Source: Deltaproteobacteria bacterium
GTDB lineage: Bacteria > JADJOY01
Length of the DNA: 64,000 nucleotides
NCBI GenBank assembly: GCA_016713535.1
Contig: JADJOY010000020.1
Location: 42,900-106,899, forward strand
Direction of reading: 5' to 3'
Shown here: in pieces, positions 1 through 64,000 of the stretch
Position numbering within the stretch: position 1 is the first letter of the stretch
Layout: every line of letters begins with the position of its first letter
The notes under the pieces: model-generated
Told to the model about the DNA's origin: nothing
Database searches by the model: none
The model's input: the letters and a program-made list of their open reading frames with translations, nothing else
Program-made: the position numbers and the translations under genes

Positions 1-200
1 CGGATCAGTGAGACCTGACCGTCATCGGTGCGGACGCGGAAGTAGTCCTGCGGCGAATCGGTGGGGTGCGGGCTCGAACCGAGCCAGCGATCGAGGACGT
101 CGGTCACGGTCCTGCGCCGGCCGTGATCGAGGGGCGCGCGCGGCTCCTCGCCGCCTCGGGAGCCCGCATACGCCTCGACCCGGATCAGCTCCCAGCCCAT
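1..200 (-). CDS. Hypothetical protein, N-terminal fragment running off the left edge (MGWELIRVEAYAGSRGGEEPRAPLDHGRRRTVTDVLDRWLGSSPHPTDSPQDYFRVRTDDGQVSLI...)
   Basis: Translating the reverse complement from an ATG near 198-200 gives a stop-free, high-GC3 reading frame that continues past position 1. It is absent from the ORF track, presumably because it is truncated by the window edge. Confidence 0.4.
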   Translation of the reverse strand, partial: MGWELIRVEAYAGSRGGEEPRAPLDHGRRRTVTDVLDRWLGSSPHPTDSPQDYFRVRTDDGQVSLI

Positions 201-414
201 CTCTCCCTCCGCGGCCCGCGGCGGAGCTTATCCCCCCACGGGGGCGAGAGGGTCGCGTGTCGGTACGGAACCTGCCTTGTTGACTGCCGGGCACGCCCGC
301 AGGCGCCGCCCCCACCCGAACGCGGACGATTCTCTATCATGATTACAATGCCTTACCAGACGACGCCTCCTCCGCCCCCGACTCCCACCGACGGCCAGCC
401 GGGGGGCGATGCGT

Positions 415-445
415 TGACGATTGATCAACACGTTGCGTGTTCGAC
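415..445 (+). promoter_or_regulatory. Two overlapping palindromes (TTGATCAA and AACACG-ttg-CGTGTT) in an AT-richer leader about 40 nt upstream of the kinase/EBP start; candidate operator
   Basis: Perfect inverted repeats visible in the sequence. GC3 is low across 340-480, so this stretch is non-coding leader. Confidence 0.3.
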
Positions 446-479
446 ATCTGTTCCATTCCCGGTGGAGCCGCAGGAACGC

Positions 480-5534
<5,055 letters not shown>

Positions 5535-5538
5535 CCCG

Positions 5539-6920
5539 ATGACGAGTCGACGTGGCTTACGATCGAAGTGTGCCGCGCCGCTGGCGCTCCTGTTCGCGTT
5601 CGCGGTGCGGTGCTCGGGCGGAAGCGCCGGGCTGCCGCCGATTCCGGTCACGCCGCTCAGGGTGATCCAGGCCGCCCCTGCCCGCCGACGGCAGCCTCTC
5701 CGGTGTGGCCGATCCACACCTCCAGGCGATCCCGGTGAGCGGCGCGGTGGTGTCGGGCACGATCACGGCCAACGTCGCGATCGAGGTGCCGGTCGACCAG
5801 ACCTATTTCCTCGAGGTCACCGACGGCCCCACGCCGTCCCGCTCCGGTGGCGCACTGGTCGGCAACGTGGTGTTCGCGTCGGGCGTCGACTCCCCCGACA
5901 CCAGCGCGCTCTTCGTGAGCGGATCCGCCGATCCGATCGACCTCGGGGAGCTGCGCCTCGCGGCGGGCCGGATCTCCCCCACGACCAATCCCCTCGACTT
6001 CGTCGACGCCAACCGAAACGGCATTCCCGACTCGCAGGAGCCGAACGTCGACCCGCTGCGCGTGCTGCGCGTCGAACCGGCCGACGGAGAGCGACGTCGA
6101 CCGCGACGAGGAGATCGAGCTGCGCTTCTCGCTCGCGATCGACGGCGCGACCGTGAGCGACGCCACGATCCGCCTCGAGGGACCGGGCGGCGCCGTGGCG
6201 ATCGTGATCCGGAACGATAGCGAAGGCGACGACGACGCTGGACGCCTGGAGATCGCGGCGCGCGATCCGCTCGCGCCCGGCGCCCGCTACACCCTCGTCG
6301 TGACCACCGGCGTTCGCTCGACCGACGGTCGCGCCCTCGGCGCCGAGTTCCGCAGCAGCTTCACGACCGGCTCGAAGAACGGCGGGTCCGACGACGGCTC
6401 GGGCGGTGGCGGCGGCGGAGGCGGGTCCGACGACGGCTCCGGCGGTGGCGGCGGCGGAGGCGGGTCCGACGACGGCTCCGGCGGTGGCGGCGGAGGCGGC
6501 TCCGATGACGGGTCCGACGACGACTCCGACGATGGAAGCGGCGGTGGGTCCGACGACGGCTCCGGTGGTGGAGGCGGTGGAGGAGGGTCCGATGACGGGT
6601 CCGACGACGACTCCGACGACGGAAGCGGCGGTGGGTCCGACGACGGCTCCGGTGGTGGAGGCGGTGGAGGAGGGTCCGATGACGGGTCCGACGACGGCTC
6701 CGACGACGGAAGTGGCGGTGGTGGTGGTGGGTCGGACGACGGCTCCGACGACGGCTCGGGCGGCGGTGGCGGTGGCTCCGATGATGGCGACGGCGATACG
6801 CCCGACGACGGCATCGATGATGGGTCCGACGATGATTCGGGTGGCGGCGGGGGTGGTGGGTCCGATGACGACCCCGACGACGAGTGCCCGCCGACCGATC
6901 CCGACTACCCGGACTGCTGA
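5539..6920 (+). CDS. Secreted lipoprotein with SbsA/Big-like Ig-fold domains and a roughly 170-residue C-terminal (G)n-S-D-D acidic low-complexity tail. Apparent frameshifts near 5690 and 6110.
   Basis: Signal peptide MTSRRGLRSKCAAPLALLFAFAVRCSGG in frame 1, then Ig-like segments (VVSGTITANVAIEVPVDQTYFLEVTDG; EIELRFSLAIDGATVSDATIRLEG...YTLVVTTGVRSTDGRALGAEFRSSFTT) in the other two frames. The tail is GGSDDGSGGGGGGGG repeats ending DDECPPTDPDYPDC. The start lies 5 nt after the regulator stop. Confidence 0.6.
6376..6890 (+). repeat. Tandem DNA repeats of about 42-45 bp (ggctccgacgacggctccggcggtggcggcgg...) encoding the GSDDG(G)n tail
   Basis: Near-identical units iterate about 10 times in the sequence; likely length-variable (VNTR-like). 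Confidence 0.7.
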
Positions 6921-7363
6921 CCGACCCGCACCGCCGATCGCCGCACCGCCCGCCGAAGTCGCTCCGGTCGCGGGCCGTCCGCTCGGAGGGCCCGACTCCT
7001 GTCGGGCCGCACTGGATCCGCGCCGCGCGCCCGCTCTCCGGGGAACCATCGGCCGGCGCGAAGCGCTCGCAGCCGCGAGCTCTCCAGCCTGTCGGACACG
7101 CGGTTCGTCGCATGCCCGGCGTTCGACCCGAACCGCCGATCGCCGCCGACACGGGCGGTCACGACACGTGCCTGGCGACCGTCGAAGACGGATCGTCATC
7201 GGCGCGGACGCTCCGGCAGCCCCACGCGCGCCGGATCGTCCACCACCGTTCCTGAGCGGCGGCCCGGGGACGTCAGGGCCGTCCCGTCCGAGCCGCGCAA
7301 AACCGGTGTGATCTCGGTCACGCGGCCCGCGAACCTCCGTTTCCCCGAGCTCCGAAGCGCGTC

Positions 7364-7380
7364 CGGTACGACGGCTGCAA
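7364..7380 (+). promoter_or_regulatory. Candidate sigma54 (-24/-12) promoter cGGTACGacggcTGCAa about 100 nt upstream of the 7479 gene
   Basis: GG-N10-GC spacing with TGCA at -12, compared against the consensus TGGCACG-N4-TTGCW. It sits downstream of an EBP gene. Confidence 0.3.
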
Positions 7381-7478
7381 TTTCGCCGCGCCGGCCGCGG
7401 CACTCCGCAGCGGCCGAGGACGGGACCGAGGCGGCGCCGCGTAGGTCGCGACGCCGGGGCCCGAGAGGGGAACTCGAG

Positions 7479-9176
7479 ATGGTTCGGCAACCGGGAAGCA
7501 ATCGCCACCGGCCGTCGCGCGCCGCGCGCTACGGTCTCTCCGTCGTGTTCGCGGCGCTCACCGCATGCTCGGGCGGCGGCTCGGGCAGCGGCGGCGGCAT
7601 GACGCCGCCACCCGGAGACGGCGGTACGCCACCCCCCACCCCCGCGCCCGCTGGAGGGGCGCGCGTCGTGGGTACGGTCACCGACTCGGGCGCGCTCGGC
7701 GGCGCCCGGTCCGGCGCGCCGGCGGGGGGCGTGTCCGTCGAAGTGCGCAACGCAGGCGGTCGAGCGATCGGCTCGGCCACGACGGACGCGGCCGGAGCCT
7801 TCGCGATCTCGGGGTTGCCGGCCGGAGCGGCCGAGCTCCGGATCGCGCTACCGGCGAGCGCCACCGCGCTCGGGGGCGGCGTGTCGCCCGCGCTCGGCCT
7901 CGCGGTCACGCTCGCCGATCGCACCGACGTGACCCTGGTCGAGGACCTCGGCATCACCGACGTGAGCGGAGACGGCCAGCCCGACGCGGTGGTCTTCGCG
8001 GGCTACGTCCGCGACGCGACGGGCGAGCGTGTGCACCTCATGGCCCTCGACCCGCGCGCCGGCCGCACCACGCCCGACACCAACGGCGACGGCTTCGTCA
8101 CCACCGCTGACGCGAGCTTCGACGATGGCAACGGCGACGGCGTCCCCGACGACTCGCAGCAGGACGTGCCGGTGACCTCGGAGGTCCACGCCCGCGGGGT
8201 GATCGACTCGATCGACGCGACCTCGATCACCGTCGGCGGAGTGACGTTCCTGATCGACGGGAGCACGGTGTGGCTCGACCGCACCGGCACGGCGACGGTT
8301 CCTTCGGCGTTCGCGGCCGGTGAACCCGTCGAGGTCGAGGGCGTTCGCACGACCGATGGCTCGGTGGTGGCCACCCGCGTGAAGGAAGAGGACGACCTCG
8401 GCGGCGTCGGCGAAGGCGAGATCGAGCTGACCGGGACGATCGAGGCGCTCGACGCCACGAGCCTCACGGTGCGCGGCGTCACGTTCGCCGTGACCGCCGA
8501 CACCGCGGTCACCGGTCCGTCCAACCAGCCGCTCGCGTTCGGCGACCTCGCGGTGGGCGACTTCGTGGAAGTGAAGGGTCAGGACACCGGCGGCGGAGTG
8601 GTCGCGGTGCGGATCCACCTCGAGGACCTGGGCGACGACTCGGGCGGCGAGGTCGAGCTGCGTGGAACCATCGACGCGATCGACGCGGGCTCCATCACGG
8701 TCGGCGGACAGGTCTTCGCGACGACGGGCGCGACGTCCTATCTCGACGACCGCAACAACCCGATCGGCCTCGGCGACCTCGCGGTCGGCGACCTCGTCGA
8801 AGCCGAAGGCTTCCGGGACGCGAACGGCAACCTCGTCGCGGAGAAGATCAAGCTCGAGGACGAGCTCGGCGGCGGCGGGGGCAGCGACGACGGACCCGGT
8901 GACGACAGCGGCGGTGGTGGTGGCGGCAGCGACGATGGCCCCGGTGACGACAACGGCGGCGGTGGCGGTGGTGGCAGCGACGACGGGCCCGGTGACGACA
9001 ACGGCGGCGGTGGTGGTGGCGACGACGACGGCCCCGGTGACGACAACGGCGGTGGTGGTGGTGGCGACGACGACGGCCCCGGTGACGACGACGGCGGTGG
9101 TGGTGGTGGCGGCGACGACGACGGCGACGACCACGGTGGTGGTGGAGGTGGCGGCGACGATGACGACGACGACTGA
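7479..9176 (+). CDS. Lipoprotein with a carboxypeptidase-regulatory-like domain, three DUF5666-type repeats and a C-terminal poly(Gly)-Asp acidic tail
   Basis: Lipobox LTAC after MVRQPGSNRHRPSRAARYGLSVVFAALTAC. The VEVRNAGGRAIGSATTDAAGAFAISGLPAG segment looks like a CarboxypepD_reg domain. Three repeats of (I/L)D(A)TSITVGGVTF...GDLAVGDFVEV(K/E)G, then GGGGGSDDGPGDDNGGGGGG... ending in DDDDDD. Confidence 0.8.
   Translation: MVRQPGSNRHRPSRAARYGLSVVFAALTACSGGGSGSGGGMTPPPGDGGTPPPTPAPAGGARVVGTVTDSGALGGARSGAPAGGVSVEVRNAGGRAIGSATTDAAGAFAISGLPAGAAELRIALPASATALGGGVSPALGLAVTLADRTDVTLVEDLGITDVSGDGQPDAVVFAGYVRDATGERVHLMALDPRAGRTTPDTNGDGFVTTADASFDDGNGDGVPDDSQQDVPVTSEVHARGVIDSIDATSITVGGVTFLIDGSTVWLDRTGTATVPSAFAAGEPVEVEGVRTTDGSVVATRVKEEDDLGGVGEGEIELTGTIEALDATSLTVRGVTFAVTADTAVTGPSNQPLAFGDLAVGDFVEVKGQDTGGGVVAVRIHLEDLGDDSGGEVELRGTIDAIDAGSITVGGQVFATTGATSYLDDRNNPIGLGDLAVGDLVEAEGFRDANGNLVAEKIKLEDELGGGGGSDDGPGDDSGGGGGGSDDGPGDDNGGGGGGGSDDGPGDDNGGGGGGDDDGPGDDNGGGGGGDDDGPGDDDGGGGGGGDDDGDDHGGGGGGGDDDDDD
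8866..9172 (+). repeat. Tandem 45-bp-unit DNA repeats encoding the GGGGGGSDDGPGDDN tail
   Basis: Six to seven near-identical units in the sequence; paralogous to the repeat array at 6376-6890. Confidence 0.7.
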
Positions 9177-9198
9177 GACCTGAGCTCGACGGTGAAAC

Positions 9199-9236
9199 GG
9201 CGGGGCGGCGCTCACCGGCGCCGCCCCGCTCGTTTG
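9199..9236 (+). terminator. Rho-independent terminator candidate (stem CGGGGCGGCGC/GCGCCGCCCCG, loop TCACCG, then TCGTTTG)
   Basis: Perfect 11-bp GC stem immediately after the 7479..9176 stop, with a short T-run downstream. Confidence 0.5.
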
Positions 9237-9352
9237 CGGCGTCGACCGCGCGGATGGGACAATCGAGGCCCAGCTCGGTTCGTGGAGGCGAGGCGGCGCG
9301 GGTGCCGATCCCCGGCGTCCGGCGCGGCCTCCCGCCAGGAGAGACCCCGTCC

Positions 9353-10471
9353 ATGTCCCGACCTCGTTCGCGCTCGCTCGGCGCCGCGCTCGTCCTCGCG
9401 TTCGCATCCACCCTCGTGCCGGCGCTCGCTGGCGCCGCCTCGATGAAGGTGATGAGCTTCAACATCCGCTACGACGGCGGCGGCTTCTCGAGCCTCACCG
9501 ATCCGACCGGCTGGCTCTACACCTGCGGCCCCCGACGCGATCGCGTCGTCAACACGATCCTCGACGGGGCGCCCGACATCGTCGGGGTGCAGGAAGCGCT
9601 CTACAACCAGGTCCTCGACATCCAGGCCAAGCTGCCCGGCTACGCCTTCTACGGGGTGGGCCGCAACGACGGGAACACGCTCGGCGAGTTCTCGGGCCTG
9701 TGGTACCGCTCGGATCGCTTCACGCGCTTCGACCAGGGCACCTTCTGGCTGAGCGACACGCCCGACGTGCCGGGCACGGTGTTCCCGTGCTCGGGCTCGA
9801 TCCGCATCGCGAGCTGGATGAAGGTCCACGACTCCGTGAGCGGCGCCGACTACTTCGTCCTCGACACCCACTGGGACAACTCCTGCCAGGATTCGCGCGA
9901 GAAGTCCGCGGTGCTGGTGCGTCAGAAGATCAAGGACCTCTCGGGCGGGCTGCCCGTGATCGCGTTGGGCGACCTGAACACGGGCGAGTCGAGCCTGGCG
10001 GTGTCGACGCTGCGCGGGGTCGGCGATCCCACCGGCTTCCAGCTCGCCGACACCTACCGCGAGGTGTTCCCGGTGGCGTCGCCCGACGAGGCGACGTTCC
10101 ACGGCTGGGACGGCGGCGTCGCCGGCTCGCGCATCGACTTCCTCCTCCACACCGCCGACTTCACGCCCACCGCCGCGGCGATCGTCCACACCGGCTTCAC
10201 CTGCGGCTACCCGTCGGACCATTTCCCGGTCACGGCGACGTTCACCACGCCGGGCACGCCGAGCGCCGCCGCCGAGCACGCCTCGGCGAGCGCGGCCCCC
10301 GCGCCGGCGCTGGTCGATCCGTGCATCCCGAACTGCACTGGCTGCGGCGCCAACGTGGCGCCCGCGAGCCGCTCGGCCGCCTCGCCGTGGGGCTGGCTCG
10401 CGGCGACCGGCGCCTTCGCGGCGGTGCTCGGCGCGCGAGTGCGTTCGGCGCGCCGCCGACTCGTCCCGTGA
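9353..10471 (+). CDS. Secreted endonuclease/exonuclease/phosphatase (EEP) family protein with a MYXO-CTERM-like sorting tag
   Basis: Signal peptide [33 protein letters not shown]-fold motifs (MSFNIRYDGG, GVQEA, LGDLNTGE, SDHFPV). C-terminus CTGCGANVAPASRSAASPWGWLAATGAFAAVLGARVRSARRRL. SD AGGAGAG lies 12 nt upstream. Confidence 0.8.
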   Translation: MSRPRSRSLGAALVLAFASTLVPALAGAASMKVMSFNIRYDGGGFSSLTDPTGWLYTCGPRRDRVVNTILDGAPDIVGVQEALYNQVLDIQAKLPGYAFYGVGRNDGNTLGEFSGLWYRSDRFTRFDQGTFWLSDTPDVPGTVFPCSGSIRIASWMKVHDSVSGADYFVLDTHWDNSCQDSREKSAVLVRQKIKDLSGGLPVIALGDLNTGESSLAVSTLRGVGDPTGFQLADTYREVFPVASPDEATFHGWDGGVAGSRIDFLLHTADFTPTAAAIVHTGFTCGYPSDHFPVTATFTTPGTPSAAAEHASASAAPAPALVDPCIPNCTGCGANVAPASRSAASPWGWLAATGAFAAVLGARVRSARRRLVP

Positions 10472-10520
10472 GCGCCGCCCCTCGCATCGACGCCCCCTTC
10501 CCGCTCGAGGACCGTTGCCC

Positions 10521-12413
10521 ATGAACCGCCGCCGACTCGTGTCGTTCGGTCTCACGCTCTCCTTCCTCGTGGCGCTCGCGGGCTGCCACACCATCGCCGC
10601 CGTCGAGCCGCCCGAGAGCTGTGTGGGCAACGTGGTGCGCCTCCGCGGCGCCAACTTCGGCTTCAGCCAGGACGCGAGCCGGGTGTTCTTCGGCGACGTC
10701 GAGGCGACCGAGATCCGCGGCTGGAACCAGGACGCGATCGACGTCGTCGTGCCCGCGGGTGCGGTGACCGCGCCGGTCCGCGTCGAGGCGCTCGGCGAGA
10801 CGCAGTCGTCGCCGAGCGATTTCGTGGTGACGAGCGGGGCACTCGCGTGCCGCGGCTCGATGATCCCGGGACCGAACGAACACGGCTACGACGCCGACCT
10901 CGAGGCGCTCGCTCGCAAGTACGACCGCCAGTTCCACGTCTTCAACGCAGCACCCATGGCGATCAACGCCGACCTCACGGTCGCCCTCGATCGCCCGGCC
11001 GATCGTGAGCTGATCCGCTCGTTCCTGCAGGAGACCGACGGCTGGGACTTCGAGAGCTACGCCGGCAAGTCGATCTACGACACCGTCACCGGCTGGGCGA
11101 AGACCGCGGGCCTCTACGCCGGCGTGGGGATCGCCGCCGACGCCTACCGCTACGGCGTGCTGCGTGACGAGGGCTACCCCGCCGACGAGGTCGCGCGCGC
11201 CCGCCAGCACCTCGTCGCCGCCCTCGACGCGCTCCACCTCGCGCTCGAGATCACCGGCGTCGAGGGCGTGATCGCGCGCGGCTTCATCCGCCGCGACATC
11301 CCGGGCGACGGCGTCACCCAGCCCACCACGCCGCTCTTCGACGGAAACGGCAACCCGCTGCCACCCGAGAAGACGAACGGCACCTGGCGCGAGGACAACT
11401 CGGGCGGGCGCTACCCGAACTACATCTGGGAAGACTCGTGCAGCCGCGACCAGTTCATCGGCTGGGCGGCCGCCATGGGCGCCGCGTGGGAGGTGATCGC
11501 CGCCGATCCCACGTTCAGCGACGACGCGCGGACACGACTGCAGGCCGACGCGCTGGCGCTCGGCCGCATGCTCTCCACCGTGCAGGCGAGCGGCTACGAC
11601 CTCGAGATCCAGGACGCCGACGGCCGCCCCACCTTCCACGCCTACCTGAACGAGAACGCCTTCGACCGGATCTATCTGCCCTTCCTGCCGTTCAAGGACG
11701 GGTTCTACGCGGCGATGTCGCTCGGCATCGTGTCGTCGTTCGTCTACACGAGCGGTGACGCCGGGCTCGCCAGCTACCTCGACGACACGCTCATCGGCGC
11801 GCGCCGCCTCGGTGACATCGTCGCCGCCAACCTGATCGGCGTCGACGTGGGTTACCAGTCGAACTTCAGCGGCGTGAACATGGTGGCGCAGGGGCTGCTG
11901 CTCGCGCAGCGCTACGTCACCCAGCCCGGCGCTCGCGAGGACCTCATCACCAGCGTGAAGTGGAAGTTCTACGACAAGCCGACCACCCGCCAGCCCGTCG
12001 AGCAGGGCCAGACCCTCTACGACTTCACCTTCGCCGCGGGCAGCGCCGACGCGTCGGCCTACGGCGCCTTCCCGCGCCGCCCCGACGCCGAGGCGATGGC
12101 GCGCGGCCTCGCGACGCTGAAGGCGTTCCCCGAGCCGCCCTACTGGGACGTCGCGCGCACCAACTGCGACGCCGACGAGATCGCCTCCGGCGCGTGCACC
12201 GCCGACGACGGCAGCCACCTCGACGTGCTCGGCTACATCGGCCGCAACGACGACCTGATCACCACCCAGCCGATCCCGATGCGCATCCGCCCACCGAGCA
12301 ATTACCACTGGCGCTCCAACCCGTACATCCCGAACGGCGGCGGCGACGGCAGCCGGCTCATCCCCGGGGTCGACTTCCGCTACACGTACTGGCTCGGCCG
12401 CTGGGTGTCGTAG
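10521..12413 (+). CDS. Lipoprotein (lipobox LAGC) with an N-terminal IPT/TIG-like domain; function unknown
   Basis: MNRRRLVSFGLTLSFLVALAGC then VVRLRGANFG...VRVEALG (Ig-like). Coding-like high GC3 throughout. Confidence 0.7.
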   Translation: MNRRRLVSFGLTLSFLVALAGCHTIAAVEPPESCVGNVVRLRGANFGFSQDASRVFFGDVEATEIRGWNQDAIDVVVPAGAVTAPVRVEALGETQSSPSDFVVTSGALACRGSMIPGPNEHGYDADLEALARKYDRQFHVFNAAPMAINADLTVALDRPADRELIRSFLQETDGWDFESYAGKSIYDTVTGWAKTAGLYAGVGIAADAYRYGVLRDEGYPADEVARARQHLVAALDALHLALEITGVEGVIARGFIRRDIPGDGVTQPTTPLFDGNGNPLPPEKTNGTWREDNSGGRYPNYIWEDSCSRDQFIGWAAAMGAAWEVIAADPTFSDDARTRLQADALALGRMLSTVQASGYDLEIQDADGRPTFHAYLNENAFDRIYLPFLPFKDGFYAAMSLGIVSSFVYTSGDAGLASYLDDTLIGARRLGDIVAANLIGVDVGYQSNFSGVNMVAQGLLLAQRYVTQPGAREDLITSVKWKFYDKPTTRQPVEQGQTLYDFTFAAGSADASAYGAFPRRPDAEAMARGLATLKAFPEPPYWDVARTNCDADEIASGACTADDGSHLDVLGYIGRNDDLITTQPIPMRIRPPSNYHWRSNPYIPNGGGDGSRLIPGVDFRYTYWLGRWVS

Positions 12414-12500
12414 CGAGCGCCTTCGCGCCGCACCGTCACGCTCGGCTCGCCGACGCACCCGTTGCTGTGTCCGGCTGCACCGATCGCCCCGAAAGGAATC

Positions 12501-12590
12501 GGGAGGGCTGACGCCCTCCCCTACATGCCCACGGGTCGTCCCGTGGCCTGCGTAGGGGCGGGGCCCGTCCCCGCCCGGCGGGGGCCATCC
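12501..12590 (+). repeat. REP-like multi-hairpin element, family C (GGGAGGGCTGACGCCCTCCCCTACATGCCCACGGGT...CGTAGGGGCGGGGCCCGTCCCCGCC)
   Basis: Three stem-loops in series. Related copies occur at 17624-17700 and 20950-21012. Confidence 0.6.
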
Positions 12591-12639
12591 AGGGCCCCAA
12601 AACCGCGCTCTCGTGCGGGAAAGCAATGCGAACCGGCCT

Positions 12640-12706
12640 GTAAAGCTTAAGCCGGACAATTTTGTAGAGCATCAGCTTTACGATTTTGTATAGCAACAGC
12701 TTTACA
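12640..12706 (+). promoter_or_regulatory. AT-rich array of dyad-symmetric sites: TGTAAAGC half-site, then two tandem 24-bp units TGTAnAGC-N4-GCTTTAC(A/G); candidate operator or enhancer 130 nt upstream of the TPR gene
   Basis: ATTTTGTAGAGCATCAGCTTTACG and ATTTTGTATAGCAACAGCTTTACA sit directly side by side; TGTAAAGCT lies upstream as the reverse-complement half-site. GC content drops sharply here against the 72% GC background. Confidence 0.45.
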
Positions 12707-12836
12707 AGCGGGCCTCCACGGCACCTCACGGCCGGCTCGACCACGGCACGTCCCACCGATGGCGACCCTCCCGGACAACGTCGCTACGCTGTCGGGACTT
12801 CTACTACACCCACGGCTGCGGCCTTCGGAGGAACCG

Positions 12837-14539
12837 ATGCATCGACATCGCCGGTTGCTGGTCGTCCCGATCGCGCTCGCCACGCTGTTCACCCTCGCCG
12901 CCGCGCGCGCCGCGACCGCGCAGCACGAGGGCCACACCGACGTCGCCACGGCGGAGAACCTCGGCGCCACCACCACCGCCGGCGCGCTGTCGCCCAAGCT
13001 CCACGACCTCGGCAGCTATTCGCGCAAGGCCTCGACACGCTCGGCGCAAGCCCAGACGTACTTCGATCAGGGGCTGATGCTCGCGTACGCCTTCAACCAC
13101 GCCGAGGCGGAGCGCTCGTTCCGCGAGGCGCAGCGCCTCGATCCCGGCTTCGCGATGGCGTGGTGGGGCCAGGCGTACGTGCTCGGCCCCAACATCAACG
13201 CGCCGATGGACGAGGGTGCGGTCGGCTCCGCGTACGAGGCGGTGCGCAAGGCCGTCGAGCTCGAGGGCAAGGCGAAGCCCTGGGAGCAGGGGCTGATCGC
13301 CGCGCTCGCGGTGCGCTACGGCACCGACCCGAAGGCGGACCGCAAGCCGCTCGACGCCGCCTACGCGCGGGCCATGCAGGACCTCGCCACGCGCCATCCA
13401 AAGGATCCCGACATCCTCGCCATGGCCGCCGAGTCCATCATGGACACCGATCCATGGAACTACTGGACCAACGACGGCCACCCGCGTCCCTACACCGAGG
13501 ACGTGCTGCGGCTGATCGAGAGCGCGCTCGCGGTGAGCCCGAGCCACCCGCTCGCCCTGCACCTCCACATCCACGCCACCGAGGCCTCGCAGGACCCCGA
13601 TCGCGCCCTCGCGAGCGCCGAGAAGCTCGGCCGGGTCGCGCCCGGCGCGGGGCACCTCGTGCACATGCCCGGCCACGCGTTCTTCCGCGTCGGCCGCTAC
13701 CAGGACGCGGTGCAGGCCAACCTCGACGCGATCGCGGTCGACGAGAGCTACATCACCCAGTGCCGCGCGCAGGGCATCTACCCCGCGGCCTACTATCCCC
13801 ACAACATCCACTTCCTGTGGATCGCATCCGCCTACCTCGGCAAGTCCGCCGACGCTCTCGACGCCGCGCACAAGACCGCGAGCAAGGCGCACCCGGGCTG
13901 CCGCTGCCGACCGACCAGTTCCTGGTCACGCCGCTGCACACGCTGGTCAAGTTCGCGCGCTGGAAGGACGTGCTCGGGTACGCCCAGCCGCCCGCCGAGA
14001 ACGTCTTCGCAACCGGCCTGTGGCACTTCGCGCGCGGCATGGCGCTCGCAAACACCGGCGACCCGGGCGCCGCGCAGGCCGAGCTCGAGGCGCTGCGCGC
14101 CGCGCGCAAGAACCCCGCGTTCCCACCCCAGCTCCTCATGGTGAACTCGTCGCCCGCGCGGCTCGCGGAGATCGCCGAGCGCTCGCTGGCCGGCGAGATC
14201 GCGTGGCAGCGCGGCGAGAAGGAGAAGGCCCTCGCCGAGCTCGACGCGGCGGCGCGCCTCGAGGACTCGCTCACCTACAACGAGCCGCCCGACTGGCCCT
14301 TCCCCGTGCGCCACTCCCTCGGCGCGTTGCTCCTCGACCTCGGCCGCCCCGTCGAGGCCGAGGCGGTGTACCGCGAGGACCTGCGGCGCAGGCGCGAGAA
14401 CGGCTGGGCGCTCTTCGGTCTGGTGCAGTCGCTACGCGCTCAGGGCGAGGACCGCGCGACCGACCTGGCGCAGGCCGAGGCGCGCTTCCAGAAGGCGTGG
14501 GCCAAGTCCGACCTGGCGCTCACGTCGTCGCGGTTCTGA
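12837..14539 (+). CDS. Periplasmic TPR-repeat protein; apparent 1-bp frameshift near 13890 at CCCGGG (ORF-track pieces 12759..14144 and 12686..14539)
   Basis: SD GGAGGAA, then ATG and signal peptide MHRHRRLLVVPIALATLFTLAAARAATA. Helical TPR-like sequence continues across the frame junction (KAHPG | LPLPTDQFLVTPLHTLVKFARW). Confidence 0.7.
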
Positions 14540-14603
14540 GCGCGGCCGAGGCCCGGGAACCGTCGACCCGGAAGAGCGCGGGCGAGCGGCGCCGGGCACG
14601 CCA

Positions 14604-15716
14604 TCACGGCAGCGCGGCGCTGCTCGGGACGCTGGCGCGGGTGCGCTCCTCGACGAGCTCGGCCACGATCACCTGCGCGATCGCCGCGGTCGGCACGGCC
14701 AGCAGCACGCCGACGATGCCCAGCCACGCCCCGCCGATCAGCAGCGCCACCAGCACCACCACCGCGTTGAGCCCCATCTGGCGGGACATGAGGCGCGGCA
14801 CCAGGATGTGGTTCTCGAGCTGCTGCTGCGCGAAGAAGAAGACCGCGGTCCAGAGCGCCAAGCTCCACGACTCGGTGGCCGCGAGGCCGATGGCCGGGAT
14901 CGCGGTCAGCAACGGTCCGACGTACGGGATCCACTCGCCGAAGGCGGCGAGGATCGCGAGCACGTAGAAGTACGGCACACCGAGCAGCCCGAGTCCCAGC
15001 GCGGCGGTCGCGCCGATGATGCCGGCGAGCATCGCTTGGCCGATCAGCCAGTCGCTCGCCTTCTGCACGATGCGCCCCGACACCTCCCGGACCTGCCCGC
15101 GGCGCTCGCGCGGCACCAAGGACAGGACGCGGCGGTAGAGCGGCGCCCAGTCGAGGAGCAGGTAGAGCGAGAGCACCAGCACGGTGACGACCGCGAACAC
15201 GGCTCCAACCACCTCGGAGGCCGCCGCCACCGCCTTGCCCGCGACCTTCGAGGTTCCGGGCAGGTGGTTCGCCAGCTCGCCCGCCGGCGGCGTGTCGATG
15301 CCGCGCGCCTCGAGCCACGCCCGCCCGCGGTCGAGCAGCTCGGGCGCGTGGTGGGCGAGGGAGCGCGCCTGGCTGACGAACGGCGGCGCGGCGAGCGCGA
15401 GCGCGCCCACGATCACCACCACCACGCCGACGTAGACGATCGCGATCGCGCCCTTGCGCGACGGATGCAAGCGGCGCCCACGCCACGGCAGACCTCGCTC
15501 CTCGAGGCGGCGGACGATCCGGCTGACGCCGAGCGCGAGGAGCGTGCCGACGTAGAGCAGGAGCAGCGGAGTCCGCGCGAGGTACGCCAGCCACGAGACC
15601 AGCGCGCAGGTGAAGAAGAGCCCCACTCCCCACGCAACGAGCCCGCGTGCCTCGCGGTGGGCGGAGTCAACGGACTGCGGGTTCTCGGGTTCGTCGGATT
15701 CGTCGGATTCGCGCAC
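14604..15716 (-). CDS. AI-2E family transporter (PerM/YhhT-like, UPF0118)
   Basis: Characteristic C-terminal TM region (GEWIPYVGPLLTAIPAIGLA, FFFAQQQLENHILVPRLM). GTG start has GGAG 9 nt upstream. The rest of the long antisense ORF (to 18218) is shadow. Confidence 0.8.
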   Translation of the reverse strand: MRESDESDEPENPQSVDSAHREARGLVAWGVGLFFTCALVSWLAYLARTPLLLLYVGTLLALGVSRIVRRLEERGLPWRGRRLHPSRKGAIAIVYVGVVVVIVGALALAAPPFVSQARSLAHHAPELLDRGRAWLEARGIDTPPAGELANHLPGTSKVAGKAVAAASEVVGAVFAVVTVLVLSLYLLLDWAPLYRRVLSLVPRERRGQVREVSGRIVQKASDWLIGQAMLAGIIGATAALGLGLLGVPYFYVLAILAAFGEWIPYVGPLLTAIPAIGLAATESWSLALWTAVFFFAQQQLENHILVPRLMSRQMGLNAVVVLVALLIGGAWLGIVGVLLAVPTAAIAQVIVAELVEERTRASVPSSAALP

Positions 15717-15910
15717 TGTCTCGGCTCCGCGCCATCGAGCGCGCGCGAACCGAACGCAAGGTGAGTGCCGCGCGCGCAGTCGCGCCCGTACCGGGGCGCC
15801 AAACCGCGCGAATCGCGGGTACTTCCCGCGGCGCGGACCGCCCGCCGCCGCGGGCGCCCCGGTAAGGGCTACAAAGTTCCGTGCAGGGGGCCTCCGCGGC
15901 GCGGGCGGCG

Positions 15911-16825
15911 TCAGCCGCCCACCGGCACGACCACCTCGCGGTGCTCGTAGCTCATCGTGGTGCCGTCGTCCTTCACCCGCACTACCCGCACCACGTTGTC
16001 GTCGTCCCACGTGGCATCGGTGATGTAGACGTCGTACTGACCCACGGGGTCGCTGTGCTGGAACGAGAAGTGGTAGTGGCCCGCGAAGTTCGCGTAGACG
16101 CGGTCGCCGCGCAGCGCCGTCTCGCCCTCGACGCGCGCGAGCTCGGTCGAGTCGAAGGCGCCGAGCGACTGCAGGTGCATCGGGTGGTGGCTCAGCATGA
16201 CGATGTTCTCGAGGCGGTCCGACGGCGCGGCGCGCATGGCCTCGACGAACCAGGGCCAGGTGCCGCCCTCGAAGTCGTGGAGCTCGGCCTGCTCGCCGAG
16301 GATCACGTCCATGAGCCGCGACACCCAGTCCATCGCCACGAACGACACACCCTTGTGCTGGAAGGCGAAGTTCACGAAGTAGCTGAGCTTGCCGAACTCG
16401 GGGTTCCACACCGGCGTGGGCGCCATGGAGAAGCCGCTCAGCTCGCTCGCGAGGCGCGTGTAGTGGGTGGCCCATTCCGCCGCCACCTGCGACTCGTCGC
16501 CGTTGTGGAGCTCGTTGTCGCCGATGACCGGCACGTACGGGACCTCGAGGGCGTCGAGCATGGCGCGGGTGCGGGTCACCTCGCCCGTGCCCCACGCGAT
16601 GTCGCCGAGGAGCAGCACCAGCTCGATCTTCTCGGCCTCGCGGTTCGCGTTCACCCAGTGGATCGCGTCCTGAAGGCGGGCGTCGTGGTCGGCCGAGCCG
16701 GCGATGTGCGGGTCGGCGATCACCACGAACGAGTAGCGCCACTCGGCGGGCACGCAGGCGCCGAGCGGCGCGACGACGAGGGCGAGGAGTGCCGCGGTGA
16801 GGAGCCGGGTGCGCTGGATCTGCAT
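15911..16825 (-). CDS. Calcineurin-like metallophosphoesterase lipoprotein
   Basis: Start MQIQRTRLLTAALLALVVAPLGAC with a lipobox. Motifs VIADPH, LGDIAWG, GDNELHN, SHHP and GHYHFS are typical of the metallophosphatase fold. Confidence 0.8.
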   Translation of the reverse strand: MQIQRTRLLTAALLALVVAPLGACVPAEWRYSFVVIADPHIAGSADHDARLQDAIHWVNANREAEKIELVLLLGDIAWGTGEVTRTRAMLDALEVPYVPVIGDNELHNGDESQVAAEWATHYTRLASELSGFSMAPTPVWNPEFGKLSYFVNFAFQHKGVSFVAMDWVSRLMDVILGEQAELHDFEGGTWPWFVEAMRAAPSDRLENIVMLSHHPMHLQSLGAFDSTELARVEGETALRGDRVYANFAGHYHFSFQHSDPVGQYDVYITDATWDDDNVVRVVRVKDDGTTMSYEHREVVVPVGG

Positions 16826-16964
16826 ACCTCGACGGTAGCAGTTTCGAGGGGGGCGGCGCCTCCCCTGCCCGGACCGCGGCTCGACCACCGCGCTCCACCC
16901 GCGTATAAGAACTTCCACCCAGCCTTCCTCCCGAAAGGCATCGCCTCGAGGGGAGACTTCCGGG

Positions 16965-17594
16965 ATGGTCCGACGATCGATCGTGGCCGCGGCCCTCGCC
17001 GCGGCCTCCTGGCATGTGTGCGCGTTCGGCGCGGCCGCTTCCTGGCTCGCCGAGCTGCGCGGCGGCGCGGCCGTCCCCATTCACGACGAACTGCGCGACG
17101 CGCTCGGCCTGGAAGTGGGCCCCGCGTTCGGAGCGACCCTCGGCTGGAAAGCGAGCGAGAGCTTCGCCTTCGACCTCCGGTTCGACGCCTTGTGGCTGTC
17201 GGGCACGGCGACGGCGGTCGCGATCAGCAACCACTTCTACATCTGGGAGACCGACACATCGATGGAGACCTACGCGATCTCGGCTGGCCCGACGCTCCAC
17301 ACCGACGCGTGGGGCCTCGAGCTCGACCTGGGCCTGCACCCCGGCCTCTACCTCTCGACCTTCGACGCCATCGACGCCGTCCGAGGACTCGACAGCATGT
17401 ATGCGAGCAAGGACTTCTCGTCCAGCGTCTCGGCGGACTTCGGCTTCAACGCCGAGGTCGGCGCGCGCGTGCCCGTGACCGACTCGTTCCTCGTCGGTGC
17501 CGAGCTCGCATACCACCTGGTGTTCGTCCGCGACCTCGCAGACGACACCTTCGGCGCGCTGATCGGCTCGCTCTCGGTCGCCTGGCGAGGTTGA
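16965..17594 (+). CDS. Small outer-membrane beta-barrel-like protein (OmpW/OmpA-like), hypothetical
   Basis: Signal peptide, alternating amphipathic beta-strand pattern, C-terminal aromatic residue (SVAWRG). Very high GC3. SD GGGAGA. Confidence 0.6.
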   Translation: MVRRSIVAAALAAASWHVCAFGAAASWLAELRGGAAVPIHDELRDALGLEVGPAFGATLGWKASESFAFDLRFDALWLSGTATAVAISNHFYIWETDTSMETYAISAGPTLHTDAWGLELDLGLHPGLYLSTFDAIDAVRGLDSMYASKDFSSSVSADFGFNAEVGARVPVTDSFLVGAELAYHLVFVRDLADDTFGALIGSLSVAWRG

Positions 17595-17623
17595 GCGGCG
17601 ATCGCACGGGATCGGTGCCGCTG

Positions 17624-17700
17624 CGGGCGGGCTGACGCCCGCCCCTACACGCACCGCGGGTTGGACGTAGCGCGGGGGCTCGTCCCCCGCCCCGCGGCTG
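17624..17700 (+). repeat. REP-like element, family C copy
   Basis: GGGCGGGCTGACGCCCGCCCCTACACGCACCGCGGGTTGGACGTAGCGCGGGGGCTCGTCCCCCGCC aligns with the 12501 and 20950 copies. Confidence 0.6.
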
Positions 17701-17795
17701 GACCGGGAAAAGGTGAGGGCCGTATAACTGAGAGGCCGTCCGCGCTCGCGCGAGGGCGGTCCGCCGCCATCCCCCAAGCCTTCGAGGTCGTCCGG

Positions 17796-20534
17796 ATGCA
17801 CCGCACCGTCCGCGCCGCCGCTTCGCTGTCCGCGCTGTTCCTGCTCGCGAGCTGCACCAAGCCCGAGCGCCCCGAGCCGCCGTCGATCCTGCGCGACGTC
17901 GCGATGATCGACGACGACGTCGAGTTCACGCACCCGTTCGTGCCCGGCCACCGCACCACCATGGACGGTCGCATCGCGATCCGCGTCCAGGGCGGTCCAC
18001 CCGGCACCTACGACCTCTCGCACAACCTCTCGTTCACGCTCTTCGCTCCCGAGCGTCTCGACGAGCCGATCATGAGCGGGCCTCCGGGCGCTCTCATCCA
18101 GGCCGAGCCGGTCCCGTTCGACGTGCCGTTTCCGCCCGCGATGAATCCGGCGGTCACGCGCCTCGGGCACCACGCGATCTGCGACGCCACGCGCCCCTTC
18201 CCCGAGCCCGGCGAGCAACCCAATCCGCAGCCATGCGGCGCGGGCGGCCTCGACGACTGCTACCGGTTCACGGTCATCAGCTCGACCTCCGAGAGCGTCC
18301 TCGGCGTGCAGATGTGGGGCACGCCGGTGACGATCGAGGTCGCGAACCCCAAGACCGCGAGCGCGCGCATCATCCGCGCCGAGCTCGCCGAGCCGGTCGC
18401 GGGCACCTTCATCCCGCTAATGAACGAGTGGACCGAGCCCGCGGTGACCCGCGACGGGCGCTTGCTCACCGGACGCTGGGGCCGCGCGCCGCGCGCGTGG
18501 ACCAACCCCGAGACCGGCGAGACCAAGGTGCGCTTCTACGACCTCGCCTACTCGGTGCTGCCGGAGGACGCGGCGCCATGCGACGTGACGAAGTGGACGC
18601 TCTTCCACCCGATCTCGCACGCGCCCTTCGACCCGCACATGATCGGCCGCTACGGGCTCGCCGCGTACCCGTTCCGCGATGCCGAGGGGAACCCGATTGC
18701 CGACGGCGAGGACGTGTCGGGCACCTACCCGTGGGTCGACCGCGACGGCACCAACGTCTTCATGGCCGGCGTGCAGGGACGCCTGTCCGAGCAGTCGAGC
18801 GAGGAGTACCCGCGCCGCTGCGTCGTGGACGGCTGCGACAGCTACGAGCAGAGCATCGACTGGGACCGTGGCTTCATGGCCGGCGGGCTCTGGACCCACG
18901 GCAAGTTCGTGCACCTCGACGGCCTCATCAACAACCTCGACTGGGCGGTCGGCGTGACGCCGCGCACGCACTACAAGGTCGACCTGTACCGCGACGCGAG
19001 CGGCGAAGACGTGCAGGTGCGGTTCGGCTCGGGCCGCTTCATCGACGGCCGCGAGCGCGACGAGGGCGGCCCCTACCCGCCCGGCTACACCCACAACCCG
19101 AACATCGTCGACTCGGTCATGAACCTCTTCAACTACGACCCCGACGCCACGCCGATCACGCCACGCGACGTGGTGTGGCTGATGAGCAACGGCGTCGGCA
19201 GCGAGGAGATCGTGTTCGACGACTACGTCGACCCGAACGCCTTCATCGTGTCCAACATGCAGGCGTCGATCACGCCGCACTACAATCCGCAGGGCGAGAC
19301 CGTCAGCGTTCCCAAGTACTGGAACGGCCAGGTGCGGACGGTGCTGCTCGGGATCGGCCAGCCGCAATTCAACGTCCTCGCGCCCGACCTCGTCGAGGAC
19401 ATCCACGTCGAGAACGCCGCCACCTCGCTGGGCTGCAACGTGCCCTCGTTCGGGCGGGTGGCGGCCGGCACCGGGCGGATCGAGCCGGTGGCGCTCGGCG
19501 GCATCCAGGGCAAGGGCTTCTGGCTCACCGGCACCAACTCGATCCGCTACCCGGTGCCCGCCCAGACCCGCTCGGTCACGGGCGTGAGCTGGTACGTGGG
19601 CGTGTTCCTCGACCCACGCGGCGATGACGGCGAGGCGCGCACCGTCGCGCGCTTCCCCGACGGCAGCGAGCTCCGCGTCGCGGGCCACGCCACCGCCCAG
19701 TACACGCTCGACGGCGCGGTGGTCCACGAGGTGCCGCTGCCGCCGGGCTCGGGGTGGCTGCACCTCGCACTCGCGATCGGCGACCAGAACCGCGTGATCA
19801 CGCTGCTCCACGACGGCTTCCCGCTCGACCGGTTCACCTCGCCGGGCCCCCTCTTCGTCATGAGCGAGGGCGAGCTCGTGGTCGGCGACGGCGCCGCGGC
19901 CGCCGCCGGCTTCCGCGGCTGGATCGACGACCTCCACGTCCTCGCCCACGGGGTCGACGCGGAGGTGGCGTGCAACCAGGCGCACGGGACGCTGGTGCGG
20001 ATCGACGCCAACTCCCAGCTCGCCGCCGCCAGCGACGCGTATCCGGAGTGGGCCCACCACGAGATCGCCTCGGCCGCGGGCGAGCCGGCGTCGGGCGCGC
20101 GCTACTGGTGCCACCACGACTACTCGGACGACTACGCCGCGCATCTCGCGAACCTGCCGGCGGGCACCACGTCGGTGCGCCGCCCGATCAACTTCCCCGA
20201 AGGACCGCTTCGCGCCGGCGCGCCGCGCCCCGACTCGAGCCAGAACGCGTTCTGCCTCACCTGCCACAGCGCGCACGCCAAGGGCGGGCTCACGCTCGCC
20301 GCGCTCGAGAGCCGCCCGGACGTCACCGCCGAGAACGACCACCGCCGCCAGCCGCTGCAGCCGCCGCGGCGGGTGTTCGGCAACATCCCCGCGCACTGGA
20401 TCGCGCCCGGCGCGGGTCCGGGCAGCCCGGGCGCGGCGTTGCAGGCGCCGCCGGAGGGACTCCTGATCGACGAGTGGGTGCTCGCGGGCGCCACCGACAC
20501 CGCGGCGAGCCTGCGCGCGATCCACCGGCATTGA
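17796..20534 (+). CDS. Large lipoprotein (lipobox LASC) with a LamG/concanavalin-like domain near the C-terminus and a terminal CxxCH motif
   Basis: MHRTVRAAASLSALFLLASC. Near the C-terminus ...LVVGDGAAAAAGFRGWIDDLHVLAHG (LamG-like signature), then NAFCLTCHSAH (potential c-type haem or metal site). Confidence 0.7.
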   Translation: MHRTVRAAASLSALFLLASCTKPERPEPPSILRDVAMIDDDVEFTHPFVPGHRTTMDGRIAIRVQGGPPGTYDLSHNLSFTLFAPERLDEPIMSGPPGALIQAEPVPFDVPFPPAMNPAVTRLGHHAICDATRPFPEPGEQPNPQPCGAGGLDDCYRFTVISSTSESVLGVQMWGTPVTIEVANPKTASARIIRAELAEPVAGTFIPLMNEWTEPAVTRDGRLLTGRWGRAPRAWTNPETGETKVRFYDLAYSVLPEDAAPCDVTKWTLFHPISHAPFDPHMIGRYGLAAYPFRDAEGNPIADGEDVSGTYPWVDRDGTNVFMAGVQGRLSEQSSEEYPRRCVVDGCDSYEQSIDWDRGFMAGGLWTHGKFVHLDGLINNLDWAVGVTPRTHYKVDLYRDASGEDVQVRFGSGRFIDGRERDEGGPYPPGYTHNPNIVDSVMNLFNYDPDATPITPRDVVWLMSNGVGSEEIVFDDYVDPNAFIVSNMQASITPHYNPQGETVSVPKYWNGQVRTVLLGIGQPQFNVLAPDLVEDIHVENAATSLGCNVPSFGRVAAGTGRIEPVALGGIQGKGFWLTGTNSIRYPVPAQTRSVTGVSWYVGVFLDPRGDDGEARTVARFPDGSELRVAGHATAQYTLDGAVVHEVPLPPGSGWLHLALAIGDQNRVITLLHDGFPLDRFTSPGPLFVMSEGELVVGDGAAAAAGFRGWIDDLHVLAHGVDAEVACNQAHGTLVRIDANSQLAAASDAYPEWAHHEIASAAGEPASGARYWCHHDYSDDYAAHLANLPAGTTSVRRPINFPEGPLRAGAPRPDSSQNAFCLTCHSAHAKGGLTLAALESRPDVTAENDHRRQPLQPPRRVFGNIPAHWIAPGAGPGSPGAALQAPPEGLLIDEWVLAGATDTAASLRAIHRH

Positions 20535-20544
20535 GAAGACCAGC

Positions 20545-20625
20545 GCCAGCGAAGCGCCGCGGGGGGACGGAGCCCCCCGCGCTACGAAAATCATCGTAGC
20601 GACGGGGGTTCCATCCCCGTCGCCA
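20545..20625 (-). repeat. REP-like three-hairpin element, family A, inverted orientation
   Basis: CGCGGGGGG-acggag-CCCCCCGCG, CTACGA-aaatca-TCGTAG and GACGGGGG-ttccat-CCCCGTC. Same modules occur at 37601-37668, 48277-48345 and, partially, 41250-41292. Confidence 0.65.
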
Positions 20626-20689
20626 GTCCCACGCGGCTTCCGTGAGCGGCCCAGACGGAAAGTCCACCGCGGGGTTCGGCGCCTGCCCC

Positions 20690-20900
20690 CCTCGGCGGGG
20701 GCGCCGCCGGCGGGGGGGGGGGGGGCGCCCCGGCAACGAAAAAAAGGGGGGTGGGGGGCTTCGGCTCCGCCGCCGGGGCTCGGGGGGCGGGGGAGGGGAA
20801 GAGCGGAAGGTTCAAGGTGCTTGGAGATCTTGGGAGCCCCGCGCTAGCACCGCGCCAGCGAAGAGTTTTTTGTGGGGGGTTCGGGGTTCCGGCAACGGAA
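20690..20900. repeat. G-homopolymer-rich low-complexity tract (G14, A7, G6...), with CCGGCAACG(A/G)AAA motifs repeated
   Basis: cggcggggggggggggggcgccccggcaacgaaaaaaaggggggtggggggc ... ttttttgtggggggttcggggttccggcaacggaaag. It is intergenic, between convergent genes. It may be a G-quadruplex or simple-sequence region, or a low-quality assembly patch. Confidence 0.4.
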
Positions 20901-20949
20901 AGATTCACAGGGCTAGGAGTGCGTCGGGAACGGATTTCCCGGCCCACTC

Positions 20950-21012
20950 CTGCGGGCGAGCTGACGCTCGCCTACACTCCCACGGGTCGGGCTGCCTCGA
21001 TCGTAGGTGCGC
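20950..21012 (+). repeat. REP-like element, family C copy
   Basis: CTGCGGGCGAGCTGACGCTCGCCTACACTCCCACGGGTCGGGCTGCCTCGATCGTAGG. Confidence 0.5.
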
Positions 21013-21018
21013 GCGTGT

Positions 21019-23155
21019 TCACGTCCGGCTGCGGCGCCGCAACAGCGTCGGGACCGCGAGCAGTCCGAGGAGCACCGCGCTCGACCCGCTCGCCGAGCCG
21101 ATCGCGCCGCATGGACCGTTGAACATCGCCGTCACCGCCTGCGCCGCGTCCATGGTCACCACGCACGTCCCGGTGCCGGAGCAGCCCGCGCCGCTCCAGC
21201 CCGTGAAGGTCGAGCCCGGCGCGGGCGTCGCGCTGAGCGTCACCACCGTGTCGGCGTCGAAGCTCGCGGCACACGTCGGACCGCAGTCGACCCCTGCCGG
21301 CACGCTCGTCACGGTCCCCGCGCCGCCGCCGGCCTTGCCGACGGCCAGGGTGAAGGTGGGCGGGCACACCTTCCCCCACGTCGTCGCCCAGCGCCCGTCT
21401 TCGCTCGTGAGGATCGTCCCGCGCGTCATCGCGTACTGGTTGAAGACCCAGGCGCAGCCGTCGCTCGGGTCGATGGCGGTGCCGGTGTAGTCGCCCCATC
21501 GGTTGCGCGCGGCCGAGAACTTCCGCACGTAGTAGTCGGTGCCGGCATGGAGCACCGAGGGCGTCTGCGTCGTACCGGGGCCGTCGCCGGCGGCGCGCAT
21601 CGTCCAGTAGCTACCCGCGAAAATTGTCGGCGCGGACGCCGAGAAGCCGAAGTACGCCCGGCCGGTCGAGCTCACCGCGACCGATGGGTAGAACGTGTGC
21701 GTGCCCGGCGCGATCGACTCGCCACCGATGTTCCCCTGGTCCACCACCGCCGGGCTGGCCAGGTTCGAGGTGTCGAGCTTCACCCAGTGCGCGGTGGTCT
21801 GGCCGGCGTCGGGATCGCCGGTGGGCGGACGGACGTTGAACGTCGTCCACAGCGCGCCGTCGCGCCACACGGCCGCCAGCGTCCTGCGGTCGCCGACGTT
21901 GAGCCCGGTCGCCGAGCCGGACTGGGGCGCGTCGACCAGCGGCAGCGTGTTGGCGTCGATGGTGCCCATGGGCACGACGTGCTGGGTGATGGTGGGCGAG
22001 GTCAGCGGGTCGTCGATCCGCGCGAGCTGCAGGACCTGGACGCCGCTCAGCGTCGCGCCACCGTACCCGACGAAGAACGTGCCGACGCCCGCTGGCGTGG
22101 CGCCGTGGGTATTGGCCGGCTGGGTGGTCGTGGCGCTTCCGCCTCCCGCGTACGGATCGAGCTTCGACACCGCGGCCGCGCCGCCCGAATAGAACGAGCT
22201 CTTGCCGATCACCCACAACCGGACGGCGACGAAACCGCTCCCGCCGAACCCGAACATGTTGCCGGTGATGTAGATCGCCTGGCCGTCGACCGCGACGCCG
22301 GGGAAGTCGATCCAGCGGTCCGCCCCCGCGATGCTGGTGAGCGCGTCGATCTGGGTGGCGAACCAGGTGCCGTTCGGGTCGCCGTCGTCGGAGACCGCCA
22401 CGAAGATCCGCGAGGTGTTGGCAGCGTCGCCCAGCGTCGTGTCGGTGCGCTCGATCACCACCAGCACGAAGCGGTCCGCGTACGGGTCGTACACCACCTT
22501 GGGGTCGGCGGTGACGGTGAGCGGTCCGAAGGCCGAGAAGAAGCTCGCGAGGCCGGAGATGAAGGTGCGCGTTCCGACCCGGGTGTAGAACTCGACCACC
22601 GAGTTCACGGCGCTCACGAGGTGGTTCGTCCCGACCGCGCCGTTCGGATCGGGCGGGATCATGTAGTACCCGCTGTTGTAGATGGGGTTGGTGTCGAAGT
22701 TGGCGGCGTCGAAGCTGGTCACGAGCCCTTGCGCGCCGACCCGGACGCTCGCTCGCGGCGGCTCGGCGAGGGTGTCACCGCGCGGCGACCGGACCCATCC
22801 GGGGGCCTTGACTCCCCGACCCGCCGCCAGGTCGTCGAGGCCTTCCTCGTCGGGGACGTCGGTGACGGTCAGCGTGGCCGAAGCCACGGGATCCGCCACC
22901 ACGTACGAGACCTCCGGCTCGCCGACCTTGCTCGGCACCGCGACGATCGTCACTCCCGACGGGGGTGGGCTCGGCGGGCCCGGGCTGCGGCCCGGGCGAG
23001 AAGACGACCGGGCCAGCCTTCGAGTCGCCGAGCCGGGTCCCGGCCTCGGCCCGTGGCTCGGCTCCGCGATCACAGCCAGGGAAGGCCGCGCACGCGACGA
23101 GCGCCCACGCGAGAGCCCGGGACGAGTACGACGCGAGACGTCGTCGGTACGACAT
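21019..23155 (-). CDS. Secreted lipoprotein (lipobox FPGC) with divergent InlB-B/Listeria-Bacteroides-type repeats near the C-terminus and a MYXO-CTERM tag; apparent frameshift near 23000-23070
   Basis: The N-terminus MSYRRRLASYSSRALAWALVACAAFPGC lies in the frame of ORF 22775..23629; the body lies in ORF 21019..23073. The C-terminus is ...GPCGAIGSASGSSAVLLGLLAVPTLLRRRSRT. Confidence 0.7.
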
Positions 23156-23312
23156 GGCGGCTCCCCTTCTTCGGCGACCAGCGCGGGTCGCTTCCGATCG
23201 GCGAAGGGGGGCCCACCCGAGAAGAAACACGCTCGTTCGATTGGAACGATCTTGGGGACGTCGGCCGGCGCGTGTCAAACGGTCGCTGCGCCGGACCCGC
23301 GGTGGCACGCGC

Positions 23313-24962
23313 TCACGGCTGACTGCACCCGCCCGGCGTCGCCGCGTCGCAATCCTCGTCGATGCCGTTGCCGGGGAGCTCGGTGGCCCCCGGGTGTACG
23401 CCGCCGCGGAGGTCGTCGCAGTCGAGCGCCGGGTGGGCGCAGCTCGCCGACGGCGGGCTGCCGTAGCCGTCGTGGTCGACGTCGCGACACGGGTCGCAGG
23501 CGTCGCCGATGCCGTCGGCGTCCGCGTCGAGCTGCTCCGGATCGGCGACCGCCGGGCAGTCGTCGTGGCCGTCCGGGTATCCGTCGCCGTCCGTATCGGG
23601 TGACCCGAACACGAACGCCGCGCCCGCATCGCTCGTCGCTCCGTCGTCGCCGGGCGCGCCCACGAGCACGGTGCCGCCGTCCATCGCCACCGAGAACCCG
23701 AACGCGGTCCAGCCGAGCCCGTGCGGCTCGCCGTAGGTGCGGGTCTGGATCCAGCCGCCGGGTCCGTTCTCGAATACCTGGACGAGGCCTGCTCCGGTCG
23801 AGCCCTCGATGGACGCCGCCGGCCCGCCCACCACCGCGGTGTCCCCCTCCAGGTCGACGCGCAGCCCGAACACGTCCCACGGCTTCGCGCCGGTGGCGTG
23901 GAGCTCGACGGATTCGGTCCAGCCTCCGTCCGGTTGCTTGTCGAAGACGTACGCGGAGCCCGCGTTCTCGCCGAGGTCGTCGTCGAGCCGCGCGCCGATC
24001 AGCACGCGCTCGCCCGACGCCGCCACCCACTGGCCGAAGCGGTCCTCGACGTGGCCGTCGCTCTGGGTCAGCCAGGCGCTCTCGGCCCAGCCGCCGGCGC
24101 CCCGCTCGAACACGTACGCCGAGCCCGAATAGAGCGCCGAGCCCGTGGCGATGTGCGCGCCCACCACGAGCACGTCGTCATCCAGGTCGAGGGTCTCGCC
24201 GAAGTGGGTGTAAGGCGCGCCGTTGCTGGGCGTGAGCTTCGCCGTCACGGACCACGCCCCTTGCTGCTGCTCGAACAGATAGACGGATCCCGACCACGGC
24301 CCGTCGTCGTCGTCCGCGAAGGCACCCACGCCGATCCGACCGCCGTTCGCCGTCACGCCGTAGCCGAAGAACGACCCCGCGACCGCGTCCGGCGCGACGA
24401 GCTTGGCCGTCTGCACCCAGGCCCCACCCGAACGCTCGAAGACGTAGGCCGCGCCCGGGAAGCTGCCGGGCTCGGTGAAGCGAACCGCGCCGCTCTCGCC
24501 CACCACGATGCGATCGCCGTCGACGGCCACGCCGATGCCGAACCAGCCGTCCAGCACCGAGTCGTCGCCGCGTAGCACCGCGGTCTGGGTCCAGGCGTTC
24601 CCGATCCGCTCGAACACGTGCGCCACCCCGGTGCGCAGCGGCGACGCTGGGCCGACCTCCGGCTCGATGGCGCCGACGACCGCCACGTCCCCGTCGATGT
24701 CGACGCTCTGTCCCGAGAGGTTCGAGCCGTCGAGACCGCTCCCGTCGAGCTGGCTCCACACTGCGGGAAGGCTCGCGGCTCGCGACCGCGTGGCGCGGCT
24801 CGCGGGAGTGCGCTCCTCCAGCTCGGCCGCGTGCTCCGGCAGACATCGGTCGAGGCGAAGCGATTCGCCGGCCGATGCGCCACCTCCCGCTCGCGGCGAG
24901 AGCAGCGCCAACGTCAGCAGCGACGTGCGGGCGACCGAGCCGTGTGTACCGCCGTGACGCAT
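23313..24962 (-). CDS. FG-GAP (integrin-alpha-like) repeat protein with a C-terminal MopE-type Cys/Asp putative metal-binding motif
   Basis: Signal peptide MRHGGTHGSVARTSLLTLALLSP. Repeated ...GSAYVFER..GxW.......FG motifs. C-terminus DACDPCRDVDHDGY...GNGIDEDCDAATPGGCSQP. Confidence 0.8.
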   Translation of the reverse strand: MRHGGTHGSVARTSLLTLALLSPRAGGGASAGESLRLDRCLPEHAAELEERTPASRATRSRAASLPAVWSQLDGSGLDGSNLSGQSVDIDGDVAVVGAIEPEVGPASPLRTGVAHVFERIGNAWTQTAVLRGDDSVLDGWFGIGVAVDGDRIVVGESGAVRFTEPGSFPGAAYVFERSGGAWVQTAKLVAPDAVAGSFFGYGVTANGGRIGVGAFADDDDGPWSGSVYLFEQQQGAWSVTAKLTPSNGAPYTHFGETLDLDDDVLVVGAHIATGSALYSGSAYVFERGAGGWAESAWLTQSDGHVEDRFGQWVAASGERVLIGARLDDDLGENAGSAYVFDKQPDGGWTESVELHATGAKPWDVFGLRVDLEGDTAVVGGPAASIEGSTGAGLVQVFENGPGGWIQTRTYGEPHGLGWTAFGFSVAMDGGTVLVGAPGDDGATSDAGAAFVFGSPDTDGDGYPDGHDDCPAVADPEQLDADADGIGDACDPCRDVDHDGYGSPPSASCAHPALDCDDLRGGVHPGATELPGNGIDEDCDAATPGGCSQP

Positions 24963-25209
24963 GGGGACCCCGGCTGCGCTTCGCAAACGTTCGTCCGACC
25001 CTACGCCTCGCGCTCGCGGCTGCACAAACCCCGGGAACCCGCACCTGGGCAGCGAGGCCGGCCAGCCAGGTCGGCTGGCGCTCTCCCGGCCTCCAGCAGC
25101 GCGGACCGGAGCCCGCCGGCCGAACCGGCGCGGCGCGAAGACCGAGTGACCCCCAGGAACCTCGACGCGCCGCTCGCCGGGCCACCGCGGCCCGCTGGTG
25201 CACCGAGGA

Positions 25210-25692
25210 TCACGCACGAGCCGCGGCGGACCTCACGGAGGGTGTCAGCGCCCGCCAGCGGCCGGACGCCGCGCACACGAGCAGATAGATCCCGATCGGC
25301 GCGTCGAAGAGCGCACAGGCGCGGGGAAGAGCCGCGTACGCGTCCGGGAGGTCGCGCGGGACGAAGTCCCACGCGACGTGCGCGAGCCAGGCGACCCCGA
25401 GCAGCCACGGCGCGCGGAAGGTGCCCTGCGCGGCCAGCACGACGTAGGCGAAGAACACCGCGACCTCGAGCGGCCTGCCCGTGTGCGCGTACGTCATCCC
25501 GAGCCAACCCGTGAACGCCGCCCAGCCGATGTGCTCGACGACCGGACCCGTGATGCGGAGCGCCGCGATCAGGACCGCGGCGAACGGTGCCGCGGCCTCG
25601 ATCAACGTGCCGGCGTGGGCGACCAGACCAACGCCGTAGCCGGCGGCGACGACCCAGAAGACGATGTAGAGCGTCGCGATCGTAGGGCTCAC
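25210..25692 (-). CDS. Small polytopic membrane protein (about 160 aa, 4 TM), hypothetical
   Basis: GTG start before VSPTIATLYIVFWVVAAGYGVGLVAHAG. The N-terminal part of ORF 25210..25965 is Arg-rich junk. Confidence 0.5.
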   Translation of the reverse strand: MSPTIATLYIVFWVVAAGYGVGLVAHAGTLIEAAAPFAAVLIAALRITGPVVEHIGWAAFTGWLGMTYAHTGRPLEVAVFFAYVVLAAQGTFRAPWLLGVAWLAHVAWDFVPRDLPDAYAALPRACALFDAPIGIYLLVCAASGRWRALTPSVRSAAARA

Positions 25693-25887
25693 GGGGCGGC
25701 TCCGGGCGGATGGAGGACCTGCTCTACCCTTCGGACGGCGGCAGCCGCAACGGGGCGCGACGATTTGCCGCGTCGATAGCCGGCGCACGCCCGGGCCGGT
25801 GCCTGCGACTGCAGGTCGATCCGCCTTGCCCAATTTCCGGTCGCGCGGGATGGTAGGCGGACACTCGACCGCCCGAACGGAGAACGC

Positions 25888-26808
25888 ATGACCTCGCGCA
25901 TTCCCTCGCTCGTCTCGGCGCTCGGCCTCGGGCTCGCCGTGCTCGCCGGTTGCGCCCCCAAGCAAGCGCCCGCCCCCGAGGCGCCAGCACCCGCGCCCAC
26001 CGCCGCGGCCGACCGGCTACCGAACCAGGACAAGCTCGCGCAGTTCTTCCGCGGCAAGGTGAACCTTCCGCCGAACGTCCCCATGCAGGTCGGCAACGTC
26101 AAGGACTCGGTGGCGTTCGGCGGTCTCAAGGAGGGCACGATCGAGGTCGGCGAAGGCCCCCAGAAGCGCACCATCCCGTTCGTCGCCACGGCCGACGGCC
26201 GGTGGGTGATGTTCGGTACCCCGCAGGACATCACCGTCGACCCGAAGCAGGAGATCCTCGCGAAGATCAAGCTCGAGGGCCAGCCGTTCCGCGGCGCGGC
26301 GGACGCGAAGGTCACGATCGTCGAGTACTCGGACTTCCAGTGCCCGTACTGCAAGCGCGGCTACGACGTGATCGAGCAGCAGGTCCTCAAGGAGTACGGC
26401 GACAAGGTGAAGTTCTATTACAAGCACTACCCGCTGCCGTTTCACCCGTGGGCCGAGCCCGCCGCCGTGGCGGTCGAGTGCGCCAGGGAGCAGAGCGTCG
26501 ACGCCTACTGGGCCACCTACCACGGCTTCTTCGAGCGCCAGAACGACGTGAAGGAGCCAGCGAACGTGAAGGCGGTCGCCAAGGACATCCTCGCCAAGAC
26601 CAAGACCAAGATCGACATGAAGGCATGGCAGGAGTGCTACGACGGCCAGAAGACGCTCGCGGCCGTGAAGGCGCAGGCCGAGGAAGGTGCATCCGTCGGC
26701 GTGAACGGGACCCCCGCCTACTTCATCAACGGTCAGAGCCTGGAGGGCGCGCAGCCGTTCGAAGCCTTCAAGGGTGTGATCGACGCGGCGCTCGCGCCTT
26801 CGAAGTGA
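25888..26808 (+). CDS. DsbA-family thiol:disulfide oxidoreductase lipoprotein
   Basis: Lipobox LAGC. Thioredoxin-fold active site CPYCKR. SD GGAGAA. Confidence 0.9.
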   Translation: MTSRIPSLVSALGLGLAVLAGCAPKQAPAPEAPAPAPTAAADRLPNQDKLAQFFRGKVNLPPNVPMQVGNVKDSVAFGGLKEGTIEVGEGPQKRTIPFVATADGRWVMFGTPQDITVDPKQEILAKIKLEGQPFRGAADAKVTIVEYSDFQCPYCKRGYDVIEQQVLKEYGDKVKFYYKHYPLPFHPWAEPAAVAVECAREQSVDAYWATYHGFFERQNDVKEPANVKAVAKDILAKTKTKIDMKAWQECYDGQKTLAAVKAQAEEGASVGVNGTPAYFINGQSLEGAQPFEAFKGVIDAALAPSK

Positions 26809-27794
26809 CCGCGCGCGCCGGACTCGCTCCCTACCCGTCCCCCGAGGAGCGCGACGCGCGCCTCGGGGCACTCGCCGCGGCAGGCGGCGGCGAGTGCCTG
26901 ACGATCGGCACCACGCACCGCGGGAGGCCGATCCGCGTCGCGCGGATCCCGTCCACGGGCGCCCCGCGGCGCGGCGCCGGGCCGCCCGACCGGGTGCTGG
27001 TGTGCGCCGGCATCCACGGGCTCGAGTACATCGGCTGCGTCTCGGCGCTCGCGCTGCTCGAGCGGCTCGCCGCGGCGGACGGACCGCTCGCGCGGCTGCG
27101 GGAGCGCGCCGAGGTCTGGGTGATCGCGTCGCTCAACCCCGATGGCTACGCGCGCGCGTGGGAGATCGAGGGCGAGGGGCCGCTCGACGACCTGCGCACC
27201 AACGCCCGCGGCGTCGACCTCAACCGCAACTACCCGCTGCCCGCGCCACAACGCCCGGTGACCTTCAACCTGGGCGGATGGCGCACCGGCTCCGCGGTGC
27301 CGGGCAACGCGTTCTACCGGGGCGCCCACCCGCTCAGCGAGCCCGAGACCGCGGCGCTCGCGGCGCTCCACGCGGAGCAACGCTTCGCGGCGAGCGCCAA
27401 CCTGCACTCCACGTGGGGGACGCTCATCCCGCCGCTCACGCCGGCGAGCGCGCACCAGCGCGCGTATCGACACCTGTGCAGGGTCTTCGCCGCGAGTCAG
27501 AGCGTCGCGCGCTACAAGCGGCTCGCGTGGTCGTCGCTCGATCGCTTCATCGGCGAGCAAGAGGACTACCAGCACCACGTCCTCGACGCGTGGGCGCTCT
27601 GCATCGAGCACTACCCGGTGTGGCGCGAGCTGGCGCGGCACCAGGACGAGCGGGTGTTCTGGCGCTTCAACCCGCGCGCGCCGGAGCGCTGGATCGCGAA
27701 CGACGTCCCGGGGATCGTCGCGTTCCTGAACGCGGCCCTCGACCTGGGACGGCCGAGCCGGCACGCGCCGAACGTCCTCCCGCCCCGGCTCTGA
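26805..27794 (+). CDS. M14-family zinc carboxypeptidase-like protein
   Basis: GTG start overlaps the preceding stop as GTGA. Motifs GIHGLEY (HxxE zinc ligand), NRNYP and SANLHS. Confidence 0.8.
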   Translation: MTARAGLAPYPSPEERDARLGALAAAGGGECLTIGTTHRGRPIRVARIPSTGAPRRGAGPPDRVLVCAGIHGLEYIGCVSALALLERLAAADGPLARLRERAEVWVIASLNPDGYARAWEIEGEGPLDDLRTNARGVDLNRNYPLPAPQRPVTFNLGGWRTGSAVPGNAFYRGAHPLSEPETAALAALHAEQRFAASANLHSTWGTLIPPLTPASAHQRAYRHLCRVFAASQSVARYKRLAWSSLDRFIGEQEDYQHHVLDAWALCIEHYPVWRELARHQDERVFWRFNPRAPERWIANDVPGIVAFLNAALDLGRPSRHAPNVLPPRL

Positions 27795-27819
27795 CCACGC
27801 GCCCGGCGACCTCGCCGAT

Positions 27820-27900
27820 GGCGATCCGGCCTGGAGGGGCACGCGTCGCGTGCCCGGCGACCCGCGACGGCCCGAGCATCACCGATGCCTGCGGTCCCCG
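27820..27900 (+). repeat. Partial copy of the REP-element tail module (GGGGCACGCGTCGCGTGCCCGGCGACCCGCGACGG)
   Basis: Matches 37695-37760 (gagcacgcgttgcgtgcccggcgatacgcgagggcgtcgcagcgacgg). It lies between convergent gene ends. Confidence 0.35.
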
Positions 27901-27920
27901 TACCAGCCCGATCCAGCGCC

Positions 27921-29441
27921 TCACGGCCGCTCGAGCGCGGCGCCGCCGCGATGCGTGGTGAGGCGCGCGCCGAGCCCGGCCGGATACACCCACGAGAGCT
28001 CGCCGGTGGCCCGGTCGAGCCTCACCGCGAGCGGCTCGCTCGGGACGTCGTGACGCTCGCGATCGAAGCCAACCGCGAACACGTCGCCGTCCCCTCCGAT
28101 CAAGATCCGGTTCACGCGGCCCGCCGTCGCGCTCGCCTCGTCATCGCCGAGGTGACTCGTCCAGACCGCGGCCCCGCTTCGTCCCACCTGCTCGACCACC
28201 AGCCGCTCGCCGGCAGGGTCATTGGAGTCGGCGCCGCCGTAGACCACCAACCCGTCGGCGTCGACCGCGAGGTCGGTCACCTCTTCCCCGGCGAGCGACG
28301 GCGACGAGAGTGCGTTCACCCACCGCACCGCGCCGTCGAGCGAGAGGCTCGCCGCGATCCCCTCCGAGATCACGTCCTCGCCGAGCGCGCGCGCGAGGCC
28401 ACCCGCGACGCACGGACCGTCCGGCCCGATGGCGAGGGCGTGCCCTTCGTCGAAGCTCGGTAGCCCGGCGGGGACGACTTCGTCGCGCCGGAACGTCCAG
28501 CGTTCAGCGCCATCGGCGGCGAGCTTGACCAGCGAGAGGTCGGTTCCCCGCGCGTCCGGCGCGGAGAGATCGCCGACCACGTACAGATCACCGGACGGGT
28601 CGAACGCGACCTCGCGCGCGACGTCGATCTGCCCGGTCTCGAGCGAGCCGCCGCCGAGTCGAGAGCCGCCGTCGCGGAGCTGCTCCCAGCGCGGCGCGCC
28701 GTCGGCGCTCCACTCGGCGACGAACCACGCGACGCTCGAGTCGGGGAAGCCGACGACGCCCGCCACGCCGACGACGCCGGTGCCATCGAACGCGACCGAG
28801 AGCCCGGCGCTCATGTGTAGCGGATCGACGGTGAGCTGGGCGACGTCCTTCCACACCACCACGCCGCTCGCGGTGTCGATCCGCGCCACCAGCACGCCCT
28901 GCTCGGGTGGCAGGTCGGGATCGGCGGCGGTGCGGCGCGCGAACCCGGTGACGAACGCGTCGCCGCCGGCGAGGGCGAGGCCGTAGAGCTCGGCGCTGCC
29001 GTCCAGCCACGGCTCGGTCTCCCACAGCCGCTCCCCATCGGCGCCGAAGGCCATCACCAGGCCGCGGCTCCCGTCCACGGCGAGGACGTTGCCGATCACG
29101 ACGACCCGGCCCGCGGCGTCCACCTCCACCGCCTCGGCACGCGCGTCGACGGTGGGCTCGATCGCCTCCTCCGCGAGCCAGCGTGGCCTCCCCACGTCGT
29201 CGAAGCCGACTACCGCGATGTTGCGCGAGCCGTCGACACCGGTGTGCCCCGCCGCCACGAGCGTGCCGTCGGTGAGCAGCGCCGCGTCGCTGAACGCACC
29301 CATCGAGAGCGCCGGGGCGGGTGAAGCCGCGCCGCCCTCCGCGAACGACTGGCACCCGCCGAGCCCGAGCGTCGCGATCGCCGCCAGCCTCGCGACCCAC
29401 ACCCCGGCCGGGCGTCGACGGCGATCGGCGCTCGACGTCAT
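27921..29441 (-). CDS. Lipoprotein (lipobox LGGC) with beta-propeller-like repeats, hypothetical
   Basis: MTSSADRRRRPAGVWVARLAAIATLGLGGC. Repeated ...DG..(R)W... blocks. The start ATG overlaps the upstream gene's stop as ATGA. Confidence 0.7.
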   Translation of the reverse strand: MTSSADRRRRPAGVWVARLAAIATLGLGGCQSFAEGGAASPAPALSMGAFSDAALLTDGTLVAAGHTGVDGSRNIAVVGFDDVGRPRWLAEEAIEPTVDARAEAVEVDAAGRVVVIGNVLAVDGSRGLVMAFGADGERLWETEPWLDGSAELYGLALAGGDAFVTGFARRTAADPDLPPEQGVLVARIDTASGVVVWKDVAQLTVDPLHMSAGLSVAFDGTGVVGVAGVVGFPDSSVAWFVAEWSADGAPRWEQLRDGGSRLGGGSLETGQIDVAREVAFDPSGDLYVVGDLSAPDARGTDLSLVKLAADGAERWTFRRDEVVPAGLPSFDEGHALAIGPDGPCVAGGLARALGEDVISEGIAASLSLDGAVRWVNALSSPSLAGEEVTDLAVDADGLVVYGGADSNDPAGERLVVEQVGRSGAAVWTSHLGDDEASATAGRVNRILIGGDGDVFAVGFDRERHDVPSEPLAVRLDRATGELSWVYPAGLGARLTTHRGGAALERP

Positions 29442-30544
29442 GGCAACGCGTACTGGCGGAGGAACGCGAACATGCTGGAGAGCCGTGGGTTCGCGTAGGT
29501 GAAGTGCGCGGCCTTGGGGCACTCGCGCTGCTGGGTCGCCGAGCCCTGGTCGCACGAGCCGACGACGTGCAGCTTCGACGCATCGGTGATCACGAGCTGC
29601 GCCGCCGACGAGCTCCAGCCCGCCTGGCGCAGCGTCGCGATCCACGCCTGCGTCTCGGTGCAGAACATCGCCGGGTCGCACTCGGCCTGGGTCACGAGGA
29701 TCGGCACCTTGCGAGACACCTCCGGCAGCGAGGTGACGCACGGGCCGCGCGCGAACGGGTCGCCGGCGGCGAACGTGGCGACCGCCGCGAACTGGCTCGG
29801 GAACCGGAGCGCGAGGAGGTGCGCCAGGAAGGCCCCGTTCGACCATCCCATCAGGTAGACGCGCTTGGGGTCGAAGCCGGCGAAGCTCGCGGGCAACGCC
29901 TCGGGCTTGCCGCGCTCGTCCTGCGTGACGCGGCTCGCGAGCTGCTCGACGAACGCACGCACCGCGCGCACGTCGAGGTTCCTCGCCGGGTCCAGGAACC
30001 ACACGTCGAAGCGCGTGCCGTCTCCGGACGAGTCGGGCGGCGACCTCAGGCAACGCCCTTGCGGCATGAGCAGCACGAAGCCCGTGGTGCCGGGAGCCAG
30101 CGAGGTGGTGGACGACTGGGCGAGGAGCCGGGTGGCCGCGGGCACCCGCCCGTCGCCGCCGAAGACTCCATCGACGCTCGCGACGCGCGATGGGTGGAGG
30201 AACACCACCAGCGGCGCGGACGCCGTCTCGGCGGGCGAAGCCGCGCACGCGTACCGGACCAGCCCGCTCGGGTCGTCAGGGTCGGTGTAGCGCAGCACCA
30301 CGCCTCCAGCGCACACCGGCGCGACGAAGTCGTCCGGACAGGCTTCGTTCGCGGGACGGAACTGCTCACCGCCCGGGCCGAGGATCAGCTCGCCCGGAGA
30401 CGAGCCGGTCACCGCGCTGCACGCGTCGGCGGCGCCGGCCGCGGCTGGCGTGCCCACGACGCCGCTCCACACCACGAGCCAGGCGACGAGCCACGGATGC
30501 GAGCGCGCGCGTTGGATCATCACGGAGGAGCGCGCGACGGACAC
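29438..30544 (-). CDS. Secreted alpha/beta-hydrolase (esterase/PHB-depolymerase-like)
   Basis: Signal peptide. Nucleophile elbow GWSNGA. Start is M1 (30544) or M9 (30520). Confidence 0.8.
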   Translation of the reverse strand: MSVARSSVMIQRARSHPWLVAWLVVWSGVVGTPAAAGAADACSAVTGSSPGELILGPGGEQFRPANEACPDDFVAPVCAGGVVLRYTDPDDPSGLVRYACAASPAETASAPLVVFLHPSRVASVDGVFGGDGRVPAATRLLAQSSTTSLAPGTTGFVLLMPQGRCLRSPPDSSGDGTRFDVWFLDPARNLDVRAVRAFVEQLASRVTQDERGKPEALPASFAGFDPKRVYLMGWSNGAFLAHLLALRFPSQFAAVATFAAGDPFARGPCVTSLPEVSRKVPILVTQAECDPAMFCTETQAWIATLRQAGWSSSAAQLVITDASKLHVVGSCDQGSATQQRECPKAAHFTYANPRLSSMFAFLRQYALP

Positions 30545-30858
30545 GCCGCGGGCTGCCGCCCAGCGGAGACTGCACGCCGGGTGCCGCCGACGCCGTTGGC
30601 GCGACTTCGCCCGACGCGGCGGCGGAGCGCCTGCGCCCGGTGAGCGCCGTCACTTCATCGCCATCCGAGGACGCTCAAGGAACACGCCGATCGAGCCGAT
30701 CCACCGACCATGGGGCCACACCCTGGCTCCGCCGCCAGGTCAAAGCCGATCCACCCGATCGTTCCGAGGCGGCACAATCTGCCGAGCCCGGCCGGCGCGC
30801 ACGCCTGCTGGGCTCGGCTTTTCCCACCGAATCGCGGCGCAACACCCGGCGTGGCGGG

Positions 30859-30874
30859 CGGCATCCCCCTTGCT
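30859..30874 (+). promoter_or_regulatory. Candidate sigma54 promoter cGGCATcccccTTGCt, overlapping a 7-bp inverted repeat CCCTTGC-N18-GCAAGGG, about 55 nt upstream of the EF-hand gene
   Basis: GG-N10-GC spacing, GGCA at -24 and TTGC at -12. The palindrome spans 30867-30898. Confidence 0.3.
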
Positions 30875-30928
30875 CTCGGAATCTCGCGCACGCAAGGGAC
30901 GCGAGTTCCTGCTTCCAAGGAGGGAAGG

Positions 30929-31699
30929 ATGTCGACCTCGGCCGTATCGTCGCAGAGCTCCATTCAGGACCTCGCGCTCTCGATCCTCAACCAGTACGAC
31001 ACCAACAAGGACGGGCAGCTCGGCGCGACCGAGTTCTCGAACGTCCTCTCCAACCTGCTCGGTGGAGCCGTGGGGTCGACGTCACCGACCTCCTCCGAGT
31101 CCGTGGGCAGCAACACCTCGGCGACGGCGCTCGGCGGCATGCCGGCGTCGGACATGACCGGCTTCAACTACGACAAGATCATGAACGAGAGCCACCAGAC
31201 GTCGAAGTACCTGTTCGCGCGGGTGGCGTGGAACGTCGACCTCGCTTCGGTGCACGACAAGGCGAGCTGCCAGGCGCTCCTCGAGTCGATGGTGCCCGAC
31301 ATGCAGGCGGCCGGGATGAACGTGGTCGCCGTGGACACCGACAAGATCCAGGTCAGCGACGAGTACGGCACCTACTGGGTGGACGTCATCCGCGACTACG
31401 ACGGCCCCAACCAGGCGTTCCAGTGGCTGAGCGAGCACGACGACCCGACGGTCGCGGGGCATGCGCCAGCGGCGCCGCTCGCCTCGGCCGAGACCACCGG
31501 CTCCACCGCCAGGACGGCGCTGAGCGCCGCCGAGCTCTCGAGCGCACGCGCGGTGATCGACTCCTTCCACGCCGCGTCGCCGCGCGCCGCGGAGCGGGCG
31601 GCCGAACGCGAGGAGCGTCAGGCCGAGCGCCAGCACCGCGTCGATGGCCGCCGCTCCGGAGAGAACGTCGCCGCACGCGCCGCGCGCCGCGGGAGCTGA
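30929..31699 (+). CDS. EF-hand-containing cytoplasmic protein, hypothetical
   Basis: Strong SD AAGGAGGG. Canonical EF-hand loop DTNKDGQLGATE. No signal peptide. Confidence 0.7.
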   Translation: MSTSAVSSQSSIQDLALSILNQYDTNKDGQLGATEFSNVLSNLLGGAVGSTSPTSSESVGSNTSATALGGMPASDMTGFNYDKIMNESHQTSKYLFARVAWNVDLASVHDKASCQALLESMVPDMQAAGMNVVAVDTDKIQVSDEYGTYWVDVIRDYDGPNQAFQWLSEHDDPTVAGHAPAAPLASAETTGSTARTALSAAELSSARAVIDSFHAASPRAAERAAEREERQAERQHRVDGRRSGENVAARAARRGS

Positions 31700-31801
31700 T
31701 TTTCGCGCGCCGACGCGCCCTCCACCACGCGCACTCCCGACCTTCCGGCTCGGCCAGCGCGCACGTCGGAGGCGGGCCCCGGACCAGATAGAGTTCGGGG
31801 C

Positions 31802-32887
31802 GTGAACCTCGATCGACTGGTGGGCCTGGGTCTCGACGACGACTGGCGCGCTCGAATCGAGCGCGCGGGTGTCGCGCTCGCCTCGGTGGGCCGCGTGTGC
31901 GCCGAGCACCGCGATCGTTGGCTCGTCGCCATCCACGACGGCGACGTCGAGGCGATGCTCGCGGGTCGGCTCCGCCACGAGGTCGAAAGCGGCAGCGCGC
32001 CACGGCCGGTGGTGGGCGACTGGGTGGCGCTCCGTGACGGCGATGAAGGCGCGTCCCAGCGCCTCGTCACCCGCGTGGTGCCGCGCCGCACCTGGATCGC
32101 CCGCAAGGCCCCCGGTCGCACCACCGCGGCGCAGACGCTCGCGGCCAACGTCGACGTCGCGTTCCTGGTGGCGGCGCTCGGCGCGGAGGTCAACGAGCGC
32201 CGCATCGAGCGCTTCGCGACGATCCTCGGCGAGGGCGGGGTGCGCATGGTGGTGGTGCTCGGCAAGGTGGACCTCGTCGACGACGTGACGCTGCACCTCG
32301 CGCGCGCATCCCACGCAGCGCCGGGGGCCCCGGTCCACGCGGTGAGCGCGCTCACCGGCGCCGGCATCGAGGCGCTCGAGCCGTACCTGAGCGCCGGCGC
32401 CACGGTGGCCGTCCTCGGCCTCTCGGGCGCGGGGAAGTCGACGCTCGTGAATCGCTGGCTCGGCGGCGAGGTCCAGCGCACCACCGAGGTGCGCGAGTCC
32501 GACGGCAAGGGACGCCACACCACCACCACGCGCGAGCTGATCGCGTTGCCCATGGGCTGCCTCGTCCTCGACACGCCGGGCTTACGCGAGGTCGGCCTGA
32601 CGGACACCGACGACGGCCTCGACGACGCCTTTCCGGACGTCGCGGCGGTGGCGACGCGCTGCAAGTTCGGCGACTGCCGCCACGAAGGCGAGCCCGGCTG
32701 CGCCGTCGCCGCGGCGCTCGCCGCGGGCGAGCTCGCGGCCGAGCGCGTCGAGGCGTGGCGCTTCCTCGACCGGGAGCAGGCGCGGCTGGCCGCGCGCGCC
32801 ACCTCGGGCGGCGCCAAGCGCGAGGCCTCGAAGCGCGTGCGCTCGATGGCGCTGCGCAAGCACCTCGTCGCCAAGGGCAAGACGTAG
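31802..32887 (+). CDS. rsgA: Ribosome small-subunit-dependent GTPase A (RsgA/YjeQ)
   Basis: G-domain motifs (VLGLSGAGKSTLVN, DTPG) and the C-terminal zinc knuckle CKFGDCRHEGEPGC. Confidence 0.9.
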   Translation: MNLDRLVGLGLDDDWRARIERAGVALASVGRVCAEHRDRWLVAIHDGDVEAMLAGRLRHEVESGSAPRPVVGDWVALRDGDEGASQRLVTRVVPRRTWIARKAPGRTTAAQTLAANVDVAFLVAALGAEVNERRIERFATILGEGGVRMVVVLGKVDLVDDVTLHLARASHAAPGAPVHAVSALTGAGIEALEPYLSAGATVAVLGLSGAGKSTLVNRWLGGEVQRTTEVRESDGKGRHTTTTRELIALPMGCLVLDTPGLREVGLTDTDDGLDDAFPDVAAVATRCKFGDCRHEGEPGCAVAAALAAGELAAERVEAWRFLDREQARLAARATSGGAKREASKRVRSMALRKHLVAKGKT

Positions 32888-32913
32888 CCACGATCGCCGC
32901 AGCAGGGCCTCGC

Positions 32914-33888
32914 TCACTGCCCGTAGAACTGCTTCGTCCAGTTGCGGAAGAGCCCGATCGGTCCGTCGCCGGCGGCGAGGAGCGGCCGCTCGACGTGGGT
33001 CTTGTGTGCCCAGATCTCGCGGTCCTGGAGGACGTCGCCGACGATCCTGCGGAGCAGAAAGCGTTCGAAGACGGCGCGCGCCGGGGCGAGCGCGAGCACG
33101 CGGCCGAGTGTAGTCACCGGCGCGGGTCGCGCGCGGTCCGAGGCGAGCAGGATCGTGAAGTCGAAGTGACCCTCGTCGATCGGCGCGCACATGAGCACGA
33201 TCACGCAATGCAGATCCAGCTCGCGCACGGTGAGATCGGTGACCGAGAAGCCGAGCCCGTGGATGTCGGTGTCGAACACGCTCGAGATGGTGCCGAACGC
33301 CGCACCGAACGGGCTCGCGCGGTCGAAGCCGAAGCGCGAGTGGAGCACCGGCCCGTCGACGTGGATCTCGGCGTCACGCACGTTCGCGTAGTGGTGGACC
33401 GCGGCGAAGTGGCCGAGGTCGACGCCGTTCTCCGCCGCGTCCTCGACATGACCCGCGAGCGCGAGCGTCACCCAGCGTGGGCGAGTGAAGCCGTCGAGGC
33501 ACGGCGGCTCGAGCGCCCAGCGCGGCGCGCCGTCGCGCGTACCCACGAACACCAGCACCTGCTCGGCGACCTCGCGGCTCGGCCACACCTCGAGACAGGC
33601 CCGCGGCGGCGTGGGATCGGCGTATTCGGTGGCGACGCAGACGCCGTCGGTGGCGTAGCGAAACCCGTGGAACGGGCAGCGCAAGGTCTCGCCGAGCACG
33701 CGACCGCCGTGACCCAGATGAGCGCCGAGATGCGGGCAGTGAGCACCGCTCACCGTGAGCCGTCCCTGCTCGGTGCGGAACATCACCAGCTCGCGACCGG
33801 CGAGACGGCGCGTCACGACGGCGCCGCGCGGGACATCGCGCGCGGCGGCGAGCCTGTACCAGCCCTCGGGAAACGGCGGTCTCGTCAT
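32914..33888 (-). CDS. Rieske [2Fe-2S] domain oxygenase-like protein
   Basis: Rieske motifs CPHLGAHL...CPFHGF. Start MTRPPFPEGWYRL; the upstream part of the ORF is junk. Confidence 0.8.
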   Translation of the reverse strand: MTRPPFPEGWYRLAAARDVPRGAVVTRRLAGRELVMFRTEQGRLTVSGAHCPHLGAHLGHGGRVLGETLRCPFHGFRYATDGVCVATEYADPTPPRACLEVWPSREVAEQVLVFVGTRDGAPRWALEPPCLDGFTRPRWVTLALAGHVEDAAENGVDLGHFAAVHHYANVRDAEIHVDGPVLHSRFGFDRASPFGAAFGTISSVFDTDIHGLGFSVTDLTVRELDLHCVIVLMCAPIDEGHFDFTILLASDRARPAPVTTLGRVLALAPARAVFERFLLRRIVGDVLQDREIWAHKTHVERPLLAAGDGPIGLFRNWTKQFYGQ

Positions 33889-33921
33889 CGGCGGCAGGTA
33901 TATGATCCCGCGGCCGTGCGA

Positions 33922-35403
33922 GTGAAGCGATCCTCTCGGGCTGGCGCGGTTCGCGCGTGCATCGGGCTCGCGTCGTGGCTCGTGCTGGCCAGCTGCGCGG
34001 CGCACGACGGCTCGCGAGGCGCGGGCAGCGGCGGCGCGGAGCCGGTGCCCACGCCCACGCCACTCGCGACCGGCCACGTCGTGAGCCCGGTGCAGAGCCT
34101 CGCCGACCCCGCGCTCAGCTACGCCGTGTTCCTGCCGGGCGACTACTCACCCGCGCGCCGCTGGCCGGTGCTCTTCGTGCTCGATCCGCGCGGACGCGGC
34201 ACCTTCGCGGCGCAGCTCTTCCAGCAGGCGCCGGAACACCACGGCTGGATCGTGATGAGCTCGAACGACACGCGCAGCGACGGGCCGTGGGAGCCGAACG
34301 TGCGCGCCGTCCAGGCCATGCTCGCCGACGCCGACGCGCGCTTCGCGGTCGACCCGCGCCGGCTCTATCTCGCGGGCTTCTCGGGGACCGCCCGCGGCGC
34401 CTGGGCGCTGGCGCTCGGCATGAAGCCGAACGCGGTGGGCGTGCTCCTCGCGGGCGGCGGCGCGCCCCACGAGAGCCCGCCTGCGCGTGGGCTGCCCTTC
34501 GCGGTCTTCGGGAGCGCGGGCACTCGCGACTTCAACTACCTCGAGATGCGGGACCTCGACGCCAAGCTCGACGAGGCCGGCGCCGCCCATCGCTTCGCGA
34601 CCTTCGACGGCGAGCACGAGTGGCCGCCACCGGCGGTGGCGAGCGAGGCGATCGCCTGGCTCGAGCTGCGTGCCATGCGGCGCGGCCTCGCGCCTCCCGA
34701 CGAGAAGCTGGCGGACGAGCTCCACGACCGCTGGGTGGCGGGGGCGCGCGCCGCCGAGAGCGCCGGCTCGCTCGTGGACGCCGCCCACGCGTGGCGCGAG
34801 ATGGAGCGCGACTTCGCGGGCACGGAGACGGCCCGCGAAGCGCACGCCGAGGTCGAGCGTCTCACCGCGCTCCCAGCGTTCCAGCGCGAGCGCGACGAGC
34901 GCGAGCGCGCCGAGCGCTGGGAGCGCGCCCGTCGCGAGGAGATCGAGCGGCTGGTGAGCACGCTGGCGAGCGCGGGTTCGATCGACGAGGACGGGACGAT
35001 CGCGCGCGTCCGCGAGCTCCACCACTCGCTCCGCGCCACGGCGTCTTACACCAGCGACGTCTCGCTCGCCGCGGGCGCGCGCCGCGCCATCGAGCACCTC
35101 GCGAGCTTCGTGGCGTTCTATACGCCGCGCGAGCTGAGCGCGCGCCACGCCTACGCGCGCGCCGCGCGGGTGCTCGAGCTCGCCCTCACCATCCACCCCG
35201 ACCACGAGCTCGTCTGGTACAACCTCGCGTGCGCGCACGCCCGCGACGGCCAGCGCGAGCGCGCGCTCGACGCCCTCGAGCAGGCGGTCTCGAGGGGCTT
35301 TCACGATCGCGAGCTCCTCGAGCACGACGACGACCTGCGCTCGCTGCGCGACACGCCCCGCTACCGCGAGCTCCTCGAACAGTGGCGCGGACCGGTGCCT
35401 TGA
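33922..35403 (+). CDS. Lipoprotein alpha/beta-hydrolase (esterase-like, GFSGTARGA) with a C-terminal TPR-like helical domain
   Basis: GTG start (VKRSSRAGAVRACIGLASWLVLASC) with a lipobox. GxSxG motif. TPR-like C-terminus (YNLACAHARDGQRERALDALEQAV). Confidence 0.7.
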   Translation: MKRSSRAGAVRACIGLASWLVLASCAAHDGSRGAGSGGAEPVPTPTPLATGHVVSPVQSLADPALSYAVFLPGDYSPARRWPVLFVLDPRGRGTFAAQLFQQAPEHHGWIVMSSNDTRSDGPWEPNVRAVQAMLADADARFAVDPRRLYLAGFSGTARGAWALALGMKPNAVGVLLAGGGAPHESPPARGLPFAVFGSAGTRDFNYLEMRDLDAKLDEAGAAHRFATFDGEHEWPPPAVASEAIAWLELRAMRRGLAPPDEKLADELHDRWVAGARAAESAGSLVDAAHAWREMERDFAGTETAREAHAEVERLTALPAFQRERDERERAERWERARREEIERLVSTLASAGSIDEDGTIARVRELHHSLRATASYTSDVSLAAGARRAIEHLASFVAFYTPRELSARHAYARAARVLELALTIHPDHELVWYNLACAHARDGQRERALDALEQAVSRGFHDRELLEHDDDLRSLRDTPRYRELLEQWRGPVP

Positions 35404-35407
35404 ATCG

Positions 35408-36559
35408 ATGACGACCCGACATCGCTACGCGGTACTCGTCGTGGGTGGCGGCGTGATGGGCCTCGCCACGCTGGAGGCGCTGACGCGCCGCACCCGCGCG
35501 CCCGTCGGCCTGCTCGAGCAGCACACCCTCGCCCACTCCCGCGGCAGCTCCCACGGCGCGGTGCGGATCGCGCGCAGCGCCTACGCGGACGCGGTGTACG
35601 CACGCTTGATGCAACGTGCCTACGCCGAGGACTGGCCGCGCCTCGCCGCCGACGCTGGCGAGACGCTACTGCTGGGGAGCCCGGGCTGCTTCTTCGGCGC
35701 CGGCGCCGCGATCGACACCTACCGCGACGCCGTCCGCGCCGCGGGACTCGGCGACGACGCCGTCGAGGAGCTCGCGGTCGACGAGGCGCGGCGCCGCTAC
35801 CCGTCCATGCGCTTCCCGAACGCCGCGTACGTGCTCGACGACCACACCTGCCACGTGGTCGCCGCCGATCGCACCACCGCGGCGCTCGCGCGCCTGGCGA
35901 GGAAGCGCGGCGCCGCGATCCACGAAGGGCACGCGCTGCTGGAGCTCGACCTCGCTGGACGTGGCGTACGCGTGGTCTCGGGCGACGTCGAGATCGACTG
36001 CGACGCGGTCGTGGTGACCGCCGGCCCGTGGGTGCGCCGGCTGGTCCCGAAGCTCGCGCGCCCGCTCACGGCGCTGCGCCAGACCGTCGCGTTCTTCCGG
36101 CCGAGCGCCGATCCCGCAGCCTTCCGGCTGGGGCGCTTTCCGCTGTGGTGCGAGGTCGGCCATGACGACGCGATGCACTACGCACTCCCCGAGCTCGACG
36201 CCGGCCTGCTCAAGATCGCGCGCCATCGCCTCACCGGCCCTGACGACGACCCGGACGCCGACGCCGCGCCCGATCCCGCCGAGGTCGAGCGCCTGCGCGA
36301 GGTGGCGTCGCGAGTGATGACCGTGGCAGTGGGTACCGCCGAGCGCGCCGACACGTGCCTCTACACCTGCACCCCCACGGAGGACTTCGTGATCGGCGCC
36401 CTGCCCGGCGAGCGCCGGGTCGTGATCGGCGCGGGGTTCTCCGGGCATGGCTTCAAGTTCGCGCCGCTCGTGGGCCGTGTGCTCGCCGACCTCGCCCTCG
36501 ATGGGCGAAGCTCGGTGCCGGAATTCGAGGCCGAGCGCGCGCGTTTCGCCGCCGGCTGA
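35408..36559 (+). CDS. FAD-dependent oxidoreductase of the sarcosine oxidase / N-methyltryptophan oxidase (SolA/MTOX) family
   Basis: VVGGGVMGLA dinucleotide fold and GHGFKF near the C-terminus. Start is 5 nt after the previous stop. Confidence 0.85.
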   Translation: MTTRHRYAVLVVGGGVMGLATLEALTRRTRAPVGLLEQHTLAHSRGSSHGAVRIARSAYADAVYARLMQRAYAEDWPRLAADAGETLLLGSPGCFFGAGAAIDTYRDAVRAAGLGDDAVEELAVDEARRRYPSMRFPNAAYVLDDHTCHVVAADRTTAALARLARKRGAAIHEGHALLELDLAGRGVRVVSGDVEIDCDAVVVTAGPWVRRLVPKLARPLTALRQTVAFFRPSADPAAFRLGRFPLWCEVGHDDAMHYALPELDAGLLKIARHRLTGPDDDPDADAAPDPAEVERLREVASRVMTVAVGTAERADTCLYTCTPTEDFVIGALPGERRVVIGAGFSGHGFKFAPLVGRVLADLALDGRSSVPEFEAERARFAAG

Positions 36560-36589
36560 CCGTCGCCTTCCCGCCACCGGAGCCGCGCC

Positions 36590-37360
36590 ATGAGCATCCC
36601 TCTCCACGTCGTCGTCACCGGTGCGTCCGCGGGGATCGGCGCCGGCATCGCGCGCGCCTACGCGCGGGCCGGCGCGCGGCTCTCGCTCGTCGCTCGTCGC
36701 GGCGCGCCGATGCAAGCACTCCTCGACGAGACCGGCGCAACGGGGCGGGTCTTCGAGGCGGACCTCGCGACGCCCGAGCGGTCGACCGTCTGGCTCGCCG
36801 ACGCCATCGCCGCGTTCGGCGAGCCCGACGTCCTCGTCAACAACGCCGGCGCCCAGGTCGTCGGCCACACCGCCGCCGGCGACCCCGACGACGGTGAGCG
36901 CACGCTCCGCCTCAACGTCTTCACGCCGCTTCGTCTGATCCGCGCCGTGCTCCCGGGCATGCTCGAGCGCAAGAGCGGCACGATCGTGAACATCGCGTCG
37001 ATGGCGGCGCTCGCGCCGACCCTCGGCATGACCTACTACAACGCCGGCAAGGCCGGGATCGCCGCCGCGTCCGAGGCGCTGCGCGGCGAGGTGCGCAAGA
37101 GCGGCGTCAACGTGATCACGGTGTACCCGGGACCGATCCCCACCGACATGGGAAACGCGGGCTTCGCCGCCTACGAGCCGACGTGGATGCTCAAGATGCA
37201 GGCGGTCGGCACCGTCGACGAGCTGGCGCGGCGCGTGGTGCGTGCGGTCGAGCGACGCGAGGCGCGAGTGATCTACCCAGGCGGCACCTACACGCTCGCG
37301 CGCTGGATGCCGCCGCTCACGCGCTGGGTGGTCGATCGCTTCACGCCGCCGCTGCGGTAG
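36590..37360 (+). CDS. Short-chain dehydrogenase/reductase (SDR)
   Basis: TGASAGIG, NNAG and YxxxK (YYNAGK) motifs. Confidence 0.9.
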   Translation: MSIPLHVVVTGASAGIGAGIARAYARAGARLSLVARRGAPMQALLDETGATGRVFEADLATPERSTVWLADAIAAFGEPDVLVNNAGAQVVGHTAAGDPDDGERTLRLNVFTPLRLIRAVLPGMLERKSGTIVNIASMAALAPTLGMTYYNAGKAGIAAASEALRGEVRKSGVNVITVYPGPIPTDMGNAGFAAYEPTWMLKMQAVGTVDELARRVVRAVERREARVIYPGGTYTLARWMPPLTRWVVDRFTPPLR

Positions 37361-37378
37361 GTTTTTCGGGGGGCTGTT

Positions 37379-37603
37379 CCAGCCCCCCGCCCGCCGGGAG
37401 TGAATCCCGGCGGGGCCCACCCCCGAGGCACTCGCTGCGCTCGTGGCGTCGCGCTGCGACGCGCAGAGTGCCAAGTCCACCCGTGGCGCGAGCCGGCCGA
37501 GTGGCTTCGCGCTCGAGCACGTTCCAGCCCCCCGCCCGCCGGGAGTGAATCCCGGCGGGGCCCACCCGAGGCACTCGCTACGCTCGTGGCGTCGCGCTGC
37601 GAC
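37379..37603 (+). repeat. Two tandem copies of an approximately 88-bp hairpin element (family B: CCAGCCCCCCGCCCGCCGGGAGTGAATCCCGGCGGGGCCCACCC...GAGGCACTCGCTGCGCTCGTGGCGTCGCGCTGCGACG)
   Basis: Direct duplication visible at about 37379-37466 and about 37511-37603. Each copy contains the stem CCCGCCGGG/CCCGGCGGG. Confidence 0.7.
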
Positions 37604-37760
37604 GGGGGATGGAACCCCCGTCGCTACGATCCTCTTCGTAGCGCGGGGGGCTCCGCCCCCCCGCGGCGCGTCGCTCTCGCGCGATTGCTTCACGGGCCCG
37701 AGGGGAGGAGCACGCGTTGCGTGCCCGGCGATACGCGAGGGCGTCGCAGCGACGGTCCCG
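37601..37760 (+). repeat. REP-like three-hairpin element, family A (GACGGGGGATGGAACCCCCGTC / GCTACGATCCTCTTCGTAGC / CGCGGGGGGCTCCGCCCCCCCGCG) plus tail module
   Basis: Hairpin order is the reverse complement of the 20545-20625 copy. The tail matches 27820-27900 and 41292-41330. Confidence 0.7.
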
Positions 37761-37777
37761 TCGATCTCCGCGCGGCG

Positions 37778-38857
37778 TCACACTCGTGATCGCGGCCGCC
37801 ACCCTCGGAGATCGACGAACCGGTACGCCCCGGAGAGCCGCCGCCCGGCGCGCATCGCGGCTCGCGCCGACGGCTCGTTGCCCTCGACGACGTGGCCGTA
37901 GAGGACCGCGTCGTCGGGTGCGTCGACCAGGTCGGCCATGCGCCGGTGGACGTGCGCCGCGAGGCCCCGTCCTCGCGCCGCCGCCGTGAGCGCGGCCTCG
38001 AGCACGCACAGGCCGTCGAAGAAGAGCTCGCTCGTCGGCGTGTAGGCGAACAACCCCGCCCACTCGCCGTCGAGGTGCACCTCCACGACCAACCCGTTCC
38101 GCGCCGCAGCCGAGAGGTCGTCTTGCTCCTCGTGCCACACCGAGCGTGGCCGATGGATCGGCGATCGACCTCGTAGCTCTTCGTAGACCTCGCGGTAGCG
38201 CGCGTAGCTGTCGCTCGAGACCGCCTCGACGCGCGTCACCTCGATCGCGGTTGAGCTCGGCGGTAGCTCGACCGAGCGGAGCTGCCCGAGGGTGGCGGCG
38301 AAGATGCGCACGTCACACGCGACGCGACGGTGACTGAGCGCGCGCAGCTCGCCGTCGTCGGGGTCGAAGATCCGGATCGCGCGCGGCGCCAGGTGGGCAT
38401 AGGCGTCCGCGAGCGCGCGCTCGACGATCTCCCAGCCGTTGCGGTCCACGATCGAGATGGTCGAGTGGTCGATCTGGACGAACGGCCAGTCGAGGTCGCC
38501 GCCGCGAAACCTGAGCGACGTCACCAGCCACTGCGCCACTCCGATCGGCAGCAGCTTGAACGCGTAGTCCTCGAGCTCGGCGCCGGCGAGCGGACAGGCG
38601 CGGCGGAACTCGCGCGCGAACTCGATGTTCGCGACGCGCGCCAGGTCCTCGCGCACCTGCCGCTCCGCTGCATCCCGCAGCCGCCGCGGGGCGACCTCGT
38701 GACGCAGCCACGCCGGCGCGAGTCCGAGCTGGCGCTCGACGCAGCCGTCCACCAGCGTCTCGCTGACGCTCCAGCTCGCGTGCATGTCGATATCGTAGCC
38801 CCAAGTCGCGACCCGCGCTCTCGGCAGGATTTGCGGGATCGCGCCGTCGGGTGACAC
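37778..38857 (-). CDS. Two-domain protein with a C-terminal GNAT-type acetyltransferase fold, hypothetical
   Basis: C-terminal ...LYGHVVEGNEPSARAAMRAGRRLSGAYRF is GNAT-like. The start may be M1 (38857) or M25 (38785). Confidence 0.6.
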   Translation of the reverse strand: MSPDGAIPQILPRARVATWGYDIDMHASWSVSETLVDGCVERQLGLAPAWLRHEVAPRRLRDAAERQVREDLARVANIEFAREFRRACPLAGAELEDYAFKLLPIGVAQWLVTSLRFRGGDLDWPFVQIDHSTISIVDRNGWEIVERALADAYAHLAPRAIRIFDPDDGELRALSHRRVACDVRIFAATLGQLRSVELPPSSTAIEVTRVEAVSSDSYARYREVYEELRGRSPIHRPRSVWHEEQDDLSAAARNGLVVEVHLDGEWAGLFAYTPTSELFFDGLCVLEAALTAAARGRGLAAHVHRRMADLVDAPDDAVLYGHVVEGNEPSARAAMRAGRRLSGAYRFVDLRGWRPRSRV

Positions 38858-38910
38858 GCTCGCCGGCTCGCGGCGGGGCGGTCCCCGCCACGCGGGAGGA
38901 GGAGCCCGTC

Positions 38911-39495
38911 ATGGACGTGAGGCCAGTCACCCTCGAAGGTCGCTTCGTGTCGCTGGTGCCCATGGAGGCCGCTCACGCCGACGCGTTCGTGGAGATCGGC
39001 CTCGGCCACGACCTCTTCCGGTGGTACCCGTGGGCGGTCGAGACCGAGCCCGACATGCGCGAGTTCATCGCGCGGATCCTGCGCTTCCGCGACGAGGGCA
39101 CGTGGCTGCCGTTCACGACGATCGACCGCGCGAGTGGACGCATCGCCGGCTCCACGAGCTTCCTCGCCATCGACCGCGGCCACCGTCGCCTCGAGATCGG
39201 CTCCACCTGGCTCGCGCCCGAGTGGCAGCGCACCCGCTGCAACACCGAGGCGAAGTACCTCCAGCTCCGCCACTGCTTCGAGGACCTCGGCTGCGTCCGC
39301 GTCGAGTTCAAGACCGACTCGCTGAACGAGCGCTCGCGCGCAGCGCTGCTCAGGATCGGTGCGGTCGAGGAAGGCACCTTCCGGAACCACATGATCTGCC
39401 CGGGGCCGCGCCTCCGGCACAGCGTCTACTTCAGCGTCATCGACTCGGACTGGCCCGCCGTGAAGCGCCAGCTCGAGGACAAGCTCGCGCGGTAG
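38911..39495 (+). CDS. GNAT-family N-acetyltransferase (RimJ/RimL-like)
   Basis: SD GGGAGGAGGAG. MDVRPVTLEGRFVSL..., with typical acetyltransf_3 architecture. Confidence 0.85.
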   Translation: MDVRPVTLEGRFVSLVPMEAAHADAFVEIGLGHDLFRWYPWAVETEPDMREFIARILRFRDEGTWLPFTTIDRASGRIAGSTSFLAIDRGHRRLEIGSTWLAPEWQRTRCNTEAKYLQLRHCFEDLGCVRVEFKTDSLNERSRAALLRIGAVEEGTFRNHMICPGPRLRHSVYFSVIDSDWPAVKRQLEDKLAR

Positions 39496-39596
39496 AGGCC
39501 GTCGGCGGGGCGCGCGGCTGCGCTCCTGCCGAGACGCGACGACTCCCCCGCCCGAGCGGGTACCCGGGAGACTCGACGCACCAACTTAAAGAGTGA

Positions 39597-39632
39597 CTTG
39601 TCAGTTTGTTTTCGTGTTGCTAGGATCGCGGA
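39597..39632 (+). promoter_or_regulatory. Sigma70-like promoter (TTGTCA-N17-TAGGAT) with embedded TGAC-tt-GTCA palindrome (candidate TetR operator). It predicts a leaderless tetR mRNA.
   Basis: The -35 and -10 hexamers are 17 nt apart. The ATG at 39634 lies about 8-10 nt after the -10, leaving no room for an SD. Confidence 0.4.
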
Positions 39633-39633
39633 C

Positions 39634-40314
39634 ATGAAGACGTCCACCATGGCGGCCGCCCGCACGGTTTCCCCCGCGGCACGCAGGGCTCCCGCGGCGC
39701 GCCGCCGCACCCAGGCCGAGCGTCGCGCGACCACGCGCGCGCGCCTCCTCGAGGCGGCACTCGATGCGCTCGTCGAGCACGGCTACGCGGGCTTCACCAC
39801 GACGGTCGTGGGCAAGACCGCGGGCCTCAGCCAGGGCGCCCTGTTCCTCCACTTCCCGACCAAGTCCGTGCTGCTCGCCGCCACCATCGAGCATCTCTTC
39901 CTCGACATGGTGAGCGCCTACGAGAAGCGCTTCGCGCGCCTCGACGGAGCCCGCGACCGCCTCACCAGCGCGCTCGAGCTGCTGTGGGACGTGTTCCAGG
40001 ATCCGCGGCTCCTCGCCGCCTTCGAGCTCTTCACCGCGTCGCGCACCGACGGCGAGCTGCGCGCCAGCCTGGCCCCCGTCCTCGCCCGCCACGGCGAGAA
40101 CCTGCGCGCCGTCGCGGCGGCGCTGCTCCCGGAGGCGGCGGCGCAGCCGGAGCGCTTCGAGCTCTGCGTCGGCCTCGTGATGATGGCCATGCAGGGCATG
40201 GCGCTGAGCTCGATCGTGGAGCCGGCGAGCGACCGCGCCCGCCCGGCGATCCCCTTCCTCACCGAGGCCTACCACCGCCTGCTCGCGCCCGCGCCATCGC
40301 GGGCCGGACGCTGA
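39634..40314 (+). CDS. TetR/AcrR-family transcriptional regulator
   Basis: N-terminal HTH (RATTRARLLEAALDALVEHGYAGFTTTVVGKTAGLSQGALFLHFPTK). Confidence 0.85.
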   Translation: MKTSTMAAARTVSPAARRAPAARRRTQAERRATTRARLLEAALDALVEHGYAGFTTTVVGKTAGLSQGALFLHFPTKSVLLAATIEHLFLDMVSAYEKRFARLDGARDRLTSALELLWDVFQDPRLLAAFELFTASRTDGELRASLAPVLARHGENLRAVAAALLPEAAAQPERFELCVGLVMMAMQGMALSSIVEPASDRARPAIPFLTEAYHRLLAPAPSRAGR

Positions 40315-40351
40315 CCCCACCGACCTCGCCCCCCGAACCACGAAGGCCGCC

Positions 40352-41222
40352 ATGCAAAGCAACCCGATCTACTACGCCATCCCGTTCTTCTTCGCGACCA
40401 TGCTCGGCGAGGCGCTCTGGCTGCGCCGCGACCGCAGTCGCGGACGTCCCTACGAGACCCGCGACACCGCGGCGAGCCTGTCGATGGGTGTGGGCTACCT
40501 GGTGGTGGCGCTCTTCTGGAAAGGGGTCGAGCTCGCGATCTTCTCGGCCTTCTACCAGGTCCGGCTCTTCGATCCCAGGTACCGGTCCGTGGGCGTGGCT
40601 GGCGGTGATGATCGGCTGGGACCTCTGCTACTACGCCTACCATCGCGCAGGACACGTGGTGCGGCTCTTCTGGGCCACGCACGTGAACCACCACTCGAGC
40701 CAGCGCTACAACCTCTCGACCGCGCTGCGCCAGACCTGGACGCCCTACCTCGGCTTCGTCTTCTACGTGCCGCTCGCGATCCTCGGCTTCCGCCCCGAGA
40801 TGATCCTGATCGCGGGCGCCTGGAACCTGCTCTACCAGTACTGGATCCACACCGAGGTGGTCGATCGCCTACCGGCGTGGTTCGAGGCGGTCTTCAACAC
40901 GCCGTCCCACCACCGCGTCCACCACGGCACCAACGCCGAGTACCTCGACAGGAACTACGCCGGGATCCTGATCGTGTGGGACAAGATGTTCGGCACCTTC
41001 GAGCCCGAGGTGGCGCGGCCGATCTACGGACTCACCAAGAACATCGAGACGTACAATCCGGTGGACGTGGCCTTCCACGAATGGCGGGCGATGTTCCGCG
41101 ACGTCGCGCGCGCGACGCGCTGGACGGACCGCCTCCACCTGCTGTTCAGCCACCCCGGCTGGAAGCCAGCGGGCGTGTCGAGCGCCGACGAGCTCGCCTC
41201 GCTTCCCAGCGCGGCGGCCTGA
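40352..41222 (+). CDS. Fatty-acid hydroxylase / sterol-desaturase superfamily membrane protein (His-box); apparent frameshift near 40570
   Basis: His boxes HRAGH, HVNHHSS and HHRVHHG lie in the frame of ORF 39984..41222. The N-terminal TM region (MQSNPIYYAIPFFFATMLGEALWL...) lies in the 40352 frame. Confidence 0.75.
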
Positions 41223-41249
41223 CGCGTCGTCATCGGACCGCCGGAGCCG

Positions 41250-41330
41250 ATCCATCGTTTTCGTGGCGCGGGGGGCTCCGTCCCCCCGCGGCGCTTCGCT
41301 CTTGCCCGAGGTCTTCACGGCCTCTCCGTC
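41250..41330 (+). repeat. Partial REP family A copy (hairpin CGCGGGGGGCTCCGTCCCCCCGCG plus tail)
   Basis: Aligns with 37643-37700. Confidence 0.5.
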
Positions 41331-41378
41331 GGGCCGCTCCACCTCCGAGTCCTCGCGGCGGCGCGAACGGTTCCCCTC

Positions 41379-41807
41379 TCAGCCGTCCGGCACCACGACC
41401 ACGACGTTGTTGCCGTTTTGATTCGGGAACCCGGTCGCGAGCCAGTAGGTGAACTCGATCCGGATCCGGTAGCGCCCGGGGGCCGCGTCGTCGTGGGCCC
41501 TCACCGCGACGTTCGCCGAGCACTCGTGCGAGCCCGACTTGCCCAGGCCGTGGATGGCCACGTCGAGCTCCGCGAGCGCCGTCTGGGTGTCGAAGTTGCC
41601 GAGGTCCGGAAACGCGAGCAGGCACTCGAGCACGTCGCGGATGCCGTCGTGACCGTTCGACGTGTCGACTCGCAGCACCAGCTCCGCTTCCTCGCCAGGC
41701 GCGAGCTCGAGCTCCGCCCGCGGCTCGTCGTTGTCACCACACGAAGGGAGAGCGAGCGCCGCGAGTGCCCCGACCGTCGCCGCCGCGATCCGCGCGCGCC
41801 GTCTCAT
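41379..41807 (-). CDS. Small lipoprotein (lipobox LPSC), hypothetical; last gene of the Phe/Tyr operon
   Basis: MRRRARIAAATVGALAALALPSC. ATGA overlap with the maiA stop. Confidence 0.55.
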   Translation of the reverse strand: MRRRARIAAATVGALAALALPSCGDNDEPRAELELAPGEEAELVLRVDTSNGHDGIRDVLECLLAFPDLGNFDTQTALAELDVAIHGLGKSGSHECSANVAVRAHDDAAPGRYRIRIEFTYWLATGFPNQNGNNVVVVVPDG

Positions 41808-42445
41808 GGCCGGGCATCCGGCTGCTGGTCGGGGTGCGCCTTCTGGAAGGACTCGAGCGCCAGGCACTCGGCCTCGATCCGGGTGAGGGTCGGAAAGGCT
41901 TCCAGATCGCACTCCACGCGGCGTGCGTTGCCGAGCTGCGGCACCAGCAGCACGTCGGCCATCGTCACCCGATCTCCGTGGCAGAACCGTCCCGTCGACG
42001 GGCTGCGCGCCACCAGCTCCTCGAACGCCGCGAGACCCGCCGTCATCCAGTGACGGAACCACGTGAGGCGCTCCTCCTCGGTGTGACCGAGCTTCTCGAT
42101 CAGGTAGAGACCGACGCGGGTGTTCTGGAGCGGGTGGACGTCACACGCGATCAGGTCCGCGAGCGCCCGCACCCGCGCCCGTTCGTGAGGCGGCGTGGGC
42201 AGGAGCGGCGGCGAGGGATGTGTCTCCTCGAGGTACTCGAGGATCGCGAGCGACTGGTGGAAGAGCCGGTCGCCATCCACGAGCGTCGGCACCAGGCCCT
42301 GCGGGTTCACGTCACGGTACCTCGCGTCGAGCTGCTCGCCCGCGAGCAGATTGATCGGAACGACCTCGAAGGGGATGCCCTTGTGGTGGAGCGCGATCCG
42401 CACCCGGTAGACCGCCGACGACCGCCAGTACCCGTAGAGCTTCAT
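41804..42445 (-). CDS. maiA: Maleylacetoacetate isomerase (zeta-class GST)
   Basis: MKLYGYWRSSAVYRVRIAL...GLVPTL...SLAILEYLEE. Typical GST-zeta N-terminus. Confidence 0.9.
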   Translation of the reverse strand: MKLYGYWRSSAVYRVRIALHHKGIPFEVVPINLLAGEQLDARYRDVNPQGLVPTLVDGDRLFHQSLAILEYLEETHPSPPLLPTPPHERARVRALADLIACDVHPLQNTRVGLYLIEKLGHTEEERLTWFRHWMTAGLAAFEELVARSPSTGRFCHGDRVTMADVLLVPQLGNARRVECDLEAFPTLTRIEAECLALESFQKAHPDQQPDARP

Positions 42446-43449
42446 CCGTCCTCCCCCGCCTCGCCGCCGGCGCGCGCCACCACGCGCTGCTCGATGGCAC
42501 CGAAGAGCGAGCGGCCCTGGTGGTCTAGCATCTCGATCCGCACCACATCACCGGGCGCCAGGAACGGCGTGCTCGCCGCGCCCCGGTCGAGGAGCTCGAG
42601 CATCCGCCGCTCCGCGAGGCAACTCGAGCCACGGCTGCGGTCGCGGTTCGAGACGGTACCGGAGCCGAGGATCGTGCCGGCGCCGAGGCGACGCGTGCGC
42701 GCCGCGTGCGCGATCAGCGTCGGGAAGTCGAAGTCCATGTCGGCACCGGCATCCGGGCGGCCGAAGAGGGCCCCGTTCAGGTGCGTCACGAGCGGCGCGT
42801 GAACGCGCCGCCCGTCCCACGCCTCGCCGAGCTCGTCGAGCGTGGCGAACACGGGTGAGAACGCACTCGACGGCTTGCTCTGGAAGAAGCCGAAACCCTT
42901 GGCGAGCTCGGCCGGGATGAGGTTGCGGAGCGAGACGTCGTTGACGAGGCCGATGAGGCGGATCCGCGAGCCGGCCGCCGCCGGCGTCGCACCCCGCGCG
43001 ACGTCGTCCGTCACGACCACCACCTCGGCCTCGAAGTCGAGGCCCCACGCCGGGTCGACGCACTCGATGGGATCGTGCGCCCCGAGCATCGTGTCCGAGC
43101 CGCCCTGGTAGAGCAGCGGGTCGGTACGCAGCTCCGCCGGCAGCTCGACTCCCCTTGCCTTCCGTACCAGCTCGACGTGGTTGAGGTAGGCGCTGCCGTC
43201 CGCCCACTGGTAGGCGCGCGGCAGCGGCGCCGCGAGCTCGGCGGCGTCGAGGTGGAAGACGTCCTCGCCGCGTCCCTCTTCGAGCGCCGCCGCGACCTCC
43301 GCGAGGCGCGGCGCGATCGCGTCCCAGTCGTCGAGGGCGTGCTGGAGCGTGGGACAGAGGTCGAGCGGCGCGACCGCCAGCCGCAGGTCGCGCGACACCA
43401 CGACCAGCGTGCCGTCACGACCGCCGGTGCGCAGACTGCCGAGCTTCAC
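42442..43449 (-). CDS. Fumarylacetoacetate hydrolase (FAH) family protein, probable fumarylacetoacetase of the pathway
   Basis: FAH-fold motifs. GTG start overlaps the hmgA stop as GTGA; its own stop overlaps the maiA ATG. Confidence 0.8.
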   Translation of the reverse strand: MKLGSLRTGGRDGTLVVVSRDLRLAVAPLDLCPTLQHALDDWDAIAPRLAEVAAALEEGRGEDVFHLDAAELAAPLPRAYQWADGSAYLNHVELVRKARGVELPAELRTDPLLYQGGSDTMLGAHDPIECVDPAWGLDFEAEVVVVTDDVARGATPAAAGSRIRLIGLVNDVSLRNLIPAELAKGFGFFQSKPSSAFSPVFATLDELGEAWDGRRVHAPLVTHLNGALFGRPDAGADMDFDFPTLIAHAARTRRLGAGTILGSGTVSNRDRSRGSSCLAERRMLELLDRGAASTPFLAPGDVVRIEMLDHQGRSLFGAIEQRVVARAGGEAGEDG

Positions 43450-44606
43450 CGCGGCGCCGATCCCGGCGGCGCGCCCGCGCCACCCTCCGCTCGCCACGAG
43501 TCCACGTATCCCTCCCACTCCACACCGTCCGGCAGCACCGCGGGACGGAGCGCGTCGCGCGCGTCGATCATCACCGCGACCTCGTCGGTCTCGGCGCGAG
43601 TCCCCCGCTCGGCGGCGGCCAGAGCACTCGGGTGTGGCCCGTGGGTGAAGCCCGCGGGGTGGAAGGTCACCATGCCGGGGTGGACGTGGTCACGGCTCAC
43701 GAACGTGCCGCGATGGTAGAAGAGCACCTCGTCGTAGTCGTCGTTGTTGTGGAAGAAGGGAAGCTTGAGCGCGCCGGGATCGCGCTCGAGCGGCCGCGGC
43801 ACGAACGTGCACACCACGAACCGCTCGCTCACGAAGGTGGTGTGAATGGACGGCGGCAGGTGCATGCGGGCGCTCACGATCGGACGGATGTCGCGCCAGT
43901 TGAGGCGCACCGGCGCGTGATCGCCGTGCCAGCCCACCGCGTCGAGCGGGTTGAACGGGAACGTCACGGTGCTCAGCGCTCCCTGGCGCCGGATCACCAC
44001 GCGCCACACCTCGTCGCGCTGCTGGGCGCGGAAAGCGTCGTCGAGCGCGGGGACGTCGAGGACCGCCGGATCGAAGAGCGCGTGGCGCCCGATCAGCCCT
44101 CGGTCGGGCAACCCGTAGCTATCGCCGGTGGCCTCGACCAGCAGCAGCGTCGCGTCGCCGGCCGGCTCGAGCCTCCACATCGTTCCGCGCGGCAGCACCA
44201 GGTAGTCGCCCTCGCGTAGCGTGAGGTGTCCGTAGTCGCAGAAGAGCTCGCCACCCCCCTCGTGCACGAACAGCAGGTCGTCGCCGTCACCGTTGCGGAT
44301 CAGGCTCTCCATCGCCCCGTCGGTGTGCCACCACCGGATGCGGAGCGCGGCGCTCGCCAGCACCTCGGGCGCGTCCCACGGCGAGCGGCGGCGCGCGCCG
44401 AGCCGGGTGAGGTCGAACGCGCGCGGCCGTAGCGGACCCTCCCAGCTCGTCCAGGCGGTCGGGGGATGACGGTGGTGCATGTGGGTGGCGGCGCCGTAGA
44501 ACCCGTCGCGCCCGAGCTCGCGCTCGAACGTGCCGGCCGGCAGATCGGCGTGCGCCTGGCGCGAGGCCGTCCCCTCGCGGCGCGACGCCGGGAAGCTGCG
44601 CTTCAC
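43446..44606 (-). CDS. hmgA: Homogentisate 1,2-dioxygenase (divergent HmgA type)
   Basis: Bicupin blocks align with HmgA (GDGDDLLFVHEGGGEL...YLVLPRGTMWRL; NPLDAVGWHGDHAP; FFHNNDDYDEVLFYHRG...HPAGFTHGPH). GTG start overlaps the hppD stop. Confidence 0.75.
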   Translation of the reverse strand: MKRSFPASRREGTASRQAHADLPAGTFERELGRDGFYGAATHMHHRHPPTAWTSWEGPLRPRAFDLTRLGARRRSPWDAPEVLASAALRIRWWHTDGAMESLIRNGDGDDLLFVHEGGGELFCDYGHLTLREGDYLVLPRGTMWRLEPAGDATLLLVEATGDSYGLPDRGLIGRHALFDPAVLDVPALDDAFRAQQRDEVWRVVIRRQGALSTVTFPFNPLDAVGWHGDHAPVRLNWRDIRPIVSARMHLPPSIHTTFVSERFVVCTFVPRPLERDPGALKLPFFHNNDDYDEVLFYHRGTFVSRDHVHPGMVTFHPAGFTHGPHPSALAAAERGTRAETDEVAVMIDARDALRPAVLPDGVEWEGYVDSWRAEGGAGAPPGSAPR

Positions 44607-45688
44607 GCGCCGCTCCGGGGTGCCAGCACGCCGCGCTCGATCTGGTCGCGCTCCATCGCCTCGAAGAGCGCGCGGAAGTTCCCCTCGCCGAAGCCCTCGT
44701 CGCCGCGGCGCTCGATGATCTCGAAGAAGATCGGACCGATGACCGCCTCGGTGAAGATCTGCAGCAACAGCCGGCGCTCTCCCTGGGTGACGCCGTCGAC
44801 CAGGATCTGCAGCCGGCGCAGCTCCTCCACGTCGAGCCCGTGGCCCGGCAGCCGCGCGTCGAGGGCGTCGAAGTAGGCGTCGGGAGTGGCGAGGAAGCGC
44901 AGACCTCTCTCGCGCATGGCCCGCACCGTGGCGAAGATGTCGCGGCAGCCGAGCGCCACGTGCTGGATGCCCTCGCCGTGGTAGGCGTCGAGGTACGCCT
45001 GGATCTGCGAGCCACCCTCGGTGGGCTCGTTGACCGGAATGCGGATCTTCCCGCACGGGCTCACGAGCGCGCGGCTCAAGAGCCCCGTGAGCTGGCCGCG
45101 GATGTCGAAGTACCGGATCTCGCGGAAGCCGAAGAGCCGCTCGTAGAACTCGGCCCAGCGGTTCATGCGGCCCTTGAGGACGTTGTGCGTGAGGTGGTCG
45201 ACGTGAGTGAGCCCGACGTCGGCGGGAGGCGCCTCGCCGGTGGGCACGAAGTCGACGTCGTAGATGGTTCGATCCCCGTAGCGGTCGATCAGGTAGATGA
45301 GGCTGCCGCCGATGCCACGGATCGCCGGCAGGTTGAGCTCCATCGGCCCGACTCGCCCGCGCACCGGCTTGGCGCCGAGCGCGACTGCGCGCTCGAAGGC
45401 CCGCGCGGCGTCGCGGACGCGGAACGCGATCGCGCAGATCGAAGGGCCGTGCACGCGCGCGAACGCCTGCGCGAAGCTCGACGGCTCGGCGTCGACCACG
45501 AAGTTGACCCCGCCCTGGCGATAGAGCGTGACGTCCTTCGAGCGGTGGCGGGCCACCGGCACCAGGCCCATCGCGCGGAACAACCCGTCGAGCGCCGTCG
45601 GATCGGTGGTGGCGTATTCGACGAACTCGAAGCCGTCGGTGCCCATCGGGTTGGCGATCGCGTCGCCGGACTGCGCCGGGGCCGGCAC
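44603..45688 (-). CDS. hppD: 4-hydroxyphenylpyruvate dioxygenase
   Basis: Near-collinear with Pseudomonas HPPD (NPMGTDGFEFVEY..., HRSKDVTLYRQG, GPMELNLPAIRGIGGS, IQHVALGCRDI, GFGEGNFRALFEAMERDQ). The proposed start is an internal GTG (VPAPAQSGDAIANPMG). Confidence 0.85.
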   Translation of the reverse strand: MPAPAQSGDAIANPMGTDGFEFVEYATTDPTALDGLFRAMGLVPVARHRSKDVTLYRQGGVNFVVDAEPSSFAQAFARVHGPSICAIAFRVRDAARAFERAVALGAKPVRGRVGPMELNLPAIRGIGGSLIYLIDRYGDRTIYDVDFVPTGEAPPADVGLTHVDHLTHNVLKGRMNRWAEFYERLFGFREIRYFDIRGQLTGLLSRALVSPCGKIRIPVNEPTEGGSQIQAYLDAYHGEGIQHVALGCRDIFATVRAMRERGLRFLATPDAYFDALDARLPGHGLDVEELRRLQILVDGVTQGERRLLLQIFTEAVIGPIFFEIIERRGDEGFGEGNFRALFEAMERDQIERGVLAPRSGA

Positions 45689-47483
45689 CTCGCCGGCGGG
45701 CGAAACCAGCTCGAGCCGCGGGAGCGCCGCGGCAGCGCCGGGCGCGGTCGCGAGGGCGCGTGCGAGGAGCGGCGGGCCCGATTCCCCCGCGGGTGTTCGC
45801 GCCACGAGCGCCTCGAGCTCACCGGCCAGCCCGGCCCGCAGCGCCTCTCCGTCGCCACCGGCCGCGCTCGCGATGCCGAGCAGCTCCCAGCGCAGCAGCC
45901 ACTCGTCGGCATGGCGGCGGCGGAGCGCCCCCGCGATCCGCTGGAGCCCCGGCAACGCGGCCCGCGGATCGCGGTCGTCGGCGAGGGCGCGCGCTTGGCG
46001 ATGGAGCCGGAGCAGGCCGCGCTGGGATGCGGGCCGGCTGCGGCGCGGCGGGAGCCGTCGCGCCGGGAACGACGTCGCGGGCCAGAACCTCGGGTCGGCC
46101 GGACCGGCGAATCCCGCGGTCACGGCGGAGCCGAGCGGCATCACCCACGGCGAGCGTGTGATCGGTAGCGCGAGCGATCCGCGCTTGGCGCTGGCACCCG
46201 CCCACACCAGCGCTACCGGTCGCCCGTCGGGCGCGCGCACCACGTCGACGACGCGGCCGGCGATCGTGACGCCCGAGCGGAATCGCAGCTCGACCGAGCC
46301 CGCCGGGCCAGCCCGCGTCGCGTGGCGTCGCAACCCGTCGCGGTCGAGCGATGCGGGATCGCTGCCGTCCGCGAGCGGACCGAGCGGCAACGCGACCCCG
46401 CCGCGGTGACGGCGCGTCCCTTGGCCGGCGAGCTCGCGATCGTCCCACGCCAGCGCCGCGGGGCCAGCGACCTCGATCCACGCCGGCTCGTCGAGGTCGC
46501 CGCGCACGCGCTCGACCACGCCGGTCACTTCCACCCCCGTGTCGAGCACCAGCGTCGCGACCTCGTGGCTCGCGAGCGCCGCCTCGAGCGCCACCGCGCC
46601 GCCCCGGCGCTGCGCGAGCGTGGCGGTGACCTCGTCGAGCACCTCCTCGAGGTGCTCGAACGAACGCGCCACGAAGAGCTGCGGCTGCGGCCGCGTGATG
46701 TCGTAGCCGACGTCGATGCAGGCCGCCTCGAGCGGGCGCTTTCGCACGGCCGGCGACTGACAGCTCGCGCTCTCGCCCAGCGACGAGAGCAGCCCCGCGC
46801 CGAAGATCCGGAAGTCGTCGAGCTCGCCGACCAGTCCGTACTCGACGGTCCACCAGTGCAGCCGCGCGATGCGCGCCGACTCGCTCAGCCGGCGCGCCCC
46901 CGCGCGCGCCTCCTCGAACGCGCGCTCGGCGCGAGCCCGCTCGTGGGGGGTGGCGCTGGGGTCCTCCTTCACCACCGACAGCTCGTGGATCGCGGTGAAG
47001 AGCCGCCCGTCGCTCGGCAGCGAGAACGCGCGCGCCGATCGCGCCGATCCGCTCGAGGAACCGGCGGTACGCGGCGTCGATCAGGATCGGCGCGTGGCCG
47101 GCAGCCTCGTGGACGATGTCGGGCGCGGGGGTATACGCGAGGTGCTCGGGAGTGCGGACGTCCCCGGCGATCGGCAGGATCGCGTGGGCCTGGAACTCCA
47201 GGAACGCCCTGGGCGGGATGAATCCGTCGACGCACACCGCGCCCCAGCCGAGCTCGCCGAGCCGGCGATCGATCTCGCCGATTCGCGGGATGCGCTCGCG
47301 CGAGATCCCGGTGGCCGCCAACCCCGCCGCATACGCCGGATGGGCAGCGTCGCCGAGCGCTCCCTCGATCTGGCCGAGGATGAAGCGCCACACCGCCTGA
47401 TCGATCTCGTCGTAGGCACGATCGTCGTGTACCGCGACGAAGCGGCGTAGGTGAGCGGGAACTCGTCCGCGCGTGTCGCTCAT
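45689..47483 (-). CDS. phhA: Phenylalanine-4-hydroxylase (PhhA catalytic core, about 47483-46640) followed in frame by a roughly 300-aa uncharacterised coding extension that runs without a stop into hppD. Frameshift near 46940.
   Basis: Aromatic amino-acid hydroxylase motifs YTPAPDIVHEAAGHAPIL (iron ligands), LHWWTVEYGLV, FGAGLLSS and DITRPQPQLFVARSFE. The extension has high GC3. Confidence 0.7.
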
Positions 47484-47633
47484 GGGAGAGAGCCGCGGGG
47501 AATGCGTCGAGCCTGCGCCGTCAGTATGACCGGCCGGACCGGGCACCGCTCGCGTGCGCCATCCGTGACATTCTTGTGACGACCACATCACGGCCGGCGC
47601 CGCCTCGCGGGCGCCCCACGAGAGGGATCCCGG

Positions 47634-48218
47634 ATGGCCTGGACGAAACGCTTCGCCGCGTGCGGCCTGCTCGCGAGCATCTTCTCCCTGCCCGCGTGCG
47701 CCGGTGACGGCGGCTCCTCGTCGAGCTTCCCGCCTGGCGTGCCGAGCGTGGTCTTCGACATCGACGGCACGCTCACGCCAACGCCGGTCAACCTGTTCGG
47801 CGTGCGTCTCGACGCGGCACGCGCGGTCCGGGCGTACGTGGACAAGGGCTACGCAGTGATCTACGCCACGGCGCGGCCGCTGCTCTTCGAGGACTACACC
47901 GGCAACTGGCTCGCGACCAACGGCTTCCCGGACCTACCGCTCCACATGGCCACGCTCGAGCAGAGCGGCGATCCCATCCCCTACAAGACCGCGCTGCTCG
48001 CGGCCCTCGAGCAAGACGAGGGCCGGGTGTTCGTGTACGGCTACGGCGACTCGACCACCGACTTCGCCGCCTACGCCGCGGTCGGGATTCCGGCAGCCGA
48101 GACCTGGGCGCTGCTGCGTGGCGGCGAGAGCGAGTGCCAGCCCGGCGACTACGAGGCGTGCATCCCCGGCTACACCGAGCACCTCGCCTACATCGAGGCC
48201 CAGCCGGACGTCGAGTAG
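47634..48218 (+). CDS. HAD-superfamily phosphatase lipoprotein (lipobox LPAC)
   Basis: HAD motif I VVFDIDGTLT and motif III YGDSTTD. Confidence 0.7.
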   Translation: MAWTKRFAACGLLASIFSLPACAGDGGSSSSFPPGVPSVVFDIDGTLTPTPVNLFGVRLDAARAVRAYVDKGYAVIYATARPLLFEDYTGNWLATNGFPDLPLHMATLEQSGDPIPYKTALLAALEQDEGRVFVYGYGDSTTDFAAYAAVGIPAAETWALLRGGESECQPGDYEACIPGYTEHLAYIEAQPDVE

Positions 48219-48276
48219 CCAGGGGGAAGTGCGCGGCCCGTGGCCTTCGGCGGGCATTCCCCGGAAGCGGGCCGGC

Positions 48277-48345
48277 GACGGGGGATGGAACCCCCGTCGC
48301 TACGATCACCGGCCGTTAGGTCGTCGTAGGGCGGGGCCTCCGCGC
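48277..48345 (+). repeat. REP-like three-hairpin element, family A copy
   Basis: GACGGGGGATGGAACCCCCGTC, GCTACGA...TCGTAGG and GCGGGG-cctccgc-GCCCCCGC, sitting between convergent gene ends. Confidence 0.65.
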
Positions 48346-48352
48346 CCCCGCC

Positions 48353-50098
48353 TCAGAGCTCTTCGAGGAAGACCGGCTCGAAACCGAGCTGGATCGTGAG
48401 CTCGTTACCGGGCGCCGAGAGCGTCTGCGTGGCCGGCGTGGTCTGCCCCGGCGCGGTCACGATCCTGGTGAGCTTCACACTCGCCGTGCCGACCGGGATC
48501 GCCACCGTCTCGCCGTTCGGCACCGCTGGATCCGCCGGAACCGGCCCGGCCTCGCTCCACGCCACGTACACCGGGCCGCCGCTCGGACGATCGAACTTGT
48601 AGACGCGCGTGAGGGGGTTGGCGCTCACGCCGAGCCGGTTCACCGCGGTCATCGACTGCAGCTCGTCCACCAGCAGCTTCATCGTGTAGTAGACGGGCTT
48701 GGTGGCGTAGTTGGTGGCCTTGGTGCCGAGCAGGTGCGAGTAGCCGAACCACCCGAAGATCGCCTGCTGGTCGAGGCACGACGTCAGGAACTGGTAGGCG
48801 CACGGGTCGTTGGATCCCGAGAACGACACGCGCTCGGCGCCCGCGCCGAGCGCGGTCGTGAACGACTTGACCGCTCCCCGCGCGCCCTTGGCGTTGTACC
48901 AGTTCACGATCGTGGCGTTGTTGGCCTTCAGCCCGTCGGCGAGGGTCACGTAGTCGGGGACCGTGGCGTTCGGGAAGTCACCCTCGATCTGCTCGCCGCC
49001 GATGAACTCGGTCCAGCCACCGAGCGGCGAGGTGCGCGCGAACATGTTGGACCACATGTCGTCCACGAAGATCGGCTTGGACGGCGCGTACTGCTGGATC
49101 AGCGCCAGGCTCTGATCGATGGCGCGCCAGCCGTTGTGCGGGTGCCACTCGATGTAGTCGCACTTGATGCCGTCGGAGTCGTCGCCGAGGGCGGTCAGGA
49201 GCTGGACCAACCCGTCGAAGCCGGCGCGGAAGATCGCGCCCTTGGGATTGGCGCCGTCGAGGCGTGCGGACACCGTGCTGCCCGGTCCGGGGTTGGAGGC
49301 GGGGTAGTTCGGGAAGTCGGAGTAGAGGTCGAAGAGCAGGCCGCCGCTGCCGACCAGCTTCGAGAGGCCGCTGGGGTCGGCCTCGTGGATGGCCTCGTAG
49401 GTGATCTCGTGGAGGCGGATCAGGTTGGGGATCGAATCGTCCCAGAAGCCGTAGCCGAGGGCCTCCGCGTAGTCGCCGCTGCCCTCGGTCCCCTCGAACG
49501 CGACCTCTTGGTCCATCACGTAGAACTCGATCGGGACCGTGAGGCCCGGCATGTCTTCGAGCCCGTCGCCGTCGTAGCGCTCGACGACGGCCTTGATGTA
49601 GTCCTTCCAGGCCTGCTCGTGGGCGGCGTCGGGCGCGCAGTCGTCGATGCCCGGACCATCGACGCAGTCGGGGTTCGCGAGCTGCGACCACGCCGCGGTG
49701 GGGCGCAGGTTCCACACCACCGAGAAGCCCTTGGCGCCGATCGTCTGCACCGGCGGATCGGACTGGCTGAAGTCGTAGGGCGAGGTGGGCGTGGGCTGCA
49801 TGGTGGCCCAGCCGCCGCCGATCTCGTTGACGTTGACCCCACCGCGCACCGGCTGGTTGGCGGTGACCACCGCCAGCTTGTCGAGGAGGGTGGCGTGCTG
49901 TGCCGGCGTGACCGTGGGCGCGAAGAGCTCCCAGTACTCGAAGCCGAACCGCCACGGCGGCACCACCGACGTCCCCGGGCCGTTCGAAGCGGTGGCTCCC
50001 GGCGCGACGATCAACGTCGCCGCCGCCACCAGCCCCGCGCCCGCCCCCGCGAGCATTCCCGCCCGCGTCACCATCCGTACCCAGCTCCGCCGCTTCAT
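48353..50098 (-). CDS. Secreted TIM-barrel glycoside-hydrolase-like protein (family not assigned)
   Basis: Signal peptide MKRRSWVRMVTRAGMLAGAGAGLVAAATLIVAPGATAS. Long coding-like body. The upstream 230 codons of the ORF are junk. Confidence 0.65.
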   Translation of the reverse strand: MKRRSWVRMVTRAGMLAGAGAGLVAAATLIVAPGATASNGPGTSVVPPWRFGFEYWELFAPTVTPAQHATLLDKLAVVTANQPVRGGVNVNEIGGGWATMQPTPTSPYDFSQSDPPVQTIGAKGFSVVWNLRPTAAWSQLANPDCVDGPGIDDCAPDAAHEQAWKDYIKAVVERYDGDGLEDMPGLTVPIEFYVMDQEVAFEGTEGSGDYAEALGYGFWDDSIPNLIRLHEITYEAIHEADPSGLSKLVGSGGLLFDLYSDFPNYPASNPGPGSTVSARLDGANPKGAIFRAGFDGLVQLLTALGDDSDGIKCDYIEWHPHNGWRAIDQSLALIQQYAPSKPIFVDDMWSNMFARTSPLGGWTEFIGGEQIEGDFPNATVPDYVTLADGLKANNATIVNWYNAKGARGAVKSFTTALGAGAERVSFSGSNDPCAYQFLTSCLDQQAIFGWFGYSHLLGTKATNYATKPVYYTMKLLVDELQSMTAVNRLGVSANPLTRVYKFDRPSGGPVYVAWSEAGPVPADPAVPNGETVAIPVGTASVKLTRIVTAPGQTTPATQTLSAPGNELTIQLGFEPVFLEEL

Positions 50099-50284
50099 TC
50101 GCCCCTCATCCGGCCGTGGTTCGTCGATCCGTTCGCGAGTCGAACCGAAATCCCTCGGCCGGCGTACAGCATACGCCGCGGCCCGGTTGGCCCGCATCCT
50201 CGACGACGGGAATACGGGCCGTCCCGTGGACCGGTTCGAACGCGCTTTGGTACGCTCCACGTCACCTCCTGGAGGGGACCACCC

Positions 50285-51788
50285 ATGAAGCTGGCTTCCT
50301 CGGCGCTCCGGCGCGCGCTCGGCGTCCTCCTCCTGCTCGTTCTCGTGCCGTGCACGGCGGGCGCGACCACCCACTGGGCGAAGCTCGCGCCCGGGGACGG
50401 CCAGCAATTCGACACCTTCGGGCTCGCGGTCGCGATCGACGGCGACACCATCATCGTCTCGAAGGGCACCGTGATCCCGCAGTCGGGACCGGGCTGGCTC
50501 TACGCGTTCACGCGCAGCGGCGGGAAGTGGACCCAGGCGCAGAAGTTCCAGCCGAGCGGCATCCAGCCAGGCGAGTGGTTCGGCGCCCTCGACCTGGAGG
50601 GCACGACACTGGTGGGCTCGAGCGCGCCGCAGCTCAACACGCTCGGCTCGAACGCCGCCTCGGCCTACGTGTTCGAGAAGAGCGGCTCGACGTGGGCGGC
50701 CACCCAGAAGCTCCCCCTCCGATCCGGGCGCGCAGGACGACTTCGGCTCGTGGATCGCGGTGAGCGGCACCACGCTGGCGGTGGGTGCCGGGCGCAAGGC
50801 CGATCAGGGGCTCGGCTCGGGCGCGGTGTACGTGTTCGAGAAGGGCGGCACCGGCTGGACCCAGACCCAGAAGCTCGTGGCGGGCGATGGCACCCAGGGC
50901 GCGATGTTCGGCACCAGCGTCGACATCGACGGCTCGACGATCGTGGTCGGCGCACCCGGTGATCCCAGCCACGGCAACCTCACCGGCGCGGTGTACGTCT
51001 TCCAGAAGACCTCGGGCGTGTGGAACCAGACCCAGAAGCTGATCGCGAGCGACGCCACCGCGAACCAGTTCCTCGGCGACCGGGTGGCGCTCTCCGGCAC
51101 CTCGCTGGTGGCGAGCGCCTGGGGTACCGCCACCCAGGGCAACACCGCGGGCGCGGTGTACGCGTGGGAGCTGGCGAGCGGCAGCTTCGCTCAGAGCCAG
51201 AAGATCATCCCCGCCGACACCGGCGCCCAGGACCGCTTCGGCGCCGCGCTGGCGCTGAAGAACGGAAGCCTCGTGGTCGGCGCGGTCGGCGACGACGACC
51301 GCGGCCCCAACACCGGCGCGGCCTACGTCTTCACCAAGCCGGGTGCGACGTGGACGCAGCTCGAGAAGCTCACCGCGTCGGACAGCACCAGCGACGAGGA
51401 CTACGCGGCCGCCGTGGCGACCAACGGCAACTGGATGGTGGTGGCGGCGGACGCCAACGGCCTCGGGCTGGTCGGCTCCTCCTACGTCTACGGCAAGACC
51501 GACGCCGACGGCGACGGCTACCCGGTCGAGGTCGACTGCCTCGACACCAACGCGAACGTGAACCCCGGTAAGACCGAGGTCCCCAACAACGGGATCGACG
51601 ACGACTGCAACGCTGCCACCCCCGATACGACTGGCTGCGGCCGCGTCGCCGGCGGCATGACCGGTGGCGCGGTGCCGTTCGCGGTGGCAGCCGTGGGGCT
51701 GGCCGCCGTGCGGTTCGGCTTCCGCCGCCGCCCTCGCCCAGCCGACCGATGGAGCGCCGGCAGGTTGGGTGTGCCGAGGGCGCAGTAG
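50285..51788 (+). CDS. Secreted FG-GAP repeat protein with MopE-type motif and MYXO-CTERM tag; frameshift near 50720 at CCCCC
   Basis: MKLASSALRRALGVLLLLVLVPCTAGA. Repeated GSAYVFEKSG..W motifs. C-terminus NNGIDDDCNAATPDTTGCGRVAGGMTGGAVPFAVAAVGLAAVRFGFRRRPRP. Confidence 0.75.
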
Positions 51789-51818
51789 GTGACCGGAGCA
51801 GTAGGTGACACGTAGAAG

Positions 51819-52139
51819 GTGACACTCATTTTGCCGAGTCGTAAACGACGAGAGCCTGCGGACGGAGCCTCAGGGAAACCCAGATTCATTTCCTCGTTAC
51901 TCGCTACGTGTGCGGCGGTCGGGGGGTTGGTCATCATCGTGCCGTTGATCGATCGATACCTTGTTGCTCTCTCATTGGACGTCTCGATGCTGCCCTTCAT
52001 GCCTGGCGCTCTCCTCGTGTCGATGTTGGGAGGTGACGCCCTTGATATCAGCCGGATGCAGATCTTTGCAGCAAACGTCCCGGTGTACACGCTTGTCGTT
52101 CACATTGTTCGCCTCGCCCTGTATCAGCGGCACGCATAG
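51819..52139 (+). CDS. Small 2-TM membrane protein of foreign codon usage, hypothetical
   Basis: GTG start lies inside the GGTGACACTCAT repeat. GC3 is low, so the coding call is uncertain. Confidence 0.3.
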   Translation: MTLILPSRKRREPADGASGKPRFISSLLATCAAVGGLVIIVPLIDRYLVALSLDVSMLPFMPGALLVSMLGGDALDISRMQIFAANVPVYTLVVHIVRLALYQRHA

Positions 52140-52417
52140 CCCTCGGGAGGGTTCCGCTCGCCTTCCCCACGGTGCCAATCGGGATCGCGCGCAATAGGTG
52201 ACACTCATCTCCTCCTCGTCCGTCCAGGAGCTGCTTGGCCACGGTACCGTCGCCACGCCGGATCCGCACTTCGAACTCACCATCACCGATCTCGAGGAAG
52301 CGCACGCGAGGTATCATCCGAGGAAGCGGGCCGATGGGCTGACCCGCCCGCGTTGAGAGCCTTGGATCCCGCCGCTACACTCGAACCTTGGCGTCCGCAT
52401 CCAAGGAGACACCGGCC

Positions 52418-52640
52418 ATGATCTTCCACGTCGTACTCGAGCCACCCGATGATCGCGGGTGGATCGTGGTGCGGTGCCCAGCGCTGCCGGGTTGTGTATC
52501 GCAGGGCAAGACGGAGAAGGAGGCCCTCGAAATATCAAGGAGGCGATCGTCGGCTGGCTCCACGTCGAGGATCAACGAGCGATCGCGGCCGAGCCTCGCA
52601 AGGGGAGCCGCTGGTTCCCATCGCCGTCGCAGTGTGAACG
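52418..52640 (+). pseudogene. hicB: HicB-family (UPF0150) antitoxin, disrupted by a 1-bp frameshift near 52535 (gaaatatc, expected gaaaatatc)
   Basis: SD AAGGAG. MIFHVVLEPPDDRGWIVVRCPALPGCVSQGKTEKEALE, then in the +2 frame NIKEAIVGWLHVEDQ..., restoring the HicB consensus EALENIKEAI. Confidence 0.55.
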
Positions 52641-52644
52641 CGAC

Positions 52645-52866
52645 GTGGGCAAGCTCGGAAACATCTCAGCGAAAGAAGCGGTGAAGGCATTCCGTCGAGC
52701 AGGCTGGCGACCGTCGATCCAAGTCGGGAGCCATCCCACCCTCATCAAGCCCGGTCACCGGGCGCATCTTTCGATCCCGATGCACCGCGAGCTTGCCGTG
52801 GGCACGCTGCGATCGCTCATCCGCGACGCGGAGATGACAGTCGACGAGTTTCTCGCGCTCCTTTGA
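52645..52866 (+). CDS. hicA: HicA-family mRNA-interferase toxin
   Basis: ...AKEAVKAFRRAGWRPSIQVGSHPTLIKPGHRAHLSIPMHRELAVGTLRSLIRDAEMTVDEFLALL matches the HicA/YcfA fold consensus (GW...GSHH...P.H..ei..gtl..i...agl). The start is uncertain (GTG 52645 or 52678). Confidence 0.6.
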   Translation: MGKLGNISAKEAVKAFRRAGWRPSIQVGSHPTLIKPGHRAHLSIPMHRELAVGTLRSLIRDAEMTVDEFLALL

Positions 52867-53044
52867 CCGCTGCTGCCAGGGCGGCGGCCCCCGGGAGGGC
52901 CACCAGCAGTCGGCGTCGTGGGGCCACCTGCGATGATCGCGAACGATCGAGCGCAGAACGTCAGGTTGGGGACCCGCGTAACGCGAAGCCGACGCCCCTG
53001 GAGCGTGTGAAGGCCCGTCTGGGCCTCTGAGCCGCGCCGTTACC

Positions 53045-54721
53045 TCAGCCTCCGAAGTACGTGGCGACGTACCGGTCCATCTCGGCGGTGGGCTTCCACC
53101 ACTTCTTGACGCCCAGGTCGTCCGCAACCCGGTTCGCGCCGAGATAGCCCCCGCCGCCGAGGACGCCTCCGCCCGGATAGTTGGACGCACCCGCGGTGTA
53201 GAGGCCCGGGATCGGCGTGATGCTGCTCGAGCACTCCTGGTTGGGCCGGAAGCAGCCGAGCTGGATCGGCAGGTAGTCGCCGTGCTTGATGGCGCCGCGG
53301 CGCATGTTGGGGAAGCGGATCTCGATGTCGACCGGTGTCTCCTGGTGGGTCATGACGATGTTCTCGCGGCGCATGTTGGGCGCGTAGCGCGCCCAGCGCG
53401 CGAGCATCGCGTCCTCGATCGCCGCGCCGCGCGCCTCCCAGCCGCCTTCGAGGTCGTAGGGCGCGTGCATCTGCAGGAACGCCACCTTGCGGTGCGCGCG
53501 CGACGGCGGGACCCGCACCAGGTGGCTGTCCCAGCTGCTCTCGCAGGTCGCGTGGCCGCCGAGCGCCGCCGGGTCGAGCTTGCCGGCGATGACGTTGTCC
53601 CAATGCGCGAGGAGCTGTGCCGAGCCCTCGAAGCCGAGGATGGTCATGAACGCCTCGCTCGCCCACGGATCCTTGGGGAGGTAGCGCGGCGCCTCCTCGG
53701 CGACGACGTGCAAGGTGTCGAAGCTCCACTTGTCGTACTTCCAGCCGCTGACGGCGGTGTGGAGCTCGCTCGGCAGGTTGCCGCCACCCACCAGATCGAG
53801 GAACGTCGTGTGCGGGTCGAGGGTGGAGATCACCACGTCGCTGAAGAGCGTGCGTCCCTCCCACAGCTCCACGCCCGCCACGCGGCCGTTGCGGAGCAGG
53901 ATCTTATCGACCTGCGACGAGTCGAGGATCAGCCCGCCGGCGCGCACGAACTCGCGCGCGAGCGCGCCCGCGAGCTTGTGCGAGCCGCCCTGGCAGTAGC
54001 ACTTGTTCATCAGCCGATCGAGGTAGAGCGGAACGAAGAGCCCGAGCCCGGTCTCGCGCGGATCGAGCCCCCACATGCACACGTGGTAGAGGAGGAACGC
54101 ACGGATGCGGTCGTTCTCGAACAGGCTCTCGATGACGTCGAGGGGGCTGCGTTCGACCAGCTCGAGGAGCTCGCGACCTTCGGCGGTCTTCTGGAACGCC
54201 ACGCTGATGTCGATGGGCGCGAGCGGCGGCAGGTACGTCGCGGGCGCGATGATCTCGCGCACGATCTTGCGCCAACGCCCCATCGTGCGGCTGAAGGTGT
54301 CGGCGTCCTTCACCGAGAACTTCATGAACGAGTCGGCGGTGTCCTCGATCATGCGCGTCAGCAGCAGCGACTCGCCGTTCTCGAACACCATCGAGCTCTG
54401 CAGGTTCGGCTTGATCCACACCAGCCCGTGCTTGGCGAGATCGAAGTCCCTGAGCGCCGGCATGTAGTCGACCATCATGTGGTAGATGGCGTGCATGTTC
54501 GAGTAGTAGCCGGGGAACAGGATCTCCTCGGTCGCGAGCCCCCCACCGATCTCGTAGCGCCGCTCGACCAGCGCCACCTTGAGCCCGGCGCGCGCGAGGT
54601 AGGCGGCGGCGATCAGACCGTTGTGTCCCGCTCCGATCACGACGACGTCCCAGCGGCTCTCGGGAGGGAACTCCTCGAAGAAGCTCTGGGGATGCTGAAA
54701 ACCCTTGAACTCGTGCGGCAT
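53045..54721 (-). CDS. NAD(P)/FAD-dependent oxidoreductase, phytoene-desaturase (CrtI)-like family, paralog 1
   Basis: VVVIGAGHNGLIAAAYLARAGLKVALVERR, with amine-oxidase/CrtI-like architecture. Confidence 0.85.
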   Translation of the reverse strand: MPHEFKGFQHPQSFFEEFPPESRWDVVVIGAGHNGLIAAAYLARAGLKVALVERRYEIGGGLATEEILFPGYYSNMHAIYHMMVDYMPALRDFDLAKHGLVWIKPNLQSSMVFENGESLLLTRMIEDTADSFMKFSVKDADTFSRTMGRWRKIVREIIAPATYLPPLAPIDISVAFQKTAEGRELLELVERSPLDVIESLFENDRIRAFLLYHVCMWGLDPRETGLGLFVPLYLDRLMNKCYCQGGSHKLAGALAREFVRAGGLILDSSQVDKILLRNGRVAGVELWEGRTLFSDVVISTLDPHTTFLDLVGGGNLPSELHTAVSGWKYDKWSFDTLHVVAEEAPRYLPKDPWASEAFMTILGFEGSAQLLAHWDNVIAGKLDPAALGGHATCESSWDSHLVRVPPSRAHRKVAFLQMHAPYDLEGGWEARGAAIEDAMLARWARYAPNMRRENIVMTHQETPVDIEIRFPNMRRGAIKHGDYLPIQLGCFRPNQECSSSITPIPGLYTAGASNYPGGGVLGGGGYLGANRVADDLGVKKWWKPTAEMDRYVATYFGG

Positions 54722-54744
54722 GGCCCATCCCTCCTCGGGGGTGC

Positions 54745-56484
54745 TCAGGATCGAGCGCGTCCTTCACCTCGCTTCGCCGAAATCTTCCCCTTCTCGGGGA
54801 TGTACCAAGGCGACGCGTACCACCAGTCGCCGGGCTCCGCGACGCCATCCTCGATCAGGATGTGCATCAGGTTGTAGCCGACGGCCATCAAGCACAGCCC
54901 GCCTGGATGCGCCGCCGACTGGTGCGCCAGGTAGAGCCCCTCGATCTCGGGGACGCGATAGCGCGCGAGCTCGGGGAGCGGCCGCGCGTTCCACCACTGG
55001 TCGCGGTCGCAACGAATGCCGTACCACGACCCACCGAGCATGCCGGTGTTGCGGAACTCCTGCTCGAACGGACTGTCGCTCCACATCCGCACCAGGTTGT
55101 CGTCGTCGAGGTTTTCCACCACGCACGAGAGCGTCTGACGCATGTATTCGTCCCAGCGCTTCTTGTCGGCCGGCGTTCGGTCCATCGCGTCGACGCCGTC
55201 GACGTTGTATTCGGGCGTCGGCACCATCATCCAGAGCGGGCCGTTCACGTAGTAGCCGTCGCGCGTGCACTGGGGCTGGGTGGGGTCGTAGAGGTTCGCG
55301 GCCACCATTCCCCACATCGCCTGGTCGGGTGGGATGTCGAGGTTCTGCTGGCGCCCCACCACGCACTCCAGGTTCTTGAAGTAGAGCTCCTTCGACTCCA
55401 TGCAGTAGAAGCCGCCCGTGAACGGGTGCGGCTCCTGGTCGAGCCACTTGAACTTCGGCCGGTAACGCAGCTCCTCGCGCGTGAGGAAGTGCGCCATGTA
55501 GAGGCTTCCGCCCTTGAGGCTGAGATCGGCGATGCGCTGCCGGAAGCCGGCGTCGAGATGCTGGGCGCCGATCATCTTCAGGAAGGTGGGCTTGATGTGG
55601 GCGGCGCTGATGACCGCCTTGTCGGCCCAGATCCGCTTGGCGCCCCAGGTCGCGTCGTCGCGCAGCCGCACACCCGCGGCGCGGCCGTTCTGGATGATGA
55701 TCTCCTCGACCGGGCAGCAGGTGCGGAAGGTCGCACCGTGCGCGATCGCGCAGCGAAACAGCGCGTGGTAGTAGCCGTGCATGTTGCCGCGCGCCGCCAC
55801 CGGCTTCGCGACCGCCGGCGGCAGCACCGTCGCGACGCACTCGACGGCCGGCACGGCCATTCCCGGGAAGTGTCCGAAGGCGCCCGAGACGTTCGCGATG
55901 TACGCCTGATGGACCTTGAACGGCTCACTGTCGATGGCCTGGTCCATGAAGTCGAACATCGTCCATTCGAGCATCTCCTTGGTCCAGAACTCCGGCATCG
56001 AGTCGCGGAACACCTGCATGTACGGGATGGTGTTCTCGTCGAGCTCGACGTAGCTCGGATGGGGCGGCGTCCAGAACGTCGCGCGCAGCAGATCCTTGTA
56101 ACAAGGCGGGTCGCTCAAGAGCCCGGTGATCTTGGCCCAACCCATCTTGTCCTCGTCGGAGACCCGCACCAGGCCGTCGCGGGTCATCGGCCCGCGATCC
56201 TGATCGAACGGCACCTCCTTGCGCGGGTCGTAGTCCATGCGGAAGCCGTAGCGCCACAGTTCGAGCTGCTCCCAGCCCGGCGCCGAGCCGCCGTAGTTGC
56301 CGATCGCGTGCGGCTGGATCCGCACTCCCGCCATCGGCTCGCAGGTCTCCTGCGCGCCGCCGCACTCCGGGCGGTCCTCCAGCACGCACACCCTGAGGCC
56401 GCACTTGGAAAGGTAGGCCGCGGTGGTCGTGCCGTTGTGGCCGGCGCCGATGATGACCACGTCGTAGCGTTCGTCCTTCGCCAT
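54745..56484 (-). CDS. CrtI-like FAD-dependent oxidoreductase, paralog 2
   Basis: VVIIGAGHNGTTTAAYLSKCGLRVCVLEDR. Clear paralog of 53045..54721. Confidence 0.85.
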   Translation of the reverse strand: MAKDERYDVVIIGAGHNGTTTAAYLSKCGLRVCVLEDRPECGGAQETCEPMAGVRIQPHAIGNYGGSAPGWEQLELWRYGFRMDYDPRKEVPFDQDRGPMTRDGLVRVSDEDKMGWAKITGLLSDPPCYKDLLRATFWTPPHPSYVELDENTIPYMQVFRDSMPEFWTKEMLEWTMFDFMDQAIDSEPFKVHQAYIANVSGAFGHFPGMAVPAVECVATVLPPAVAKPVAARGNMHGYYHALFRCAIAHGATFRTCCPVEEIIIQNGRAAGVRLRDDATWGAKRIWADKAVISAAHIKPTFLKMIGAQHLDAGFRQRIADLSLKGGSLYMAHFLTREELRYRPKFKWLDQEPHPFTGGFYCMESKELYFKNLECVVGRQQNLDIPPDQAMWGMVAANLYDPTQPQCTRDGYYVNGPLWMMVPTPEYNVDGVDAMDRTPADKKRWDEYMRQTLSCVVENLDDDNLVRMWSDSPFEQEFRNTGMLGGSWYGIRCDRDQWWNARPLPELARYRVPEIEGLYLAHQSAAHPGGLCLMAVGYNLMHILIEDGVAEPGDWWYASPWYIPEKGKISAKRGEGRARS

Positions 56485-56580
56485 CGCTCGTCCCTCGTTC
56501 CGATCCCGTCGTGCGGCGCACCAAGCGCCCTGCGGATGCCTCGCTCACCCGTTCGATCGGCGGCGTTCCCGGGCCCCATC

Positions 56581-58056
56581 TCACGCCACGGCCGCGCCGG
56601 CGGGCTGGCGCAGGTACGCGAGCACGGCGCGCGCGACGGCCATGCCCGAGGTCGCGGCCTGGTGCGTGCCCATTCCCGCGGCGCCCGCGTCGGTCCCCGC
56701 GAGGAAGAGCCCCGCGATGGGGGTCTCGACGCCGGGCTTGTGGCGGCCGCACTGGCCGACGATCTGGCCGAGGCCGACGCACTCGCCGCCCTGGCCGGGG
56801 AGCACCGAGTCGCGGGTATGCGCCGAGATCTCGGCCGGGCCGTCGGTCTCACGCTCGACGACCGCCTTCCACGCCTCCGGGTAGACGCGCTCGATCATGG
56901 CGTCGACGCGCCGGTAGAGCGCGTCGATCTCGGAGGCCTTTGGGTCCGATGAGCAGATCGTCCCGGCGATCAGGCACTGCCGGCCGGGAGGCGCCATCGC
57001 CGGGTCGAAGACCGCGGGCACGGTGAGGAACACGATCACCTCGTCGGGAACGTGTCCCTCGGTCACGCGCCGCGCGCGCTCGGCGTTCCACCAGCTCTCG
57101 TCCGAGTACAGCATCGCCATGCCGGTGCGGAAGACCGGCGCGTCGAGGAAGTAGCGGACCGTCGCCCAGCCTCCTCCCGGCGCCAGTGCGCGCACCCGCT
57201 CGAGATACGTGGCGTCGAGGTGCTTGGATCCGACGAGCTTGAGCATCGTCGGCTGGATGCCGGCGCTCGACACGACGGCGCGGGCGCGGATGCGGCCGTG
57301 CTGCGTTTCGACGCCCTGCACGCGGCCGTCGTCGATCCGGATCCGCTCGACCCGGTGCGCCGTGTGGATCTCCCCGCCCATGCCGCGGAATGCCTCGGCG
57401 ATGTCGTCGAGCACGCGCCCGAAGCCGCCGCGGTAGTACCCGCCGGCTCCACGCAGCGCGATGTCCTGGAGGATGCGGACCTGCTCGGAGGCGGCGACGC
57501 GGTCGATGTACTCGGCGAGCGACGCGTTCGCGTGCATCGCCATGTAGCTGTAGAGCCGCCACGGCACTCCCGCGCGCGAACCGAGGTACTCGTGCATCGT
57601 CAGGTCGTCGAGCGCGTCCAGCTCGGCGCCCTCGAGCATCACGAGCTCGGTGAGGCGGCTGAACGCGTCCAGACGCTCGGCCTCCGTCAGGCCCCACAGA
57701 TCGAAGAGCGGCGTCGGGTCATCCCCGGTCTGCGGCGCCACGACCGTGCGATAGGTGCCCTCGTCCCTCGGGCGGTACGAGAGCGTCGCCGCCTCGAGGG
57801 GGATGGCGCCGAGGCGCGTCGAGAGGCCGAGCGCTCCGAACAGGGTCTCGAACGCCGGGCTGCGCATCGGCACCTGGAGCTTGGGGCCGAGCTCGTAGCG
57901 GAAGCCGCGCCGCGACACCGTGACGGGCTTTCCCCCGACGCGGGTACCCTTCTCGACGAGGACCACTCTGGTTCCGTGGTGGGCGAGGAGAGCGGCACAC
58001 GCCAGCCCACCCGGACCTCCACCGATGACCACCACGTCCGCGACGTCGTTCGCCAT
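56581..58056 (-). CDS. CrtI/CrtD-like FAD-dependent oxidoreductase, paralog 3
   Basis: VVVIGGGPGGLACAALLAHHGTRVVLVEKGTRVGGK. Confidence 0.85.
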   Translation of the reverse strand: MANDVADVVVIGGGPGGLACAALLAHHGTRVVLVEKGTRVGGKPVTVSRRGFRYELGPKLQVPMRSPAFETLFGALGLSTRLGAIPLEAATLSYRPRDEGTYRTVVAPQTGDDPTPLFDLWGLTEAERLDAFSRLTELVMLEGAELDALDDLTMHEYLGSRAGVPWRLYSYMAMHANASLAEYIDRVAASEQVRILQDIALRGAGGYYRGGFGRVLDDIAEAFRGMGGEIHTAHRVERIRIDDGRVQGVETQHGRIRARAVVSSAGIQPTMLKLVGSKHLDATYLERVRALAPGGGWATVRYFLDAPVFRTGMAMLYSDESWWNAERARRVTEGHVPDEVIVFLTVPAVFDPAMAPPGRQCLIAGTICSSDPKASEIDALYRRVDAMIERVYPEAWKAVVERETDGPAEISAHTRDSVLPGQGGECVGLGQIVGQCGRHKPGVETPIAGLFLAGTDAGAAGMGTHQAATSGMAVARAVLAYLRQPAGAAVA

Positions 58057-58216
58057 GACGCCCTCCGGGATCCGCGAGCGCGATCCGGTTCGGTCGAACG
58101 AATGAAACGTGTTCTACCGGAGGCACGGTACGACTCGAACCGCGGGATTCCCGTGATCGGGGTCACGATACGACGCGAAAGTGGACTTCCCGCGGCAGGG
58201 CTGGCGCGCGGCGCCG

Positions 58217-60814
58217 TCACTCGTAGGCGAGCGCGTCCTGCACGACGAGCCGCGCGGCGCGCAGCCCCGGCACGAAACCCGCCGCGGCGGCGAGCGCGAT
58301 GACGCTCACCGTCATGCGTAGAGCCGCGAGCCACGGATAGTGGAACGGCACGTGCCAGCCGCTCGCCTGCACACCGATCACGTGCACGAACACGAGCGAC
58401 GCCGGCACCGCCACGAGGGCCCCCGTCAGCGCCGCGCAGAAGCCGAGCCACGCGCTCTCGGCGACCACGCTCGCGACCACCTGGTGGCGCTTGGCCCCGA
58501 TCGCGCGCAACACACCGATCTCGCGGGTCCGCGCCAGCACTCCGGCGAGCATCGTGCCCACCACGCCGAACACCGCCACCACCAGCGCCACCACCTCGCT
58601 CGCCTTCGAGATCGCGAACGTCTGCCGGATGATGTGGCGGATCTCCTCCTTGAAGACGCGCGCCGTCGTGACGAAGAGCCCGCCGTCGTCACCGGCCACC
58701 TCGGCGAGGGCGGCACGCACCCGGCTCGCCACCGCGTCCACGTCCTCGCCGGGCTTCACGTACACGTGCATGCCCTCGATCGCCTCCTGGCCCCAGTACT
58801 CGAGGGTCCACCGGCGGTCCATCATCAGCCAGCCCTGGTCGGTCGAGTAGTCGACGGCGATCGCGTGGATCGTGAACGGGTGCGGACCGGTCGGCGACGG
58901 CAGCGTGATCGTGTCGCCCGGCTTCAGGCGCTTCTTCCAGGCGAGGTTCTCGCTCACCAGCACCGCCGGCTCCTTCACCAGCGCGTCGCGCGGCGTCGGG
59001 AACGGGCCGTCGAGGATGCGGCGGTACTCGCTCGTCTCCATGCGCCGGAAGTAGTCGTACGACTCGAGGCTCAGCACCTCGAGGCGCAGATCCTCCCACG
59101 GGATCGAGAGCGAGCGGATCAGATTGGTGCCCTCGACGCCCGGCACCGCGTCGACCCATGAGCGCCACTCGGGCGAATACGCGACGCTCTCGCGATCGAT
59201 CGTCGGCGAGCCCGCGTGCACCAGCATGTCCGCCGGGATCGCCTGCTCGATCCACTCGAGGCAGCTCTTCTCGTACGAGTGGGTGTAGCTGGAGAGCGTG
59301 ACGCTCAGGCACGCGGCGAGCATGAGCGCACCGACCGAGATCGAGCTGCGGGCGAGCTCGCGGGTCACGTTCTCGACACCCAGCCGGGCCGACGGACCCA
59401 CCACCCGCAGCGCCAGCTGCGCCGCCACCGGCGTGAGCAGCGACACCACCGCCGGGGTGAGCGCGACCCCCGCGAGGAAGACCAGGATCCCGGCGCCGAA
59501 CCCCGCGCTCAGATGCTGCACCTGCGAGAGCGCGGCGGCGAGCCCGAAGCCGAGCGCCGAGAGCGCGACGAGCCCGCGCATCGAGCGGCGCCGCACGCCG
59601 GTCGCGTGGAGGTCGCGCCGCAAGGTCTCGACCGGCTGGAGATGAGCGGCCTCGCGGGACGGCAGCCACGCCGCACCGAGTGTCGCGAACAGGCCAAGGG
59701 CGAGGCCGAAGAGCGTGAGGTTCCGGCTCACCGTCACCCGAGGCGCGTTGATGTTCTCGAAGAGCCGCGACACCGTCGGCGCGAACTCGCCGACGATCTG
59801 CGTCGCGAGCACCCTGCCGAGCACCACGCCGAACGCGCTGCCCACCAGGCCGATCACCGCCGCCTCGGCGAGGAACACGCCGGCCACGCGCCCGCGCGAC
59901 ACGCCGACGCTGCGCAGGATGCCGATCTCGCGGCGCCGCTCGGTCACCGACACCGCGACCGCGTTGTAGATCAGGAACATCCCGATCAGCACCGCGATGC
60001 TTCCGCTCATCTGCATGCCGTAGCGGAAGCTCGACGTCATGCGCGCGAGCTGGTCGGCGCGTTTGGACGGCGTCTCCACCCGCGCCTTGTCGCCGATCAG
60101 CGCCTGGAGGCGCGCCCGGCCTTCGTCACGGGTGAGGCCCGGAGCAAGCTCGACGTCGATGCGGTCGATGTTGGTGCCGCGCACGAAGCCGACCTGCGCC
60201 GCGTCGAGGTTGAGGATCAGCACCTGGCCGCCGAACGCGCGCGCCTTGCCGTCGTCGGCGAGCACCGACCACACCTTGAACTCGCGCAGCCCCTCGCCGG
60301 TGCGCAGCCACATCGCCGAGCCGACGTCGAGGCCCTGGTCGCGGGCGAGGGTCTCGCTGATCAGCACCGCGCCGGGCGTGTTCACGAACGAGATCGCGTC
60401 TCCGAACACGTCCGGCCCCTTCGCCGTCTTGAAGGGCAGGAAGTCGAGGTCGCCGAAAAAGTCGACGCCCAGCACCAGCACCCTGAGCCCCGGCTTGCCG
60501 CCGTTGCCCTTCAGGTAGCTGGTCTGCTCGATGCGGCCGGCGAAGTGCTTGGCGACCTCGCGGTGGTCGTCGAGGACCTCGAGCAGCGACATGTCGATCC
60601 CGGCCTCGTCGCCGACGATCTCCAGGTCGGCCTTGCCGGCTGCGCGGTCGGAGAGCTGGTCGAACGCGTCGAGCACCGACTCGTTGGTCGCGCGCATGCC
60701 GATCACCAGCGCCACGCCGAACGCCACGCCGAGGAGCGTGAGCGTCGAGCGCACCGGACGCGTGAACAGGTGCCGGAGCGAGACGAAGCGCACCAGCGCG
60801 CGGAAGCCGCTCAT
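58217..60814 (-). CDS. ABC transporter permease with duplicated FtsX domains (MacB/YbbP-like)
   Basis: 865 aa with two FtsX-type 4-TM modules and periplasmic loops. The start ATG overlaps the ATPase stop. Confidence 0.9.
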
Positions 60815-61575
60815 GGCGCGGCCGGGGCCGGGGCGGCGGCCGGACGTGACCGTTCGTCGGACACGACCTGCCCATCGCGCAGCGTGATGACCCGGCTCGC
60901 GCGCGCGGCGATGCGCGGGTCATGGGTGATGAGCACGACGGTGCGGCGCGCGCCGGCGGCGCCGAACAGGAGCTCGAGGACCTCCTCGCCGGTGCGGGTG
61001 TCGAGGTTCCCGGTGGGCTCGTCGGCGAGGATGAGCGGCGGGTCGTTGACCAGCGCGCGAGCGATCGCGACCCGCTGCATCTCGCCGCCCGAGAGCTGGT
61101 GCGGGCGGTGGCCGATGCGCTGCCCGAGGCCGACCTGCCGCAAGCGCTCCTCGGCGCGCGGCCGCACCGCGCCGAGCTTCTCGCCCGCGAGCAAGGACGG
61201 CAGCATCACGTTCTCGAGAGCGCTCAGCGTCGGCAGCAGGTTGAAGAACTGGAACACGAAGCCGATCCGATCGCGGCGCAGCGCGGTGAGCGCGCCGTCG
61301 CCGAGGTTCCCGAGGTCCTCCCCGCCGATCCTCACCGTGCCGGTGGTGGCCCGATCGAGGGCGCCGATCAGGTTGAGCATGGTGCTCTTCCCGGACCCGG
61401 ACGGGCCGATGATCGCCACCAGCTCGCCGGCGTGGATGGAGAGCGTCACACCCCGCAGCGCGTGAACCACCGCCTCGTCCGAGGACTCGCCTCCCGGCTG
61501 GTCCTCGATGGCGCTGGCGTAGCTCTTGGTGACCTCGAGTAGCTCGATCGCGACCACCTGATCGGACACGCCCAC
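60811..61575 (-). CDS. ABC transporter ATP-binding protein (MacB/LolD-type)
   Basis: Walker [10 protein letters not shown], signature LSGGEMQRV and Walker [12 protein letters not shown]. The likely start is the GTG at about 61569, which has GAGGGGG upstream. Confidence 0.9.
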
Positions 61576-61596
61576 CCCCTCGCGGTGCTCACGCGC

Positions 61597-62358
61597 ATGG
61601 ACCGCAGGATCGATCTAGCGCGGTTCGCCGGCGCTTGGCTCGTCGGGCGCCGCTCGCCGGCCGGCGGATCGAGCCGCCCGAGCCGTGTGGTAAACCGGTG
61701 CCACCTTCCGCCCCGCGACGTGGTCATCGGCATGGCCGACGGCCTCACCGTGCCGTTCGCCCTCGCCGCCGGCCTCACGGGTGCGGTCGCCGGTAGCAAG
61801 ATCGTGGTCACGGCCGGCCTCGCCGAGGTCGCGGCGGGCGCGATCGCGATGGGGCTCGGTGGCTACCTCGCCGCCCGCGGCGACGCCGAGCACTACGCGA
61901 GCGAGCGCGCCCGCGAGGTGTGGGAGGTCGAGGAGAAGCCCGGCCAGGAGGCGAAGGAGGTCGTGGAGGTCCTCGAGAGCTACGGCCTCGACCCGGAGGA
62001 GAGCCGGACCGTCGTGAAGTCGCTGACGAAGCGCCCCGACGCGCTCGTCGAGTTCATGATGCGCTTCGAGCTGGGCCTCGAGAAGCCCGATCCGCGGCGC
62101 GCGCTCAGGAGCGGACTCACCATCGGCGCCGCCTACGTCGCCGGCGGCATGATCCCGCTCGCGCCGTATTTCTTCCTCGACGAGGCGCACGCGGCGCTGC
62201 CGCCCTCGGTGGCGATGACGGCGCTCGCGCTCGTGGTGTTCGGGTTCGTGAAGGCGCACTTCGCCGGCACCCACCGCGTTCGCGGCGCGCTGCAGACGCT
62301 GCTCGTGGGCGGACTCGCCGCGGGCGCCGCGTTCACGATCGCGCGGCTCCTCAGTTGA
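61597..62358 (+). CDS. VIT1/CCC1-family iron/manganese transporter
   Basis: RDVVIGMADGLTVPFALAAGLTGA motif. The start is ambiguous (GTG 61585, ATG 61597 or GTG 61687), and the earliest option leaves only about 10-20 nt to the divergent ABC gene. Confidence 0.7.
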   Translation: MDRRIDLARFAGAWLVGRRSPAGGSSRPSRVVNRCHLPPRDVVIGMADGLTVPFALAAGLTGAVAGSKIVVTAGLAEVAAGAIAMGLGGYLAARGDAEHYASERAREVWEVEEKPGQEAKEVVEVLESYGLDPEESRTVVKSLTKRPDALVEFMMRFELGLEKPDPRRALRSGLTIGAAYVAGGMIPLAPYFFLDEAHAALPPSVAMTALALVVFGFVKAHFAGTHRVRGALQTLLVGGLAAGAAFTIARLLS

Positions 62359-62386
62359 GCCCGCCACGCGCCGGCGTGACGAAGCC

Positions 62387-62908
62387 ATGAGCGCCCTGGA
62401 CCGTTATCGCGAGCTCGTCGCCAAGGTCGACGTGTTCTTCGGGCGGGTCGAGCAGCGCCACGGCGACCAGCTGCTGTGCGGCTCGGGCTGCTTCGACTGC
62501 TGCCTGGTGCGCCTGAGCGTGACGCCGGTCGAGGCCATCGTGATCGCCGATGCGCTCGCGCCGCTGCCCGCAACCACGCGGGCGCATCTCGCCGAGCGCG
62601 CGCGCCGCGACGACCCCGAGCGCTGCGCCGCCCTCGGCGACGACGGGCGCTGCGCGATCTACGCGGGCCGCCCGCTGGTGTGCCGGTCCCACGGCGTGCC
62701 GATCCGCCAGCGCGACGCGCGCGCCGAGGTGGTGATCGACACCTGCTTTCGCAACTTCGCGGAGCGCGGCGCGGGCGCCGCGGATCCAGACTGCGTGCTC
62801 GACCAGACGACGCTCTCGTTGACGCTGCTCGCGATCGACTCCGCCCACGCGGCCGAGACCGGCGGCGCCGCCGGGCGCCGGATCGCGATAGCGGACCTCC
62901 TCCGCTGA
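62387..62908 (+). CDS. YkgJ-family Cys-cluster (putative Zn/Fe-chelating) protein
   Basis: CGSGCFDCC plus further Cys pairs. Confidence 0.75.
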   Translation: MSALDRYRELVAKVDVFFGRVEQRHGDQLLCGSGCFDCCLVRLSVTPVEAIVIADALAPLPATTRAHLAERARRDDPERCAALGDDGRCAIYAGRPLVCRSHGVPIRQRDARAEVVIDTCFRNFAERGAGAADPDCVLDQTTLSLTLLAIDSAHAAETGGAAGRRIAIADLLR

Positions 62909-62971
62909 CCGTGCGGCTTCGGGCGTCGCGGTCCCTCGCGGCGCCCGGTCGTCACCCACCGCCGGGCTCGC

Positions 62972-64000
62972 TCAGCGAGCGACACCCGCCGGCTCGCCAG
63001 CGGTCCACTGGCGATCGATCTCGCTCCACTCGCGGTCGTCGGTGGTCCAGTCGGCGTAGATCGCGATGCCGCGGATCGAGGCGAGCCTCTCCGCCGCGGC
63101 GCCGCGAGGCGAGGCGAGGCCTGCGCGGATCCCCGTGAGCGCCGTGGTCACGCGCTCGGTGGCGGGTCGTGCCACCCGGCGACGTCCTCGTAGGTCGGGA
63201 CCCCCATGCGCACCTCGCAGCCCGCGGGCGCCGCGGCCGGCAAGCCAGCCAGGTCGCGCGTCCAGCTCGCCATCAGCCGCTCGTAGATCCGCGGCCAGCG
63301 CAGCGCCGTGTCGTAGCTCATCACGCCGAGGTCGTCGGCGACCTCGCACACGCGCCGGATGTACTCGACGCTCCAGTGAACCCGCTTGTAAGGATGCAGC
63401 GGCGTGGTGGGCGGGTAGGCGGCCACCGAGAGCACCTTGCCGTGCGGCAGCGTCGCCTTGACCTCGCCGAGGAAGCGCAGGAACGCGGGGTCGTCGTCGG
63501 CGAGCGGCTCGACGTTGAGGTGGACTCCGTCGAAGCCGCCCTCGCCGACGAGCCAGCTCACCTGCTGGAGGAAGCCGGCGATCCGGACCCGGTCGGTGAA
63601 CAGCACGTCCTGGCCGAGGACCCCACCCGTCCACGGGATCACGCGCACCCCGGCCGCGCGTGACCGGAAGCGCGCGCGGAAGGACGCCGCACGCGCGTGG
63701 GTGAAGGTGCGGATCACGCCGCGGTCGCGCCAGCCGGGCCAGCCGCGCGGGTTCATCGGCCCGAGGAACGGGTACACGGTGGAGATGCCGTGCGCGGCGA
63801 GGCGGCCGGCAAGGGCGTCGAGCTCGGCGTCGCTCGGCTCCTCGTGGATCCAGCGCCGGCCGAGCCAAAGCGCGTTGTCACGGCGATCGAAGCTCACGCC
63901 AGCCGCCGCCGGCACGACCGGCGGCGGCAGCGCCCAGCTCACGAAGGCCCACGCGACGCCGGCCAGGCCCACGACGATCGCGAGCCCGATCCACGCGCGC
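62972..64000 (-). CDS. Hypothetical TIM-barrel/glycoside-hydrolase-like protein, partial at the right edge; frameshift near 63160
   Basis: Protein-like sequence spans ORFs 63148..63972 and the C-terminal tail of 62972..63868 (...IAIYADWTTDDREWSEIDRQW). The frame junction falls at VAGWHD | PATERVTT. Confidence 0.5.

Follow-up and report, generated by a model that had tools for sequence, protein, structure and literature searches.

Why would two neighboring genes, placed directly behind the gene for a kinase and enhancer-binding protein (EBP), each encode an exported protein carrying a long Gly/Asp-rich tail written in tandem DNA repeats, and are such tails genuine? The question arises in a 64,000-nucleotide stretch of DNA (the window) from an uncultured high-G+C 'Deltaproteobacteria' lineage of wastewater, whose genome is 72% G+C. 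We compared it with related contigs (L001 to L008) and protein sequences. The two genes, their upstream neighbor, and the parts of the encoded proteins are as follows (window positions).

339..5534, + strand: Ser/Thr kinase-TPR-GAF-sigma54 AAA+-HTH_8 enhancer-binding protein, split over three frames in the window
5539..6920, + strand: gene A, frame-corrected; a 461-aa ORF in L008
6050..6370, + strand: Big_5 (bacterial Ig-like) domain of gene A (Pfam PF13205, E 2.6e-13), spanning the second frame break
6375..6881, + strand: low-complexity tail of gene A, (G6-8 SDDGS / DDDSDDGS) units, in 39-nt and 87-nt tandem repeats (TRF)
6882..6917, + strand: C-terminal motif of gene A, ECPPTDPDYPDC, with two Cys; the same ending, DDCPPTDPDYPDC*, is found in the sister-species contig L005
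7479..9176, + strand: gene B, an ORF for a 565-aa lipoprotein with Pfam domains and orthologues at 42-78% identity
7479..7568, + strand: signal peptide of gene B with lipobox L-T-A-C (Cys30), read by pattern and conserved in orthologues
7659..8075, + strand: transthyretin-like / CarboxypepD_reg-like beta domains of gene B (Pfam PF13620, 31.6 bits, just under the cut-off)
7956..8156, + strand: three DxxxDG-type loops of gene B (DVSGDGQPD, DTNGDGFVTTAD, and DGNGDGVPDD), invariant in orthologue alignment A2
8181..8855, + strand: three DUF5666 domains (small OB-like beta barrels) of gene B (Pfam PF18914, E 4.3e-46)
8862..9173, + strand: tail of gene B, seven (G5-7 [S/D]DDGPGDD[S/N/D]) units ending DDDDDD, in a 45-nt tandem repeat (TRF)

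Both tails are extreme in composition. Tail A comprises 181 aa (46% G, 29% D, 16% S; net charge -53) and tail B 104 aa (53% G, 33% D; net charge -35), with DDDDDD as the last residues of the latter. Hydrophobic residues are almost missing from both (1% in tail B), and a Pfam search with the tail returned no family match even at E<=10. TRF placed the DNA repeats at 6381-6788 in gene A (periods 39, 87, and 45; scores 262, 432, and 140) and at 8867-9160 in gene B (period 45, 6.2 copies, 88% matches, score 388), in agreement with the original prediction of tandem repeats at 6376-6890 and 8866-9172 that code for acidic Gly-Ser/Asp tails. The description of these repeats as near-perfect 42-45-bp units does not hold for gene A, which has units of 39 and 87 nt; in gene B the period of 45 nt fits, but 'near-perfect' overstates a repeat with 88% matches. 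The periods of 39, 45, and 87 are all multiples of 3, and therefore gain or loss of whole units alters tail length while the reading frame is kept. Tail B is predicted to be disordered, residues 463-565 of the AF2 model having a pLDDT of about 42 and no secondary structure, and the composition of tail A suggests that it is disordered as well.

The frame-corrected gene A protein consists of a signal peptide, an N-terminal beta region with a DANRNGIPD loop, the Big_5 domain (51 bits versus a gathering cut-off of 23.6, aligned over positions 3-105 of the 105-position profile), the Gly/Asp/Ser tail, and the C-terminal Cys motif, 12 aa for which Pfam gave no match. By Pfam, gene A in the window has no DUF5666 domain, unlike its orthologues in L001, L002, and L007, in which the low-complexity region is internal, with Big_5 on one side and a C-terminal DUF5666 domain on the other. 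We read lipoboxes by pattern, as a basic n-region and a hydrophobic h-region followed by [LVI][ASTVI][GAS]C no later than about residue 35. Gene A fails this rule in all three assemblies of the species (the window, L006, and L008), which read FAFAVRC with Arg at -1; its orthologues have LALGC, and cleavage by signal peptidase I could instead take place at A-F-A|V. From its sequence, we read the gene A product as an exported Ig-like protein.

For gene B, the first in-frame GTG (7308) was rejected as the start in favor of the ATG at 7479, which has a conserved Shine-Dalgarno sequence. The N-terminus, MVRQPGSNRHRPSRAARYGLSVVFAALTAC, has a basic n-region, the hydrophobic stretch YGLSVVFAALTA, LTAC with Ala at -1, and then a Gly/Ser/Pro tether, as the rule describes for a bacterial lipoprotein (Lgt/LspA substrate). 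Thus, the export signal of gene B is in place, and the proposal of paired lipoproteins holds for gene B with its canonical LTAC but not for gene A, in which AVRC with Arg at -1 is non-canonical. Beyond the tether, AF2 confidently models strands at residues 61-199, and the beta region at 7659..8075 matches the UafA B domain and transthyretin/PucM in Foldseek and cellulosomal X-modules in a profile search (E 3e-6). The loops reach Pfam families only below threshold (FG-GAP, 18.8 bits versus a cut-off of 22.1; Dockerin_1, E 0.35; EF-hand_5, E 1.5) and are modeled at pLDDT 49-66. The DUF5666 domains score 155.5 bits versus a gathering cut-off of 27, in 3 stretches, with a pLDDT of 75-95. Ig-like or DUF5666 beta domains had been predicted for both proteins, and each indeed has one kind, Big_5 in gene A and DUF5666 in gene B. 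Taken as a whole, the gene B protein is strongly acidic.

Acidic tails are present in all orthologues found, although sequence and length diverge. Every one of the 8 measured full-length gene B-type proteins ends in an acidic tail of 41-164 aa, with a net charge of -10 to -74 and <=9% hydrophobic residues, and P0146 and P0147 have acidic tails too (judged by eye). The poly-Gly form, with runs of 6-8 Gly, is confined to the clade of the window, and among more distant orthologues the Gly content of the tails is 19-56%. Gly is thus not conserved, and its runs may have arisen incidentally as repeats expanded in a genome of 72% G+C. Acidity and disorder, rather than sequence, appear to be under selection.

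The neighborhood adds these features.

262..275, + strand: second sigma54-type -24/-12-like element, GGTACGGAACCTGC, 77 nt upstream of the EBP start
7308..7321, + strand: palindrome GTGATCTCGGTCAC (GTGA-N6-TCAC), one copy between gene A and gene B in all five loci
7365..7379, + strand: sigma54-type -24/-12 element GGTACGACGGCTGCA before gene B (GG-N10-GC), at a conserved position
9199..9231, + strand: G+C-rich terminator-like hairpin after gene B (dG -49.3 kcal/mol, z -5.8)
9254..10471, + strand: exported Exo_endo_phos family protein, the downstream neighbor (Pfam PF03372, E 1.1e-14)

Four lineages (window/L008, L005, L001, and L002/L007) share the order kinase-EBP, gene A, gene B, and the EBP gene is immediately 5' in every lineage with available upstream sequence. 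In the window, the EBP stop codon occupies 5532-5534 and the gene A ATG follows 4 nt on, at 5539, as expected from the claim that gene A comes directly after a kinase-EBP gene. The identity of that gene is also borne out: Pfam finds Pkinase, GAF/TPR, and Sigma54_activat+HTH_8 on its three pieces, and in tblastn the intact 1737-aa EBP orthologue of L001 is collinear with the window in frames 3/2/3, giving the architecture Pkinase-TPR-GAF-Sigma54_activat-HTH_8. An MgtE gene in divergent orientation is kept upstream in L001, L007, and L008. We see a possible cation theme in the invariant DxNxDG-type loops of gene B, the similar DANRNGIPD loop of gene A, the MgtE neighbor, and the acidic protein. 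The hairpin after gene B is conserved in L005 (z -4.6), and 0 of 200 shuffles fold equally well; it lacks a T run and is therefore overlooked by a simple terminator scan.

For sigma54 elements we required GG and GC 10 nt apart in a TGGCACG-N4-TTGCW-like sequence upstream of a gene. In the window, the consensus with 3 mismatches is matched no more often than expected by chance (74 sites versus 77.5). The element before gene B (cGGTACGACGGCTGCA in the window, cGGCACGACGGCTGCA in L001) agrees with the sequence rule and also has a conserved position with the cognate EBP nearby: GG[CT]A[CT]G..G.CTGCA occurs in one copy per locus, 114-118 nt 5' of the gene B ATG in five loci whose intergenic DNA has diverged elsewhere. 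The sigma54-like promoter predicted at 7364-7380 is thus represented by a putative element at 7365-7379. A similar conservation is seen at the EBP gene: in the window, L008, L001, and L007, GGTACGGAA(CC/AA)TGC precedes the conserved start ATGATTACAATG by 77-91 nt, and the flanks differ. The GTGA-N6-TCAC palindrome, found 5 times in the window versus 0.57 expected, sits 19 nt (L001, L002, and L007) or 57-58 nt (window and L005) upstream of the GG, and its half-sites resemble the E. coli CRP consensus. Because this CRP-like palindrome adjoins the sigma54 element in three loci, another regulator may be involved. We suggest that the EBP would activate gene B via sigma54 and probably activates its own operon, with gene A, too. 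Gene B is a separate unit in what we read as a small conserved envelope module.

What, then, do the tails do? We tentatively favor a sigma54/EBP-run envelope module whose Gly/Asp tails are cation-binding polyanions and possibly spacers too. The products of genes A and B would be located in the cell envelope, where the Gly-spaced poly-Asp tails would form extended polyanionic chains that bind Ca2+ or Mg2+ with low affinity and high capacity, and the tails may double as flexible spacers. Judged from sequence, Ca2+ or Mg2+ binding is the most likely role of the tails, and the acidity together with the DxNxDG-type loops makes Ca2+/metal or mineral binding plausible. Against this, no homology ties the tails to ion binding, and the Ca-loop motifs are sub-threshold.

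A spacer role can be argued at least equally, because the corresponding gene A region of the sister lineages is an internal linker to DUF5666. Taken further, the Gly/Asp/Ser regions would be mainly entropic spacers or tethers that keep a distal element at a distance from the membrane-anchored part, or a repulsive brush, with ion binding incidental; the distal element would be DUF5666 in the sister lineages (L001, L002, and L007) or the Cys-loop motif here, and acidity would merely keep the chain extended and soluble. The conserved 12-aa Cys motif that follows the region in the window and L005, the likewise G/D-rich linkers between DUF5666 repeats in relatives, and the predicted disorder of the gene B tail are consistent with this account. 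However, the gene B tail ends in DDDDDD and has no distal element to tether, net charges of -35 to -74 are far above solubility needs, and acidity is the sole property kept across orthologues. We consider a mainly spacing or tethering role somewhat less likely than cation binding, while noting that spacing and cation binding are compatible and do not exclude each other.

The DUF5666 domains raise another alternative, in which the module handles extracellular nucleic acid or other polyanions through tandem OB-like domains, a DNA-mimicking acidic tail like that of SSB or T7 gp2.5, and the exported Exo_endo_phos protein as nuclease/phosphatase. In Foldseek, the DUF5666 array matches tandem cold-shock and S1 domains best (CusF is also matched), and in the window as well as in L005, L007, and L008 the Exo_endo_phos gene lies 3' of gene B. 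Yet the fold match reflects generic OB geometry, with a TMq of only 0.09-0.12, the domains, strongly acidic, are poor in Lys/Arg and aromatic residues, and L001 is without the Exo_endo_phos neighbor. On balance, this account is improbable.

In the window, gene A (5539-6920) is not a single ORF: it runs through three frames, with an extra C within 5675-5678 and 2 nt missing after 6091 (the 6091/6092 break). In L008, a PacBio assembly that is 99.5% identical, the gene is a single ORF, and both L006 and L008 have CCC where the window has CCCC. The EBP gene breaks near 2354 and 4408, and L008 holds the bases missing at both. Unrelated window genes are also broken: a break at 13895 was confirmed against L008, and others seem to lie near 40600, 47040, and 50720. 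L008 carries single-base breaks of its own at other places. Because the near-identical L008 is intact at these places and similar single-base breaks occur in the EBP gene and in unrelated genes, we take the breaks in gene A, and with them those in the EBP gene, to be assembly errors. A decaying locus, in which gene A and the EBP gene are pseudogenes and the repeats neutral products of slippage, would explain two frame breaks in each gene and the non-canonical gene A lipobox, but we judge it very improbable: all of these breaks are absent from L008 (and that at 5675 from L006), comparable breaks fall elsewhere in both assemblies, and the sister species of L005, with a gene B product 78% identical, has kept both the tail frame and the C-terminal Cys motif.

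The repeats vary between assemblies of the same population by whole units, as had been proposed. Relative to the window, gene B of L008 has exactly one 45-nt unit more, gene A of L006 has exactly one 39-nt unit fewer, and the gene A tail of L008 is the same except for one GGT codon (3 nt); such differences in unit count could be assembly effects. Between L002 and L007/P0163, near-identical strains of a sister species, indels are confined to the low-complexity parts. The tails do not collapse in the PacBio assembly, where they are full-length. Least credible of all is that the repeats are spurious expansions in a long-read consensus, because, error-prone as the window assembly demonstrably is at the single-base level, the repeats recur base for base in L008 and partly in the SPAdes-named (NODE_...) contig L006 with only whole-unit differences, and equivalent regions are present in orthologues from four other assemblies. 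Taken together, the comparison of assemblies argues that the tails are genuine protein features and not artefacts.

Among known systems, the closest are DUF5666 (lipo)proteins (PF18914), with which gene B shares three bona fide domains behind a lipobox. The family is large (1922 cluster representatives match DUF5666 at E<=1e-3; NCBI names orthologue P0002 a 'DUF5666 domain-containing protein'), and within it a Gly/Asp low-complexity region is rare, as about 9 of 162 DUF5666 proteins pass a strict screen and nearly all of these have the full-length architecture of gene B. The papers mentioning DUF5666 give it only as an entry in omics tables. Single DUF5666 domains superpose on CusF, a periplasmic OB-fold metallochaperone (TM to target 0.65-0.71, rmsd 1.7-2.7 A). 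The metal ligands of E. coli CusF are His/Met/Met/Trp, and a CusF-type role for the gene B domains appears unlikely, as the three sequences, inspected by eye, have no Met and only stray His/Trp. SSB and T7 gp2.5 also join an OB-like barrel to a flexible acidic tail (a Gly-rich linker with an acidic tip), but they are cytoplasmic DNA binders, whereas the gene B type is exported.

RTX repeats are the textbook case of Gly/Asp-rich repeats that bind Ca2+, and the tails of genes A and B resemble them as Gly-/Asp-rich repeats in exported Gram-negative proteins. Calsequestrin with its acidic tail, Asprich/aspein, and scallop MSP-1 with its DGSD/DSD motifs are acidic Ca2+-binding or biomineral proteins. 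They share with the tails extreme Asp content with Gly/Ser spacing in disordered polyanions, and tail A has many DGSD and DSD strings; these proteins are eukaryotic and non-homologous, so that the likeness is compositional only, and we know of no mineral context for the bacterium. The RTX (HemolysinCabind) repeats, Gly/Asp-rich Ca2+-binding nonapeptides (reviewed in PMC3034196), are defined by GGxGxDxUx, in which position 8 is hydrophobic, and form a beta-roll. We rejected this class for the tails on the missing register, the empty Pfam search, and the 1% hydrophobic residues of tail B, which is predicted to be disordered with no strands in the AF2 model; moreover, RTX proteins leave by a T1SS C-terminal signal, whereas genes A and B use a signal peptide. 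Extracytoplasmic disordered regions are also found on bacterial membrane-associated proteins and lipoproteins, for example the streptococcal Ser/Thr-rich regions (PMC12041528), which are likewise long, disordered, and of low complexity and belong to exported proteins tethered to the membrane. Those regions are glycosylated and occur in Gram-positive bacteria, whereas the tails described here are Gly/Asp-rich, strongly anionic, and C-terminal, and we regard them as an uncharacterized variant of extracytoplasmic low-complexity regions.

We found that both of the tandem-repeat sites named in the original prediction hold arrays detected by TRF, one at 6381-6788 in gene A, which encodes the Big_5 protein (39-nt period, 7.6 copies, 72% matches; 87-nt period, 3.5 copies, 90% matches; and also a 45-nt period), and one at 8867-9160 in gene B, which encodes the DUF5666 lipoprotein (45-nt period, 6.2 copies, 88% matches). 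Every repeat period in both arrays is divisible by three, and in both genes the frame of the tail continues from the upstream domains. The gene A tail is 181 aa long (Gly 46%, Asp 29%, Ser 16%; net charge -53) with the C-terminal end ECPPTDPDYPDC, while the gene B tail comprises 104 aa (Gly 53%, Asp 33%; net charge -35) arranged as seven G5-7(S/D)DDGPGDD(S/N/D) units, the last residues being DDDDDD. The G+C content of the window is ~72%, and in such a genome extreme low-complexity expansions of the GGC/GAC type are not startling. Glycine is encoded by GGC at 68-77% in ordinary coding sequence, and the tails are shifted towards GGT (24-47%). Across the two tails (6375-6881 and 8862-9173), the move of Gly codons from GGC to GGT/GGA breaks up otherwise long (GGC)n tracts.

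The reading frames of the locus are interrupted in the window. The gene for the enhancer-binding protein (EBP), a Pkinase-TPR-GAF-Sigma54_activat-HTH_8 activator whose C terminus matches NCBI protein MBK7975343.1 ('Deltaproteobacteria bacterium' MAG) at 100% identity, is spread over three frames. Gene A, which had been taken as one ORF at 5539-6920, likewise occupies three (frame 1 from 5539, frame 2 from ~5681, and frame 3 from ~6090), and its Big_5 match (E 2.6e-13) crosses the second break. Contig L008 (JGI metagenome 3300056625) matches window positions 1-15462 at 99.5% identity; this metagenome samples a pilot-scale wastewater plant for biological nutrient removal, and its PacBio reads were assembled by metaFlye, with racon polishing (PMC10949500). 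Relative to L008, the window is without C at 2354, GC at 4408, GA after 6087 (break at ~6091), and G at 13895, and carries one C too many in the C run at 5675-5678. All five indels are exact frame breaks, and L008 is open through each, with gene A intact as one 461-aa ORF and an unrelated TPR gene as one 567-aa ORF. At 5675, the SPAdes-named (NODE_...) contig L006, a third assembly of the species, reads CCC in agreement with L008. L008 in turn carries an extra C of its own at window positions 3309 and 7639, which breaks EBP and gene B at these points, and more apparent breaks occur in unrelated window genes near 40600, 47040, and 50720, that at 50720 inside a CCCCC run. The frame breaks in the window are assembly errors. 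Pseudogenization of the locus, which the split genes would otherwise suggest, is therefore very unlikely: the breaks are read through in L008, L008 has reciprocal errors, and unrelated genes are hit too. The single-base errors leave the repeats untouched, both arrays being open and in frame. As a practical warning, apparent pseudogenes here reflect single-base errors of long-read metagenome assembly, and the long repeats are trustworthy.

L006, a low-coverage ENA contig, is probably chimeric or erroneous. At 1341-1449, 110 nt of foreign sequence, which encode a CCA-adding-enzyme-like peptide, replace window 6075-6086 and fall exactly on the second gene A frame break, and at L006 position 420 (window 5135-5152) an 18-nt deletion removes the conserved NVREL motif of EBP.

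Where assemblies differ in the tails, they differ by whole units or codons. The gene B tail DNA of the window and L008 is identical apart from one clean 45-nt unit (seven versus eight units), and the gene A tail DNA is identical apart from one GGT codon; in L006, the gene A tail is shorter by exactly one 39-nt unit. We also compared three assemblies of a sister species (L002, L007/P0163, and P0164). For gene A, the folded domains were 99-100% identical and every indel lay inside the low-complexity linker; for gene B, two 4-residue indels lay inside the low-complexity tail and one further single-residue indel in the N-terminal Pro-rich tether. The differences in unit count between assemblies may represent population heterogeneity, strain differences, or assembly differences. 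The repeats do not collapse to a short linker, since a second assembly (L008) contains them in full, and the export signals are retained. We conclude that the products of genes A and B are real exported beta-domain proteins whose tails are polyanionic, repeat-encoded, and variable in length.

Gene B is a clean ORF in the window. Its Shine-Dalgarno sequence is conserved and its orthologues begin at the same point, which places the true start at ATG 7479 and excludes GTG 7308, the first in-frame candidate. The signal peptide ends in a canonical lipobox (LTAC, Cys30), and one CarboxypepD_reg-like and three DUF5666 domains follow (E 4.3e-46). An AlphaFold model built on an alignment of 15 sequences is confident over residues 61-460 and predicts a disordered tail (pLDDT ~42, without secondary structure). 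In Foldseek searches, the DUF5666 array matched tandem cold-shock and S1 domains, and the N-terminal domain matched transthyretin-like folds. Single DUF5666 domains matched CusF (TM to target 0.65-0.71). By eye, the DUF5666 sequences of gene B show none of the metal-binding residues of CusF. Only the Ig-like part accounts for a PDB profile match (E 3e-6) between the N terminus and X-Doc modules of cellulosomes; we rejected a dockerin/X-Doc assignment because the match sits in the Ig-like X-module and the model has strands and no dockerin helices. Three DxxxDG-type loops are invariant among orthologues, with Pfam scores under threshold. The tail matched no Pfam family, the RTX repeat model included, and RTX membership was rejected on this ground. 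Neither gene A nor gene B has an NCBIfam family. A strong hairpin follows gene B and is conserved (z -5.8); the one after gene A (6989-7008) folds no better than shuffled sequence (z -0.5).

In all three assemblies of the window's species, the lipobox of gene A is AVRC, which places Arg at -1, and a signal peptidase I site, AFA|V, is a candidate alternative. In the related lineages L001, L002, and L007, the gene A lipobox is canonical (ALGC), and the Gly/Ser/Asp region (~150-170 aa) lies inside the protein, linking Big_5 to a DUF5666 domain at the C terminus. In the window, L008, and the sister-species contig L005, the low-complexity region is terminal and closes with a conserved CPPTDPDYPDC.

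Orthologues of gene B were found at 78% (L005), 65-68%, and 42% identity. Scanning the gene B alignment against GTDB species genomes and JGI metagenome contigs (sets that did not include the window's own genome) returned no relative, and an exact-sequence look-up placed neither window gene B nor P0167 on any contig; the family is rare. A HMMER search with gene B gave 1922 DUF5666 cluster representatives. About 9 of 162 DUF5666 proteins examined passed a strict Gly/Asp low-complexity screen, nearly all with the whole architecture of gene B, and the papers found to mention DUF5666 do so in omics tables only. Past the last DUF5666 domain, orthologue tails measure 41-164 aa, with a net charge of -10 to -74, at most 9% hydrophobic residues, and 19-56% Gly, in sequences that cannot be aligned. 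Conservation is seen in acidity and in the absence of structure; tails with poly-Gly runs are a form specific to one clade.

Four lineages share the order EBP, gene A, gene B. In the window, 4 nt separate the EBP stop from the start of gene A; in L001, the two genes overlap. Downstream of gene B, an exported Exo_endo_phos protein is encoded in the window, L005, L007, and L008. The neighboring and regulatory features are as follows:

L001 912-2252, divergent, upstream of EBP: MgtE Mg2+ channel gene
L007 431-1771, divergent, upstream of EBP: MgtE Mg2+ channel gene
L008 4734-6074, divergent, upstream of EBP: MgtE Mg2+ channel gene
262-275: second sigma54-type -24/-12-like element, GGTACGGAA(CC/AA)TGC, 77-91 nt upstream of the EBP start, which is conserved
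7365-7379: sigma54-type -24/-12 element of gene B, cGGTACGACGGCTGCA

In L008, MgtE sits upstream of where the window starts, and in three lineages a small gene (79-90 aa) also lies divergently upstream of EBP beside MgtE. As a bare consensus match, the sigma54-like promoter proposed for gene B is at chance level in the window (74 found versus 77.5 expected); its support comes from fixed-position conservation, as each of five loci has a single copy of GG[CT]A[CT]G..G.CTGCA, always 114-118 nt upstream of where gene B starts, in intergenic DNA that is otherwise poorly conserved. The element at 262-275 is conserved in L001 and L007 and suggests autoregulation of the EBP-gene A operon. Scans of 5300-9500 for sigma70 promoters and simple terminators found nothing. 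We infer that EBP and gene A share one transcription unit and that gene B forms a second; both units probably depend on sigma54 and on activation by EBP. The conserved module comprises both genes, the kinase-EBP, and the -24/-12 elements. Every locus also has a GTGA-N6-TCAC palindrome with CRP-like half-sites on the 5′ side of the gene B element, its distance from the GG being 19 nt or 57-58 nt. The window contains five copies (7308, 30640, 32342, 38917, and 58153) versus 0.57 expected, which may mark the regulon of a CRP/FNR-type regulator. By ORF coordinates, four of the five appear intergenic or promoter-proximal.

Scans of the whole window for tRNA genes and Rfam families found nothing. 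Other features are as follows:

20543-20618 (-), 37605-37680, 41254-41320, and L008 6347-6460: dispersed REP-like element of ~76-110 nt, hairpin GCGCGGGGGGCTCCGCCCCCCCGCG
23313-25232 (-): FG-GAP-repeat protein with a MopE-like Cys-rich motif, by Pfam
50285-51788 (+): similar beta-propeller-repeat protein, by eye

At 37376-37422 and 37521-37567 lie two identical 47-nt sequences in direct orientation, 145 nt apart. The 50285-51788 protein and the Exo_endo_phos protein (9254-10471 (+)) end in GCG, a hydrophobic helix, and RRR; by eye these endings resemble a MYXO-CTERM-type sorting signal, for which no NCBIfam model gave confirmation. Frequent 1-2-nt indel errors split window genes: EBP, gene A, and the TPR gene, and probably also those for an FG-GAP protein, a fatty-acid-hydroxylase-like protein, and an aromatic amino-acid hydroxylase-like protein. 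Some of these errors fall in C homopolymers.

We infer that the proteins are located in the envelope, where their tails would serve as low-affinity, high-capacity binders of divalent cations and/or as extended spacers. A cation role is favored by the conserved acidity, the Ca-loop-like motifs, the MgtE neighbor, and a habitat rich in Ca, Mg, and phosphate; a spacer role is favored because gene A orthologues carry the region as a linker. The two roles are compatible. The OB-like domains and the nuclease-like neighbor (Exo_endo_phos) could instead point to a role with eDNA, which is unlikely because the DUF5666 domains are themselves acidic.

If the tails bind cations or shape an envelope charge layer, they would provide a first functional handle on DUF5666, a widespread domain without known function (1922 representatives). 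By analogy, the module might be a bacterial counterpart of the acidic biomineral-matrix and Ca2+-buffer proteins of eukaryotes, a joint reading that we regard as a long shot. A kinase-sensing sigma54 activator would switch on the envelope proteins; their Gly-spaced poly-Asp tails would capture Ca2+/Mg2+ and govern how calcium phosphate or carbonate nucleates at the surface of a bacterium of phosphorus-removal sludge; and gain or loss of repeat units would tune tail capacity within the population. Exported bacterial proteins are already known to carry disordered regions of low complexity, and RTX proteins to carry Gly/Asp-rich Ca2+-binding repeats. The present protein family is undescribed, as are the type of tail and the regulatory context; with cation binding or a charge layer, they would add a compact, regulated case of extracytoplasmic disordered polyanionic segments, in which the polyanionic property is tuned through in-frame repeat gain and loss.

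Follow-up and report, generated by a model that had tools for sequence, protein, structure and literature searches.

A putative phenylalanine hydroxylase–4-hydroxyphenylpyruvate dioxygenase fusion gene, split by a probable assembly error, at the head of a homogentisate-pathway operon

Does the first cistron of this aromatic amino acid catabolic operon encode a single polypeptide, in which a hydroxylase (PhhA) is joined to a 4-hydroxyphenylpyruvate dioxygenase (HppD), or two enzymes? The original prediction was that translation from the phhA start would yield a product of 960 aa, but the sequence of the window (the whole stretch of DNA analysed, 64 kb) is frameshifted as given: the 2881 nt from 47483 to 44603 are not divisible by three, so the frame of the phhA start is interrupted. 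The ATG at 47483 lies in the frame 'position mod 3 = 2', which becomes nonsense until a stop at 45819, and the large ORF 44603..46975 lies in the frame 'mod 3 = 1', with codons 1–152 of the fusion gene in one frame and the remainder in another. Our best explanation, which we hold with good confidence, is that the locus encodes one bifunctional PhhA–HppD protein of 960 residues, split in the window by a probable 2-nt assembly error. All the operon genes lie on the minus strand, with the coordinates that had been predicted.

The frame break falls inside the catalytic domain of the hydroxylase. Codons 1–152 (47028..47483, minus strand; Pfam Biopterin_H and GC3) carry the N-terminal half of this domain with the motif HEAAGH, and its C-terminal half with HWWTVEYG follows at 46607..47026 (Biopterin_H and an alignment of long PhhA proteins). 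The Biopterin_H match is itself split over the two frames, with profile positions 98–190 in mod 3 = 2 and 200–291 in mod 3 = 1. GC3 is highest in frame mod 3 = 2 across 47028..47483, both the GC3 and the Viterbi plots change frame at 47025/47026, and GC3 remains at a coding level before and after the break. At the site itself, 47027..47035, alignments with two relatives revealed that the window lacks 2 nt of a (GC)n run. Against L001, an NCBI assembly, the window has a 2-nt gap (GCGCGCG--TTCTCG against GCGCGCGCCTTCTCG); against L082, a JGI metagenome contig 99.5% identical to the window over 19.3 kb, the gap falls at window position 47026, and L082 carries the two missing bases. The hydroxylase ORF is thereby interrupted in the window, whereas it is intact in L082 and L001.

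Both relatives contain the complete fusion, which therefore occurs in three assemblies when the window is included. L082 encodes an intact PhhA–HppD protein of 960 aa (P0303); its residues 1–152 are identical to the translation of window codons 1–152, and it differs from the 2-nt-corrected window translation at one position (E/A), in the HppD part. L001 encodes an intact fusion of 932 aa (P0002), about 63% identical and with both domains present, in a locus that shares the gene order and the 4-bp overlaps of the window. The protein deposited at NCBI for the window gene, MBK7975374.1 (789 aa, named 4-hydroxyphenylpyruvate dioxygenase), is the truncated product of the frameshifted fusion gene. 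The 2-nt deficit at 47027–47035 most likely reflects an indel introduced in assembly. We also weighed programmed frameshifting and phase variation at the (GC)n run and dismissed both, since the run is short (4–5 units), the window contains many unrelated frame breaks, and the relatives keep the gene in a single frame.

The hydroxylase module belongs to a known family of long enzymes. With the 2-nt correction applied, the protein scored 544.9 bits against NF010657 (cutoff 346), with residues 7–561 on profile positions 6–557 of 580, and residues 6–540 matched PDB 7VGM, a protein of 592 aa from Bacillus cereus ATCC 14579 (E=2.2e-113). Over their entire length, Biopterin_H and the C-terminal region of about 280 aa align with this long hydroxylase family (NF010657/PRK14056), whose members are about 580 aa long and of which thousands of homologues of 570–600 aa exist. 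Family-invariant residues, among them the motifs HEAAGH and WWTVEYG, are retained in both fusions, and H125, H130 and E215 occupy invariant columns of the long-hydroxylase alignment, both fusions included. From what is known of PAH, we take these three residues to be the 2-His-1-carboxylate iron ligands (HExxGH ... W(W/F)TxE(Y/F)G). The module is thus predicted to be a pterin-dependent hydroxylase of aromatic amino acids (phenylalanine), of the long type, converting Phe to Tyr. A crude motif scan of the window detected no motif of a pterin-4a-carbinolamine dehydratase.

Past a catalytic core ending near 46640, the original prediction described some 300 more codons, high in GC3, that stay open into hppD. 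This description holds, with the Biopterin_H match ending near 46607 and the quoted peptide, VTIAGRVVDVVRAPDGRPVALVWAG, present in the translation; the interpretation as a novel extra domain does not, because the extension (45733..46606; NF010657, PDB 7VGM, AlphaFold/Foldseek) is the standard C-terminal region of long hydroxylases. It matched residues 294–536 of 7VGM in phmmer (E=2.7e-15), and its AlphaFold model (pLDDT 89.9), consisting mostly of beta-strands and then five helices, had 7VGM as best Foldseek match (E=2.4e-19). Long hydroxylases stop about 20 residues past the last helix, whereas the fusion lacks that stop and runs on into HppD; P0002 also lacks the last 30–40 residues, approximately, of the hydroxylase C-terminus. 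In the literature searched, we found no description of a function for the C-terminal region of long PAH enzymes. Foldseek additionally returned weak matches of the model to Sm-like barrels, over about 68 residues and with E about 0.02. We also considered a second frame change within 46500–45720, where two frames are similar in GC3, and rejected it: the other frame is interrupted by stops and reads as nonsense, and the one we kept can be aligned with homologues over its whole length.

The dioxygenase module extends from 45646 to the TGA stop at 44603. It scored 387.5 bits against TIGR01263 (cutoff 277; profile positions 2–353 of 353), matched Pfam Glyoxalase_5 (E=5e-61), and aligned over its full length with the HPPD of Pseudomonas fluorescens (PDB 1CJX, E=6e-127). 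The motifs DHLTHN, GIQHVA and FFEIIER, which are presumably the iron-ligand motifs of HPPD, are present. Unlike the P. fluorescens enzyme, the HppD of the window has about 610 residues in front of it, made up of the hydroxylase and the linker. The QuiC-type 3-dehydroshikimate dehydratase (NF042435; PDB 5HMQ), also an enzyme of an aromatic pathway, provides a precedent in carrying an HPPD-like domain at its C-terminus. The window HppD matches positions 293–626 of the QuiC profile, but with a score of 239 against a cutoff of 1200 it is not a member, and its N-terminal partner is different.

Between the modules lies a junction or linker of about 28 codons (45647..45732). It contains, as predicted, an in-frame GTG at 45688, and the ATG at 45646 is conserved. 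All three minus-strand frames are free of stop codons between 45819 and 45646, and neither GTG 45688 nor ATG 45646 is preceded by a recognizable Shine-Dalgarno sequence, which is also lacking at the equivalent place in L001. A stand-alone HppD of about 350–390 aa with its own start was accordingly not found: the ORF is continuous with the hydroxylase and has no visible Shine-Dalgarno sequence at this point. The linker of P0002 is not homologous to that of P0303 and the window; given this and the shorter hydroxylase C-terminus of P0002, the fusion may have arisen twice independently, or the junction may be loosely constrained.

Long phhA genes followed by hppD occur unfused, in the same order and orientation as in the window, in a Myxococcota MAG (L003), a metagenome contig (L083) and two Cyclobacteriaceae (L002 and L070); some also have the same downstream hmgA-like gene, and L003 is up to 68% identical. 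In L003, the two ORFs meet in an ATGA overlap with GGGAGG upstream; in L083, one in-frame TGA is followed by AGGAGG, 6 nt and the ATG. Unfused relatives thus have AGGAGG or GGGAGG where the window and L001 have no Shine-Dalgarno sequence. We infer that the ancestor had phhA and hppD next to each other and tightly coupled, that the fusion probably arose from this pair by loss of the phhA stop, and that the ribosome-binding site of hppD would have decayed afterwards.

These comparisons also bear on the reading that the ORF is continuous but two proteins are made, HppD arising mainly from an internal start at GTG 45688 or ATG 45646 or else through proteolysis of the linker, with read-through as a neutral consequence of the close coupling of translation. 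Both start codons are available, one in frame and the other conserved; the linker is poorly conserved and wholly different between the fusions, as expected of an unconstrained tether; and in DNA of 72% GC an open run of about 28 codons could well arise by chance. However, neither start is preceded by a Shine-Dalgarno-like sequence in the window or L001, at the very place where unfused relatives have strong ones, ribosomes coming from phhA must read through HppD in a frame without a stop, and the in-frame architecture is preserved between lineages that are about 63% identical. We consider the production of two proteins unlikely.

The split of the hydroxylase could also be genuine. If slipped-strand loss of one GC unit had occurred in the strain, the hydroxylase module would be a pseudogene, with the His ligands and the Glu ligand in different frames, and only HppD would be made, either within the 790-aa ORF that begins at GTG 46975 or by internal initiation. 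The frameshift is in the sequence as given, the ORF annotated by NCBI is the one of 789 aa (MBK7975374.1), and 67 substitutions separate the window from L082, so the two represent distinct strains or populations. The quality of the assembly argues against a real deletion. At least six further same-strand frame breaks were detected in the 64 kb, after which protein sense resumes in a new frame (Viterbi/GC3), and the genes hit include a sigma-54 activator, a kinase/TPR protein and a fatty-acid hydroxylase-like gene; so many breaks in conserved-looking genes fit assembly indels far better than mass pseudogenization. Three breaks could be compared with L082 (47026, 50713 and 40577), all of which are absent there, and the coding-level GC3 flanking the phhA break likewise speaks for an intact gene. 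Indels between the window and L082 sit in short repeats or homopolymers. L082 may have indels of its own, because seven of the gaps are in its sequence and its FG-GAP gene is annotated in two parts, so neither assembly is a gold standard. A true loss of two bases appears to us rather improbable. With approximately one frame-breaking indel per 9 kb, the contig should be handled with care by users of the assembly.

A third possibility, raised in the original prediction as a missed stop in an error-prone assembly, is that the stop at the PhhA/HppD junction was lost by error and that the two genes are in fact separate, the usual state in bacteria; the assembly is indeed indel-prone, but the error lies inside phhA (47027–47035), the junction is open and in frame in three independent assemblies (the window, L082 from JGI and L001 from NCBI), and, there being no stop in any frame from 45819 to 45646, correcting an indel could not produce a terminator ahead of the start of HppD, which makes this reading highly implausible. 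The bifunctional reading itself, put forward earlier as PhhA-X-HppD, is supported by the intact fusions of 960 and 932 aa in two independent assemblies, although it needed the 2-nt frameshift correction, which had been overlooked.

The fusion gene stands at the head of a genuine minus-strand operon, phhA-hppD → hmgA-like → FAH → maiA → small lipoprotein-like ORF, which is otherwise unremarkable. We checked four of the predicted 4-bp start/stop overlaps in the sequence and all were present: GTGA at 44606/44603 and 43449/43446, and ATGA at 42445/42442 and 41807/41804. The operon boundaries are drawn from gene spacing only, because a scan of 41000–48000 for promoter and terminator consensus sequences found no sites.

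The gene overlapping the hppD stop through GTGA (43446..44606) encodes a short, divergent homogentisate 1,2-dioxygenase-like protein of 386 aa, with 63.5 bits against Pfam HgmA_N (cutoff 20.2) and E=7e-18 to homogentisate dioxygenases in the PDB; its score against the equivalog model TIGR01015, 79.9 bits, is below the cutoff of 510.75. Its operon context suggests that the product acts as HmgA. The next gene (42442..43449, GTGA overlap) encodes a fumarylacetoacetate hydrolase family protein of 335 aa, with Pfam FAA_hydro_N_2 and FAA_hydrolase domains and no match to an NCBIfam equivalog; from the same context, it would be a fumarylacetoacetase. It is followed, through an ATGA overlap, by the maleylacetoacetate isomerase gene maiA (41804..42445, 213 aa), which matches the full-length TIGR01262 profile (282 bits, cutoff 171). 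The last ORF (41379..41807, 142 aa, ATGA overlap) encodes a putative lipoprotein, reading MRRRARIAAATVGALAALALPSCG, in which a signal-peptide-like N-terminus and a lipobox-like ...ALALPSC can be recognized by eye; it had no match in Pfam or NCBIfam. The ORF is also conserved in L082, where it is annotated as a gene.

The genes for HmgA and the FAH-family protein had been thought to be swapped relative to pathway order, but the pair out of order is FAH and maiA. The order dioxygenase, hydrolase, isomerase is the canonical one of hmgABC in Pseudomonas putida U, and is common to both operons (PMC3053370). The window operon differs in having phhA-hppD at its head and a 4-bp overlap at each junction, in its short and divergent HmgA, and in the small lipoprotein-like ORF added at the end.

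The fusion would open an operon for the homogentisate pathway whose cistrons are translationally coupled, and its product would consist of Biopterin_H with the C-terminal region typical of the family (about 280 aa), some 28 linker residues and a C-terminal HppD. On the evidence of the ORF and of family membership, it is predicted to be expressed as a single polypeptide with both modules active. Each module would retain its own Fe(II) site and catalyse a non-consecutive step, Phe to Tyr and 4-HPP to homogentisate, respectively. The aminotransferase step between the two modules is not encoded in the operon, and an enzyme from outside it would act there. Since the steps are not consecutive, the likely gain is a fixed 1:1 co-expression and co-localization rather than direct substrate channelling. 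More tentatively, and with considerable doubt, we envisage an expressed fusion of about 105 kDa restricted to a single uncultured lineage resembling Myxococcota, in which the hydroxylase C-terminal region tethers the hydroxylase to the HPPD oligomer, possibly in a Phe-to-homogentisate metabolon that recruits the aminotransferase.

Among about 15 billion predicted proteins this architecture hardly occurs, with two 90% clusters among 5.8 billion, and we found no description of a PhhA–HppD fusion in the literature searched. The fusion appears confined to a small group of uncultured Myxococcota-like bacteria. Its biochemistry is expected and its biological impact modest; its meaning lies in a new domain architecture made from two known iron enzymes of one pathway, and in a natural example of coupled, overlapping cistrons becoming a fusion gene, with intermediate states persisting in relatives.

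The phenylalanine/tyrosine catabolic operon of the window (GC ~72%) is encoded entirely on the minus strand. HppD and MaiA scored well above the cutoffs of TIGR01263 (387.5 bits, cutoff 277) and TIGR01262 (282 bits, cutoff 171), respectively, and the FAH-family protein carries the Pfam domains FAA_hydro_N_2 and FAA_hydrolase. The 386-aa HmgA-like protein exceeds the cutoff of Pfam HgmA_N and matches homogentisate dioxygenases in the PDB at E=7e-18, with a score on the NCBIfam equivalog (79.9) below the cutoff of 510.75. The last ORF (142 aa) starts with a lipobox-like N-terminus and has no family match in Pfam or NCBIfam. All four predicted start/stop overlaps are present, as GTGA at 44606/44603 and 43449/43446 and as ATGA at 42445/42442 and 41807/41804. 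Gene order follows the canonical dioxygenase, hydrolase, isomerase arrangement of hmgABC from Pseudomonas putida U (PMC3053370), and the pair lying out of pathway order is FAH and maiA, not hmgA and FAH as had been proposed. The operon as such is ordinary. Convergent to its 3' end are genes for a TetR-family regulator and a fatty-acid hydroxylase/sterol desaturase-like protein (39598-41222, plus strand; 16263-17850 in L082, a near-identical JGI contig), the latter being frameshifted at ~40577 in the window. A divergent 194-aa gene (47634-48218, plus strand), with a weak Pfam LNS2/acid-phosphatase-like match, is kept at the same position in L082 and in the NCBI MAG contig L001.

According to the original prediction, translation from the phhA start would yield a fusion of about 960 aa. 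As the sequence stands it does not, because the frame breaks after about 152 codons. The span 47483..44603 comprises 2881 nt, which is no multiple of three; from ATG 47483, in frame 'position mod 3 = 2', ~152 sensible codons are followed by Arg/Ala/Gly nonsense up to a stop at 45819, and the 790-aa ORF 44603..46975 occupies frame 'mod 3 = 1'. The Pfam domain Biopterin_H is divided over these two frames: the first encodes its profile positions 98-190 and the second positions 200-291. According to both a GC3 frame plot and a Viterbi segmentation by codon position, the switch lies at 47025/47026, in a (GC)n run (GGCGCGCGCG immediately before TTCTCG) where the window is exactly two bases shorter than the aligned relative.

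The same segmentation, with breaks defined as same-strand changes of coding frame without a stop or start, revealed at least six more in the 64 kb, near positions 2354, 4408, 6075, 13893, 40577-40597 and 50713-50719 (plus strand). Protein sense carries on in the new frame at each of them, as within an FG-GAP-like repeat unit reading 'YVFEKSGSTWAATQKL' before the break and 'SDPGAQDDFGSWIAVSG' after it. They affect genes for a Ser/Thr-kinase/TPR/GAF/sigma-54 activator (two breaks), a repeat protein, a TPR-like protein, a fatty-acid hydroxylase-like membrane protein and an FG-GAP repeat protein. With about one indel-type break per 9 kb, the contig appears to be indel-prone. Because of its odd composition, the frame model labelled 6397-6917 (plus strand) as non-coding; this is a long Gly/Ser/Asp repeat of low complexity (GGGGGGGSDDGSDD...) located at the C-terminal part of a repeat protein that looks secreted.

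Contig L082 (JGI 3300056625, Ga0558121_10141) is 99.5% identical to window positions 38221-57475. The two differ by 67 substitutions and by 18 small indels, most of which lie in short repeats or homopolymers. L082 covers three of the breaks (47026, 50713 and 40577), all of which correspond to 1-2-nt differences and read intact in L082, including two extra bases at 47026; its gene calls also list the genes at 47026 and 40577 as intact. Of the gaps, 11 lie in the window and 7 in L082, which may therefore contain errors of its own, such as in its FG-GAP gene, called as two pieces. GenBank protein accessions of the MBK79 range presumably belong to long-read activated-sludge MAGs. Judged from these sequence comparisons, the frameshift in phhA is probably an assembly error, and a real slippage mutation in the window strain is unlikely. 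Several of the indels cluster at ~51613-53052 (L082 4543-5066), where the GC3 signal typical of coding sequence is missing and the L082 gene calls place a HicA toxin/HicB antitoxin pair; this stretch may be a small inserted island. Additionally, the alignment of 37365-37604 with L082 19250-19498 fragments into short stretches that match repeatedly, at 92-96% identity, suggesting a tandem or duplicated segment whose copy number differs between the two assemblies.

Searches with the hydroxylase corrected by restoring the two bases recovered the window's own annotated product, P0001 (789 aa; 'MAG: 4-hydroxyphenylpyruvate dioxygenase [Deltaproteobacteria bacterium]', MBK7975374.1), and an intact 932-aa protein, P0002, containing both Biopterin_H and HPPD domains. 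Downstream of the P0002 gene, L001 carries hmgA-like and FAH genes whose 4-bp overlaps are those of the window. P0001 shares its 90% cluster with P0303, a 960-aa protein encoded by L082 that differs from the corrected window translation at a single position (E/A). The predicted PhhA-X-HppD fusion is therefore intact in P0303 and P0002, and in the window only after adding two bases. The suspicion of an error-prone assembly was borne out, but not that of a missed stop at the junction: between 45819 and 45646, where HppD starts, all three minus-strand frames of the window are free of stops, and therefore no indel correction could restore a terminator there. No Shine-Dalgarno-like sequence precedes the candidate internal starts in the window or L001; at the matching position, unfused relatives carry GGGAGG or AGGAGG. 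The window-type fusion and P0002 share 69% identity in the hydroxylase catalytic domain, 47% in its C-terminal region and 83% in HppD, their linkers are not homologous, and every family-invariant hydroxylase residue is retained in both.

The ~300 codons between the PhhA core and hppD, earlier regarded as a possible novel domain, are a region already known from an established hydroxylase family and its solved structure, since both NF010657 and PDB 7VGM cover the region. The corrected hydroxylase scored 545 bits (cutoff 346) over residues 7-561 against NCBIfam NF010657 ('aromatic amino acid hydroxylase', 580 positions), and its homologues of 570-600 aa number in the thousands. The 592-aa phenylalanine hydroxylase of Bacillus cereus ATCC 14579 (7VGM) matches residues 6-540 (E=2.2e-113), and the extension, searched on its own, matches residues 294-536 of 7VGM (E=2.7e-15). 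Modelled with AlphaFold (pLDDT 89.9), the extension has a mostly beta-strand part followed by five helices; the model's sole strong Foldseek match in the PDB was 7VGM (E=2.4e-19), with weak similarities to Sm-like barrels over ~68 residues. We found no description of its role in the literature.

As a domain architecture, the fusion of PhhA with HppD is genuine, rare and apparently undescribed. Comparison of the 932-aa fusion with 5.8 billion 90% clusters identified no protein with both domains beyond P0001 and P0002. Likewise, in an exhaustive HMMER search of 1.84 billion 50% representatives, which can mask fusion members (as is true of P0002 itself), none of the best 150 proteins exceeded 678 aa. 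Scans of species genomes from GTDB and metagenome contigs from JGI revealed no additional fusion and many adjacent yet separate pairs, among them pairs ordered phhA(long)-hppD, in Cyclobacteriaceae and in a Myxococcota MAG, and hppD-phhA pairs, with either the long or the short form, elsewhere. In L003, the Myxococcota MAG, phhA and hppD share an ATGA overlap; in a metagenome contig (L083) they lie in one frame, interrupted by a single TGA that precedes AGGAGG, 6 nt and ATG. Both arrangements are plausible precursor states, from which one point mutation or small indel would be enough to produce the fusion.

Translation from ATG 47483 would most likely produce one polypeptide comprising two independent Fe(II) catalytic modules, with four translationally coupled cistrons downstream of the fusion cistron. 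The activities of phenylalanine hydroxylase and HppD are non-consecutive, with an aminotransferase step between them, and the operon contains no aminotransferase gene. From this gene content, we infer that the benefit of the fusion would be stoichiometric co-production of both enzymes rather than channelling.

Follow-up and report, generated by a model that had tools for sequence, protein, structure and literature searches.

A compact hicB-hicA pair and a linked orphan membrane protein gene in a probably acquired low-GC islet of a Deltaproteobacteria genome

Results and discussion

The low-GC islet studied here is likely to be a small acquired module of three genes, in which an orphan membrane protein gene is linked to a compact hicB-hicA toxin-antitoxin pair. 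The module, about 1.07 kb long (~51,795-52,866 of the window, i.e. of the whole 64-kb stretch of DNA that was analyzed), would have been gained horizontally and placed between an FG-GAP gene and a convergent CrtI-like gene. It appears to be organized as two units on the plus strand, the first being the gene of the orphan protein with three predicted helices and the second the hicB-hicA operon (Table 1). The upstream gene had been overlooked in an earlier reading of this DNA (hereafter the sequence-only reading), although it appears to be a genuine conserved gene of the module.

Table 1. Coordinates of the features discussed in the text (positions in the window)
Feature	Position	Strand	Remarks
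Three tandem motif copies	51786..51829	+	TAGGTGAC (51786), TAGGTGACAC (51802), AAGGTGACACTCAT (51816)
Orphan small membrane protein gene	51819..52139	+	106 aa, GTG 51819; conserved upstream of hicBA in L080-L084
Fourth motif copy, TAGGTGACACTCAT	52195..52208	+	56 nt past the membrane ORF stop, 210 nt before the hicB ATG
Sigma-70-like promoter match, TTGAGA-17-TACACT	52353..52381	+	Upstream of hicB; consensus match only
hicB antitoxin, small, without DNA-binding domain	52418..52637	+	PF15919, PHROG 497, alignment to L080/81/83
hicA toxin, 73 aa, GTG start	52645..52866	+	PF07927, identity to MBK7975378.1
Native-GC spacer	52867..53044	.	GC 0.725, 178 bp, from the hicA stop to the stop of the convergent CrtI-like gene
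Candidate frame switches	~4351-4366, ~13891-13906, ~40576-40621		GC3 frame plot

Extent and origin of the module

Comparison of the window with the 8-kb locus L080, which belongs to a second lineage, revealed the module (from ~51,800 to exactly 52,867) as the sole common segment. In the loci of that lineage (L080-L085) a Lactamase_B gene lies upstream and a 313-aa gene downstream, and the flanking genes are unrelated to those of the window. The GC content of the module is 0.62-0.64 against 0.72 in the flanks here, and 0.635-0.64 against 0.67-0.70 in the second host. Horizontal acquisition is suggested by these observations taken together, since only the module is common to the two loci, its flanks are unrelated, and its GC content is below that of both hosts. 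Within the window (mean GC 0.72), the segment 51789-53040 has a GC content of 0.634, the membrane ORF of 0.567, hicB of 64.1% and hicA of 62.6%, and 300-nt windows with values of 0.56-0.61 are confined to ~51800-52299. The dip to about 59% over roughly 1.25 kb described in the sequence-only reading is thus real, but it is shallower (63.4%) and ends at the hicA stop codon at 52866; the spacer that follows lies outside the common module, and homology with the second lineage stops exactly at its first nucleotide.

Among relatives, no syntenic locus without the islet was detected. When species-representative genomes were scanned with the CrtI-like protein, 79 loci with at most 84% identity were returned, among which neither an FG-GAP, hic or membrane gene in the neighborhood nor an orthologous junction was detected, and in a protein search with the same query the top identity was likewise 85%; hence we infer acquisition only from the base composition and the second genomic context. 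In agreement with the sequence-only reading, integrases and transposases are absent within ~6 kb (judged from the precomputed Pfam families of the genes predicted in L086, another assembly of the locus), and neither terminal inverted repeats nor repeats bounding the whole element were found. The module has no blastn match among plasmid and phage records, a metagenome scan for further copies by peptide patterns gave nothing, and a scan with a 21-nt DNA pattern gave 25 chance matches, none of them accompanied by a hic or membrane gene. Searches for structured RNAs and tRNAs returned 0 Rfam matches at E<=1 and 0 tRNAs, and the local folds are no better than those of shuffled sequences (z from -1.4 to +0.1).

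The upstream neighbor encodes an FG-GAP/MopE-motif protein, which had been described as a MYXO-CTERM protein. Its tail (51640-51788) comprises a Cys-Gly, a hydrophobic helix and an RRR stretch, and only resembles the MYXO-CTERM signal, for which the NCBIfam/TIGRFAM search gave no match at E<=10. The assignment of the downstream neighbor as CrtI-like, on the other hand, is borne out by Pfam (amine-oxidase/DAO). The FG-GAP tail extends 18 aa beyond the RRR and terminates inside the first copy of the repeated motif, which supplies the TAG stop codon; in L086 this tail is changed by the loss of 1 nt at 51757. On the other side, 53045-58056 of the minus strand carry three tandem paralogous genes of CrtI-like/amine-oxidase FAD oxidoreductases (558, 579 and 491 aa), and the closest homologs of the first, found in metagenome-assembled genomes (MAGs) of Binatia, Myxococcota and Dehalococcoidia, are only 83-85% identical to it.

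The hicB and hicA genes

The profile HMM analysis assigned both genes of the pair to the families proposed in the sequence-only reading, each above the Pfam gathering score that was used as the cutoff. The repaired HicB matches HicB_lk_antitox (PF15919) with 33.5 bits (cutoff 27) over profile positions 1-52 of 123, and the HicB-like family PHROG 497 with a value of 1.2e-13, while the Pfam search revealed no HTH, RHH or Phd match in it. HicA matches HicA_toxin (PF07927) with 51.4 bits (cutoff 27, E 1.2e-13) over nearly the entire profile (positions 2-57 of 58). The 73-aa HicB would comprise the partial RNase-H-like toxin-binding domain alone, and the 73-aa HicA the toxin domain with its G-S-H motif. 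With both deletions discussed below repaired, hicB has 73 codons, its product ends in PIAVAV, and its TGA (52635-52637) is separated from the GTG of hicA by a 7-nt spacer. The window HicA is identical to MBK7975378.1, a protein annotated by NCBI in a Deltaproteobacteria bacterium MAG, and its length recurs in 108 of the best 120 of 738 homologs. The nearest relatives (L080-L085) possess HicA proteins 85% identical to it and the same arrangement, with a 73-aa hicB, a 9-nt spacer and a 73-aa hicA. In relatives with 73-75% identical HicA a 71-aa hicB is followed by a 73-aa hicA, and neither the membrane gene nor the motif is present at these loci.

Differences between the two lineages fall mostly on third codon positions (positions 1/2/3: 4/1/28 in hicB and 7/6/28 in hicA), a pattern that points to purifying selection on both genes. 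All invariant columns of the HicA alignment are kept in the window, including G28-S29-H30, and only the next two residues are atypical. Codons 31-32 (52736-52740) read CCC ACC (Pro-Thr) in the window and CTC CAC/CAT (Leu-His) in L086 and in the L080 lineage, a difference equivalent to a compensated pair of 1-nt indels; the first residue after G-S-H is hydrophobic in 9 of the 9 other aligned homologs.

Transcription of hicBA would probably start from the sigma-70-like site listed in Table 1 (1 such match found versus 0.2 expected), and a Shine-Dalgarno sequence, AAGGAGA, precedes hicB at 52403-52409. The TACACT hexamer and the Shine-Dalgarno sequence are kept in L081, whereas the -35 element is not. 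Toxins of the HicA family cleave mRNA independently of translation and are kept inactive by direct binding of HicB. By analogy with the family, the toxicity of the HicA protein would be restrained by its HicB partner, and depletion of HicB would release free HicA and lead to growth arrest, with an addiction or abortive-infection type of behavior as the possible outcome. The GC-rich 13-mers GCCCTCGGGAGGG (52139-52151) and GCCCCCGGGAGGG (52887-52899), which are similar to each other and can form hairpins, are located just behind the stop codons of the membrane gene and hicA, respectively; their fold energies are no better than those of shuffled sequences.

Two deletions in hicB

In the window the reading frame of hicB is not intact. 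Alignment of the DNA to the intact hicB genes of L080, L081 and L083 located two 1-bp deletions, one after 52530 and one at 52612, while the sequence-only reading had correctly noticed a frameshift but counted a single 1-bp event. Its observation that no stop codon separates hicB from hicA after repair holds for the window with the first shift alone repaired (ORF 52459-52866), because of the second deletion; its alternative proposal of a second error therefore accounts for the missing stop.

Searches with the membrane ORF retrieved three other assemblies of the same locus: L086 (JGI sample 3300056625, 99.68% identical, covering 45930-58130 of the window, i.e. 12.2 kb), L087 (JGI sample 3300038804, different from that of L086, 99.5% identical) and L088 (ENA, a shorter stretch). 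The hicB genes of L086 and L087 are identical to each other, encode an intact protein of 73 aa and lack both deletions. The two assemblies disagree with the window at 52211, where L088 does so too, and at 52530 and 52612-15, and L086, the only one of the three that spans hicA, differs also at 52736-39. Comparison with L086 revealed in addition two 2-bp deletions private to the window, at 47026 and 50713. Re-addition of CG at 47026 extends a minus-strand frame from 825 to 1110 codons, in a region where a 960-aa Biopterin_H/glyoxalase gene is called in L086, and re-addition of CT (as in L086) at 50713 yields an uninterrupted FG-GAP protein of 501 aa that carries a signal peptide; the product of the upstream neighbor is thus a protein of ~501 aa starting near 50285 and not the 342-aa ORF. 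The GC3 frame plot recovered both positions and indicated three more candidate frame switches without a stop codon (Table 1). The switch at ~4360 parts TPR and GAF domains from a sigma-54 AAA+/HTH_8 module, which would together make up a canonical single-protein architecture, and the switch at ~13900 has TPR matches on both sides; all three are probably further assembly indels.

The L086 assembly is error-prone too, in a manner different from that of the window assembly. Homopolymer insertions break its CrtI-like gene and alter the ends of its hicA, which, having gained one G just behind the GTG start and TT close to the 3' end, is called as a 101-aa gene (L086:6709-7014). In another part of the window (49742-49904, in a 573-aa minus-strand gene) 9 substitutions relative to L086, mostly C<->G, occur within 160 bp; this cluster could be due to recombination between strains or to a local consensus problem.

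Since the hicB deletions are absent from two independent assemblies, and the window carries private frame-breaking deletions in conserved neighboring genes as well, we find it fairly probable that the hicB deletions and the Pro-Thr patch of hicA, all private to the window assembly, are consensus errors and not biology. What speaks against this interpretation is that two indels, a cluster of three changes and a compensated indel pair are all found within 450 bp of hicBA, at a density above the rate of the window elsewhere (~1 per 10 kb).

The concentration of the discrepancies with L086 and L087 in hicBA (52530, 52612-15, 52736-39) is what a genuine decay would also produce. According to this scenario, which is close to the 'degraded mobile remnant' of the sequence-only reading, the toxin-antitoxin module is dying in the strain of the window; HicA would have been crippled first, by the exchange of Leu-His for Pro-Thr directly after G-S-H through the compensated indel pair, and two frameshifts in hicB would have followed. 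It agrees with the Pro at a position that is otherwise hydrophobic, and with the consideration that a broken antitoxin gene beside an intact toxin gene is viable only if the toxin is inactive or silent. However, the same assembly exhibits private frame-breaking deletions in two conserved neighbors and other candidate frame switches; at an overall strain divergence of ~0.15%, neutral decay would not be expected to bring about four or more independent events within 450 bp; and errors of consensus building or polishing are a more typical source of complex clusters of changes. Altogether, decay strikes us as a doubtful explanation, if one to be taken seriously. From the 'degraded mobile remnant' we retain the foreign composition and the lack of a mobility gene, but not degradation as the preferred reading, because hicB is intact in two assemblies, hicBA appears to be under purifying selection, and the window has other private frame-breaking indels. 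Errors in the consensus of the window assembly are therefore the interpretation adopted below.

The orphan membrane protein gene and the repeated motif

The start of the membrane ORF coincides with the repeated motif: GTG 51819 and the alternative TTG 51831 are the sole possible upstream start codons, and both belong to the 51816 copy. The predicted protein has a basic N-terminus followed by three hydrophobic helices. The gene shows 73-76% DNA identity (64-68% at the protein level) to its counterparts in L080-L084, without stop codons in any of them, and its differences are distributed over codon positions 1/2/3 as 22/9/42; the absence of stops and this distribution suggest that the ORF is a real gene under purifying selection. 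Beyond the two lineages, no homologs were detected among 5.8e9 clustered or 1.84e9 representative proteins, and the protein has no match in Pfam, NCBIfam or PADLOC. The single-sequence AF2 model is helical, with a pLDDT of 54 that is too poor for a fold search. Two other ORFs of the islet, 52198-52356 on the plus strand (MTLI...) and 52048-52317 on the minus strand, were rejected as genes: they are not conserved in L081, and the 1-nt difference that L086, L087 and L088 show at 52211 shifts both frames.

The 13-mer AGGTGACACTCAT is present exactly twice in the 64 kb, at 51817 and 52196. The related sequence TAGGTGAC is found at 51786 and 51802, at the start of the islet, and again at 52195, and AAGGTGAC at 51816. 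Written out, the window copies are TAGGTGACCGGAGC, TAGGTGACACGTAG and AAGGTGACACTCAT upstream of the membrane gene and TAGGTGACACTCAT downstream of it. The three repeats within 45 bp that had been reported are accordingly two exact ones followed by AAGGTGAC, so that the count of three is approximate. The recurrence of the 13-mer some 370 bp further on is confirmed by the copy at 52196, but the GTG-initiated MTLI ORF with which it had been associated is the non-conserved one rejected above. In L080 and L081 the membrane ORF is preceded by the corresponding copies TACGTGACATTCAT and GAAGGCAACGATC and followed by TAGGTGACACTAGG and TTGGCGACACTCAC (L081:1528 and 1552). Thus, the copies bracket the membrane gene in direct orientation in both lineages. 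Apart from the -10/Shine-Dalgarno region, the remaining 280-bp spacer between the membrane gene and hicB has no blastn match at E 1e-3. Because the core is kept at equivalent positions while the rest of the spacer gives no blastn match, the motif is apparently maintained by selection, and we take TAGGTGACAC(TCAT) to be a cis element that is conserved on either side of the membrane gene. The repetition as such is only modestly significant, since an exact direct repeat of 13 nt is also present in 2.5% of the dinucleotide-shuffled versions of the region.

The 51816 copy holds the GTG start of the membrane ORF, and its AGGTGA matches the Shine-Dalgarno complement of the 16S rRNA 3' end, so this copy would overlap both the start codon and the ribosome-binding region of the gene. 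An in-frame GTG is found in the analogous copy of L080-L083, and in L084 a 14-nt indel at this place makes the start uncertain. The other copies may be duplicated initiation regions or candidate sites for a trans-acting factor.

The repeats may also be viewed as insertion scars, i.e. as a target-site duplication or a recombination core left by a mobile cassette, in line with the 'relic of insertion ends' proposed earlier. The exact 13-mers do flank a 366-bp segment with the membrane gene, the copies crowd at the left edge of the islet and abut the stop codon of the neighbor, and every copy is in direct orientation. However, the exact repeats bracket the membrane gene alone and not the whole module or islet, the right edge of the module has no copy, and neither terminal inverted repeats nor a recombinase accompany them. 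Moreover, the core is kept in a lineage diverged by ~20-25% although the spacer around it gives no match at the above threshold, which argues for selection. We regard scars as an improbable origin of the repeats.

One could speculate further that the membrane protein, the HicBA pair devoid of a DNA-binding domain and the 14-nt TAGGTGACACTCAT work together as a single unit of three parts. The motif, which lies ahead of each of the two transcription units, would then act as the operator of a regulator or as a shared translational control site. The membrane gene and the motif have been found together in only two lineages, however, and the linkage could be historical, so that we give this idea a very low probability.

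That the motif is a promoter of a phage single-subunit RNA polymerase, through which an infecting phage would transcribe the toxin module, is hardly credible: TAGGTGACACTA matches the SP6 promoter core (11-12-nt identity in both lineages), and the copies point towards the downstream genes, but conservation does not extend to the AT-rich segment for melting and initiation (TATAG), the IMG/VR scan for TAGGTGACACTCAT gave single chance-like matches and no multi-copy contig, phage and plasmid records contain no match, and we know of no cognate phage for the host. The likeness to the SP6 promoter core is treated here as a coincidence. The motif as a conserved cis element at the membrane gene is the interpretation that we retain.

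Relationship to known hic systems

Class 2 of the hic loci (PMC10865869, Gerdes 2024, mBio) is characterized by the reversed gene order, with hicB first, and by a small HicB of 63-103 codons without a DNA-binding domain, and it is, together with Class 1, the most prevalent context of HicA. With its two cistrons, hicB preceding hicA, and the 73-codon HicB, the locus is best assigned to Class 2 on sequence grounds; it shares with that class the small antitoxin, the ~70-aa HicA with a dsRBD-type HicA domain and the compact bicistronic operon. The opinion of the sequence-only reading that this order is the less common one does not hold, given the prevalence of Class 2 (PMC10865869), and all relatives examined share the order. 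The locus differs from Class 2 in the presence, in two lineages, of the upstream orphan membrane gene and of the repeated 14-nt motif, and in that hicB is broken in the assembly of the window.

HicAB of E. coli K-12 (Class 3) has in common with the present pair the PF07927 toxin and the partial RNase-H-like N-domain of the antitoxin (PF15919), and the mechanism is presumed to be the same, i.e. mRNA cleavage neutralized by direct binding. The gene order is reversed here and, unlike the E. coli antitoxin, the window HicB lacks a DNA-binding domain; autoregulation must therefore differ between the two systems. Among the known structures, similarity to 9svk, 1whz (T. thermophilus) and 4p78 (Y. pestis HicA3) extends over the HicA core (E ~1e-3), and similarity to 6g1c over the N-domain of HicB (E ~1e-2). 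All four are distant relatives and none belongs to the 73-aa subfamily.

Fused small-HicB/HicA genes exist and make up Class 12 (PMC10865869), and the stop-free frame obtained after repair of the first shift alone would yield a similar monocistronic hicBA, with the domain order and sizes as in Class 12. The genes of that class are single ORFs, whereas in the intact copies of the locus and in its nearest relatives hicB ends at a stop codon and, after a spacer of 7-9 nt, hicA begins at a GTG of its own; with the 73 aa typical of HicA homologs, and with the HicB C-terminus regained in the third frame, a single fused protein, which the sequence-only reading had considered possible, is excluded for practical purposes in favor of a bicistronic arrangement of 73 + 73 aa.

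The locus represents an ordinary and well-understood kind of element, and its frameshift and fusion are very likely artefacts. When an antitoxin gene of a MAG looks frameshifted or fused beside an intact toxin gene, it should first be compared with independent assemblies or with reads, and only then be interpreted as a pseudogene, a fusion or a case of recoding. The biological weight of the finding is small, as it adds one more copy to a very common class of compact toxin-antitoxin systems, and only two features are mildly new, the orphan membrane gene linked to it and the repeated motif that is conserved with it, each seen in just two lineages. Regulation of the Class 1 and Class 2 loci has been called an open question because their HicB proteins have no DNA-binding domain (PMC10865869). 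If the three-part unit considered above were real, it would couple the expression of the membrane protein to that of the toxin, and it would offer a handle on the regulation of Class 1 and Class 2 hic loci, the antitoxins of which are unable to bind DNA.
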